This document shows positions 1-64,000 of a stretch of DNA of 64,000 nt, piece by piece. A program made the position numbers and the translations under genes. Positions within the stretch are counted from its first letter, which is position 1, and each line of letters begins with the position of its first letter. Below the pieces are notes generated by a model that searched no databases, was not told the DNA's origin, and saw only the letters and a program-made list of their open reading frames with translations. Source of the DNA: Rhizodiscina lignyota (lineage: Eukaryota); assembly GCA_010015805.1 (NCBI GenBank), contig ML978144.1, positions 1 to 64,000 of the forward strand, given 5' to 3'.

Positions 1-1205
1 AAATTTTGTGAGTATATGTACAACTCGCATATTCTACTCCCCTGTCAATGACCTGCCGCTGTGGCATAGCGGCAGCGAGACAGCTATTAAATAAAGGTGC
101 GCCCTAAGCCCCTTTCATACAGTACTAACACTTGATCTAGATCGGCCAAAAAAAAAAATAAATACCAAAAAACCAGGTCAAGCTGTTTTCTGCACCTTCC
201 TCCCTCTTAATCTGATAAAAAGGATTAGGAGGGAGGTGGTGTAGTTTTTGCTAAAATTATCTATTTTATTTTTTTCCAAAAAAAATTTGGCACCTGTAAA
301 CCACAGATTCACAAATCGGCGTCGTGTTTTTTCTTTTGCCAGTCGTAGAGTTTCCATTGATTGTGCTCTCATCTGCGGCCAAATACCGGCTAAGCATAAT
401 CTTTGACTTCTGACCAAGTTATGTTCCGTAGAACGAGGAATAATAATCATGGAGCCACTGCAGGAAGGCCTCTCTGGTTCTGGGTCTTAACCAAATCACC
501 GTCCACCGATCATCTAGTAACAGCTTTGCTCTGATCCCCATTTTGCTGGACGGAGATCACTGGCCTGTACCGGACTGCTCAAACGCGTGCACATCGCCGC
601 CAGTATATACCCAAGAGGAATATACCGACACTAGCCGCTTCACCGCGAGAAGCTCTGGTGTTGCATTACTGTATATCTTTCTCTGCTTCTCAGTTCCCAC
701 CACTCCTCTCTTTCTAACAACATCAACATCTTCGGCCTGCAGAAATCGAACACAACACCTCTGGTCCTCACTGTGCAAGCTCGTTAGATTGGTGGCCACT
801 CTTCTATTGAGATAATCGCTGCTCCTTGAACGGCGTTTCACTGCCTCACTCAGCTGGACCGACTCTCAAACATCATCGAAACCTCTCTGCCTCTGCTTCA
901 CCCATCTCTCACTCCAACTTCCTCAACATCCTGAATACCAAAACCTTGCAGATCCCAGCATCATGTCGGGTAAGCCAATTCACAAGCGTAGTTGGCTACA
1001 GAAACCACAGTCTATCTCTAAACTCCAGTGTATTAGACTCCGACAACGAAGCACCGCCTCACCAATTCTCGACGTCAGAAACAAACATTTGCCCGAGACT
1101 CCCAGCGCACACAAGCACCATCCATAGGACGATCACAACTTTGACGAATCGGAGGTCAGGCGCACGGCCGAGTGCGAATCACCTATACCGTGATCAGAGT
1201 TCGAG

Positions 1206-1610
1206 ATGTCTGCAGCCAAAGCTCCCGCTCAGCCTGCGCTCAAGCCCAGCGTTCCACCCATCTCATGGGTGAAATGCGTGCGCGTCGCCAGCGACGCAGA
1301 GATAATGCTTTGCCTGCCAGGGCAATACTTCGTGCGGCAGTTCCAGACACAGCACGTGTCATCGGTCAACCCGATGTTCCAGCAGGGCATGGAAGTCGGT
1401 GGGGGTGAGCTCGTTGTCGTTCGGGCTGTGATCCACAGGGAAAATTATCCCTCGGACGCAGATTATCAGCTGGTCTCCGCAAACCTGCTGAACACGACGG
1501 CGGCGGCGCTGGGAGTCGACAACTACTGGGGGCCGGTCATTGTTGCGCGGAAGGACGGCGAGCCGCTGGAGCCGGAGGCGGTGAAGGAGTTGTGCGATAG
1601 GTGCTTGTAG
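1206..1610 (+). CDS. Small hypothetical protein, resembles the C-terminal region of fungal MYND-associated proteins
   Basis: 134-aa ATG ORF with GC-rich coding-like codon usage; motif WGPVIVARKDGEPL..EAVKELCDRC recalls a motif in fungal zf-MYND-associated proteins, but no MYND finger is present. Confidence 0.45.
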   Translation: MSAAKAPAQPALKPSVPPISWVKCVRVASDAEIMLCLPGQYFVRQFQTQHVSSVNPMFQQGMEVGGGELVVVRAVIHRENYPSDADYQLVSANLLNTTAAALGVDNYWGPVIVARKDGEPLEPEAVKELCDRCL

Positions 1611-2505
1611 GCAGTGTTATGGAGGAGTTTGTATGGTGGTTAGATGATAGTGGTGGCAATGAGAGAGAGACCTTTCGGAGTGACTTTACTGAATTCTTTG
1701 CATCGTGAAGCTGCCGGAGAGAAGACTATTGCTCTCTATTTACTTGTATTTGCGGTCCTGTCAACTGCAGTAAGTCAAGCTCTTTCAGGGGTATTGCCTG
1801 CGCCTAAACGGGTAGTGGTGATAAAAAAGCACAGGCCTTTACACGTGACTGGGTGGCGGTATTTTCATGGTGAAGTCGGAATCGAGGAAGCTTCTGCTCA
1901 TAGTTCACCTCTACTTGAAGAGTCGTTTGAAAGCAGAAAGACTGTACTTTTTTGCAGTGACACCAACGACGGAATTTGCTCGTGCTATTGTCTTCTTGCT
2001 AATCGTATATGTCCGTATACAACCTATGGGTAATAGTGGGAGCGAGATATACGCATACATGACTAATCTCATCAAGTACTTATTATAGTTACCCCTAAAC
2101 ATACTTCGACACTTGATCCAACAATACATTCAGAGTATTCCGAAGCAATCATGCTGTACTTGTCGTTAAGAAGGGCGTGGGATGCAGTCTTCAGGGGTTG
2201 GTAGAGCTAAAGAAAGCCACACTTCTCTGCCCAACTTCTTCAATTTCATTCGAACCCCTTCTGAGATGATAACTCCACTCCGTTCAACTATACTTGCTGA
2301 TTAGTTCAAAATTGATCAAGATTTACGTGATATAGATAACGTAGCTTAGTCCAACGGAGCTATCTCACGTCCTCGGTAGGGATGTACCGGTATCGGACAA
2401 GCCGCCGCCGTACTTCACAAAGAGTACTTGGAAATATCAAGATGTGATAAAAGTTACTTAGATACCCGCCACTGACCTACATTGATATTTTCCAGAAAAA
2501 GTACT

Positions 2506-3255
2506 ATGGTCAAACAAATCCGTCTCGGGGTGCTGGTCCCGTCTTCCAACACCGCTCTCGAACCCATTACCCAAGAGATCATCTCATCAATATCCGACGA
2601 CGACTTGGAAATAACAGTACACTTCTCCCGTTTCACCGTAAAAGAGATTTCCCTGACGCCAACGGCGTTAAATCAATTCAAACTCGAGCCCATTATTACC
2701 GCAGCGCAACTCCTTGCTGATGCCAAGGTGGATTGCATCGGATGGTCTGGCACGAGTGCGGGATGGCTGGGCTTCGATCACGACGAGAGACTATGTAAGG
2801 AGATCAGCGATGCGACGGGAATTTCATGCGCCACTAGCACGCTGGCGCTCAACAAGGCTCTGAAGCTCCTCGGGATTGGGGAGGGGAGCAAGCTGGGACT
2901 TGTGACGCCGTATCTGTCGGACGTGCAGACTGCAATCATGGAGAAGTATGCTGGGATTGGCATTGTGATTGATAAGAGCGTGGAGAGACATCTCGAAATA
3001 TCTGCGAACCATAGTATTCGCCAGGTTTCGGCGGAGCAGCTGGGAAGCATGGTGAGAGAGGTGAAAGAGGGAGGAGCGCACGTCATCACCACATTTTGTA
3101 CGAATTTGGTTGCAGCGAGGTATGCGGAGCAGTGGGAGAGGGAGATGGACGTTGTGGTGCTGGATACCGTTGCGACTGTTGTGTGGGATATGCTGAAGAT
3201 GGTCGGGGTGGACACGAAGAAGGTCCAGGGATGGGGGAAGATGTTTGAGCTATAG
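2506..3255 (+). CDS. Asp/Glu/hydantoin racemase superfamily protein (maleate isomerase/arylmalonate decarboxylase-like), intronless
   Basis: LGVLVPSSNTALE, GWSGTSAGW, LGLVTPY and FCTNL motifs; first ATG at 2506. Confidence 0.88.
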   Translation: MVKQIRLGVLVPSSNTALEPITQEIISSISDDDLEITVHFSRFTVKEISLTPTALNQFKLEPIITAAQLLADAKVDCIGWSGTSAGWLGFDHDERLCKEISDATGISCATSTLALNKALKLLGIGEGSKLGLVTPYLSDVQTAIMEKYAGIGIVIDKSVERHLEISANHSIRQVSAEQLGSMVREVKEGGAHVITTFCTNLVAARYAEQWEREMDVVVLDTVATVVWDMLKMVGVDTKKVQGWGKMFEL

Positions 3256-4824
3256 CGTTCGAACATGTATTTGGCTGACTCGGGAAGCGGGAGAGTGACA
3301 ACTATTAGTCATTGAACATAGAGAGAGGGATGGTTGACGGCGCATCTTCATGCCAAATACTACGTCTGCTTTCAGAGTTAGGCCTTGAAAGGAAGAAACG
3401 GGCCGTTCTTGCAAATGACACGTCTGCGAGCCGCCCATTGTAGCATTCAAACAGTGCAGACCATCATCAAGCGCCCTGGTCCCAGCATCGTCCGGTGCAA
3501 CTGATCTAAAAGAATTAAAATACTGCCTGGAATCCTTCTGTTGAGACGGGCTGTGATCAACAAAAAGAGGGCAAGACGTCTAGGTCAAGGATAGTGACCA
3601 ACCTTCCAAGATCCTATGTTAAAGCTGTCCTATATTATTCAGCCGTTATGTCTAAGATTGAAAGTGCTTGTGATATGTACAGCTTCGAGTCACTGGTCGA
3701 AGGCCGGTGGTTGGATTGGCTAGATAGACATGTGGGAACTAATGTGACAATGGAGATGCGCGCCCAAATAGGGCAGCCTTCTAGAAGCCTAGTTCGTCCA
3801 TGAGGCGAGTAACGGTTGCTTGCGGCCGCTTCTGCCATCATGAGCGGAGTTTGCAAAGCAGATGACGGTCGGCAAAATTGCCATCACAGGCCCTGCCAAG
3901 CTCTCTGCCAAGTGCCACCAGAATCAAGCTACAGGACCCTTGTTTCTGCTCCCGCGTAGTCCCCCACCCACAAACTCCAACCACCGTCATCAAGCACGGC
4001 TTAAGGCGCCTTTCCGATGTGTTTACCTTCCTGATACAGTTGCACAAAGGCATTGATCGCTACATTACCCCAGACTCACCCGCACTTTCTGACCAGTCCG
4101 ACAAGGTTCCCCAGATGCTGAATACATATCTTTCCGGAGCATGCAACATTTGATGTCAGACAATGGCGTCAAAAAGGCGGTGCTTGACAGCAACCAAGAA
4201 GCTAGCCCTAGCGGCTAAGCTTTTGGGGCGTCGCGGCAGCTCGCGCGATCTGCGATTGCACGAGACGATGAAACTCGGTGTTCTGCGGCCAAGCATCGTG
4301 ACAACGCCATCGCCATTCGCCTGCCTCGCTGACACCTGAATATTCCTCAGCAACGCGCAGAGCTCTACGTGAGGGCAGAGGAATCCTTCGAGGGATCAGG
4401 CGGCCTATCGCACTTTATTCCTTTGCTACAAACGGGTAGCACAAGTTAGGTCCCGAATCGACGGGGCTGGAGGGCATCGTGCTGTCGAATCCGCACCCTG
4501 CCGTTATTAAAGTGGGTACTTCGCAAGTTGGAGTTGTGACGTCAACAACACGAAGAAACGCCCCAGCCCACTGCGGCTTTGGGGGGTCCACAGAAATCAT
4601 GTTCACGCGAGCAGAATTGTCTCTGTAATCGGCGAACGGACGTGAATGCGGCATGAGCAGTGGGCTTGCAGAAATGACGTTGGTTTTTCTGGCCCAACCA
4701 TCTATAAGCCCATTTTCTCTTTCATTTTCTTCTCGCCCTCCGCATTTCTTATCTCCACTATAAACTAGAACTCCCCCCTTCCCCATTGTCGGTTTCCCGT
4801 GGAGCTGCTCCCTGATGAGTAAAG

Positions 4825-6878
4825 ATGGCTCACTTCGCGGAGAATCCGTCCGTTTTCGGAAATAATGGACCAGACAATGAAGAGCTTAACGAGAAGCGTG
4901 ACTCCAGCTCTGATGCCGGCAAGACCGAACAGAACCTTAATGGAGGAGATCTCAGTCCGCGCAATACGTTCGAGGCCGAGGGACAGCCTGACCTGGATCG
5001 TCCCGGGACGTATGACAAGATAGAGATTACGGAAGAAGATTGCTACGACGAATTGGGCTATTCATTTCCATCTTGGAAGAAATGGACTATTCTTACCATA
5101 ATCTTCCTTGTCCAGGTCTCGATGAACTTCAACACTAGCTTGTACTCCAACGGTCTCACCGGCATATCAGACGAGTTCCATGTCAGCGCGCAAGCCGCAC
5201 GATGTGGTGCGATGATATTCCTCGTTCTCTACGCGTTCGGTTGTGAACTTTGGGCTCCGTGGAGTGAAGAGCTTGGCCGCTGGCCCATCTTACAGCTCAG
5301 CTTGACATTGGTCAACATCTGGCAACTGCCTGTCGCTCTGGCTCCCAACTTCGCATCTCTCATGGTCGGCCGTGCTCTCGGCGGCTTATCTTCTGCAGGA
5401 GGCTCTGTTACTCTTGGTATGATCGCCGATATGTGGGAGGCAGATGTTCAGCAATATGCTGTCGCATACGTCGTCTTCTCTTCCGTTGGAGGCTCCGTTC
5501 TTGGTCCCGTGGTCGGTGGATTTGTTGAGGCCTTTCTTGACTGGAGATGGTGTATTTGGATTCAGCTTATCTTTGGAGGCTTCGTTCAAGCGTGCCACTT
5601 TTTCCTCGTACCCGAGACTCGCACAACCGTTATGATGGACAAGATTGCCAAGCGTCGTCGCAAGAAGAACGGCGAGAACATCTGGGGTACGTTATTCCGT
5701 GAATTGTTCGACGGTACATGACTGACTTGGAACAGGACCAAACGAGCTTGTCCCATTCAAGGACCGCTTCTCGGCCAAAGAAGTTATGATTCTCTGGATC
5801 CGGCCCTTCAAGATGTTCCTCACTGAGCCCATCGTGCTCACACTCTCACTGCTTAGTGGCTTCAGTGACGCTTTGATCTTCATGTTCATCCAGTCGTTTT
5901 CTCTCGTCTACCAACAGTGGAACTTTGGCACCGTTGAAATCGGGCTGTCGTTTATTCCATTGTTGGTGGGATACTTCATCGCTTGGTTCGCCTTCATTCC
6001 AGCCATCAAGAAGAATATCAAGGTTCGCAATGCGAATCCGGACGACGAAAGGGCGCAATATGAGAGTAGGCTGTGGTTCCTGCTATATACGGCTCCGTGC
6101 TTGCCTATTGGTCTTATTGGGTTCGCGTGGACGATCCAAGGTCCTCCAATCCACTGGATTGGTAAGTGATCACCTTGTGCCCCACGCTCGTAATGACTGA
6201 GAGATTAACGCATATCCACAGGTAGCATGATCTTCGCAGCCATTGTCGGTATTGCTAACTATGCCATCTACATGGCCACGATTGACTATATGATCTGTGC
6301 ATACGGCCCGTATTCCGCGTCTGCAACTGGTGGGAACGGTTGGTCAAGAGACTTCCTTGCAGGCGTCCTAACTGTGCCTGCCACGCCATTCTTTAGCAGT
6401 ATGTGCTCCACTTATATCACAACTCGCTCTACCCTTATACAGACACTGACATCGTTCCACAGACATTGGCGCATCCTCTGGCAAAAACCTCGAATACGCT
6501 TGTACTATCCTTTTCTGCATTGCTTTCCTCCTTGTCATCGCCGTCTACGTTATCTATTGGAAAGGCCCCGCCTTGCGCGCTCGCTCACCCTTCGCGCAAC
6601 AACTTGCTGCCGCTGGTGCCGCCGCGCACGCGCCTGGTCGTCGCGTATCTGCCGTTTCTGCACAACGTTCTGCTTCTATTGCTGCAGGCGAGGCCAGACC
6701 CCCAACCAGTCGCAGGAGTAGCTATGCGGCGAGCCAGGCTTTGTCGACTTGGGCTGGGAGCCGTAGGAGTTCAAGGTCTGAGAGTGTGGTTAGACCGAGA
6801 AATGTGCGACAAAAGAGCGAGACTAAGAAGAAGATCGATGAGGCGAATCGGAAGGACAGGGAAGGGAATATGGTTTAA
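4825..6878 (+). CDS. MFS transporter, DHA1 (drug:H+ antiporter) family
   Basis: Motifs WKKW, APWSEELGRWP, GRALGG, PETRT, PFKMFLTEPI, ESRL, YGPYSASA; introns ~5687-5735, 6162-6221 and 6399-6462 join the ORF pieces. Confidence 0.92.
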
Positions 6879-8777
6879 GTGATACCTAGAAGGTTCGGCG
6901 TGGATGAGTGTAGAAATATACCCCGGTTTCATTGATGAACATGTGATGGATGTTTAATGTCTTTTGCAGCGTGGATTTGAAGCTGGGGGACCTGGGGTTT
7001 GAATTATTGGATTCTGGATGGACGACGAATTACGATATGTACTATAGAAGTCAAATGTAAGATAGGGACATCTTGTGGTTAGTACACGCCAATAGCAAAA
7101 GGCAATAGATGCTAGTTCCGAACTCTTATCGCTTGTTAAATTGGTTGTAGGGGGTTGCACGCGCTGGAGATTGGACAGAAAGCTACGAATGGCATAGTCG
7201 CAATTACTGCGAAAAGCACTAATTCGGTGTCCGACTCGTTGCAACCTATTGGTTTTCACATACCGGGGGAGAGATTTTGAATTGCAAATCTTTCGTCGTT
7301 GATCATACCAGGCAGCTGGAATTAGCGATTGTGTACACCAAGATTGTTGCCGCAAGTGGCCAAACGACCTGTATCGCCCAATTCAAAGTTCTCTTGCTTT
7401 GACCGTAGACTGGTTAAGACCTACCATTTTGCGCGTCTCCGCTGTGGGAAAACATCTCTGGCAAAGCCATCTTGAAATGTGGGTGAGTATGGATCGGAGA
7501 GCAACTATCTCTGCTGTGATTCCTCTCTCTGCTGTGATTCTTATCGCTTGCTACACAATTCAAGAAGTGCTACTCTACGAGTCTTATCAGTCCCGTTGGA
7601 GAACTGCATTCTCAATCAAAGGACTCCACGAATGGTGAGATAACTATTCAGAGCACCATGTTCCATATGCGAGTAGGTTCTGTTTTCTTGATTGGCTAAT
7701 ATGTTTGTAGTCTTCTCGACTCCTGCGTAAGCAGCGAGCATCGCCACCATTCAAAAAACAGAAAGCCACGGCCAAATCCGTTCCACTTCATGTTTGCTAA
7801 TTGACTCCAACTCATTGCCCACCATATTGTATCTTTGTTCTCTTAGCTGAGTCGTTAGCTCGTACCATTTTCACACTCCTGCGATAGGTCTTCTGAAACA
7901 GAACACTCAGACTCGACCTCTGAAGTGTGCTTCATGGCCAGTGGAGCGACCAAAAGCAATCAGGATTCTCTGGTCGCCAAAGAAGAAGCTGAAGCGCCAC
8001 CCAAGCGAGATGCTCACTGCTTTACGGAGTAAGCCACAGTTATTGTCCCTGTGGATGGTTATAATCCAGCGAAACTCAGTCTCGTCTCCACCGTCGATAT
8101 CTCTTGAATGAATTGGTTCCCATGCTGCATTTGTTCCATCCATAGCTGTGTCCAGTGTCCAATGCTGCTGCATTCTTAGGGGTCGAGCTTGCGTATATCG
8201 TCCAAGGAATTGACTATATCGTATGATTTCACTCGCACATGCAAGGATGACTTCGCCAGTGCACGAAGGGTACAACGACAGTAATACGTACTTGTTCTAT
8301 GAATGTATACCTGGTTCTCGAGTGATTATCAGCATGAACCTCAACATAACTCTCAAGACTTGTCGAAGTTCCATTTTGATACACTTGAGATAGTATGGCA
8401 CCATTCTTTACGACTCACGAGAATCTTTCAGCTTCGAGTCCGACAGACCGAGGCGATATCACCTAAGGCTTATAACGCAAGTTACAGCGTACATTTCGAC
8501 TCCGTATGGCCTCTACAGACTTTTGATACCACCCCTAATTCTGTAGAGTTCCACTTGATGACCCGCTCCTCAATTTGTCAGTCCTCTGGCACTTAAGGAT
8601 GGCTACTGTGACTGCACAGGGCAACATTCGTCTCGGTAGTGCCTATGATATGGAAACCATGACATGTGGCTGTTGACTGACTAAATCGAAGTAAGGCAGC
8701 TTATGCAATGGAAAGTAGAAGTGCTGCTACAAGGAAAATAGGTGATAGTAGTCGTACTGGCCGTGCAAAGCTTTGCT

Positions 8778-8809
8778 GTGGGTCTGCGTGGGTCTCCGTG
8801 GGTCCCCGT
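8778..8809. repeat. Short tandem repeat, ~3 x 10 bp (GTGGGTCYSC)
   Basis: gtgggtctgc gtgggtctcc gtgggtcccc gt. Confidence 0.7.
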
Positions 8810-10651
8810 AAGCGTTGCGGATTCAGACACACTGACGTAGAGTGCGTCTGAATCTGTCGACCGTTGAATTCTTCTCACCCTGATCGACGAGTAGCTATGG
8901 CTTCCTTTCGGAGCACCAGACCTTCCTTCGCCCATTGCGGCCCTTCTCTATGCTCTGCATGTGTGTGAAAGGTCTCTAGGCCAGGTGGCGTTTCGGTCTT
9001 GGTTCCGGGGAGGAGCGGGACCAGGGTGGCCTTGTGGCTTGATGGGAGGCTTGATAGGTCCAGGACAGGGATTCTGGACTCCACAATCAGAAAAGGAGAA
9101 GGACGGGGAATCCTGGGTAGCCCTCCAGGCGAGCATACGCGCGCGGAAGGGCCATTGACTCTCAATGTGGAAAGGTCGCGCTTCATTAGCAGTAGCAGCA
9201 GGGAAATGCCACCGGATTCTCTCATGTCCATGCCAACCTTGAGCAGGAATTGCGTGTTCTTAAGCCCTTCACGGACCCAATGGTTACATAGAAGAACTGC
9301 CGAGGTCAGATTTGCGCTTGCGAAAGAGACATTGTCTCACTGTTGACGCCCATTCATACTAGTTGAATGAGCAATATATTTGTCGAAATACGTTACGCCA
9401 TTGCCGTCACTACGCGCGGCAAAGAGTTGAGAGGCTGCAGAGATAGCGGATTCCAGCAAATCGCTTGCCCCTGCGCTTTGCGCAGGCCGGTATTTCCCCC
9501 GCAAAAACCCTCTCGAGTCATGACCACTTCGACCAGCTTCATGATTCAACGCGCTCCTTCGCTTTGAATTTCGCTTTGTTCGGGCATGAACGATTGAGTT
9601 CTCGAGTCTATCTGCAGCGCTGATCAGCCATTCAAGGTCCATCTGGACGCGGGACGCTCGAGTCGACGTGCAACGGTGCCGTCTATCTCTCGCCAACTCC
9701 AACGGCATCGTGCCTGAACGTCGAAGCGATCCATGCGAAAAGCTTCTGCCGACTGATTCAGCTTCAGGGCAAGGGCACAGTGCGATTCAGGAACAGGTTG
9801 CAATGGCGCTCCCATCTGCGATTGCGTTCTCACCTCATGCCGCCAGCAGAGCGGATCAATTGCAGGCCACCCCGCAGATCTTTCCAACGTTGAACTGTGG
9901 TGGAGACTCTGGTGGAGAATGGAAGTGGATAGGCTCGACGACGATCCCTCCCAGAACAATGCAGCTTTGTTTCAGTCGATGTGCTGGGACGGCGAAGAGC
10001 TAATGAGAGCTAAGAAGCCTGCTGTAAGGGGCGCGACCTCCAAGCGCAGCGCGGCTGTCACCGCCCGGGCCGTCGTCAGTTCCCGAACCTTGTGGCTTCC
10101 CTTCGGTTCTGCTCGAAGTCCGGATGTGCATCTTGCTCTCAAAGCTGCTAAAGACTCCTTTTGACTTTCGCCCCTAACTTCCTCTGTCTCGAGTCCCCGC
10201 TTGCCGTCTTCCAGGACGCCCAGGGCAACGTAATTATCCGCTCGATATTCCCAGCTCAAAGCTTCCCCTTTCAAGATGGAATTCCGTATTAAGTTACCTC
10301 TACGGATCCTGTTCCTGGAACAACTGACTCGCTGGGTTCGAAGCTTAAACTCTTCAACGGCCATTGTCATGCAATATTTCCAGTTATTCGATACTCACTA
10401 CGCGAGTCAAAAGAAAGACATGCCAAACACCTGCAAAGTTCGCTGAATCGTTCCCTCCAAAGTCCCCAAGGTCCCTCCTTCTTTTGGGTTTCTGGTAGGT
10501 TTCGTATAAAGCGCTTTGCAGCTTAGGGCTCTCGACTCTCTTTCTTGAATTCTTGGGCTTCTTCTTTTGGTCGGCAGCAGTCTGTCAGCATTTATATCCG
10601 GAGGCTTTGGCATCTTCCGCTCCATTGCATTTGCTATTAGGCATACCAAGC

Positions 10652-11884
10652 ATGGATCTTGCTACTGTCTTCTTTGGTCTCTTCCTTGGACTGTTCGCTC
10701 CAACCTCGATTAAGGTGTTCAGGCAGAGTTGGGTTATCTGGTCTCGCACAAGGCGACTTACAAATGTCTATGTCTTCATGATCTGGGCGGAGACGGTGGT
10801 GAATCTCATCTTTGCGATTACAACGTATCTTTTCATCCAAGGCGTCATTCCCTCATGGTGAGTCGTTTCGCCGCTATCCAGTTTCAATTGGGTCGTTTGC
10901 CAAAGTACTGACATTGGGAATTTAGTCTCGCGTACTATTTCGTTGCCGGCAAGTTGTGCGACACCGCTTGATAATATTTGGTTCCTAACGCAAAGCAGTG
11001 CTGCTATGGACTCTCCAGGTTCAGCTCCTCACACAAATCATTGCAAATCGGGTCGCCCTGATCATGGTCGACAAGCACAAATCCCGCTTGATGAAATGGC
11101 TCCTCTTCGGCCTTGTTGGTGTTGTCAACATCTCCGTGTTCGTCATATGGATTCCTGCGCATATGGAGATCAGTCCATTCTGGGTCAACTTCAACAGCAT
11201 CTGGGAGCGACTTGAGAAGTGCTTCTTCCTCGTCGTGGACTGTGGACTGAATTTCTTCTTTTTGTACCTGGTGCGGTTCAATCTAATCGCGAAGGGTCTG
11301 ACGAAGTACTCTCGGCTGTTCCAGTTCAACGCGTTCATTGTTTGTGTCTCAATCGCCATGGATGGACTGCTGCTTGGCTTGCTGAGCCTCAAAAATTCTT
11401 ACATGTAAGTGCATAATTCACGCCTACTGTATAGGACTGGAAGATCTGATTGAATTGATGCAGCTACGTCCAATTCGCCCCGGTGGCATATATCGTCAAA
11501 CTCAACATCGAGCTCACCATGGCTGTTCTCATCTCCAAAGTCGCACGTAGCGCTGATCGCGTCGATAACTGGTACTCAAGTGGCGACGCACCAGCTCATG
11601 GCTCAGTTCCCACCAACCGTTCCATGGCTGGCAGAGCTCCCCCACCTCAAGGGGACCACTTTGTCATGACCGGGGTTGGCAATAGTGTTCAAGTTAGCGC
11701 GGATAAGACGGACGGTCGCTGGCCGAATTATGGTTATGAGATGGATAACAAGGTCAATGGCACCACAGCGACAGTGCGGTCAACGAGCTCAGAGGAGCTT
11801 GTTAGGGATATGCACCCGCACCACCAGAACGAGAATGGGATTTTGAAGTCGATGACTACGACTGTTCACACGAACAACATCTGA
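10652..11884 (+). CDS. Multi-pass integral membrane protein (7TM-like, fungal-specific) with disordered C-tail
   Basis: Hydrophobic helices with motifs LWTLQVQLL.QIIANRV and YVQFAPVAYIVKLNIE; introns 10858-10925, 10949-10998 (GC-AG) and 11405-11463 give one frame. Confidence 0.82.
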
Positions 11885-12292
11885 AAAGGCATCACATAAA
11901 ACCAAAAGAATGGGGTTCTCACGAATGGGCGTTGTATTTGTATATACCTGAAAAACGCTAAATGCTCGGCGGTTAGCTCTGAGTTCTGAGTTTATGTATT
12001 ATCAAAAATACACATGATGTGCTTGTACGTATCAATTCTCAGATGGAGCAGGTGATACTCTTGAACTTCGTGAAATCTTGGTGCTCCTTCCAACTCTGAT
12101 GCTCGCGTGAAAAGGAGGATCCGTGTGGCTGGAGCTGGGCTTGAGGCTGATATTGCCAAGCTTTGAGGCTGAAGATCCCTGCTGGTTTTTCTCCACACTA
12201 CCCACTTTCCTTAACGGCTTCATTGGAACTTCCACTGTGGCACTTGTCCTTCAACTCCCTCTATTCATCCCCACAACGCAGACTCGCTTGGC

Positions 12293-14044
12293 ATGGACCA
12301 GCCATCGGAAGACGAGGCACTACGCGCCTTCGGTCTCCAAGGCTTTGGCAAGCAAACGCGAGAAACGAATGTGCAGGCGCAGATAGAGCAGTCGCGGCGC
12401 AAACCACAGAAAACCCTCGTGCAGTATGGGCCCGACTCGGATGATGAGAGTCACAAGAGTCACAAGAGCAGGGACTCTGACAATGATGACGACGACGATG
12501 ATGATGATGAGGATGAAGAGGAGGAGGACGAATTTCCAGTATCACACGAGCTGGTTCTCAAAACTCACGAGGCTGCTGTCACGGCCATGACGATGGATGC
12601 GTCGGGCACGCGACTAATAACAGGCTCGATCGACTGCACCCTCAAATTCCATGACATTCCAAGCATGACGGCGACCTCCCTTCGCTCCTTCAAATCGGTC
12701 GACCCCAACGAAACAAAGGGAGCGACAATCGGCGAAACCCATCCGATCAACCAAGTCACTTTCAACCCTATTTCACCCAGCCAAGTCTTAGTCATTAGCG
12801 CGTCGAACCCTCAAGCGAAGATATTCAATCGAGAAGGAGAACTTCAAACCCAGTTTGTCAAAGGGGACATGTACCTCCGAGACATGCACAACACGAAAGG
12901 TCACGTATCAGCGATTACGTCTGGCGCGTGGCATCCTACGGACTACAGCTACTGCGTGACGGCCGGTACAGATAGCACATTGCGTATATGGGATGTCACC
13001 AATAAAAGGGCGCAAAAAGAAGTCATTGTACATAAATCGAGAGCTGAAGGCTCGGCCGGTCGGACACGAATGACAGCCGTGGCGTGGGGTGCTCCTGCTC
13101 AAGGGGGTTCGAACATATTGGTGTCTGCTGCACTGGATGGTAGCCTTGTCATGTGGAGTGGTGAAGGCCCATACAGTCGCCCAACAGGGGAGATCAGAGA
13201 CGCCCACACCCGAGATACCTGGACCAGCGGCATCGACGTAAGCGCAGATGGCCGATTAGTGGTCACCAGAGGAGGCGACAACACGATTAAGTTGTGGGAC
13301 ACACGCAAGTTCAAAGATCCCGTCTCAACGACGAGCCACGCATCGACCTCATCACAATTCCCAACATCGAACATCAAATTCTCTCCAAACTCCATGAACA
13401 TCATCACGGGATCGGAGACTGGCGACCTACACATCCTCAGCACTGCACGACTCACTCCAGAGCTGATTACCCCCGTCACCCCCGGCTCCCCTCTCATCTC
13501 CGTACTTTGGCATCCTAAATTGAACCAAATCGTTACTGGCTCTGCCAACGCCGAAACACACATCCTCTACAACCCCTCCATTTCCACTGGCGGTGCAATA
13601 TATGTTATGAGCCGCGCCCCCAAAAAGCGACACGTCGATGACGATCCCACCCGCACGATGGACCTCTCCAATGGCGTCGACCCCTCCACCATCATTGTGC
13701 CAGGTTCTCTTCCCCGCGGCACAAGTCTCACTGCCAAACATCCAACCCTCGGGACTACTGCGTCTGGCAGGAGCCGTGACCCACGCCGTCCACATCTCCC
13801 GTTGACGACGCCATTCGCGAAGAGTCAGCCAGACGAAAAGCATATCAGAGAGCATATCCCGCTGAGTAGCATGCGTGATGAGGACCCACGAGCGGCGCTG
13901 CTTAAGTATGCTGACAAGGCGAAGAACGATCCGATGTTCACGAATGCTTGGAAGGACACGCAGCCGAAGACTATCTATGCTGAGCTGAGTGATGAGGAGG
14001 AGGGCAGCGACGACGAGCCGGCCAAGAAGAAGGCGAAAACTTGA
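12293..14044 (+). CDS. wdr70: WD40-repeat protein, WDR70/Gad-1 family
   Basis: Acidic N-terminus, FVKGDMYLRDMHNTKGH, repeated WD motifs, C-terminal DEDPRAALLKYA...AWKDTQPK; intronless 583 aa. Confidence 0.88.
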   Translation: MDQPSEDEALRAFGLQGFGKQTRETNVQAQIEQSRRKPQKTLVQYGPDSDDESHKSHKSRDSDNDDDDDDDDEDEEEEDEFPVSHELVLKTHEAAVTAMTMDASGTRLITGSIDCTLKFHDIPSMTATSLRSFKSVDPNETKGATIGETHPINQVTFNPISPSQVLVISASNPQAKIFNREGELQTQFVKGDMYLRDMHNTKGHVSAITSGAWHPTDYSYCVTAGTDSTLRIWDVTNKRAQKEVIVHKSRAEGSAGRTRMTAVAWGAPAQGGSNILVSAALDGSLVMWSGEGPYSRPTGEIRDAHTRDTWTSGIDVSADGRLVVTRGGDNTIKLWDTRKFKDPVSTTSHASTSSQFPTSNIKFSPNSMNIITGSETGDLHILSTARLTPELITPVTPGSPLISVLWHPKLNQIVTGSANAETHILYNPSISTGGAIYVMSRAPKKRHVDDDPTRTMDLSNGVDPSTIIVPGSLPRGTSLTAKHPTLGTTASGRSRDPRRPHLPLTTPFAKSQPDEKHIREHIPLSSMRDEDPRAALLKYADKAKNDPMFTNAWKDTQPKTIYAELSDEEEGSDDEPAKKKAKT

Positions 14045-14207
14045 CCTTAAACTTTGCCGGCTGTCTTTTCCCGGTTGTCTTTTCCAGGCGTGATGGGATT
14101 TGCGAGATACCATGGGCTCGGGTTGTAACATACATCATAGGTAGATTCGCACACATCAGTGCGCAGACGAAGAATGAAAAAAGCATTGGCATGTCTTGTC
14201 TTGCAAT

Positions 14208-14960
14208 TTAAATCTCCCAACTCTCCCTTGGCCTCCTGACCATGCACACCCGCTTCCCGCCCCCTTCAAGCTCTACCCTGCCACTTTCAATAATCTCACT
14301 ACCCCATCCCTGATACAATCCTAATCCAACGTCCGTAGCTTCCAAATAAATCACCGCCCCCTCTGCGTCAGCACGGTCAATGCCCCACTGGAACAGCCTC
14401 GAAGCGATCCCTTGGCGTAGATGGCATGGGTGCGTCGCTAACATCGTGAGATGATACACATCGCAGTTCTGGAAGCGTTGGAGCGCGGCAGACTTGATGG
14501 CCTCTAGCTGAGTTGTACACGAGCGGAAGAGTGTCGAAGACATGCCCTTTGGCACCGCCACACCGAGTGCGTCCTCAACTACACCGGGCGCTCTTTTTGA
14601 GTCTGAGCTCGCTGCTCTGTGGTTCTCGCCTGCAGTTTCATTGGCCTCGCGTGGGTCGTAGACCCAGCATGCGAACGCGATGATCTCGCAATTCTCCGCA
14701 TCGTTCTGCGCGCGTGGCGCTAACGAGGTAGGAACAGCTTTCAACATGTACGTATCTGGATTTGATAGTTGACGATGCCATAAATCTTCTAGCCATTCTC
14801 GCCGGTTGATCGCTTGCTGTTCTGCTGTGAAGTCTGGCCTAACCGGGAAAAGGTGCTGGTCTAGCAGATCGTCGCGCATAGCGGTCGTGACGAGGGACAC
14901 TATTTGGGGAACGTCGGAGGGGCTGCAGGGAGAAATACGGTATCTGGGTGTGAATTCCAT
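14208..14960 (-). CDS. GNAT family N-acetyltransferase
   Basis: Motif A LATHPCHLRQGIASRL and motif B IYLEAT..GLGLYQGWG. Confidence 0.88.
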   Translation of the reverse strand: MEFTPRYRISPCSPSDVPQIVSLVTTAMRDDLLDQHLFPVRPDFTAEQQAINRREWLEDLWHRQLSNPDTYMLKAVPTSLAPRAQNDAENCEIIAFACWVYDPREANETAGENHRAASSDSKRAPGVVEDALGVAVPKGMSSTLFRSCTTQLEAIKSAALQRFQNCDVYHLTMLATHPCHLRQGIASRLFQWGIDRADAEGAVIYLEATDVGLGLYQGWGSEIIESGRVELEGGGKRVCMVRRPRESWEI

Positions 14961-15246
14961 CGTAGCTCAAGTTACACTTAGAGCTCGTAGAATCAAATAT
15001 AGTTGACATGAAGTTCGTTGTCAAGTTCTGGGATGCGCAAAACTGTTTCTTGGTCGCCTATTATTCTTGACAGACTTGATTGAATTCGAGAATAGATCTG
15101 GATATTTACATGACGGTAGCCAATTAAATCATTCGGTTGAAACAAATATGCGTTTCTTGCTTGATTTGTATATAAAGTGCTAAAGCATTCTTGGTCTTTG
15201 TACTCCGATCTTCCTCTACTTGAAGCTATCACTGAGAGGCGGAAGT

Positions 15247-17664
15247 CTAATCCGTTTCATCATAATCCGAGTCTGAGCGTAGGGTTAATTCTGGAACCAC
15301 GAAATTCTCATCATCGTCCTCGCTCTCAACCTCTGGCTCAGGACGCGCAGGAATATCGGATAGCGCAGCAAGGGGAAATGGCTTAGAAGACGAGCTCCGT
15401 GCGACACTCTCAGATAGCTGTGTCACTGAGCGTGTTAAAGCATCCTGTTCTGCGCCTTCGTGAGCTTCTACCACTTGATTTGGTGCAAAGTCTGGAGCCT
15501 GCGCGGCTTTGAGGCGCTTTGAGGAATCCAGATCCGATTGAGTCGTTTCCGAAACAGAGACTTTTCTTTTGTTGGAGCCTTGATCCTGCTTTATGCTTGA
15601 ATCGGTGGTCTGCTCAACCATGCCTTCAGGTGCAGCGTGAGGCTGTTCGAGGAATGAAAAGTCTACAGAGCCTCGTTGAGCTGCTAAAGTCTCTCCAAAA
15701 GTGAGTGACGAGGACTCCTGCACAGAAGGCGGGAGATAATCTCCGTCCGGTCGAGGGTCCTCCATACCACGAGACTCTTCGAGATGTCCCGTCTCATTTT
15801 CCTTCTCTGGATCGATTAAATTCGAGTCATCGTCGAGCTGATGCAGAATCACTGGCATTCTCGGCTTGATCAGGCATTGAACTTTAATGTCGTTGGCGTA
15901 CAGTCGTGCGAGGAGTGGAAGATTGCTTGCATGATGCGGAGACGCATTCTGGATACTTGCGAGGATCGCCTCCCTGTTCTGTGACAAGATTGCAGCTCTG
16001 TCCATTGTGGCCCTCAGATTCTTTGTAACCAAGCCGGAAGGAATGTAACTGAGCAACAAGGGCAGCAAGTCAGATGCAGCACTGTGGACATCTGGCTCCA
16101 CCTGATGAATAGTGTCCGACACTGCCAATGGTCCGACTATACTCTCAGGCTTTTTTGATAATGAGCCGTTGCCTTTGCCTTTCGCAAAATCGGATAGCTC
16201 GGAGGAAGATGTATGACCAGTGGGTGGAAGAGCATCTGGACAGCAAGCAGCTATTAGAGGCCTGAGAGACTCAACAGACTCTTTATCCAATGTCGCTCCA
16301 AGAAGAGGGAGCAGCAGCGCCAAAACAGCATATGTAGCGACTCGAATTGCAGGCACTGAAGATTCTTTCTCGAATACCCACGACACCTGGAGAAGTAACT
16401 CGGGGGCAATAGGAAGCGAGCTGGCCTGTAATCGGCTTAGAATTGCTTGAACCGTCCTAATCAAGGCAACGTGTATATCTGGAAGAATATTCGATAGTTC
16501 TTCTCGCTCAGCCCTCTCAAATCTCGAGTCGGCTCTTCCGCTGCTTTCCCAATCCCGCGGAGAAGGCGGCCTTGCGACGGAGAAAAGTCGATTAAACATA
16601 TCCGCGATGTGGCCGATGGTAGGAGAGGTACTATAAGATGCCGGAGTACGGAAGTATTGTTCTAGCAAACCAAGCAGCCCATTGATCCTCTCAGCTCCGG
16701 AAGGGATTCCAACCCAGGGTCCTAGACCGATCGAATCTTTCTCCAAGCGAGATGGAATCGGTTGAAGCGCCTCGATATTATGTTGCACAGGGTAATAGCC
16801 TACAACAGATTCCCAGTTCTCGTTGATACTTCGAAAGACCTCATCTGCAGTCTCATGAATGGTCGTGATGAGACGCCTCAATGCCGTTTCCCATTCTTCT
16901 GCAGATGCGTTTTTTGGAGCGCATTCATGTAGTTGTACGTAGAGCTTTCGTGCATCTTCTCGAATGCTCTCAGGTACTGGAACGCTTGGCAGGAGCTGGT
17001 CCCCAGAAGACAACATAGATGCTGGTGCAATATACTGCACAAGTGCTTCTCGAATCCGTGGAGCATACGTACGGAAGATTGTTGGATGACGACCAATTAA
17101 TTGGGAGAAGCTCTTTAATACGATTTCAACCAAATTCAGATGCGTTCTTATAGAATCAACACCAACGTCCAGGATCTGAAGGCACGCCGACACTAGGGAA
17201 GGGAGGTTTGGTGTGACGATTTCTCGGATCAAGGTCGCATATTCACGAGCCAAGACAAAAATCCGCGTTATCGTGATGATTGACAGCACTTTCGTAGTCG
17301 GCGGATCATTCTTGTTCAATATGGTAAGTAAACTCCGCGTCCATCTTGCGGACCCTTGAACGGCCTCATAACCTCCAAGCTCGACTGCGCTCTTGGCCAT
17401 CACCACGCCCGTCCATCTTCCTTCAATAGACCGATCCTGGAGCAGACTTGAGATTCGAGTATTGAGCTTATGGAAAAGTGTTGAAGTTTCTGCTCTGTCC
17501 TTGGAACCAGGAGTGCCGGGTGTGGAAAGAACGCTTTTGCACCGTTCCAACTGAGCGCTGAGATGTGGTGTAATATTCGGTAAATGCTGAGTCGGGGTTG
17601 TCGTAAGGCGATATGTCACCGCTCGAAGGGCGACAGCCTCATAGGATGCCTCTACAGGCGCCAT
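15247..17664 (-). CDS. RIX1: Pre-rRNA-processing protein RIX1 (PELP1/Ipi2 family)
   Basis: N-terminal LRAVTYRL, GRWTGVV, IITITRIF...YATLIREIVTPNLP, HPTIFRT, CAPK motifs and acidic C-tail; intronless 805 aa. Confidence 0.85.
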   Translation of the reverse strand: MAPVEASYEAVALRAVTYRLTTTPTQHLPNITPHLSAQLERCKSVLSTPGTPGSKDRAETSTLFHKLNTRISSLLQDRSIEGRWTGVVMAKSAVELGGYEAVQGSARWTRSLLTILNKNDPPTTKVLSIITITRIFVLAREYATLIREIVTPNLPSLVSACLQILDVGVDSIRTHLNLVEIVLKSFSQLIGRHPTIFRTYAPRIREALVQYIAPASMLSSGDQLLPSVPVPESIREDARKLYVQLHECAPKNASAEEWETALRRLITTIHETADEVFRSINENWESVVGYYPVQHNIEALQPIPSRLEKDSIGLGPWVGIPSGAERINGLLGLLEQYFRTPASYSTSPTIGHIADMFNRLFSVARPPSPRDWESSGRADSRFERAEREELSNILPDIHVALIRTVQAILSRLQASSLPIAPELLLQVSWVFEKESSVPAIRVATYAVLALLLPLLGATLDKESVESLRPLIAACCPDALPPTGHTSSSELSDFAKGKGNGSLSKKPESIVGPLAVSDTIHQVEPDVHSAASDLLPLLLSYIPSGLVTKNLRATMDRAAILSQNREAILASIQNASPHHASNLPLLARLYANDIKVQCLIKPRMPVILHQLDDDSNLIDPEKENETGHLEESRGMEDPRPDGDYLPPSVQESSSLTFGETLAAQRGSVDFSFLEQPHAAPEGMVEQTTDSSIKQDQGSNKRKVSVSETTQSDLDSSKRLKAAQAPDFAPNQVVEAHEGAEQDALTRSVTQLSESVARSSSSKPFPLAALSDIPARPEPEVESEDDDENFVVPELTLRSDSDYDETD

Positions 17665-17931
17665 CGATGGCTGAAGAGACTTGAGATTTCACAATTGGTC
17701 GTCAAATCTTTTGTATAAAAAAGGCGCCACGCCAAGCCATCCAAGGAAATTTACCGTCGTGTAAGCGGGCGGCTAGCGCGCCAGTCTGCCGCAGGACAAC
17801 GAATTCATGTGCAGCTCTCCGCCTTCTCCTGTCCGGATTCTCGAAGCACTGCTCCTTGGACGCGTTCAGTTCATTATGAGACAGAAGGAATCCATTGAAT
17901 CGAATGTGCGATAGCACTCGCTCCGCCCACA
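17665..17931. promoter_or_regulatory. Short bidirectional promoter between RIX1 and the YPP1-like gene
   Basis: Divergent start codons about 270 bp apart. Confidence 0.55.
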
Positions 17932-20900
17932 ATGGCCGTACGTCGCGCCCCTTGCACAATTTCTCCGTTGCCTCGAAGCCTTGAGCTCCGACGTCATACT
18001 CGGCGTCCAGGATTTGGCATGTAGCTAATACTACGCAACAGGGACAATTGAGCGAAAAAGCGATTCGATACCTCGCGCAATTGGACGCGGCGCGATGTGA
18101 TGGCCGCTGGAATGAAGTCCCGGAGCTTGCGCGCAAGGTCGAGAAGCATGCGCCGCAGAGAAAATGTGCAGCTGCCCCCGACTCCTTGGAAATATATCGT
18201 TGACAGTGCATAGGCCTCGCTATCACCGCCCGAACAGAGGCACAGATTGCAGTCCAAGGTCCCCAGCGACCCGTCACCGCACTTTCGGATTCCTCGAAAA
18301 CGAAGTCGCTCTTGTCACCGCTCCTTGCCCCACTACAAGCTGCTTTCGAGCAAAGCAACGTCCTGTCCGAAGATGCATTCGAAGCGACAGTATGCCTGGC
18401 TTGGATACAATGGCTGCTAGGGGAGCCGCAACTCGCTGTGGCACAACTACCAGATGACTTTGCAGTCTTGCTGAAGGAGCTGTTAGAGGGCGATCGCACC
18501 ATTGGGCAGTCGGTGCGCGTCTGCGCAATCAAAGGCGCCTACATCAAAGGTATGGAAAGGGCACTATCTCACATATGCTGGAATTGAGCCATCTGCTAGG
18601 CCATTCTCTCGAGAAACTACGGGCTGTCCAGTCGGCCACCTCCACCTACCTTTCCATGCTCCCTTACCTATCCTCCTTCCAGAGCTTTAAGACGACCAAC
18701 TCCCAGTTCTGCCTTTGGACACAATGCCTCCTGACCCGCCTCTGCGTCATATCTGCCTCTCCTACCGTCCCGGTCACCGGCATTGACATCAACACCACAC
18801 TCTGGCTTTTCAGTATTTGGCAGACGTTCTGGACAACCTCCACAGCGCTCAGGAGTATCAGTGGATATGACCCTCGAAAAGATTTGGGATACTTGTGGCG
18901 AGATGTATGGTTCGCATACTACAGGACATTGAGTGACATCTTGCAACGTGGTTGGCTGTATTCTCTAGGGCATTCTGCGGACACCGCTCCTCGGGTTTTA
19001 GAGTCCCCGGAGATTTTGAGCGAAGACGAGTTTCTCGCATCGAGATTGCGTCAAAGAGCAGATTTGAAGAACATCGAAGCGATCAATGAGAGCTTCCTTC
19101 TCAAAGAGACCACATTCCCCAAAGCCACCGAACGGAATGAGGACGTAGAGGCATGGGCTGATGCTGTAATGCGTAATTGGCGTGTAATGTGCGGCCCGAC
19201 ATGGACAGATGAAGAGCTTGGTGCAGGAGGTAAGGGTGCTGTTGGCCGAGGAGTCCTGGACATCCTATATCGTGCCGCTACGAAGACATATCACTCGACG
19301 CAGATTCTGCGACACTTATTTACAGTCCACGCATCGCTGGCGGAATTTGATCTTGCGTTCAAAGCCTTCGACTCATATGTCGAGATTGTGACTAGGGGCA
19401 AAGATGATGCAGAGAAGAGCGGGGAAGCCGATCGGGCCCTCGACGATGACGACACCGTGTTGAAGACATCGGCAGAGGCAATTCGGATATTATGTCGTTT
19501 TGGCGGTCGAAAGGAGGCAGAAAAGGCAATAGAGATTGGCGATAGAATGGAGAAATGGTTGAAGCAACACACGCCGGTTGTACCCACAACAAGGTCGTCC
19601 CGAGAGGACCAGGAAGACCGGACAGAGATGGCGGTCTCTCCGAAGGCCATATCAATTGCGTATAGAGCAATTGCCCTGAGCCAAGCACATTGGGCACGGG
19701 TCACTTACGATGCGAAAGCGAGAGCCGGACTCCAAACGCAAGCCGTTCACTGTTTCACAAAATCGCTGGATCCGAAGTTTGAAGACCCGCGGAATGTGGA
19801 GACGGTGTACTCACTCAGTCTTTTGCTAGCTGAGACCCGAGATATTTCGGGGGCAATCAAGCTGATCAAGCAAGCATTAGGTCCATTATCCAACTCGATC
19901 CCGGCGCTGGCCCCTGACGGTGTAATGTCAGACGGGGAAAGGCTGGCCTCTGACGGCAGCTACATAGCAGAGAGGAGGGCAGTACCTATATGGCACTTGT
20001 TGGCGTTGCTCCTTACTGCGAGATCTGAATACACAACAGCTGGGCGTGCATGCGATGCTGCCTTCGAACAGTTTCGCGATCCCTCAAATCTTTATGGCGC
20101 CGAAGAATCTGAGCGCTACAAGAGCGATCATCTAAACCAACTGTCCGCCACATCAATGAACGAAAAAGCAGGGCATCGGAGAACAACGGGCATAGTTGAT
20201 CGTATGGAGGCATTTGAACGTGAGAGCCTCTTGCAGGTCAAAATAACGCAGCTTTCGCTTATAGAAGCGATCGACGGGAGCACTGCTGCTGTCGACTCCT
20301 CTGATCAACTTCTTGCTTTGTATGCACGGCTTTTTGGAGACCCGTCAAGTGCTCCGTTGAACTTGCAGCCGACAGCTTCGTTCCTATCACCGCCAAAGAC
20401 GGCAAGATCACTCAGGGACAGCATACTCGGGAGATCAAGTAATTCGAAACGGATATCGCTTAGACCGAAGTCTGGCATAGCGGGATCGACTGCGACGGGT
20501 ATCTCTAGGCCATCAACGATGGCAACGCACGCTACAGCACCGGCGCCTACAATTCAAGTCATTGATGAAGAGGGTCAAAACATGCAAGATGAGCAGAAGC
20601 ATTCTCATCATCATGTATTACACCATAAGCCCCATTCTGAGCGACCGGTGAGCAGGCGGAGTGAAAGTGTCAGACTGAGGAGGCGAAGAAGCCAAGACCT
20701 CGAAAAGCAAGAGCCACGACCTGCTACATCCAACGGCGTTAATGAAAAGGCCCCTCTCGTGGAAGACCCGCCACCGGTACCACCGATACAATCTGCTACT
20801 CACAACGCGGAGGATGTTGAGTATCATGCCATATCTAGCGACGAAGAACGACCAGCGACGCGGAATTTCCCGCCTATCGCACATAATTTACCGTTAGAGA

Positions 20901-21899
20901 AAGAACCGCCACCCGCAGGTCAGCATAACCAGCCGCCTCACCAAGATGTTCGTCTTCCAGCACCATTCCCAACCTCTCCAGATACTTCCGATTACGCAGC
21001 CCTCGAACCGAAGCTCCCGGTGCTGCAAGAGCGGCGGCATAAGGTTAGCCTACTGGTGCAGGTCTGGCTCTTTATTGCCGGCCTCTATACCAGGGCGGCG
21101 ATGTATGAGGATGCTAAAGGCGCGATTGATGAAGCTTTTAAACTTGTGCAAGGTTTTGAAGGAGAAGTGAGTAAACAAGATCCGAGCGTGAGGGGCTTCT
21201 CAGACAGAGGCTGGGGAGGAGGCAAGAGTGTGGAGGGATTGTGGGGAGATGTCTGGGCTGAGGTATATCTACCTCATTACTGTCAATGTTGACGGAATGG
21301 GTCTTAGCTAACTATGACTCCAGCAAGGTCACCTCGCACGCGCCCGCGAACTCCCCCACGAAGCTATGGCATACTACGAGAAGGCCCTCTCCCGTTTTCC
21401 AGATCATCCTGCGGCAACGGTGGGTTTGTCAGAGATCCTGCTCGACATTTATTGTCAAAAGATCCCACCGGAGCCTGCAGACCCTGCTTCACTCCTCCCG
21501 TCTACCTTCTCCACTCCGGACAAAGACACTGCGTCTGCTCAGATGCCATCCAACGGGGATCTTGCGGGGAACGCAAACTCGACCCAATACCATTCAACTC
21601 CGAGAGAGCATCACGCAGATGGTGCGACTGGAACTTCACAATCACAAATCAAGCCTATAACGCCAGAAGAGTTGAACAGGCTTGCGGCACGTGATCGTGC
21701 TTACAGTCTACTCTCCAGCCTTACAAAGTTGGGATGCGGATGGGATTATTCAGAAGCATGGTTCGCCTTGGCCAGGGCGTATGAAGAAGGTGGTCAGGTA
21801 GAGAAAGCGAAGGAGGTGTTGTGGTGGTGCGTCGAGCTAGAGGATACGAGACCGATTCGTAGCTGGGGTGCAATTGGCTTGGGAGGCGGTGTGCTTTAA
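17932..21899 (+). CDS. YPP1: TPR scaffold, Ypp1/TTC7-like (filamentation protein Rhf1-like)
   Basis: KAIRYLAQLDAARCDGRWNEVPELARKVEKHAP N-terminus; C-terminal WDYSEAWFALARAYE...WWCVELEDTRPIR; introns 17938-18041, 18166-18213, 18550-18599 and ~21263-21323. Confidence 0.85.
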
Positions 21900-22499
21900 A
21901 AATTCATGAAGGGCTTGTAGTGAGTGAAGATTTTGTGATTTGGAAATTCGGCGTGTTAACGACGAGATCAAGAGGCCCTTATGAACCTACGGGTCTTCAA
22001 ACATTTTCTGAACACCTGCGTATAGAATTCTGACCTTGCTCCCGAGTGTTAACCTTGATGGAATCTTTGATGCCTAAAGTTTCACATCTTCTTGTGAAAC
22101 TGGATGACCTTGTCACTTCTTAAATTCTGCCTTCGAGTCTTCATTTCTTCTTTCACAAGTCTTAACTCTGTCTGGAGTGGTGGGAATGAGTCAGGCAACT
22201 CTTCGCGCGTTTCAGGCATCCACATATGCTCCAATGGAGTAACATGCTGCCACAGCTCCGGAGCGTTCTTAAACTTCTACTTCTCTTTATGCCTTTGATT
22301 CTTTGCTTCCCATCACCATATCACCGCATCACCGGCGTTGATCTCTCGTGATGCTGCGAACAATCCAAGAAATCTGAGATGCGCGCGACTGCCTCTTTAG
22401 CATCTGGGCAACAACACCCCTCATCAGCCCATCGGGAAGGAGCGACTGCTGAGATCAAAATACGTCTTCTAGCGCAATCTACGCCAGCCTCACCAAAGC

Positions 22500-23409
22500 A
22501 TGTCAACGCCAATTTCCAAGCAGTCAGAGTCGCCCTCTACAACAGCAACCGTGTCAATATGGTCGCCCTCGAATAGCGAGCGCACCATTGACTCCCCTGC
22601 ATCGACTCTGTCCTTCACCTCGCCCCCTCTTTCACCAACAAGTCGCGGTTATCGAAGCGGTCATCATGATTGCGAGGATTTGCGTGGCCTTGGGGTTTTC
22701 TTCGAAGATGGCGCCGCCTCGTCGAAAGCCCCTGCGGATGCAGAAAATCGACAAGTAGCACTTCAGAATCCGCCCGCCCCACCATTTTCACCGCAACCAT
22801 CAGTCTTGAATCCAATACTTGAGGTCTGTGATGCTCAGCCGCATGCCGAATCGTCGATGCGAGCGTCAGAATGGCGCGAGGGATCCGAGCCATATGTATA
22901 CCAGATCTTACCCTGCCTCCAATGCGCGATGAAAGGCATGCCCTGCAACAAGGCTGTTCCGTCTTGTTCTCGATGCGTTCGAAACGGCGAGGCCGTTTGT
23001 CTGGTCCAGCGAGTTAAGACGGCTGAAGAGTGGAAGAGCATTTTTAATGAAGGGAAGAGGGCAGAGACGGAACACGTCTTCCGCCAAAAGAGCATTTACA
23101 CTGGAGGTCTGGAGGAAGTGTTGAAGGTGGAAGAGTCGGTAAGTAAATTTATCTGTGCCCTTGCGGAGAATGATCGCTGACTGGTGATAGTTGCTTGAGC
23201 AGTTGAATGCACGGCTAGCTCATCGCAATTGGGTGTTACCAATCGCGTGCGAGGGTCACCGCCTCTCTGGCTTCTGTGCGCCGTATGGATTACAGAAGTA
23301 CGACCTAGCTCAAGCTATTGAGCAGATGAGGCTTGGTGATGGTTCTACGAAACCGCTAAAGTCCATGGGATCCTTGTGTGATTTGTGGGCGGAGGTGTCA
23401 ACGTGTTGA
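22500..23409 (+). CDS. Short protein with a Zn(II)2Cys6-like cluster
   Basis: CLQCAMKGMPCNKAVPSCSRCVRNGEAVC (22914-23000); intron 23139-23190 joins the 23191-23409 ORF in frame. Confidence 0.7.
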
Positions 23410-23719
23410 TCATGAAATGTCACTGGGAGAGGGGAATTGCAAGTGGAACCACACTGCTCTCATGCGACTTGCATCATATTCGGGACGAGCATCAAGGCCT
23501 GGCAGACGGAACTGATATATACGAGCTAGAATTTGCTCAAGATGGATTAAACGAACGCTATGTTGAAGGAGAAAAGTGAAAGCAGCAAGGTGCTGAGAAC
23601 ATGAGCTTGCTCTGACGAAACTCGTCAAGAACTGAAGAATCGCTGATATGCTAAGGCCCTAACAAAATGAAAACCCCAAATGCACACTTGATGCCATGAT
23701 GTCTATACGCTTCAGTTCT

Positions 23720-25208
23720 TTAATCATCAACCGTCTTTCCGCTCTCTTTACGACCAACCACTACGTTGGTCAAGGGCACAGGCTCGCTTCCGATGCTATC
23801 AGCTGAATGTTGACGGCCAGCAAATATATTGCGGATGCGAGACACCAAGCTTGTCTTTCCGGTCTCCTCTCCATTAACATGCATCGAAAACCGATGTGAT
23901 ACCAAGGTCTTAGCGGAAAGATAGCTCTTTGTTGGTGAGTTGGGCGTGCCGTTGCTGGTGGCTAGAGCGGAGTTGCTAGCACTACTACATAGTCAGCTTC
24001 TATTGCCTCAAGGTATGAACGGAAGAGCTTACAGTGAGTCGGTGCCAACAAAGGTATTGGCGGAGCTTCCTCTGCTGAACAAGCTCTTTGCCTTGCCACC
24101 AAGCAAGCTCCACTTTCCACTGTTGCCGGTCCGGGTCTGATGCCTCGTCTCTTCCAACAAAGATGGCCAAATCTTGCCCAGGCCAAGAGTTGCCAGCCAG
24201 CCTCTGTACATCTTCAGCGCCTCAGTTCCTGTGCCAAAGAAGAAGAAGACAAGCCATCCCGCAATGATGCTACCGAAGGTCTCCGGTCGTACTTTTCCAT
24301 GGCTTGGATAGAGATAGATGATGTCCCACTCAGAGTGTGTATATGACCAGGAGAAGGGTCCTGTAGAGACCGGAAAGGCGAGCGAGAAGGCATAGAGGTT
24401 GGCCGGCAGTTGAGAGCATATGATGAGGAGGCATAAGATGAACGTGCGCCAGAAACGTGAGCGGGTTGAGCTATGGCTCCGGATGAGGGTGGAAAAGTCG
24501 CGAGAGTAGCGGATGAGGCGGTAGATCACAATGCCTACAAATGAGACGTGAGATAGTAACTGAAAGTGAGCAATCTAGGAGTGGACAGTGCTTACATGCA
24601 TAGATGGCAGCAATGAGATCAAAGATTGGGAACCACATCACCGTTAGGACGATGCTGAGCCAGGAGTCGGCGATCACATAGACGCAGCCCGTTATGCCGA
24701 GGATGGCGTAGCGGCCTGCCTGAACGACGTAGAAGACCAAAATGAAGAACAGCGGTGCACCATAGCACAGGAGTAGTTCGAGCACCAATTTACGTCTCTT
24801 CTCGATCTTGCTTGTCGATATGACTGTCGCGTTCGTATCCAGGACTCTGGCCAGCTCACGGAAGATGCAAATGGTCGCCGCGGACCCACCAAGAGCGCCC
24901 ATGAGATACAGACGAACCTCAATGTCGCAGAACACAGCGCCCTGGAACCACTCAGTGACGTTGTCACGCGGCCATATGAGTACATTCGTGAATGTGACGA
25001 GGTTGAGGACTGTGAGGTAGATGATGAGGCTGGCAGCGCCGACGTTGCGATGCCTGAGGTGCCATATCAAGGGAGGCAGGTCGAGAAGGATGGCAATGAT
25101 GGCCAATATAGGAAGAATGACTGCAAGCGGGTAAAGTGGATATGTCTGCGATTCTGCGTCTGTTGCCATGGTTGCAGATGACGGAGCAGTGGCGGAATCT
25201 GGGTTCAT
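23720..25208 (-). CDS. STE3: STE3-type (a-factor-like) pheromone receptor GPCR
   Basis: LDLPPLIWHLRHRNVGA, IWPRDN..WFQGAVFCDIEVRL, YVVQAGRYAILGITGC, SRFWRTF, FFFFGTGTEA; introns 24535-24595 and ~23985-24032. Confidence 0.93.
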
Positions 25209-26074
25209 CAGTCCAGCTGTTGAGTTGCCACAACTCTCTGTACTCTTTCAGAAGCCTGAGGGCAAAATGTATGAGGCCGCAGAAAGTCCACGAGAAGTCT
25301 TGGAACTCGAAGAAGAAGAGAATGATGAAGGAGAAAGAGAGGGTCGAAGTCGAGCTTGGGAAATGATACAACCATTGCTCCAGTTCAAGGATGCTCAATA
25401 AGCTCAATAACTGGAACATCACCATAGAGTTTATTGAGGTTTTAAAACACGAATAAGGAGGCTGGTGGCCCAAAGTCAAGTTGGAGCAGCATTTGGTCAT
25501 GGTGTGAGTGTTTCTGAAACCTCAGTGCCGTATTTGGGCTTCAATAAGAATTTTGCCAGCGACAATAACGAAAGGGGGATTTTCGAACAAAATTAAAGTT
25601 AAGATGCAAAGAAATTCATTTGTTGACACTGAATTTGAATTTGAACGCGGCAAAAGTTTTCTTCGATACTGGATGACCGCTTCTAAGGGGTCGAAAACGA
25701 CTGGAGTTCTTTCTATCGTATCAGTTAACCTCGCCATACTATGAACGAGTATGAAAGGTGATCTACGTTAGTTGAATATGCCGTTGGAGACTTGAATCGG
25801 TCATTCTATTGCTGCTTCAAAGCGCCTACAGGGCGAGTAGATTTGAACCTCGGAAGGTGGAAGAGTTCTGGTGCATCCCTGAATGACCGCCGAGCTTTCA
25901 GGCGCGTCACCACCGCGCTTCCCAGCTCCCCAAACGCCATTTGCCAACCACAACTTCCATTCCCGTACAACCTCGAGCATGCGCGCGACCACTCAGCTTG
26001 GTCGTTGCAGTGGGTCGCACCGCCCTCAATGGGAACGCAAAGCCGCGAAAGCCTTCGAAAGGTGAATTGCCAGC

Positions 26075-27552
26075 ATGGACAACGACCGCCTCTCGCCTCC
26101 ACTGGTGCCGAATGGAAAGTCGACAATGCCTCCGCCAGACGCGAACGCGCATGCGTCCACCACGCGCCATGACAGCCATGGAGCATCTGCGTCGGGCTTT
26201 GAGCGTCCCTCCATTGCGGGTGCTGGAGTGCGAAGACAACCTACGTTAGGCCGACGGAGGAGCTCAATCGTGAGCGACTTTTCTCAGTCGATGCACGAGT
26301 CTACCGAGAGTTTGCTACTGCCGAGGGCTGGCGGGAATGTACGCGGAAGAAGAGAAGAAAGCACACATTGGCATAGCATCCCTCTGGCATTTGCTATTTT
26401 ACCTGCCTTGGGAGGCCTGTTCTTCGAGAATGGAAGCGCTTTCATCACGGATATATTCCTGCTTGGACTGGGCGGGCTCTTCCTCAACTGGTTCGTGAGG
26501 ATGCCTTGGTGAGGATTCGGTGCAATAGTCGCATAAGCAGAGATGCAGTAGAGCTAACGTCCATATTTAGGGAATGGTATTATTCTGCGCAAGCCGTGAC
26601 CGCCATCAAACCCGAGAGCACTATCCCCGATACAATCATGGAAGAGAGCGAGGAGGATGAGGCAGTCATTGTTTCTGAGGCAGAAACAGCAGACACTTCT
26701 AAAGACAAGGAAGCGAAGCCGGACAATATGTCCAAGGAATCACAGCATGATACTGAAAAGCGCGATGCAGCTGCCGCAGAATTGCAGACCCACGAGAGTC
26801 TCGCTCTCTTAGCTTGTTTCCTCGGACCTATTATAGGCGCATACCTCTTACATGGCATTCGATCCCAACTCACTCGTCCTTCTGAAGGCCTCGTTTCCAA
26901 CTTCAACCTCACAATATTTGTTCTTGCAGCCGAGCTACGGCCATGTTCTCATTTCATCACACTCATACAAGCACGAACGTTGCATCTGCAACGCGTTGTC
27001 CAAGCAAATACAAGCGACATTGATCGGGTTCAGGACGAGAAGATTTCAGACCTTCAGACACGGCTTGAAGAGACGGAGGCGCGCATTGAAAAGACAATTT
27101 CTGCTGCCGAATCTCGGACTGTGAAAGATGGCGCTGCTGCTGAAGTACAAGCAATCCGTCTGTCTCTCCAACCGCAGTTGGATGCGTTGAACCGTGCAGT
27201 GCGCCGGTATGAGAAGCGCCATACCACGCAGACTATTCAAACAGAAGCACGCCTGCAAGACCTCGAAGCTAGGCTCCGCGATGCCCTATCGCTGGCTGCG
27301 GTTGCTGCCAACCGAAGCCAGAGACCTGGAATTGTCTACTATACTCTGCAGTGGCTCAGTTCGCTGTTCATGGTACCCTTTCAGGTACTCTGGTCATTGG
27401 CTAGATGGCCTTTTGATGCCGTAGTTAACATGCTTGCCTTAGGGAAGACTTGGATAGCTGGCGGAAGGACAACGGGGAAACCGAAGCAGAAGAGAGCCAA
27501 GGAGAAGGATGTAAGCGGGCAGAGGATTTCTTCAAGGGGACGCAAGCAATGA
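26075..27552 (+). CDS. Conserved fungal membrane/coiled-coil protein of unknown function
   Basis: HWHSIPLAFAILPALGGLFFENGS, VRMPWEWY after removing intron 26509-26570, LQPQLDALNRAVRRYEKR. Confidence 0.8.
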
Positions 27553-28548
27553 CGAGCTCTCTCGACACCCATAGAGATGCAAAAAAAAAAGGCCGATGCA
27601 TGGATAATGGCGACAAGGTAATGATACCCGGACAGCGTTGATACCTGTTGTTTAAGTACCTCCGGAATATATACAAAGAGATTCCCCAGGGCATTTTAGA
27701 TCGATTTTCGATTTTCAATTACGCGTAGTTTTGCATCTTCACTGCCTTGAGTTTGGCATAAGTCGACCCGTTCAATTGGATAATTATAGAATGCCAAGGA
27801 CTGTTTGCAAATGACACAAACAACTCCTCCGCCTTCCGCTTCCGCCGACGACACGGATCGACATCCCGCCCGTCCTCTCATCCCAACTCTCCAATCGCAG
27901 GTTTTATCTCGACCATGTCACAGATCCGGCGCTTCCAACACTTCGACGCCAGTAATACAAGTTACCAACGCTTTCTCCCAGCGTACCAATGATCTAAGCT
28001 TCACTTGGCACGCGCCTGTCCTTGCAGACGTCCGAATGAGAAGCTCCAGAGCTCGTGGCTCCACCCGTAAGGCCTGGCGAATACGAGCTGCTGCTTTGGG
28101 GAACGCTCCTCCGAAACAAGCGGCAGCTCGTCGCTTGTCACTGCAACGATCGCCATGCTACAGATGGGAGTTTGCCCACTCTGCGGTCAGAAGAGCTCAC
28201 GGCGAGCTAAATCTCGGCGCCAACTAGAGAGCTGCCTTCCCAGAGCAGCTAAAGACGTTTCAAGGATCGTCATACTTTATGCAGACATCCAATGTTTAGA
28301 TGGAAGGTGGATCGTCAGGCGCGCAGATGGGCAGGTACACTTACAGATCAAGGCAGGTAAAGCAAGCCAGTTCATATTGAACAAACATGTCACGATGTAG
28401 ATAAGAATGCGTGATGCCCGGCTCTTCAATTACATTTCATTTCGCCATTAGCAAGTAAAATAGCACCCCAGTCGCTCTATTACCATCTCATCTCAGGTCT
28501 TCATTTCGACTCAGAACCATTCATTTCTATCAGGCGGTATATTTCATC

Positions 28549-29708
28549 ATGTCGTTTACAACATTTTCTGCCCTCTCACTCCTGGCATCCCTCCCTTCAG
28601 CTCTGGCTTGGGGAACACTCGGCCACGAGACTGTCGCCCTCATCGCCCAGAACTACGTCTCAGACGACACTGCATCTTGGGCACAAGGCATCCTCGACAT
28701 CACCAACGACACATATCTTGCAACTGTCTCTACTTGGGCAGACAGCTACCGTTACACGTCCGCCGGCTCCTTCTCCGAGCCATATCATTTCATAGACGCG
28801 AATGACGACCCACCAAGCAGTTGCAATGTTGACTATGACAGGGACTGCGGTGATGGAGGATGTGTCGTTAGCGCCATTCAGAACTATGTAAGCTGAAAAA
28901 GCATGCTTGGTCTTCCAAAAGATGTAAAGCTAATGGCTTGCAGACCAAGCGAGTTCAGGAGAGCTCACTATCCAAGACTCAAGTGGATTATGCATTGCGG
29001 TTCATTATCCACTTCGTCGGTGACATCCATCAGCCTCTACATGACGAAGCTCTTGAGGTTGGTGGTAATGACATCGACGTCACCTGGGATGGCGATGACA
29101 ATAACCTTCATCACATCTGGGGTAAGTTCGCGCTTTTCTTGCATTGAATACGCACTCTACACCTCGTTCTAACAGTCTCGCAGACACAGAAATGCCAGAG
29201 AAGAAGGTCGGTGGGTACACCATGTCTGACGCGCAGTCTTGGGCAAAATCTCTCTCTTCCGAAATCGACTCCGGCAGCTACTCTTCTGACAAGGACGGCT
29301 GGCTTGATGGAATCGACCTCTCTGACCCGGTTACTACTGCGATGGGCTGGGCTACGGATTCCAACGCATACGTCTGCAGCACCGTAATGCCGGATGGTGT
29401 TAGCGCTGTCGAGAAGGGCGACCTAGACGGTGACTACTATGATAGTGCGATTCCGATCATTGAGCTCCAGATTGCGAGAGGTAAGCAATCATATCGGTGA
29501 AGAACATACCCTTGCGCTAACAAGAAATACAGCCGGATACCGTCTTGCAGCATGGTTGAACTTGATCGCAACTGGTGAGACTAGCTTGAAGGTGCGAAGC
29601 ATCAAGAGGGAGACAGGCGAGCCTGTAGCGATGATCCCGCCGGACAGGAAGAGGACATGGAAAGATGCGCAGAGAGTAAGAAGGGCATTTGGTGGCCATC
29701 GCTGCTGA
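28549..29708 (+). CDS. Secreted S1/P1 nuclease
   Basis: Signal peptide then WGTLGHETVA, TWADSYR, HFID, FIIHFVGDIHQPLH, NLHHIWD, GYRLAAWLN; introns ~28888-28943, 29123-29182 and 29481-29532. Confidence 0.95.
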
Positions 29709-30712
29709 GGACGTCGATTAGATTTGCGAGATGGATTTAACAGTTGGGTTCTTTTGTGGATAGATGGATACGAAGGACCTCTCGTCTCATGAGTCTCGCG
29801 ATGTATTTCATGAAAGATACCAAAGAAATTATGACTTTATAAATGATGATACCCTCTTGTCGTTTGCATTCATACATGTATGGTACTCCGCTGATGGTAA
29901 ATTCTGGCCCGCACAAGTTCCCTTGCACTTTTTGCGTTCTCCAAATGAGACGTCCACGAAGTAGTTCTCTTGCTAGGGCAGGAGATTTTTGCCCCGCTTT
30001 TTCCGAAGTGGACTGTGAAGGGATATCCTAACAGCTGACAAGCTGGATCAATGCGCTCTCTCCTCTTCAACCTTTCATATGATCTCTGCTTCTTAATGCT
30101 TTATTTGTGAAATCTTTGATAAATGCATATGTCTTTTGCACTGCTCTACTCCTCTGCTCTGTCAGGACGGCGCAGATTAGCAAGCGTTCGCAACCAGTGC
30201 TGCTTCGATGCCAGCTGGCCCGGCCTTGAAAGATATTTCATCGAATCTCGGAGCCCAAAATAGCACTTCGTCTCACTAGACCCGAATGAACTCGGTCGCG
30301 ATGTTCTCTCCATCAATCACAGAGTAAGAAGACGACAGTGGCGCTGGCGATAATGCCGTTGACATCGGCGTTAGAATCCCCATGTCGGTCTTAACTAGAA
30401 TTCCTGCGCGGCGTTAGGGCTGAGTGCCAATTCTGGTATTCCTTGAGCTCGCAACAGCTCATTTTACACGTCTATTCATATCTGGTAATCTTAGGCAACA
30501 GTATTTACAGTTACTTAAGTAGGTAAGATATATCAGGATGGATGTGTGGGTAGGATCAAATATTGAATCAGCCCTCTTCAATCGCATTGGACAACTGCTC
30601 CGATTTCAGATATTCCGACTTCTTTATTTTCCATACATAAAGCTACGATTTCCTTCATTTAGTCTCATCCAGCCCCGTAAATTTCCAAATTGAATCTTGC
30701 CCGATCATCGAA

Positions 30713-31876
30713 ATGTCCTCGCGTGTAGCGATCATTGGCGGAGGTCCAGCCGGCCTGACCCTTGCTCGCATTCTCCAGCAAAACAGCTCAATCGAAGTCA
30801 CAGTTTTTGAAAAGGATGAATCTTGCCATGCCCGCGGCCAAGGCGGTTCCCTCGATCTACAACCTGGTTCTGGGCAGGCTGCACTGCACGCAGCAAACCT
30901 CTACGACGAATTCATGAAACACACCACTCTGGGTGGTGAAGACTTTCGGCTTGTGGATAGGCATTTCAACATCTACCAGGACATTCGAGATACCGAGACA
31001 GGCAAGCCAGAAATCGACCGTGGCAAGTTGAGGCAGATTTTGTTGGATTCATTGGAGAAGGGGACAGTGAGGTGGGGCGCCAATGTGATAAAAGTAGAGC
31101 AAGGGAAGGTCATTCTAGACAGTGGAGAAGAGGGTGGCTTTGATTTGATTGTCGGTGCTGACGGTGCTTGGTCAAAAGTCCGGCCCATGGTAACGGATTC
31201 TAAGCCCTTCTACTCCGGTATCACTGGCATCGAATTCGTGCTTCGCAATGCCAAAATCAATCATCCCCAATCGTCCGAAGTGGTCGGTAACGGAAGCATC
31301 GCTGCATTTGGAGAAACAGATCCGAACGGGATCGCCTGCCACCGACTGAGCAATGGGGATATCACTGTTTATGCTATATGCAAGCGCCCGGAGAACTGGA
31401 TCAGGGATGAGCTAGACACGAGCAGTCCTCACGGGACTTGGCAACATGTTTTGAAGGCATACACCGATTTCGATCCTCGATTGCAGCAGCTGTTCAAAGA
31501 TGCTGACGTCAGCGAAGACACTGTTCTGCCGCGCCAGTTATGGATGCTCCCGCCTGGAGCCAGGTGGGAAACTAAGCCTGGCTTCACATTGATTGGCGAT
31601 GCGGCGCATTTGATGACTCCCTTTGCTGGCCAAGGAGTGAATATCGCGATGCAGGACAGCCTCAATCTGGCGAAAGAGATCCTTGCTTTTCGAGATGACC
31701 TGACAAAAGCCATCTCGAATTACGAGCAGAGCATGTTCGTGTACGCTGAAGAAGCTACAACACTCACGGCAATGAATCTCCAAGACTGCTTCTTACCAGG
31801 TGGTGTGGGAAAGATGTCTGCTCAGATCGACAAGAGGATGGCAGCGATGTTGGCAAAAGAAATGGCAACTTCGTGA
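30713..31876 (+). CDS. FAD-dependent monooxygenase, TetX-like group A, intronless
   Basis: GGGPAGL, QGGSLDL, PEIDRGKLRQILLDSL, GADGAWSKVRP, LIGDAAHLMTPFAGQGVN. Confidence 0.92.
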   Translation: MSSRVAIIGGGPAGLTLARILQQNSSIEVTVFEKDESCHARGQGGSLDLQPGSGQAALHAANLYDEFMKHTTLGGEDFRLVDRHFNIYQDIRDTETGKPEIDRGKLRQILLDSLEKGTVRWGANVIKVEQGKVILDSGEEGGFDLIVGADGAWSKVRPMVTDSKPFYSGITGIEFVLRNAKINHPQSSEVVGNGSIAAFGETDPNGIACHRLSNGDITVYAICKRPENWIRDELDTSSPHGTWQHVLKAYTDFDPRLQQLFKDADVSEDTVLPRQLWMLPPGARWETKPGFTLIGDAAHLMTPFAGQGVNIAMQDSLNLAKEILAFRDDLTKAISNYEQSMFVYAEEATTLTAMNLQDCFLPGGVGKMSAQIDKRMAAMLAKEMATS

Positions 31877-32629
31877 AGTGGTATCAATGCTAGTTGAAAT
31901 CGTTGCCTCTTCGGAATTGCACTTTTCTGCCTTGATCTAGCGAGCGTCGCGAAGAAGCTTAGATTTAATCATTGCTTTGCCAATTAATACTATATAGATG
32001 TATAGAACTCACCACTCACGCATATCATGTATTTTCATATTGAGCCTTTTTTCCTGCAAAGAATACTGGTGATAATTGACACAGGAAAAGTCTGCCTGTG
32101 AAACTCGGTTTGGGAAACATATTTGTGGTTCTGAATGTCAGAGAAGAAAATGAAGTGGAAATCTTTGCAATTGGATGATGTGTCAGTGATGCTCTCCTCT
32201 GTTAATCACTTTATATTTCAATACAGTTAACGTCCGTAGGCCCTGTATTTATTCTGCCCAAACTGCAAGTAGACCAATTCAATCAGCTTCACTCTGTACA
32301 CACTTGTAAACGCCCGGCCTGTTCTATACTTTCTTGGTTAAGCTGCTGCGGATATATCGGAGATACAATAAATTGTTTACCACCATGTTTATAGTCCAAA
32401 TCTCGCTCGGATCTATCGGAGATATGCTCCATCCCATAGTTTGCAATCTGGGTATTGAAGTAGGTCAACAGCTTTATCTGATGGAGCTTTGGTTCTTGTT
32501 TTCATCCTGTGATATCCGCATCCTTGGTAAAGGCGGCTAGTAACTGGACTTGAATTCACCTTCTCGGCCTCACCTTCTCATCTGTATGAGTGTGTGTCTC
32601 ACATCAACGGTACTGCGAAAACGAACAAT

Positions 32630-33981
32630 ATGGGCGGGCTTCGAGTTATCATAGTTGGTTCAGGTCTCGCCGGTTTGACTGCTGCACGCATTCTGCGCGA
32701 GAATCATCACGTTACTGTGTATGAACGTGGAGGTGCAACGATTGCGACTGGCGGACAAGGTATCATCATCGCTCCGAATGGGGCGAAGATTCTCGAGTCG
32801 ATAGGATATGATCGTGAACGCGCTGGTGCGGTCCCAATATACGGTATACGGATTTACGACGCGAACGGCAACGTAAAAGAAGACTTCGCAATGGATTTGA
32901 AACCTCGATTCGGAGCAGACTGTTTAGCTCAGAAGCGGTCCGACTTCAGGGACGAGCTTATGCGACTAGCCACAGCTCCATCAGCCACCCTTGGTATCCA
33001 AAGCGAACCGGCAAAGATGGTTTTCAACGCTGCGGTGACAGGCTTGGATCCCGAGGAAGGCGTTGTCACGCTGAGCGATGGTTCTACAGCAACTGCGGAC
33101 GTTGTGGTTGGTCAGTATGAACAACTCAAATGGGTCCATATCCAATCGAAAAGGGTCTGACGTAGACACAGTTGCTGATGGCGTGCATTCACGCCTCCGC
33201 AATGTCGTTGTTGGCAGTGATGACTACGCAGCAAGAAAGACAGGACTTACGTGTTATCGTATTGCTGTTTCTGTTGAAGATGCTGAAAAGGCACTCGGCG
33301 ACTTGCCTCTGCCTCACTGGTGGGAGCCCAGCACCTGCCAGAACCGTTCGTCGTTACTATACGGCCCTGATGGCAGTGCCCGCATGGTGACTGCGTATCC
33401 TCTTCGTAATCAAACATACTTCAACCTCTCTTGTATCTTGCGAACACAAGAGTCAACCAAAAGTACGACCGAGTCATGGAATGTAGACGGTGATCGTTCC
33501 AAGATGATGGAGGAATTTGGTGATTTTGGTGAACAACTTCGCAGGATTCTCAGGTGAGGCAGCTTACTCCTGGCCCAAGGTACATAAAACTAATGCCAAT
33601 AGTGCTGCAACGGAAGTGAAGGTGTGGGAACTGCAGGACCTGGAAGCTCTCCCAACGTGGACAAGGGGTCGTGCAATGCTTATCGGAGATGCTGCCCATG
33701 CCATGACGCCAATGCAAGGTCAGGGAGCAAATATGAGCATTGAGGATGCTGAGAGTCTTCGACTGCTGGGTCCAGGAACACGCCGTGAAGAAGTCCAGAA
33801 GATCCTTGAGCTGGCGGAGAGTGTCCGAAGACCACGAACTGCTCAAGTCTTAGCAGAAACACGCAAGTCCCACTCTACTGTCGGAGTAGCAGAAAGAGCG
33901 ACTAGAAACTTGGAGTTTAACTGTGGATACAACGGTATCCATGAGGCTCTCAAGGCTCACCAGGGGGGGCTAGATGTATGA
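32630..33981 (+). CDS. FAD-dependent monooxygenase (salicylate hydroxylase-like)
   Basis: GSGLAGL, ADGVHSRLR, LIGDAAHAMTPMQGQGANMSIEDA; introns ~33111-33171 and 33554-33602. Confidence 0.9.
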
Positions 33982-35474
33982 CTGTGAAATGGTGCAGAAC
34001 TTTGTTGAGGCAATTGTAATAGTAGATTTGAGAAATTTTTCATAGGTGAGAAGGGAGAATCTCTACTCTAACATTAGCGCTAGCATCATATCATGCAAAT
34101 GAATGGATATGAGATGTCGTATATGATCTCAAGTAGCCGAAGGAGAAGAGAATCAAAGCAAGAAAGTTTACAAGATGGATGGTGTAGAAGTCTCCACGTG
34201 CGCCGCGCCGAGGTTGGGGTTAGGGTTGCATGTGGGGCTTATCTGTGTGGTATTGCGTCTCAACCACCTTTGAACTTCATGGAATCATAAGGGTAACGAT
34301 TTCGCACAAATTACGATATCAACAAGTCTGTCCACAGCGAGATATTGAATGTTTGCACTTGTGCCGCTCTATGTTTGGCAAGCTCCTTCTTCTCGCCATC
34401 TGTGGCCGTTTCTCTCAAAGCCACGTAGCTGCTGAGCCGCGTAAGGAACTTTAAACAGCTGTACCTGGTCGACAGAAGGCTCAATCGTACGACAATCCGC
34501 TTCTCCATCTTTTTGACGTCTCGTTCCTTGGCGTATCTTGCATCGGTGATCTCTCTTTCCTGCGTTCAGCAACTTCTGATCTTTCCGAGTGAACGGCAAC
34601 ATCGAGATGTGGCTATGCGTACTTACATCATTGCCATCATACGCCTCTATTGAGTAATATCGCCCCGGTTTTTCTTGACTGAAACGAAACGTCAAAACAA
34701 TTTCCAGCTTGCGTGGTGGATTTTGGATTTTTGTGGAATGCTCCGCGTCATTGTTTCTCTACCAAGCATCCCCGCAAGGACCCGCTGTTTTCCAGCTTTC
34801 ATTTCCCGCGGTTCTCCTGTTGATCATATCCTCGAACACACAGCACACGTGGAGTTCTGCAGTATTTACCAATTACGCGTCTCTGGCAGCACCGAGGTGG
34901 CAGCAATTAATACCATTTGTCTCCAATTTTATTCAGCCGGCTGGGTCACCAACAGCTTCTGTCTTTTCACTTACCTCCCTTTCTAACCACCATCTCCACC
35001 ATCTACGTAACCACGAACTACTGGCAATAGACTATGAGCAGTTCCAGTTTTCTGACATATGCTGCTTTATGACTAACAGCTCCGCATTTCCGTGTACTCT
35101 AGTGGCACAGCCTGACATTCCCACTCATGCTAATACGATTTGTAGACTACCTTCCATCTCACGGATGTCTTCGCCTGTTCATGTGAAGGATCCATGCTTC
35201 AGTGTAGCAGAGCCACGATGACGAATATGGCGGCAACATACGGTCCGGACATATCTCCTTCTCACCATGCCACGAGCTAAATTTGGTAGTTAATCCTTCT
35301 CTACATCATTATCACCTTGGATCTCCATATTTTTCCAGCACTAAGGAGAAGTATGGCTGTTAAGGGTATAAGAAGGTAGAGTCCAGCTGTGGCACGGTAA
35401 CTCTCCCACCAGCCTTTTTGTTCTACCAGAAATCTCCCTCGCTCAATTTCTTTCATTCCGTCATTTCATACAAG

Positions 35475-36806
35475 ATGAAGTACACTGTCACTTCCTTGGC
35501 CTTTGGTCTGAGTGCATCTGCTGCCATTATGAAGCGGGAAGAGTGTTGCTTTCAGCTTCAAGCCAGTGGTGGAAAGACTGGCACCGTTGGCCAAATCTCA
35601 GATGGGCAGAATCGCGTTGGAGGCGGTCTATCGCCAGCAACTTATTGTATCAACAATGGTGCCATAACAGACTCAGCTGGTCGCGGCTGCGTTGTGACAG
35701 GTCCGACCAATCAGTTCCAGTGCGATTCTGGGGCAACTGGTGAGTGGAACAAAATCAACGTGAAAGCATTCTTTATCTGATAGATACAACTAGCTCAAAC
35801 CGGCTTCTCCATCAGCAGCAATGGGCAGCTATCTTACGAAGACAATGGCAACTTCTACGCCTGCAACACTGGCGAAAATAGCGAGTACAATGTCTACCCC
35901 GCAATCGGCAAGTCACCGGATAGCGAGGCCTGTGTAGAAGTCACATTAAGCACAAACGGCAAATGTGGATCTGGTCAGAGTCAATCTAGCATTGGCCAAG
36001 GGTCGTCTTCGGCAGCAACGTCAACAACACCAAAAGTATCACCATCGACGGAAACTCCCACTCCGTCAACCACACCAGCGGCTCCAAGTGGATCTTCGCA
36101 AAGCCCACAGCAGCCTTCGGAGACATATTCTACCCCGGAAACATATTCCACACCCCAACAGCCTTCCCAGACTTACTCGTCACCGCAAGAATCGAGCACT
36201 CCTCAACAGCCGGGGCAAACTGGAACTTGCGAAGTGTCCGAGAAGATTATCACCACGACCGTGACCCAGTCAGCTCAGGAGGGCGGAACCCAACAGTGCC
36301 AGTCCTCCACTGTGACGATCACGCAGCAACAGCAGACTCAAAAGCCGGAAACGGTTACCGTTACAGTCACGAGCCAGCAGCAAACGCAGCAGCCGGAGAC
36401 GATTACGATCACGCAGTCTGGCCAGCAATGTGAGGCGTCTACGGTTACAATCACTCAATCTGGAGAGAATTGCAAGGCTTCCACCATTCCCACACCGACT
36501 GAAAGTGGGGACAACAAACCATCCTCGATCATTGTGACACAATCTGAAGATTGTAGCACCTCATCATCTGCAGCTCAGACTTATCCGTCGAACAGCCTTG
36601 GCTCGAAGACATCTGGATATGCCTCGGAGACCTGGGGTTATGGCCAAGGCCAAGAGACGAAGAGTGCCGGAAAGTATTCAGGGCAGTCAGGAGTACCCGA
36701 AAGCAATTCGAAGCTGCCTTACGGGTATGGCTCGGAGACTGGGAAAGACTCAGAGAAGTCAACCGTACAGCCAAAGTCGACCGGTGGGTACAGCGCCGGA
36801 TGGTAG
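35475..36806 (+). CDS. Secreted Ser/Thr/Gln-rich cell-wall protein with PIR-like motif
   Basis: Signal peptide, KR Kex2-like site, CCFQL..VGQISDGQNR, GRGCV..QFQCD, FYAC; intron 35740-35793; TVTITQ repeats. Confidence 0.8.
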
Positions 36807-37658
36807 GAGTCAGAAGGCTCCTAGTGTCTGTGAATCAAAAACATTGCGCAAAAATATGCGATCATGGAAAAACAAGCTCGTGTATCATAGTGGATACCGA
36901 GGCCCGAGGACGTGAGAATCCGAGTTGCATTCAAGACTACGGATTGTGCTGAGCAGGACACATGCGGGAGACTAAATTCGCACAAAGCGATATCAAAGGA
37001 ATTTACAAGTCTATCTTACCATCCTGTATTTAATTTAAAAGAATAGTATTATGACTTAATGTAACGAGCTTCTGTCGTAAGAAATGCAGATGCTAAAGAT
37101 TGCCATTGCGTGTCCACAACCTACGGGACTTCATCTGCAAAGCGCAGTACCAACCCAACCAAACCCGCCCATGATACACTGTTCAATACTACTTTTGGTC
37201 ACATATGGAAATTCGGAAATACTTCACTTCCACCACTTATTCCGCTTAGTCAAGGTAGATTTCCAGTAGATAATCGCGGTGTGGGAACACCGAGACATTT
37301 CCGAGCGGCAAATATCAAACCAGGCCTCCCGATATCATTGACCCTGGACGCTGCCTTCAGCTGTGTGGTGACAATTATGCAATCCAATGGTAAGACATGA
37401 TACTTTACATCAGAATGTCTTTACAGGGGCCGAAAGGCGTACTCATTACTCTCACGCCTCGGTTTTGAGCAAAGTGCATTTTGATATACATGTTTCGTTA
37501 CTCATCTATTATGAAGCATTCGAATCAAGGCAACTAGCGCACTCTTTTACGATTTCAACTATATATGAATTTTCCCTATGGTGTTGAGGTATAAATAATG
37601 TATTGCCAAAGAGCACTCTTGCTCACCAGAGCACCGAGTAGCAGTAGCGTTCAACACA

Positions 37659-38381
37659 ATGTAAGCACCGTGCCAGCATTTCCGCAATCAAAATGTCTGG
37701 AAACTAAGTAGAAACAGGGCCAACGATCTGCTGAACTCTGTTGTCCAAGCTCATGGCGGCCTTGAGCGTTGGGACCAGATCAAATCCATCGATGTGACAT
37801 TCAACTTCTCCGGATGGCTGCTGAAAGTCAAAGGATACCCCGAGCACTACCAGCCAACCATCACAGCGGAACGTCCCAACCCTCGCGATTCGTTCGCAGG
37901 ACACCTTCGCACCACTCTATGGGATGATCTGCAACTAACCTACTTCGTTGGCTACGCGGTGCATACGTACCTTACCGGCCCATTCTGCTTCACGTATCCG
38001 GGGTTCAGCACGCGTGAGCTGGAGCCGCACAACGAGCGCGGGCAGGCGTGGCGAGTGCTGGAGGTCACATTTCCCGACTTCAACGTCTTCGCGTCGCACA
38101 CGAAGGTCCAGAAGTATTACTTCCACCCGGAGACGTTCATGATGATGCGTATGGACTACGTCACCGATGTTGCGGCGGGTGTGGTGGCGCAGTATTGCTT
38201 CGACTATAAGAAGATTGGAGGATTGGTGTTCCCTTGCACCAGAAGGGTGACCCGGAGGATCAAAGAGACGGATGAGGCAGTGTTGGAGGGGCCAAGCAGC
38301 TTTATGCTGGACTACGTCGAAATCACTCTGAATGAAGAGAATGGATCGATTATTAAGGGAAGTGGCGACTGGTTCTTGTAG
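37659..38381 (+). CDS. Uncharacterised protein of a bacterial-like family (AHGGLERW...PRDSFAGH...W..LQL.YF)
   Basis: Exon 37718-38381 reads ANDLLNSVVQAHGGLERWDQ...; start codon split AT|G by intron 37661-37717; TATAAATA at ~37590. Confidence 0.75.
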
Positions 38382-41300
38382 ATTCTCATCGGCAAATGAA
38401 ATATAAACAAGTTGGGGGAGGGGAAACTATTTTCTCTGGCCTATACACTAATTAGTTAATACTTCTTTGATCCTGTGAAGACGAAATTTCGAAAACAACT
38501 GGGTTTTGTGTAAACAAAAGCGAACTTTTTCAGAGACGACTCGTCAGTATCGGAGAACTTTCAAACATGCGGTAAGCTAGAATACTCATCCAATCATCTC
38601 GTCCTCCTCATCTAAGATGTTAACGCTTGTTCTCACAGCCAGGGTTGCCACTGATGCGGCTGCTGTCGAACACTGCGCATTTAGCCTTGGCAAGATGTGT
38701 AGTTGTAGTTGTTGTAAGTCTTGCCAAATGGGATCAGCCCGCTGGATATTGAGGCATAGGACGGCGACGGTGGATAATCATCGTCAGCCGAACTGTGGTT
38801 CTAGTTTCCGCTCGTCGAAGCGCCAATAAGTGTAGCTTTTCGGGAGGTGACGGGCGAGTGTGAGCCGCTGAGACTGCTCCGGATAGTGCACTTTGCAGTT
38901 CCCGCAACGCAGCAATTCATGATGACGACCGTATCGCATTGGCGTTCTGATAGCGTGTCCTAGACTGCATGGAAATGTACTTCGCCCCCCTTAGGGCTGG
39001 GACCATCGGCACAGTAAGTAAGGTGTCCTTCTCGCTTCAGGTAATGAATATGGTTACTCACCAGCACCAGAGCAGTTTATGTCTTGGCTTTCCCGCCTTC
39101 AGTTTTGTAACGGCCACCATGGCCGCCAAAAAACAATACAGAGAGTTTTCGACGCCCACAGGTATGCGAGCTTATCCATCAGGCGTCCCTTCGCGCAAAG
39201 TTCTCCGGCTCATGTTTTATTCTCTCATGAGAGCACACGGCGATCTTACTTCATGTCCGCAGTCTCTCCAGACGACGTCGCCTAGCTGACGGATAGCATT
39301 GACATCCTCTCGACCAGAATCGCGGAAATAAAATTAGTTCCAAGTCACTTTGCCGTAGCGGAATTCAGAGCGAGAAAAGAGATCCTCCAAATCCGAATAT
39401 TCCCACGTCCTGAGTGCCTAGCAGAAGGCGATAATTCTTGTTGTTAATTCGGTGTCGTAACAAATCTGTTCGGTATCAGAAATGTTAGTGGTTGAGAATG
39501 TGTGACGATGATCTGAATGGATTTTAGATATCAGTACTCACGAGCTTTTATAAAGTACCCCCTCTGTATGCAACTATAACTTAGACAGACACGAACCACT
39601 CCGTTCTTTATGTCTGTGTCTCGCAAAGTCTTACCAGCTCGCTCGCAATAGAGACTTCGGGCACTGAGTGAAGAAATTTGAAGCCTGTCTTGAAAAGGGG
39701 AAGAATAATAAGGCGGAACATAGCGCAAACTGATCCATAGATACCAGAATACAGTGTGTCCAATATATATTGGCGTAAGAGCAGAAAGAAAGGCACGAAA
39801 GAAACCGTGAATGAAGTGAGAAAATCTCAGATCCGGGAGAGACATCAGCGCACGCGGTCTCATGGCAATGGGCACCGCCCGTTCGCACCGCAGGGAGACC
39901 GAGACACGTTGTTACAGTGGCTTGGGCGGGTCGAAAACAAGCGAAATACACTGCCAAATCAAGTTTCAGACATTTCCTCACAAGGGACTTGGACAAGCCG
40001 GTGCGCCGCTGCAAAGCCAGGCGGCGACTCTAAAAGAGACCTTTGTAACGCGATGTGAGTGGTTCAGAAACAATGTGGAATTCTAGTACTAAGGTTCTAA
40101 GACACAGAGTCGGTATCAAGATGGCATCATTCATGAATCGACTATAGAATTGATTTCACTTAGCTGTGTCCTAAAGTCGCCGAGCCCACTGAGCCGCTCA
40201 ATCATTAATCGTGATTCGTGCTTACAGCGACGGCTGAGAGCCGTACGGGCTGAGGTCGCTGGCCCTCCAGGGGGAACACCACTTATTGTGGTTCCTCGTC
40301 GTGCTGCCATGCTAAGAACGGACAATGTTCTGGAAGTAGGAAGATGAGTAGAGCTAGACATGTCATGTCTTTGGTGGAGTGACTCCCAAGGGAATCATCA
40401 GAGGGTATGATGTGCTTCCATGCCATTCCAATTTCCAATTTTCAATGTTGCACAGGGGGTGAGAGACAGGAAGACCCAGGAATCTTCGTTAAAGTGAGGC
40501 TGCCTAACGGTCCTGACTAAGGGACTCAATGCGGAAGTCCAAGTATCAGAGTGTATGAAGTTGGTAGATAGATATAACGTCCAACCAGAATGGGCAAGTG
40601 GTGTGGCATGCAGTGGGTCTAGATGTCAGCACTTTAAATTTCGATTTATCGGCAGACAAACGATCGCAGCATCACAATGCCTGCATACTGGCGCGATTCA
40701 CACACATCTTAGGCCGCAATCCGTACTCAGCCGCTCTCCTAGCAAAAGGGCCTTTTGCCGCACGTCCTACAAGCGAGCCGCGCGCGGGACATGCGGCGCT
40801 TACGACGATCGGAGGGATGTTGATGTTGCTGAGCTGAATTCGGCCCGCTCCTCTATAAGCTGAGCTCTCTGGACGCATTGGCCGGCCCGGGAGATGATGT
40901 CTATGGTTTGGGTTGCGGAATGATCGCCTCGAGACGGCGATCAGGCATAGTGACTCGGGTTCGCGCGGCTGACAAGCCGATTTGCGGGCTCGTCGCTTAA
41001 CATATTTGCAATTCGCGCTGAGTGTTTGGCATGTCGGAGCGATCTCCCATAAAGGGACGGTTGGAACGGGACGAGCAGCTGCGGTGCAGAAGTGTTAAGG
41101 CATCAATGGATGACTCGCGCGATGCATCGGGATCGGCCAATGTCCAGATTGGGATCACTGAGTCGCGAGCGAGAGAAGAGCTGGAAGCAATGGTTTGGCG
41201 CGAAGAAGAGCGAGCTGACTCGTCCAGTAGGTATGTTTCAGATGCGTATACCGGGGGGAATGCAGGGCCAGGAACTCACGAAAGAATCTTGCTGCCGTGA

Positions 41301-44300
41301 TGATCGCAGTGGGCTCGGTCGGGAGGAGAGACAATTGACTAAGAGTGGGTTCGAGAGCATGTTCATGATGTAAGCTCCAAACTGCGGTGACGGAGATATT
41401 CCAGAAGCCTGTGAAACAGGGTGGTGCGGTTGGACGACTGAAGCAGAGGAAGAAACTCGTCGTAGTTGAATGTTTACGATTTCGAACAGAATCAGGTGAG
41501 GTATCGTGGACGCCAAGGACGGATGGCAGATGACAGTTGACATGGCGTTGCTCCCACGGAAGGAGCTGCATGACCTGATTAGCCCGCGGGGAGATTTCAC
41601 CAAAGTGCGTCCAGCAGGATTGGCCTCGGACGACCCCGCAAGTCAAAAGTTGAGAAGGACAGGAAGGTCTTTACGGTCTATATTCAACTGTGGAGCTACT
41701 GTGGAGCAGTTGGCATTGTGAGTAGTTAGTCAAACGACGAAGCTGCGAGTTTGGTCGGGATGTTCCTGAATACCTCGTCTACTTGGCAGTTGGTATACAC
41801 ATCCGTCACCTCGCGGAACGGGTGGAGATGCGAAGTCGGAACCGCTTCTGGAACACCCCCGATGTAAGCGATTGGACATATACATCGCGCAGTTTTTAGG
41901 GTCTAGTGTTTCTTAATGCGAATACGGGGATTGTGGATATCGAAGGAGGGGTATATGTCCATCGTTGTAACGGTTGAGGCATCGAGCTCGAGCCCTACGA
42001 GGCTCAAAGGACCGTTTGGACACGACTAAGTAAGGTTCCACTGCTCTCGCAATCGCCCTGCAGGGTGAGGGCAGTCTGATGCTGGTGATAGAACACGTGC
42101 TGGAAAAGTCAATGGGGATTAAGGTTCTAACGGTCTCTAGCGTCAGGGAATAGTAAGCCAAGAACGTTCAGGCAGAAAGAAACATTTGACGGGCCAAAGC
42201 TGTCCATTGGGTGTAATATGACTGCGGGAGCGGCCGCTCTGCCATAATCATTGAAGAATTTGTTTTTGGCCGTGCAGTGTGATCCCATGCCCCAAGAGTT
42301 TCAAGAATCTGCTGGAAAAGGTGAAGTGGTCAGGTAGTAGAGTCAGGACAGGAGGAAAGCCAAGCTCAGGAACGACTCAGCTAGGCTCAATTTACAGCGA
42401 GTCATCACTTCCTTGCTGTGATCCTTCGCATTCAGGATGCCCTTCCACCGATTGCGCGAAATGATTCTCGAAATCTGAAAAGCGCAAGGTACCTCGCACG
42501 ATCCACAGCTAATGCACAGGCACCCTGGTGGTCCTGGAGTGAACATTTGCGGCAAAGCGTGATTCAAGTGTGCATTTTGCAGCACTGCAGCCGGGGAGGA
42601 ACAGCTGCGAACTGCTCCGTAAAAGGCAAGACGCCAAGCCACCTGCAGAGCACGAGCTGCCGATTTGATAGAGGAGAGAAGACATGGAGGAGGAAAGGAG
42701 ATATTGTTGGACAGATGGTAGATTCTCACCGTTGCGCCTGCGAGATTTCGATGGCGCAGTTGCGGGAAGATGTTTTAGCCTGACGACAGGTGCAGCTGTT
42801 TTCTGCGTCTCGCTATCCACTGCGCATGCCTCTGTCGTTTCTGAAACGCTGCCAGACTGCTCATGCAGCACGAAGGAAGTTTCCTTGATTGGACGAAGAG
42901 AGAGCAAGTACGGCAATAACGCGTGGATTGCAACAGCGTCAGATTCAATCATTCTCCACTTCCGGCGTGATGGCTGATGAGGAGTGGATGGAAATGGAGA
43001 TGTTCGGGGCCCCTGTCCAGCTATTCTGACCGCCTGGGTGAGGCGTTCGACAACCCTGACAGCCCATGTGGTGGCTGGCAGCTCCGCAAGCACCCACGTT
43101 CTGATCAGAAAATGATGTGATTTGCAAGGCACTTTTTGCAACTGAACCTCGTCGTCATCACGATAAGGACAAGGACGTCAGTCGCCGCCTAAGGGCTCGG
43201 AAGTGATGTCCTTTTCGGTAGGGCAGCAATGGATCAGCATGCGAAACGCAGCATGCCCAATTACGAGTCTGATTGGCAACTATTGTCCAGTAGCGTAGCT
43301 TCGGAGAGAAAAGTACATGAGTATCACCAGGGCACCGTGAGCTAGTAAGGCGATCCCCCAGAACCGTTGGAGTTGGGCCAGGAACAGCTTTGGACGCTCC
43401 AGCAAGGCCGCACCATCGCTCATCGAGTCATTGTGACCTCTCTCTGCAGCACGCGTGCGTTGAGCGTTAGAGATTCGAAGCAACGCCTTGCCATGTTCCT
43501 GCGATCTGCTCGTCCGCAAGCAGCTCGAGCACCCTGCATCCGGGCCCTCTGGCAGCAGGAGGGTGATGAGCAAGAGGGCAAGGCCTGGAGCGACGTCGGA
43601 CACGCCTCCGCATGTCTCGCCGCCAAGTCCGCTTTTGGGATGGGCCGACGTGATCCGCAAACTGCTGGAGCAGACTCCACAAAGACAGATATGCGCGTGG
43701 ATGGCGTATACGCGCCACTGTCAGCCATGGCGAGTCTGCTCTGGCCGTATCGCCCACTCATTTCGGGGTGGAGGTCGAGAGCGGCGTGCTCGTGTCACTA
43801 GTCGTCGGCGCAGTAGGGCCGGTATGGGAATCGGGGAATGGCAGGGCACTAGAGCAATCCGACCTCGTTCGCCTTGAGTTGGAGAGACCCCGGCGAGGGC
43901 AGAGCAGTGCACTTTGCCCTCTTCATCCGTAGCGGTAGTCCGGAACGCAAGGCCGGAGCAGGCATGCCTGCGCTCGAGGCTAGCCCCATCAACGACATGC
44001 AGCTGCAGCCGCTCGCAAGCGCAGAAAGGAGGAGAGACAATGGAACCGGCGCACAGACGTCTCCTCACGCGCAGAGCGGACGGTGTAGCTGTGGAGGTGG
44101 AGGTGGAGATGATGGACCAGAAGCAAGTGCGCGCCGTTCTTTGCTTGATTCGTGCTCGCAAGCATGTACTCGTGTGCATAGTGGGCAGCAGAGACAGCAG
44201 CAGAGACAGCGCGCGTGCTTCGCAGATGGAGGAGCATTAGCAGCGATATAGCGGGCAGCGCGCCAGGAGGCGCATCCAGGGCGATGTGTGCAAGGGCAGG

Positions 44301-44350
44301 CAGGCGGCGATAGGAGGGGAGTACAGGCAGCTAGCGGTGGGGAGGAGCTG

Positions 44351-44384
44351 GGCACACAGTAGGCACACAGTAGGCACACAGTAG
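44351..44384. repeat. Perfect tandem repeat 3 x GGCACACAGTA
   Basis: ggcacacagta ggcacacagta ggcacacagta g. Confidence 0.9.
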
Positions 44385-44608
44385 AGCAATCCTCTCCGCC
44401 ACGCGGTGAGAGCGTGTCAGTGGGAGGGGACGATAGCAGAGGCACATATAGCTGGCGAGCCCATGCTTCGATCCGCCTTCCGCGAGATATCGACAACTGC
44501 GCCTGCGCCTGCCAATCACCGGCGGGCAGTCACTTCACTGCACTTGCACTTGCCCTACACTGCATTGCACCTGCTGCGCTCGCACGGGGCCGATTGATCT
44601 GCTCGACT

Positions 44609-44635
44609 CCCATCCCATCCATCCCATCCCATCCC
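44609..44635. repeat. (CCATC)n-type microsatellite
   Basis: cccatcccatccatcccatcccatccc. Confidence 0.8.
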
Positions 44636-45569
44636 AATTGGAAGGCCCCGCGCTCTCACCACGCTCGTTCATCGCTTCACGCTGCTAGCCAGGGCCTTGC
44701 CGGCTCCGCGCGCTGCCTAGTCGTCTTGCCGCCGTCGCTCGGGTTGGAGACAGCTCCAACGCTTCCCGCAACGCTTGACTTGCACAGCAGGGTCATCCCT
44801 CTTAACGTAACGGCCCGACTGCGCAGCTGGACCTCAAAATCACCTCACCCCCTCCTCAGCGCTCGCCTCGCACAGTACAGATTACTTCTGGCTACCGTAC
44901 ACGCACTCTCCCCGGCCCCGTCACCTGTGTCAGTGTGTGCCGCTCGCGCCCGCCAGTTCACGCGCTGCCGTTGCGCTGCTCACCCCCACTCGGGCAGCAT
45001 GACAATCGGCCACTATTGAAACAACCAATACCCTGCTCCGCTCGAAGCAGCGGCCGTACATTTACCAGCCCCAACTCGCCTCGCCTACAATATTGTGTGA
45101 TACCGGCTGGATACACTCGACTTCGCCTCTGCCCGATTTGACCGTCCGGCTCTGCTGCAGGAACCGGACCCTCGCCGACCAGCATTTCGCCGAAGCGAGA
45201 GCTCGTGCGCGTGCCGGATGTCACAGGTTTATCACGTCCAGTCCAAGCGATTTCGCAGCTTTCTCGCAGCTTTCCGCGTCATTCACTCACGTACCCAAGC
45301 CGTACCCTCTCCAAGCCACCAAGTGCCTGCTGCACATAATTGGCCGGGCTCCCAGCAAGCCATCGTTGCCTTGCAGCACGCCCGCCTCAAACACAACACC
45401 TCCCGCTAGCTCTTCTCTTCCGCCTTACACCAATTGAACCTCCACATCCTGGACAACTATCGACCGCACCTTCAATTAAGTCCAGGCAAAAACCGTCGTC
45501 GACTTCGAATGCTGTTGCCCAGAAGTACCTCTCACCGCTTTACTACTGCATGCGTGGCGTCCTGCAAAC

Positions 45570-47269
45570 ATGCCTCTACGCGGTAGTACCGATCTCGACT
45601 ACACCTGGTACGGCGTGCTTGTTACCGACTGTGATGCCCTCCTCGTGCTGGAAAAGTGCTTGAAGGTGAAAACCTTTTTCATCTGTTTGGGGGCACTCTG
45701 TTACTAAATTAGTCCTAGGGTGAACTGGCTCATATTCCTCGACGGCCACACGATTCTGAGAGAACTAGGCTGATTAAGAGCGGATCGATCTTTGTCTACG
45801 AGTCAAATGCATCTGGCATCAAACGATGGACGGACGGCATCAACTGGAGCCCAAGTAGGATCCTAACCAACTTTCTCGTCTATCATGAACTGGAAAAGGC
45901 ACCACCACCTGGAGAGAAGAAGCGTGCAATCAAACGAAAGCGATCTGAGACCGAATTTGACGACCAAGATCCGAAAACGGCGCAGAGGACTTTGATCGAG
46001 GAGGAGTGGACTGACGACGACCGCCGATTGATGGGCTCCCCCCAGGACAACTACGGCTGGAAAGCTGGCGGCCTGGTCAAGAAAACCTACTCATTCGATT
46101 TCCGAGGTGCTTCTCACCACATCATCTCCTACTTCAATCCTGAAGATGTTCGATCTGGAGATCTGAAGCGTCCAATTCATTGCAAGACGTTCCAGGAGAC
46201 CTTCATTCGCCCAGAACTCATCGAACAGGGTGCTCGCTCGAGGAATCCGATCACAGAGGCTCAGATCGAACAGCAACGATGGGAGCGACCGTTGTACCAG
46301 AATGACTCCCCTGTGTCATTGATGCGGCAGTTTCCAGTCTCGCAGGGCATCTCGTACCCTGCCACAGGTCAGATAGTGGACTACACCTCATCTTCACACA
46401 AGCAGACGTTTTCGCAGTCTCACGCTCCTATGCACAGGCCTTCCATCCATTTCCCAGCAGATGAGAGCATGTACCAATCAGCCACGACCGGCTATCAGCA
46501 GCCGATGGGCCAAGGCCCTATGCATGCACGACATGCATCGATTTCAGGCTCTATCAACGAGGGCTTCCAGAGACCGCAGCTTCAAGATGGCCTTGCGCGA
46601 ATAACGATTCCAATCGATGCTGCCTCTGAGAGCTCCTACCAGACGCCAACATCGGCAATTCAACGTGCCCGTGGTCATCCTTCTGTCAACCACAGTCCTA
46701 TTGACTTGAAGTCGGCTTCTGTTTTCGAGGAGGATGAACCAACTGAGCCGTCGTACGCACCGATTACGCATGCGCGCCCCGAATACTCGCTTGTCACTTC
46801 TGCACCGCACGGCATGCCATCCGTAGACGCGTCCTACTCACATGCAATCACTCGACCTCTGTATCATGCTCCGCACACGACTTCGCATATTCACGAGACT
46901 CACGCATATTACGCTCCATCGCACATGCCGGGCCCTCCCCCGGCGAAGAAAGGCCGCATCGAAACTTCGTATCAAAACCCGAACTTTACTACTCCTTCCT
47001 GGGAACGTTCAATATCTGCGCCGGTGGCAGGAGCTGGCATTTCAGTCGCGCAGCATGACCAGGCAGGTCTTGCTGTTCATGTAGCACCATTCGAAGCGAT
47101 GTCCTTCCCTCACGGTACAGCTGGCTTCCCCGCAGGCCATGGCTACGCATACTCCTACGCACCGGACCATGTACCATATGGCGATATGGGCGCGGATTTC
47201 GGCGCAACGCAAGCACCTGGCATGTACAATATCCAGGGTTTCTCGCCGCAACTTGCCGCACCTAGTTGA
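45570..47269 (+). CDS. Gti1/Pac2 family WOPR-box transcription factor (Wor1/Ryp1/Sge1-like)
   Basis: Exon 1 MPLRGSTDLDYTWYGVLVTDCDALLVLEKCLK, intron 45666-45718, then IPRRPHDSER..IKSGSIFVY...GIKRWTDGINWSPSRILTNFLVY (WOPRa) and GLVKKTYS...HHIISYF (WOPRb). Confidence 0.92.
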
Positions 47270-49235
47270 CTGGGAGGTGGCGTCTACGCATTACAACGAG
47301 GCTACAGCAATGTCCAACGTCAACCTTCTCATCCACCAAACGCGCAGCATCCACCTTCTCACCCACCTTCTCACCCCCTGCGTTACTAATCCTAAAAGTT
47401 GTCTAATACTCGCGATTCTGTCTTCGATCTTTCACGAATCTCCTTCTTGGATCGAACCTGATCCATATACCCTTGCTCACACTACTCGGCGGTCCTGATA
47501 CCCCCTTCCTCTTCTTCGAATCGAATCTTCAGCGTGCGTCAAGCTTTGTCTGCTATACTGGGTGGAATGCGTCGGCGGAGTTATCTATGGGGCTCAAGTG
47601 CAGCTTGGGCGGAGGCGTCTGTGTCCGCAATTGCTGCGGTTGTATGTGGGAACGAAGCATCATGGCTCGAATTGGGTGGATCTCTGCTTTACAGCGCTCT
47701 GCTCTCTGGGACGGGTTAGTTGCTTGATTTGCTCTGCGAAAAGTGGGGTTGCGAACATTGGTCTGTCCTTTCCTCGACGCGAATACACGTTCGCTCGCTG
47801 AGCTCGCACCCCAAAAGAAATGTATAATATAAAGATCAATATGAGCGAGATTGAGTGAAAAACTTCAGTCGTCACGGGTGCTACCTGGGTACTTGCGCAA
47901 TATGATCGTCCCTGATCCTGGTAGCGTCTCGGGCAGCAAGCGCAAGGTCACGTCACCCCCTTTTCTCGACGTTCGCTTCACGCGCACACTGTGCAGCGAA
48001 CTGCTCGGCCTCTTCCAGAACGCATGCTTATGGGATAGATGGGAAGGCTTCAAACGCGCCACCAACTTTTGACGTGTTGCGCGGAAAGCTTATTGTATGC
48101 AGGCTGCGGACCCCAATGCCGCTGACTCGACGGGCTCTCCATCCACCGTTTGGAAGGGTGAGGCGTCTACCTTCAGGCGCGGCCCGATGCGTCCCACACT
48201 TTCCCATGATCATCTCACCTTTGCCCCGTTTGCGCCCTCTTCCGCGCCATATACACGTCGCGGCGTGTGCGTGGGGTGCGCGGCGAAGGGGGTTGTGCTG
48301 ACGTTGTGCAGCGCATCGCGCCCAACTCCAAGAGCATCAGAAACAGACGCGGCGGCGCCAGGAATGCGCGAGCGCCCGGCGACAAGGCGAGACGAGGCTG
48401 GAGGATGGGCTGCTGCACGATACTGACGTCGGGTTGAGAGGAGCGACGATGGCGGTGCCTGGCAGATGCGACAGATGCTCCATGGCAGGCGGCGGTCGAG
48501 CACTTAAACTTTTGCGCTGCTGCAGGAGGCGCACATTGCGTCTTTCATGAAACATCTGCCATGGCCGTCGCAGCACGTGCAGCCGGGAAGCTTAGTCTGC
48601 TCGACATGCCTTACTTAGCAGCTGCCGCACGTGGCCGCTCGACGATCGCGCCGCTGGACATGACTCTCGCTGCTCGCTCTTAAGCGTCTCGCGCCCCGCT
48701 GGCGCTAGAAGCGCGACGGAAGGTTGGAAGCGGGCGGCACACCTCTTCGCAACGTCGCGCGCCCGCTACGCGACTCGGCAGCACCACTGGCAATTTCTTT
48801 TCTTTTTCCCACGCCTGCGGATTGCTGGTGGGCGACTTTTGCGGAGGTGGCGCTGGCCGGCTTCGTTAGTGCCAGCCGCGTTGCGCGATTCTGCTCCCGA
48901 GATTCCGGGGGCGAGATTGGGACGGCGCGTTTTGCGATCTCAAGGGCCGCGGCGAATCAGGTGTGCGCGCGAACGAGGGGTGAGCAAGAGGCGTCATTTC
49001 TCGGTCTATGGGCATTGCCATCCATTGCGCCTTCTACCGCCCGCCAGACATATTCCCGCACCAACTCCGCTATCAACTGTTTCCGCCGGAAATGGGCATG
49101 GCGCGGCAGCGCTTCGAATTCTGACTCGCGCCTCCCATCCCACCTGCTAGAGCACCCAATGAGCGAGGAGTGACGAAGCACTCGCATGCGGAGATCAACC
49201 AGGCTCGTATCAATCGGGGCTTCCTCAAGAAGAGC

Positions 49236-50384
49236 ATGGATATCGACGCCGCGCTGGACGAAGATGCCGGCCACGGCGGTGCCGACTTGTCGGCAAGCCG
49301 AGACCCGGCAGCGAAGCTGATGCTCCCGTTGACGTGCGAGCCGCCGAACGAGCAGAACCCGCCGACGCAGAAGGTGTGGATTGTCTTTGGAGCTACTGGG
49401 CACATGGGACGCGCTCTCGTGCGCAGCGCACTCACGCATGGAGACAGGGTGACGGCCGTGGGCTGGACGCAGGAGCACGGCAGGGAAGAGCTGAGCAAGT
49501 GGCAGGGCAAGAACGTGCAGTGGATGCTCTGCGACGTGCGCATCCGCGAGAGCGTCGAGAAAGTGATCAGGGAGAGCGTCGAGCGCTGGGGCCGCGTCGA
49601 CGTGATAGCGAACTGCGTCGGCTTCGGCGTCATCGGCGCGTGCGAGGACCAGGACGAGTGCGAGCTGCGCAACCAGTTCGACGTCAACTTCTTCGGCACC
49701 CTGCACATCATCCAGCTGTCTCTGCCCTACTTCCGCGCGCGGCAAGCCGGCCGCTACCTCATCTTCAGCAGCACGTCTGGCGCGCTCGGCGTGCCCGGCC
49801 TGGGCCCCTACTGCGCGACAAAGTATGCCGTGGAGGGCCTCATCGAGAGCATGCTCTACGAGGTCGACTGCTACAACATCAAAGCCTCGCTCGTCGAGCC
49901 GGGCCACGTACGCCGCGACGAGCCGGAGCCGCCGGCGGGCGAGGTGCGCAGCCCGGGCGACCACGCGATCCAGCTCGCGCCCCTGCCCAAGCGCTTCCAG
50001 CAGTTCAAAGTCAAGGCCGCGAGCCCGCCGTATGCAGGCGCGAACGCGCCGGCCGGGCACGCGAAGCGCATGCTGCAGTGGCTGAACGACCGGCAGCCGA
50101 CGAGCGCGGTGAAGAGCGCGGAGCTGGTGTGGCAGCTGGGCCACTGCAGCTATCCGCCCCTGAGGCTGCTGCTGGGCAGCTTTGCGGTCGAGAGCATCAG
50201 GGATCGCCTGCGGAGCATCACGGAGGAGATCGAGGACTGGAAGCATCTGCACTTTCCCGCGGAGCTTGGAGGCAGGTCGGATGGGCATGAGCTGGAAGAG
50301 TCTGGGGGAGGGATGGATGAGGGCGGGAGGGAAGAGGAAGATGAAGGAGAGCAGGATGAGGAGATGAAAGAGGAAGGGGATTGA
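49236..50384 (+). CDS. Short-chain dehydrogenase/reductase (SDR)
   Basis: VWIVFGATGHMGRAL, GRVDVIAN, FDVNFFG, catalytic S and YCATKYA; very high GC3; start codon uncertain (first in-frame ATG used). Confidence 0.9.
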   Translation: MDIDAALDEDAGHGGADLSASRDPAAKLMLPLTCEPPNEQNPPTQKVWIVFGATGHMGRALVRSALTHGDRVTAVGWTQEHGREELSKWQGKNVQWMLCDVRIRESVEKVIRESVERWGRVDVIANCVGFGVIGACEDQDECELRNQFDVNFFGTLHIIQLSLPYFRARQAGRYLIFSSTSGALGVPGLGPYCATKYAVEGLIESMLYEVDCYNIKASLVEPGHVRRDEPEPPAGEVRSPGDHAIQLAPLPKRFQQFKVKAASPPYAGANAPAGHAKRMLQWLNDRQPTSAVKSAELVWQLGHCSYPPLRLLLGSFAVESIRDRLRSITEEIEDWKHLHFPAELGGRSDGHELEESGGGMDEGGREEEDEGEQDEEMKEEGD

Positions 50385-50911
50385 ATGTCTCTCTGGTCTA
50401 CGCAGGTGCTAGTTCCTCGTGAGTACATAACGCTATGAGGCCCAAAAGAGCGGCTCTTTTCTGCGCCAATCCGAAGCAAATCTTCCGAATCAGGCCTAAC
50501 AAACCACTCCCCAATAACCTTGAATGTAAACTCACCAATAGATGGAAGCTTCTTAGAAGTGCTAAAGGGAACTGATATATATTGACTCTGTAGGTGTTGG
50601 TTCGCGGGAAACCACTTCCTCTTGGCAGACATATTGAACACTCTACAATTTCCATTTCCAAATATCTATGTACCTCCCTAGACATTGAAATTCCTTAATC
50701 TGTCTATATGGTTGGCTGCCTCAGCCTTGGGACAACCCCGGTCACTACTTCCAAATTCGATCTAGCGCGTCCACCGAGAACATCGTGCCACATCGCTCAG
50801 CCTCGTCCAATCCACCTTGAACCTCACTGCCTTGGTCCTGCGTTCAAATATAATCCATCATGCAAACAATCTCTTTCCGTCTGTCATCCGCATTCTCAGC
50901 CATCCTCGACT

Positions 50912-53900
50912 ATGGCTGAACTGCTGGAACTTCCTGACCTGCAGAGTTGGCAGTTGGAGGACTTTCTGAGCGACGCTGCATTTGGCGCGGACAGCCTGAT
51001 TAATCAAGTCGAAACTCTTTCTCCTGAACATGATGTCTTCGAAGGCCTGCCTCAAGACCTGTTGGCCGATTTATGGACAAACAATGATGTCAACGCCGCT
51101 GTCGCCGAATCAACCATGAATCCGGATCACTCGATCGAAGCTCGACAGGAGACGAACCACCCTCACTCCGGTGACCAACTGCTGTCTATCGACCCTCAGA
51201 CTATCGCTACACTTCAGTACGATCCAATGGCAGTGGATGTTGACCGCTCAAGTGTGCGAAAATCAGCGCCGAAAGTCACTAGTGAAGTTCTTCTGTTTTC
51301 CCCGGACGACTATCCCTATTCCGCTCCCAGGAAGCGTACAGCACCTAAGTCCAGGCTTCCGGCTCAGGGAAAGAGCAGGCTTCCGGCTCAGGCAAAGGAT
51401 GTACTTCTCGCTTGGTACAATACTCACGATTATCCTTACCCGTCTAAACAAGATGTCGAGGACCTTGCGCGAGCCACAGACTTGTCTGCTAAACAAGTGC
51501 GGACGTTCTTCACTAATCAGAGAGTACGGAGCGCAAACCCAGGCGGCAAATCCAATCGCCAAGAAGACACAATGAAATTTGTGAGCTCTGTGGCGCCCTG
51601 CACTAAAAATGGACATCCAGATTTCGTGGAATCCTCTGTAGCGACACCAATCGACTCTTTGCAAGCCGCACGGTCGCCGGACCAAGGTCGAGCAACAACG
51701 TCGTCATACTTGGCGGAAAGTCCTCTGTTCTCACATACCGGAGTCGTTTTGAGGAATCCCGTGGGAAGCCTCTCTCCTTTCAGCCTTCAGTTTTCGGACA
51801 AGGCCGTCGCAGGGAGTATGCGGGGGACATCTGCTTCATCTAGTCCTGTGATTCTGTACAGCACTTCGTTTCAACTCGCCCACCAGGGACCGAGCTTGAC
51901 GAGAGAAAATCTCCGCTCCTTAATTGAAGCAGGCGCAAGTGCCAAAACTGGACGACAGCGGCTGAGCATCTCCCTTGAAAGGTTCCTTAACGAGCCGGAA
52001 CTGGCTGCAAACGATTTGGACATTCTGAAGGCGGCTCAGCAAATTGTAGAGGCCCAAAAGGAGACCTCGGACCTTTCGCCGATCGATAGCGCATCAATTA
52101 ATAGCATACCGATTCAAGCAGCTAAGGAAGGAAGACAACGAGAATATGTTTGCAGCAGATATCCGCCCTGCAACCTCAAGTTCATCAAAGCGGCAGATTG
52201 TTCGCGACACATAAGGTTTGGTTTCATCTTCTAGAGAGTTACGACTATCCAGCTTACAATAATATATAGGAAGGAGCATGAAGGAGGATGTTCTTTCCAG
52301 TGCCATTGTTCCAAGATATTTTCAAAGCTCGATGATCTCCGCGAGCATGCCATAACAGTGCATGCGAATGAAAATGTCCCCTGTAATTTCATTAGCGCAT
52401 ACGGCACTGCGGCTCTGCGTCAAGGAGAGACAGTTGGAATACATTCACAACTCGTGGGTCCTGATCAGACTCCGCGCCAAATCCTGACTCTCTCTCAATT
52501 CGAACGGCCGAGCTCAGTGGCATCCTTTTCTTCGAATCGCAGTTCAAGATTAAGGTATGTAGAGAAATTTCTTCTTTGGCGAGTATATCCCTGAAAGCTT
52601 GATTTTATGCCCTTCAGAGTATATGATAGTAGTATCTCCTGAAGACCATACACACTTTCATTAGTTGTAGATTCTTTACCTCACAGCCGTTTGGTGTTGC
52701 CATGGTGGGCTCCTTTGTCACCCTGGGCATTCCCTCAGTTGGCCTCAGCCAGTTCACACAAAGGGACATCCGCGATTCCGACAGTCCGGTCACGCCACGT
52801 GCGTACCTGACTGCCGGAAACGGAGGCAGCTCTAGAATTCGCTAAATTGCGCCAACATCAAACTGGTTGTATTTAGCGAAGAGGGGACTTTTCTGTTGAC
52901 GCGGTGGCGTATGTGCCATGGCACACCTCTATAGACGTTATGGACGCTCTTCGCCAATTTCCAACATTGCTTTTCTCAATTTCCTTCCTTCACTTGCTGA
53001 ATCTCCAACAGCGCTGCATCTGGATCGAGTATCAGTTCATCCCTGGCCTCTTCGTCGAGCGTGGTCTCGAGCACCAAATCTGGTAGCCGAAAGGGCAAAC
53101 GACGCTGGACGCGGATGCATAGCCTACGAGAAATACGAAGCGAATCATTATCGTCTGAGAAACGGAGGAAGGGGATATATCATTGCACATTCTGTCAGAA
53201 ACCATGCAGAGACCGCTATGACTGGACCCGCCATGAAATTACCCATGCCGAGCCTCAGGGCTGGGTATGCATGCTTGAAGATCAACCGACTCATGGTGGC
53301 AAATGTGCATTCTGCCCACTGCGTGCAGAGGACTTATCGGATTTGTTTATAGGAGCGGCAGCTCTTCCACGCGACATCTGTTCGGAGGCGCACCACAATA
53401 TCACTGCTTGTTTAGCAAAAACCCTCGTCCAGAGAACCTTTGGAAGGAAAGATCTACTGAAAGAACACATCAAACGGAGTCACTTACATGAGGATGCCCG
53501 AGACGACCCCAGGGTACAGGATCGATTGGATCAGGTTTTGCCTCATTGGGTTCGAGACAAGAAGAAAGAAGAGCTAGATCCCAATGCCCTCTGGTGCGGA
53601 TTCTGCGGCGTGTTATTCAACAATTGGATGGAAAGACAGGGTCATGTAGCCACTCATTTTTTGAATGGTTGCCGAATACATGAATGGAATCTACGGAACC
53701 CCCTCTCTCCAAGTTTACGGCAACAACACCGAAATAGCTCTACGCCAACCACTCCACTTGTATTGAGGCGACAGAGCGATAGTAGGGACCAATATGTCGA
53801 CTGCCTCATCCGTAAGTTTAACTCCCTGTTGAGCCGTCTGTTTCGTTCAGCTAAATCACTCCATTATCGAAGATTTTGCAACCCAAATGGTTTTGGCCAT

Positions 53901-54510
53901 CTGGCCTGACTCAAATACCATCACTGTTGAATACGCAAATGAAAGTGGAGACGTACGCACAGGTCTTCTGCGCACATTTATTCGAGTAACCCTCGAACTG
54001 TCGAAACCTACCTTTTCGACCTTTCTCACAGCGCTGTACTACCTCATCTTGGTAAATGTGCATGTCATACGAAGTGACAATCCCGCCATGGAGGAGCCGA
54101 AAGACAACGAACCAGACGACGACGAGGTTGGCTCTTTGCAAGCTGGGCCTGGAATGTTCATTACCGCGCTCATCTTGGCTTTCAAATATAACTGGGATAG
54201 CGACCCCGATCTGCACGGTCTCCAAGCGTGGAGTCGTAGTACTGGCCTCTCGATTCACGAAATCAAACTCAGGGAGAGAGCGTTTCTCCGCGCTATATCT
54301 TGGAAGCTTTTTATCCCAGAAGCCACCTTCCGGAAATGGCAAAACATCGTCCTGGGATGCACTTTGCCAATTCCGATACCGATACCGTCTTACGACTCGA
54401 AATTGAGAGTATTCATTGCGTCTCTTAACCCGAACCTCGAAGGCTACCAAGGTCCCTTGCTGAAGGATACCGCGGTCGAAGACGCTGTTAGTTTGCTTCG
54501 ACTCACGTAG
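50912..54510 (+). CDS. TALE-type homeodomain + C2H2 zinc-finger protein fused to a C-terminal Pcl/Clg1-like cyclin domain
   Basis: Homeodomain with PYP at ~51371-51530; C2H2-type motifs (CSRYPPC...H, CHCSK...H, CTFC...RHEITH, FGRKDLLKEHIKRSH, WCGFC...HVATHF); cyclin box LRTFIRVTL...ALYYL...MFITALILAFKY..D...AWSRSTGLSIHEIKLRERAFLRAISWKL; introns 52216-52269, 52555-53011 (possibly with internal exons) and 53812-53872 keep one frame (3027 nt). Confidence 0.72.
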
Positions 54511-54830
54511 CGGTACGGAGCATTCGGCGATCGATCTACCAGGCTGTGAATTTGATTCACTGTCTCTCTTTCGCTGCGAGTGCCTTTTATGCAAGGGAGA
54601 TTGAATATCGATTCTGTATATGCGAAGAATGTGAATACATCCTCAAGAATTTACGGATTCTCCGACAAGATATGGGCAAAACCAAATTCAGATGATATCG
54701 CAACTGCGATTCAATCCCATCCCAACAAGTTGGGACCCGAAGAACGGCGTCAAGGGCATTCAATGTCTGTGGAAGCGATGGAAAATCTGGATCTATGGAG
54801 TATCTTCTATGTTGACACATCTAAAGACTC

Positions 54831-56358
54831 TTAGCTTCTTACCAGATTCCTGTGCCTCTCCAAGAACGATTCCACAGCCGCAACAAACCTGTCCAACTCC
54901 TCTTGCGGCGTCCCCAGAATCATCGCTATCGTCCCCCTCCGAGAAATCCAATACCCCTCCTCCATCATCTCAAGCCAGAACAAATCCTTCAACTCCCAGT
55001 CTTCTTTGATGACTTCAACGCACGTGACATCGCTCTCCTTCATCTCTCCATCGGCGGAAAAATGCACCGCCATAATCGTCCCCTTACCGCTGAAGCAGCA
55101 GTTCGTCCCCTCGCATGCCTTGTTCAGCTTCTCCCGGAACGCATCGCCGTTTTTGCTGAACTCTTCGCATACTTCGGGCTTGTATACATCGTGCAGTCCT
55201 GCGTATCCGGCGTGCATCGCCAGGGTATTGTTGTTGAATGTGCCTGAATGCGCCAAGGACCCCGGCTGGCGCGGGTCGTATACGGACATGACCTCTGTGC
55301 TGCCACCGAACGCGCCAAACGCCAGTCCGCCGCCGAGATATTTGCCAAAAGTTGTGAGGTCGGGAGTGAGAGAGAGGAGAGATTGGAGGCCGCCGGGAGC
55401 GAGACGGGAGGTCATGACTTCATCAAGCATGAAAAGCGCACCGATCTGGTTGGAACACGTCAGTATGTAACAGCATAAATGGGCCTCAGAAGGAACAGCG
55501 GTGCGGACCATACCTTATGCGCACTCTCCTGGCACTGAGCCAAAAACTCTTTCGTCCCAATGATACACCCACCGGCTCCCTGCATCCCCTCCACCAACAC
55601 AGCTGCCAGTTGTCCCTCCAAACCCTCAATCAACTCTTTCGCTCCCGCGACGTCATTGTATCGTCCCAAGACCCAGTCGTCTAGATCAACGTTGTTCTCC
55701 GCCGGCTGCCCGGATCCAAAACTCAGCACTGCGCCGTGATAGCCCCCGGAAAATACCACCACCTTCCTCTTGCCTGTGTATTTGCGTGCGCCTGCCAGCG
55801 CATGGAGATTCGCTTCTGTGCCCGAGTTGCAAAAGCGCACGCGGCCGAGGTTGAAGCGGCTGCGCATAAGCGATGCAAAGCGAGACTCGGCAGCGGTGGT
55901 GGCTCCGAGGTTGAGCCCGATAGTGGAGATTGTGTTGGTGAGGGACGAGAGGATGTTTGGGTTCGAATGGCCGTAGAGGCCGGCGGTTAATTCACCTACG
56001 AAGTCGGTGTAGCTGTGGATTGCAAATAGTGATCAGCATTAGGTATGCAAGAGTAGAACATTTTTGGTTTGACGTACGTATGGTCGTCTTCATCGGTAAC
56101 TTGATGGCCTTTCCCACTCTTCATGCTCAGTGGAAATGGCGTGGTGTAGAGCAGCGTTCGAGTATTGCCGCCAGGAAGGTTGTTGACTGCTTCTTCGTGC
56201 AATCGCAGAGAGTTTGGGTTGCGCTTTGTAAATTGAGCTTTAGCATCATCTAAAGCAGCCTGTAAATCGGCTGGGTAGCTCTTTAAGTTGAGTTTGTCTT
56301 TGATTGTATCGGTGACAGGAGCTATGGTGGGGTTCTGGACGAGTACTGCGGGCGCCAT
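54831..56358 (-). CDS. Class-III PLP aminotransferase (glutamate-1-semialdehyde aminomutase-like)
   Basis: LPGGNTRT, RFCNSGTEAN, GGYHG, LDEVMTSR, PDLTTFGKYLGGG, HSGTFNNN; introns 56013-56077 and 55446-55513. Confidence 0.92.
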
Positions 56359-56811
56359 TGTCAGTGCTGCGCGGTGATGAATCTAAAAATGATGAGTTCA
56401 AGTAGTCGTCCTCAGGTGGAAGTTTATTGGAATAGCAATTTATTTGTCAAAGGGCGTGCTCTTAAGTATTGTGTTGTCATGTTATCTCGGCATGCCGAAG
56501 ACGGAGTTGCATAGTTGCGGGACGTATCAACTCCCATTGGCTCGTGGATCGATTCACCAAATGTAGCGGTTCGAGCTCCGAAGATTGTTGGTCTCGGTGT
56601 CTCGGTAGCACGAAATCTGCAAATGGTTCCTATTCTGGTTAATGCTCAATCCTTTATATATGAAGACTGCAATGACTGGTTAAAAGATGTTTAACACAAT
56701 ATGACGGATCGATTTTTGAATGTTTAATGTTCTTCCATTCGCAATACTGGGTCGAGTATCTATGCATCTGATGCTGTTATGTACAATGGCGAGTGCTCGC
56801 TGTGCTGTCGA

Positions 56812-57623
56812 TCATGCTTGTGCTCGAGATTTCGCAACTGGTGTCCAGGGGAAATACTTGTTCTTCGTTCTAAGAGGCGGTCAGCGCTAATGGACGAATA
56901 GTGTTGAAAAGAATATCATGACGAAATCCAACGTACGTGCTGTATGTCTTGAACGCTGACCGGCCCAATGTCAATGTTGGTCTATGTTCCACCGGCTCCC
57001 ACTCTCGTTGTCTTCGTTGCAAGACTGGGTCTTCGGTCGGAGGCTTGTCGACGGCGTAGGACATCCACAGATGCCTAATGAGAGGTTAGGGATACATCAA
57101 GAGCATGACAGAGAAGTGCATATACCAGCCGGGCTCGATTTGCGACCTTACAGGCGCCTGTCAGTCTTATGTCTTCTCAAGAGCGTCCAACTGGGACTCA
57201 CGGATCATATTCTTTTTGCTTGTAATCGACCCATCTTGTCCTCACTATTGGTGCTCAGCATTTACTCGTCAGGAAGTATATTTGAAGCGTACATGGAAGC
57301 TCTTCTTGCAAGTTCTCGTAGTATTTGTTGCCGTAGCGGTCGATGCCAATCAGTGTGCCGGCCTTCGTGTCGCCTGCGCGAAAGTCAGCGCCAGTAGGGA
57401 GGAAGCTAGTGACGTGTTCATACCGATATACTATTCCACGATTAGCAATTCAGCTCTTCAGCGACTCTCAAGTCTTCTGCCTTCGCAAGACGTACCTGCA
57501 TTTGATGTGCCGCATCCTAGAAACGCTCTCGGTCAGCCATTGCCACGCGACCGTCTCGTCAAAGACACTCACCCTTATGCCAACCCGCCAAAGATTCCGG
57601 AATGTTCGCGTGATGGTCGACAT
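56812..57623 (-). CDS. NDUFA12: Mitochondrial complex I subunit NDUFA12 (B17.2/N7BM), 8 exons, 139 aa
   Basis: Spliced sequence MSTITRTFRNLWRVGIR-DAAHQMQ-YIG-DTKAGTLIGIDRYGNKYYEN...RTRWVDY...QIEPGWHLWMSY.VDKPPT...YFPWTP; exons total 420 nt. Confidence 0.92.
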
Positions 57624-57835
57624 GGCGCCGATTCGAGTTGCTGCACCGTGAATTGCGTCGGAGAAGCTGTCGATGATGGCCTTGTTAGACACCGGACATG
57701 CCAAGCGTCTTGCCCGTTACGGACTAGCGCTATATCAGAAATAACCCCTGCGAACGAACCATCTCATCTCTGGCAATCCGCAGTATTCGACGACGAGATG
57801 AGTATATCCGTCGCTAGATAGCATCGGCGCATGCA
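57624..57835. promoter_or_regulatory. Short bidirectional promoter between NDUFA12 and PGS1
   Basis: Divergent start codons about 210 bp apart. Confidence 0.6.
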
Positions 57836-59646
57836 ATGTTTTCAAGACTCGCTGTTCGATGTGCGAGGCCTCGAAAGATCCCAAGATGTGCTCAATGCAG
57901 ACAAATGCCGCTGAGACGCTTTTCAGCGTCAAGCGTGCCATCCGTTCCTCCACCGTCATCACTTTCTATATTCGGTGGTCTCATGACCGAACTTGACAAA
58001 ATATCCCCAAGGTTTAATATACCTGCATCTCAAATAGAGATACTACGTGGTCCAGTCGAATTCTATGATACTTTGAAGGCATGTATAAGACCCACCAGCC
58101 ACCCAGCCACAGCGAAGTATACGGGCCGTTTCATGAGTTATTCTGATTGTGAAGAAGTAGAGCAAGATTTCAAATGCCAAGCGGAGAATCTATCTCTCCA
58201 CCCTTTATATTGGGAAGGCCGAACACGAATTGGTAAGTGCTCCTCTCCTCGCATGCACTTGTTCTGACGGATGGATAGATTGATACCATCAAAGAAGCTC
58301 TCCGCAAGAATCCAGAACTGCAGGTGTCCATTCTTACTGACGCTCTTCGTGGGACTCGCGAGACGCCGAAGCCATCATGCGCGTCTTTGTTGGCATCTCT
58401 GGTCGAAGAATTCGGTGAAAACAGGGTCGAGATCCGGATGTTCCACACGCCAAATCTAACTGGTCTCCGTAAGCGGATTGTTCCACGTCGGATCAATGAG
58501 GGCTGGGGCTTGCAACATATGAAGCTCTATGGAATTGACGACGAACTTATCCTGTCCGGCGCCAATTTGTCAAACGATTACTTCACCAATCGGCAGGATA
58601 GATATCACGTTTTTTCATCGAAAGACATTACGGAGTACTTCCATCGTATTTACACTGGAGTGACGAGCATCAGCTATTCAGTATTGCCCGATAAAGATTC
58701 AGAAGCTGGGTATACGATGACCTGGCCAGAGACGAATGGCTGCCCTTCGCCGTTGGACGATCCCAAGAGTTACAGAGTTCAGGCTTCCAGAGTTCTTAAG
58801 CCACTCATAGAGCCGCCATCTTCTGCGCCAGGACAAATTGTCGGAGACACAGTTGTGTACCCACTTCTTCAGTTCACTCCACTACTCAAACCTGAGGACA
58901 CAAGCACTGAACTACCAGCCATTCTCACAATCTTGCGCGCCCTCAACCCTAGCAGCAACGAGTTGAAAAGTGCAAGCGACTCGTCGCACACCTCACTCGC
59001 GACAACACCACCATTACAAAATGCATCATGGACGTTCACAGCGGGATATTTCAACACACCCCCATTTCTTCGCGACCTGCTCCTCTCCACCAATCCATCT
59101 CACGGAACCGTAATAGCAGCATCTCCATGGGCGAACGGCTTTTACGGCAGCAAAGGTGTCAGTGGGATGTTGCCAGCGGCGTATACATTGCTTGGCAAGC
59201 ACTTTCTTAACGCCATTCAGAAACAAGGTCTGGATGACCGAGTCAAGCTGATGGAATGGCGGCGAGGGACCGTTGGTGAACCACAGGGCTGGACGTATCA
59301 TGCAAAGGGCTTCTGGGTGACATTAGCCGGAGAAGATTCGTCCGAGCTGGCCACCTCCTTCCAGCCAGAGAAAGACGTATCTGCTGAGGAGCGCAAGGGC
59401 CCCAGTCTTACAATCGTCGGCTCTTCAAATTACACGAAACGCAGCTATGAGCTGGACCTGGAGGCAAATGCGTGCATTCTGACACGTAATCCGGATTTGA
59501 TGAGGAGGCTTTCCGAGGAAGAGAAATGGTTACAAGAGTATGCGAAGGTCGTGGATAAGAAGGAGTTTGAGATGATTGAGAGAAGAGTTGGATTGCATGT
59601 TCGGATCGCCATGGGTATTGTAACTCTACTTGGAGGCGCATTGTAA
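57836..59646 (+). CDS. PGS1: CDP-diacylglycerol--glycerol-3-phosphate 3-phosphatidyltransferase (PLD superfamily)
   Basis: Mitochondrial-type presequence, RRIYLSTLYIG, GLQHMKLYGIDD...SGANLSNDYFTNRQDRY, GWTYHAKG, GSSNYTKRS; introns 58079-58160 (GC-AG) and 58233-58278. Confidence 0.95.
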
Positions 59647-59802
59647 GATTGTGTTGCCGCTGCGGAGTGAGTGCATGTTTCTTCTATGTACAAAAGAAAA
59701 ACCTCCTGCGATGGCCTTTGTACAGTTGTACTGGCGTAGACTACTCCGTATATTCTGCTTTTAGTCTACCTATCTGATCTGATAGGTCAATTGCTCTATC
59801 AT

Positions 59803-61236
59803 TTAGAATCTCTTTGGACTTCTTTGTCTCTTCCGGACTTTGTGGGCATCCTCTGGTGTCACATCATTCTTCCTATAGTCTTTCCCTTCGCAGAGGCAGT
59901 CTCGGTACTGCTTGTATTCTGACAATTCTCCCTTCTTGGGCTGCTGGACAGCGTGAAAGACAATCAATCCCTCGTCAGCGCAATCTGGTCCGAGAAATGA
60001 CGCCTTTCTCTCTAACAAGGCCGCGATTGTGTCTCTGGTTTTGATCGTTGTGCCGCAGAAAGTCATCCAACTCCAGCGATATCGGTGTAGATAGGCGTTC
60101 AGGACAGCCTTGAACGTCTGCCTCTGTGCCATTCTCCGTCAGTTCTGAAGTAGAAAGTACTGTTTGGCACGGATCATCTCTCACCTTGTGTATGGTGACC
60201 AGCATCTCAGCACAACGCATTGGTTGCGTATAGAGTGTTGGGGAATTCCGATCGTCGAGATACACCGCTACGAGAATCCAGTTATGTCGCCGATGCCACT
60301 CAAGCTGTGTGCTGAACCGATGAGCGACTTCGGCATGGATTCGCCTGGGAGTGAAGTCAGTCGTCCATTCCCATCATTAGATATGCTGCTAATGTCTCTT
60401 TACCTGAAGGTCTTGATATAATCTGGTCGGAGTTGAATCGATGTATCGTTTGATCGATTAGATATGACCTCACAGAAGAAGTTGCAGTCCTCGCTCTTAG
60501 AGCGGCAATACTCAACAGCCGTGTCGACCAAAAGATAGGTGTCGCCGAATACTCGCGACTCAGCAGCTTCTCTGAATACTCTCGTCAACGCTTTGGTGAA
60601 TGTGAATTCGCCGTCGGCTGGTGTCGTGCCATTCGTAGCTGCACCCAGCAAATATATTGCACGGCCGGCAAACTCCTTAGGGTTGTTTCGTTTAAGTTCG
60701 CGTAAGTCTCTTCGTGCTTCACCTACGCAGCAAGTATCAAGCACGAGAAGGAGATCCCCAGTTGAATCGAACAGCAGCGGATGAATGAGTTCTTGGATGC
60801 TAAGCCATAACCACTCGCCGTTTGCCAGTGGACTAAAGTATATTAGTGCCCCGTTGTGCCTCGGAAATACTGCGATTATAACGAACCTAGAGATAATGAA
60901 GTCGTCGTCGCCTTCACTATCTCCGTGACCGCTAAAATGTAAGATGATCAACTTATGTGGATCACCGTGTTCTCGCGCCAGGAGGCCGACTCGACCAGCC
61001 AATCCCGCTTTGCACTCCACGAGCGTTGTCAACGGGATCCGATACTTGGAGAATCCGTATATGTATCGGTTTGACAGTATATCTTTCATCCTGTCAATCT
61101 CATTTTCCCACTCCTCTTTGAACTCCTCGTCGGTCAGAGTCAGCGCCAGGCAGTGTACTCCAGTATAAATGTGCGCGGGTACATTCGTGAAGGCGTGCTG
61201 TGGTAAGCGCAGCGCGAAGGATCGCGGACGTGACAT
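59803..61236 (-). CDS. Caspase-like (CD clan) His/Cys domain protein with C-terminal SUMO/ubiquitin-like domain, ~419 aa
   Basis: LIILHFSGHG and LLLVLDTCC motifs, LLGAA...FTKAL; introns 60833-60886, 60345-60403 and 60124-60184 join three ORFs into 1260 nt. Confidence 0.7.
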
Positions 61237-62286
61237 CGCCAGTATTTGTAGGAGAGATCAAAGAAAAGAAGGTTGAAGGACGCGTGTTAGGATGTTGTCT
61301 CTGAAAGAAACGACTTGTTAGTGCGAAGATTTAAGAGCGCGGCGAGAAGTAGACGGCGTTTGCCGAGCAAGTGAAGTGGTTGGAGTTGAAACTGTAGGCA
61401 CTTACGAGATTATCTGGCAAGGAAGTTAAGGAAATCAGTCGAGTAAAGCCAGACAATTGAAGTATTCAGTACGAATGTGAGGGTCGCAAGATCTCTCATC
61501 TGCATTCCAATCTGACCCGGAGGCTCGTTTGCTTTGCATTCATTTTCCGCAGCTTGAATCATTTTCGGCGCGGCATCGCAGCACTTACGACCTTTGCCTC
61601 TATGATGCCTAGCCATTCCGTGATCAACAGATCTACTGATCGAGTATAACAAATGCAATGCGAAGCCCTTGTTAGAATCTGTCTATGGAACACCTTCGCA
61701 CTGAAGCAACGCTAGGCATACATCGTGAGTTAGATCTCTGCCGCAAAGAGTTAAGAGACTAACATTTTGTTTGCTTGCATCCTCGACAAGCCATAACGGC
61801 AGCATTTATAGCCCTCGTGAGTGGTAGAGGCCACCCATACCTTGGGATTTTCTCCTTCTTTAGCACAGTATCTGCATTTCAAGACTAAGTCTGGCCATAC
61901 TGAGCAATTTGCAAAATAATGTGACCTGACGACTTATCGACGTGCCATTCTGAGTCGCTGCAGAAGGATGACATATCAGCATACATGTTAGTATTGAAAA
62001 TACAAGTATTCTATCAAATTGCTCTATTAGCGGAGAGCTGAAATGCGAATCTAGATATTCCCAATTTGGAAGGAGATTGTCTCTCGAATGAGGTCATCGG
62101 AGACGAGAGAACCTATCAACTGCGAGCTCCTCCAACGCCGATAGTAGCGCTTACGCTGGGAGTACCTTGTAAGATACCGACACTGCTAACGAGAAAGTTT
62201 GTCCGAGTTATTGTCATTTAAATAAGAGTTGAACTTGTCGACAATGGCAACTTCCAAGAAACAAATATTTGCAAGTCCCTTTCAAA

Positions 62287-63888
62287 ATGAGCAGACATTA
62301 TCTACATGAGTTGCAGGGCTTTGCTGGAGATGCATTACTGCTTTCTTTTGCTGCTACCTGCTTGGTAAGTTGAAAAAGTCTTAATTCATCAATTCTCTAA
62401 CCAAATTTGTAGGGACTAGCTCTTCTGATAACAACTCGCTCCGTTTACAATATTTTTTTTCATCCTTTAAAGTCATATCCTGGACCGAAATTATGGGCGG
62501 CATCTCATCTTCCAAGACAATACTACGATCTCCGAGGGACTCTCGACTTTAAAATTCGAGACTTGCATGAGCGGTACGGTGATGCTATCCGGATTGAACC
62601 AGACTCGTTGTCGTACACCAACTCGCATGCATGGAAAGATATCAATGGCTACGGCGTACACAATCTTGAGAAAGATCCTGTCCTGCATAACCAAGTCAAG
62701 AAAGGTATTGCACAGCCTGGCATCATTCAAGCAGATGCGCCGAATCACGCGCGTATACGAAGACAATTGGCACACGCATTCAGCGAGAAAGCATTGCGTG
62801 ACCAAGAACCCATTATTGTCAGATATGTCGATACATTGATCTCTCAGCTGGAGGACGTAGCCGCTTCCGGGGAGAAGACGGACATCTTGCTCAAATACAC
62901 TTACACAACTGTCGACATCACATCTGAGCTCTCGTTTGGCACCTCACTCGATGTTCTCCGCAACGACAAATTCAGACCTTGGGTTACCATTCAAAGTAAC
63001 ATGGGATCAATACTAATGTCGATGAAATTTGTCGAACTCTACCCGCTTCTCACTCCGCTCATACGGTGGCTCATACCAAAGCAGGTGATCCAAGGGATGA
63101 AGGAGAATCGAGTATATGTAAACCGAGTGGTTCAAGATCGAATTAAAGAAGGAGCCATGGAGGAGCGTCGGGATTTCTTTTCCTATATTCTCAGGAATAA
63201 AGAGAAGGATAACGAAATGACCAACAGTGAGATGTGCGAGACGGCACGTACCTTGATTCTCGCAGGCGCTGATACCACAAAAACTCTTCTGTCTGCGGTA
63301 ACGTTTTACCTGCTCACGAATCCGTTTTGGATGCGCAAAGTTGTCCAAGAAGTCCGGTCCGCTTTTCAGCATGAAGGAGACATCAACTTTGTTGATGCAT
63401 CTGCCAAGCTTCCATTGATGCTCGCATGCCTCGATGAAGCTCTACGTCTACACCCGCCTGGAGCGTCTTTCTTGTTTGCGCGCCGAACATCTCCTCACAC
63501 CACTATCAGTATCCTCGGGCACGATATCCCGCCTTCAACCTCCGTAACCATGCATCCATTATCTACTTTCACATGCAGCGCTAACTTTCATGATCCTCTT
63601 CGCTTCCATCCTGAGCGATTTCTACCGTCTGCATCAGAACCTGGATCGCCATTCGCAAATGACGACAAGTTCGCTTTCCAACCATTCTTCTACGGACCGA
63701 GGAATTGTATTGGACGAAATTTGGCATACAACAAAATGCGCTTGATTTTAGCGAGAGTCCTGTGGAAGTTCGACTTCAGTTTGTGTGAGGAGAGTCGCAA
63801 TTGGGACACGCATAGAATTTGGATGTTTTGGGAGGATACGCCATTGTGGATTACTCTCAAAATCAGACAAGACCTATCAACTGCTTGA
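62287..63888 (+). CDS. Cytochrome P450 (CYP65-like secondary-metabolism group)
   Basis: HPLKSYPGPK, AGADTT I-helix, DEALR, FHPERF, FFYGPRNCIG heme motif; intron 62365-62412. Confidence 0.95.
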
Positions 63889-64000
63889 ATGTACGGTAAT
63901 ACCTATGATTACACAATCCTATTCACGGGTCATCAACCTTATGCAATAATAGATACGGAGCTCCAGTAAAGGACAAATCGCGGAATGGCGTCGGAGGGCC

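Follow-up and report, generated by a model that had tools for sequence, protein, structure and literature searches.

A probable divergent caspase-like protease of a filamentous ascomycete, encoded by an intron-containing gene and ending in a lineage-specific C-terminal extension

Analyzing a 64-kb stretch of DNA from a filamentous ascomycete (the window), we find a gene that probably encodes a divergent fungal caspase-like protease, is interrupted by introns, and ends in a lineage-specific tail with a regulatory or localizing role. We give this explanation, taken as a whole, a probability of roughly 60%. The product would be an intracellular clan CD cysteine endopeptidase of 419 residues, C14-like in kind, whose nearest structural kin would be the metacaspases, caspases, paracaspase, and bacterial caspase-like proteins. 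Its C-terminal part (residues 261-419, the C-part), which carries a basic, NLS-like tail, would most likely regulate or localize the protease, as the variable C-terminal regions of other family members do.

The initial annotation had joined the open frames of this gene through three short introns into a protein of 419 residues. The coordinates, the splice signals, and the coding sequence of 1260 nt are all present, and the four exons together read through to a single terminal stop (Table 1). Donor, branch, and acceptor are canonical in all three introns. When read unspliced from 61236, the ATG frame has 278 codons and ends at the TAA of 60402-60400, downstream of which follow two more open frames in different phases. 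The four-exon gene model is, on the sequence, very likely, and shuffled sequences, codon usage, and the breaks in the ORFs of relatives agree with it.

Table 1. Positions of the caspase-like gene, its exons and introns, and other genes of the window
Feature	Position	Strand	Description
Caspase-like gene	61236..59803	minus	ATG at 61236, TAA stop 59805-59803
Exon 1	60887..61236	minus	residues 1-116 + 2 bases; N-terminus, first strands/helices of the caspase-like domain, His104
Intron 1	60833..60886	minus	54 nt, GTTCGT...CTAAT...TAG; in frame, stop-free
Exon 2	60404..60832	minus	residues 117-260; second half of the caspase-like domain, Cys151
Intron 2	60345..60403	minus	59 nt, GTAAAG...CTGAC...CAG; unspliced, gives TAA at 60402-60400
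Exon 3	60185..60344	minus	residues 261-313; start of the orphan C-terminal extension; open frame
Intron 3	60124..60184	minus	61 nt, GTGAGA...CTGAC...CAG; frame-shifting
Exon 4	59803..60123	minus	residues 314-419 + TAA stop; remainder of the C-terminal extension
Basic tail KVRKRQRSPKRF	59841-59806	minus	last 12 residues of the 419-aa protein
PLD-type ORF	58279-59646	plus	two PLDc motifs; convergent with the caspase-like gene, stops 156 nt apart
P450 gene	62413-63885		flanks the caspase-like gene on the other side
STE3-type pheromone receptor	24032-25247	minus	two ORFs split by an intron
Gti1/Pac2 (Wor1-like) regulator	45719-47266	plus	
Homeobox KN gene	50699-52231	plus	

With the first ORF (the N-part) as the query, HMMER was run against all 1.84 billion representative proteins and recovered nine relatives at E ≤ 0.001 (P0001-P0009), five of them short ORF fragments. 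All nine match the spliced protein within residues 4-260 only, and the N-terminus of exon 1 aligns with P0003 and P0004. A word-index search for near homologues of the N-part gave 1556 candidates, none at E ≤ 0.001, and the protein collection contains no exact copy of the window's own ORFs. A paralogue of the gene was looked for elsewhere in the window, and none was found. A metagenome scan with alignment A2 yielded one distant locus, L001, which shares the caspase-like part only. We take the gene to belong to a small family of ascomycete caspase-like proteases, of which it is a strongly diverged representative.

The fragmentary relatives bear on the splice sites. The ends of the exon-1-like ORFs (P0001, P0003, and P0004) lie no more than a few codons from the intron 1 site, and the exon-2-like ORFs (P0002 and P0005) end at ...FR or ...YR, where the window reads ...FR-stop. 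The latter ends can be explained because a phase-2 AG/GTRA donor, if left unspliced, reads 'R, stop'; a true conserved stop at 60400 would fit them equally well. P0003 and P0005 were both found on contigs of 1713 nt, and P0004 and P0002 on contigs of 3616 nt; equal lengths of this kind would be expected of exon-1/exon-2 pairs of one gene. P0001 comes from a contig of 1080 nt. Retention of intron 1 was considered and rejected on three grounds: the spacing of His and Cys (47 residues with the intron spliced and 65 with it retained, against 44-58 in P0006-P0009), the ORF ends of the relatives, and the low pLDDT (<50) of the AlphaFold segment 105-127, in which the read-through residues sit.

We then consider the possibility that the gene stops at the TAA of 60402-60400. 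It would then encode nothing but a caspase-like protein some 260 residues long, and the frames downstream would be chance-open, noncoding 3′ sequence. Every detectable relative matches residues 4-260 only, the exon-2-like ORFs of P0002 and P0005 stop at the corresponding residue, exon-wise searches found neither a homologue nor a family match for the C-part, and the GTAAAG donor fits the fungal consensus weakly; each of these points speaks for the shorter protein. Against them stands, in the first place, a shuffle test in which we fixed the GTAAAG donor, shuffled the 748 bases 3′ of it, and asked whether splicing could yield an open frame 159 codons long or longer. The real sequence itself gives 161 and 165. 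When donor, branch, and YAG rules were applied, only 2 of 3000 shuffles reached at least 159 codons, although 12 of 1000 did so when GT-AG alone was required, a count that favors the shorter protein. The spliced open structure of the gene exceeds chance expectation. Introns 2 and 3, 59 and 61 nt long, also share a CTGAC branch placed 13-16 nt from a CAG acceptor, and the unspliced phase-2 donor explains the ends of the relatives' ORFs just as well as a stop would.

Codon usage argues in the same direction. Training log-odds on 19 long ORFs of the window, we obtained scores of 0.142, 0.166, 0.129, and 0.113 for exons 1 to 4 in the proposed frame, and the window's long ORFs have an in-frame mean of 0.153 (s.d. 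0.07-0.09) and an off-frame mean of -0.25. Stop-free shuffles matched the score of exon 3 in 0 of 200 cases and that of exon 4 in 4 of 200; among natural off-frame ORFs, 11 and 16 of 160, respectively, did so. Of the six frames of exons 3 and 4, the proposed one alone has coding-like usage, bar one antisense frame over exon 3 (0.126, as compared with 0.129 for the sense frame). A 90-aa frame on the plus strand (60149-60421) also overlaps intron 2 and exon 3; both are most likely shadows cast by the sense frame. Weighing both sides, we regard a protein that ends at residue 260 as rather improbable and retain the four-exon model.

For the N-part, the initial annotation had claimed a caspase/metacaspase-fold protease with a His-Cys dyad. 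The Pfam profile PF00656 (Peptidase_C14) matches the window ORF at E 0.003 with 17.7 bits, scored on a query that still holds the in-frame intron. This score does not reach the gathering cut-off (21.4 bits), and we therefore file the protein as caspase-fold and C14-like, not as a curated member of PF00656. Three of the nine relatives pass the cut-off (P0006 with 22.5, P0008 with 22.9, and P0009 with 28.3 bits). In the ESM Atlas, 26 of the 30 clusters nearest to the N-part belong to one family set (best score 0.95), and the three clusters listed from that set are ascomycete, with PF00656 on 20-33% of their members. A profile of ten sequences compared with the PDB matched Arabidopsis metacaspase-4 at E 0.049, with the alignment on YSGHG.

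The predicted structure leads to the same family. The AlphaFold model of the N-part is of moderate quality (pTM 0.69, core pLDDT 70-92, mean pLDDT 64.7). Performing Foldseek with this model, we find 59 PDB chains at E ≤ 0.001, the match spanning model residues 17-261, and the matches listed are all caspase-fold proteins or complexes containing one (GSU0716, MALT1, SAVED-CHAT, Raptor, metacaspases, and caspases). This is the caspase-hemoglobinase fold that had been expected of the N-terminal half, and the model has the corresponding alpha/beta architecture with a central sheet. In the model, residues 1-243 form a complete caspase-like domain. The SAVED-CHAT chain 8tl0 is among the matches (E 1.9e-05), a likeness at the fold level only; Pfam gave no CHAT match (PF12770) at E ≤ 1 on the window ORF.

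Both motifs described earlier, a strand followed by SGHG and a strand followed by DTCC, are present in the translation. The catalytic His104 (codon 60927-60925) lies in LIILHFSGHG directly after the model strand E95-102 and aligns with YSGHG of metacaspase-4 in the profile alignment, while Cys151 (spliced numbering; codon 60732-60730) lies in LLLVLDTCC after the strand E161-167 (ORF numbering). In the model, each of the two residues closes one of two neighboring strands at its C-terminal end, the location of the dyad in caspases. His is kept in all 8 sequences that cover its site and Cys in all 7, at 22-53% identity. Since no relative found departs from this dyad, we infer that the protease is catalytically competent and probably active.

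A non-catalytic scaffold that acts by binding, a pseudoprotease like that of Raptor, would have to be reconciled with this invariance across 22-53% identity and with the flanking G-H-G and D-x-C, which are kept as well; this context is typical of active clan CD enzymes. Such a scaffold could account for the Raptor chains among the Foldseek matches, for the weak Raptor_N Pfam matches on the relatives, all of them under the cut-off, and for the subthreshold C14 score of the window protein. We find it very improbable, and an active protease remains the preferred reading. In the S1 pockets of metacaspases and MALT1, an Asp two residues before the Cys points to Arg or Lys at P1. The conserved Asp at the same position before Cys151 suggests, by analogy, cleavage after Arg or Lys and not after Asp.

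Comparison with known systems shows how far the protein has diverged. Metacaspases (C14B; metacaspase-4 6w8r, yeast Yca1 4f6p, and Candida glabrata 7qp0) have an identity of only 11-14% to the window protein. Their Cys motif is D-x-C-H-S-G, whereas the window protein has D-T-C-C-V-G; it also lacks a Pro/Gln-rich or zinc-finger prodomain and instead carries an unrelated C-terminal extension of 159 residues. MALT1 and the bacterial caspase-like proteins (GSU0716, 3bij; SAVED-CHAT, 8tl0) gave the lowest E-values in Foldseek (5e-07 to 3e-05). MALT1 and CHAT proteins resemble the window protein in joining a caspase-like domain to other, variable domains. The window protein differs from this group in giving no CHAT Pfam match (E ≤ 1) and in lacking Ig, death, SAVED, and TPR domains.

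The C-part raised a different question. By eye, the initial annotation had aligned it with the SUMO/Rad60 pattern, and we tested this alignment through Pfam profiles. The absence of a terminal di-Gly and the basic tail ...KVRKRQRSPKRF were seen as described. There is no GG anywhere in residues 261-419, and the protein ends ...PKRF. A C-terminal di-Gly is the conjugation feature of SUMO proper and is absent from SLDs; in this respect, SLDs and the C-part are alike. On such a reading, residues ~282-374 would be a nonconjugatable SUMO/Rad60-SLD-like beta-grasp fused to the protease and serving as a nuclear sensor, decoy, or SUMO-interaction module. The translation offers some ground for it. The stretches WILVAVYL, MLVTIHK, FKAVLNAYLHRY, WMTF, TTI, and LIVFHAV follow each other in an order that fits beta-beta-alpha-beta-beta...beta, and the model of exon 4 opens, at low confidence, with a helix (4-15) and a hairpin (20-22/25-27), in the order alpha1-beta3-beta4.

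No sequence-based search supported the alignment. The C-part (159 residues) was scanned as two separate pieces, exon 3 (53 aa) and exon 4 (106 aa), which lowers the sensitivity; scanned in this way, neither piece matched any Pfam family up to E 10, including ubiquitin (PF00240) and Rad60-SLD (PF11976). Searching the PDB by sequence up to E 10, we obtained no match for exon 3 and, for exon 4, only ribosomal uL14 chains (E 0.75-1.5) and no SUMO or ubiquitin chain. The best Atlas score for the C-part was 0.78, to unnamed clusters, with no ubiquitin-like cluster among those listed. As the exhaustive HMMER scan had the N-part as its query, homologues of the C-part were sought by a word-index search on exon 4, which gave no candidate of near length and 184 longer candidates, none at E ≤ 0.01. 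Comparing the C-part with the post-caspase regions of P0006, P0007, and P0009 by hhalign, we obtained a probability of 0.05%, and no paralogue of the C-part was found in the 64-kb window or in L001.

Structure prediction gave no reliable fold for the C-part. The AlphaFold model of exon 4 alone has a pLDDT of 49.0 and a pTM of 0.35, and its elements (H4-15, E20-22, E25-27, H30-44, and H46-59) are of low confidence. The stretch proposed as beta5 is helical in it, at a pLDDT <50 and with the partner strands absent from the model. When exons 3 and 4 were predicted together as two chains with ESMFold2, both runs scored 0.00, with the partner fold uncertain, which counts neither for nor against the domain. 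Against a SUMO-like domain, the loop between beta1 and beta2 would have ~17 residues and that between alpha1 and beta3 ~3, unlike the loops of ubiquitin and SUMO. What the C-part shares with the SUMO/Rad60 SLD is, then, a hydrophobic/polar pattern recognized by eye and a plausible element order; loop lengths differ, and profiles, PDB sequences, and the language model, consulted exon by exon, gave no support.

We therefore consider a beta-grasp fold of any kind in the C-part unlikely, and a true SUMO/Rad60-like domain improbable. It is just as improbable, in our judgment, that residues ~282-374 are a nonconjugatable module of the kind described above or a highly diverged, profile-invisible ubiquitin-like beta-grasp fused to an active caspase-fold protease and a nuclear-targeting tail. 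If the latter were true, the protein would be a lineage-specific fungal protease reading or mimicking SUMO/ubiquitin signals. In titles and abstract openings retrieved with the two terms, no fusion of a metacaspase with a beta-grasp is evident. As far as its sequence can tell, the C-part is a lineage-specific, fast-evolving extension and not demonstrably SUMO-like.

It had also been suggested that the C-termini of homologues be surveyed for domain shuffling, and they turn out to be variable. P0007 (783 aa) has, by eye, a kinase-like C-terminal region. At L001 (3496-5954), the caspase-like ORFs 3496-3918 and 3845-4267 have the motifs AGHC and LDCC. Downstream of them, an ORF of 455 aa matches protein kinases weakly (E 0.22-0.26; Pkinase E 0.26), and a further ORF weakly matches DUF7580 (E 0.042). 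P0007 resembles this caspase-plus-kinase-like architecture. With kinase-like C-termini in both P0007 and L001, variable C-termini therefore look like a trait of the family. On its upstream side, L001 has an ankyrin-repeat ORF (2-1291) and DUF6594 ORFs.

The initial annotation had further proposed a sensor or decoy coupled to a protease in an immune module, and for this the gene context gave no support. Fungal caspase-like CHAT or S8 proteases adjoin gasdermin genes and bear variable repeat or kinase-like domains, according to two reports (PMC8851545; PMC12881547). These HET-Q2-like proteases resemble the window protein in combining a fungal caspase-clan domain with variable extra domains, and their kinase-like fusions, as described in the same reports (PMC12881547; PMC8851545), resemble P0007 and L001. 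They differ in being CHAT or S8 proteases that usually lie beside a gasdermin gene, whereas the neighbors of the window gene are a PLD-type enzyme and a P450. Scanning with Pfam, we found no gasdermin, NLR, or repeat-sensor match in 10 further ORFs scanned within 52235-61682 (E ≤ 0.01) and no gasdermin or NLR match in 38 long ORFs across the window (E ≤ 1e-5). A gasdermin-linked, HET-Q2-like module was therefore rejected, as no gasdermin or NLR match occurs among the neighboring ORFs scanned.

The PLD-type ORF probably encodes a phosphatidyl-transferase/PLD-family enzyme. Its stop codon and that of the caspase-like gene are just 156 nt apart, so the 3′ UTRs of the two genes probably overlap. 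The rest of the window holds ordinary ascomycete genes (RIX1, STE3, Gti1/Pac2, homeobox, WD40, and SDR). The STE3-type receptor, Gti1/Pac2, and homeobox KN genes place mating or development regulators together in one window. A stop-free frame of 483 codons (48960-50408, minus strand), with no Pfam match, runs antisense to a short-chain dehydrogenase ORF (49125-50381, plus strand; adh_short, E 2.5e-32), and a third long frame (49163-50290, plus strand) overlaps both; the frames overlapping the dehydrogenase are probably shadow frames, though unusually long. At 18458-21896 (plus strand), a 944-aa ORF without a Pfam match (E ≤ 1e-5) leads directly to a TPR-repeat ORF (21318-21896), and the two may be one large, intron-split gene.

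Fungi have many divergent caspase-clan proteases, the substrates of which are mostly unknown, and a few of these proteases are known to activate gasdermin-type cell death. What is new here is a very divergent caspase-like member with an intact dyad and an apparently unique C-terminal region, for which 1.84 billion representative proteins include only nine relatives at E ≤ 0.001. If the C-part were ubiquitin-like after all, the protein would link caspase-type proteolysis to SUMO/ubiquitin signaling in fungi.
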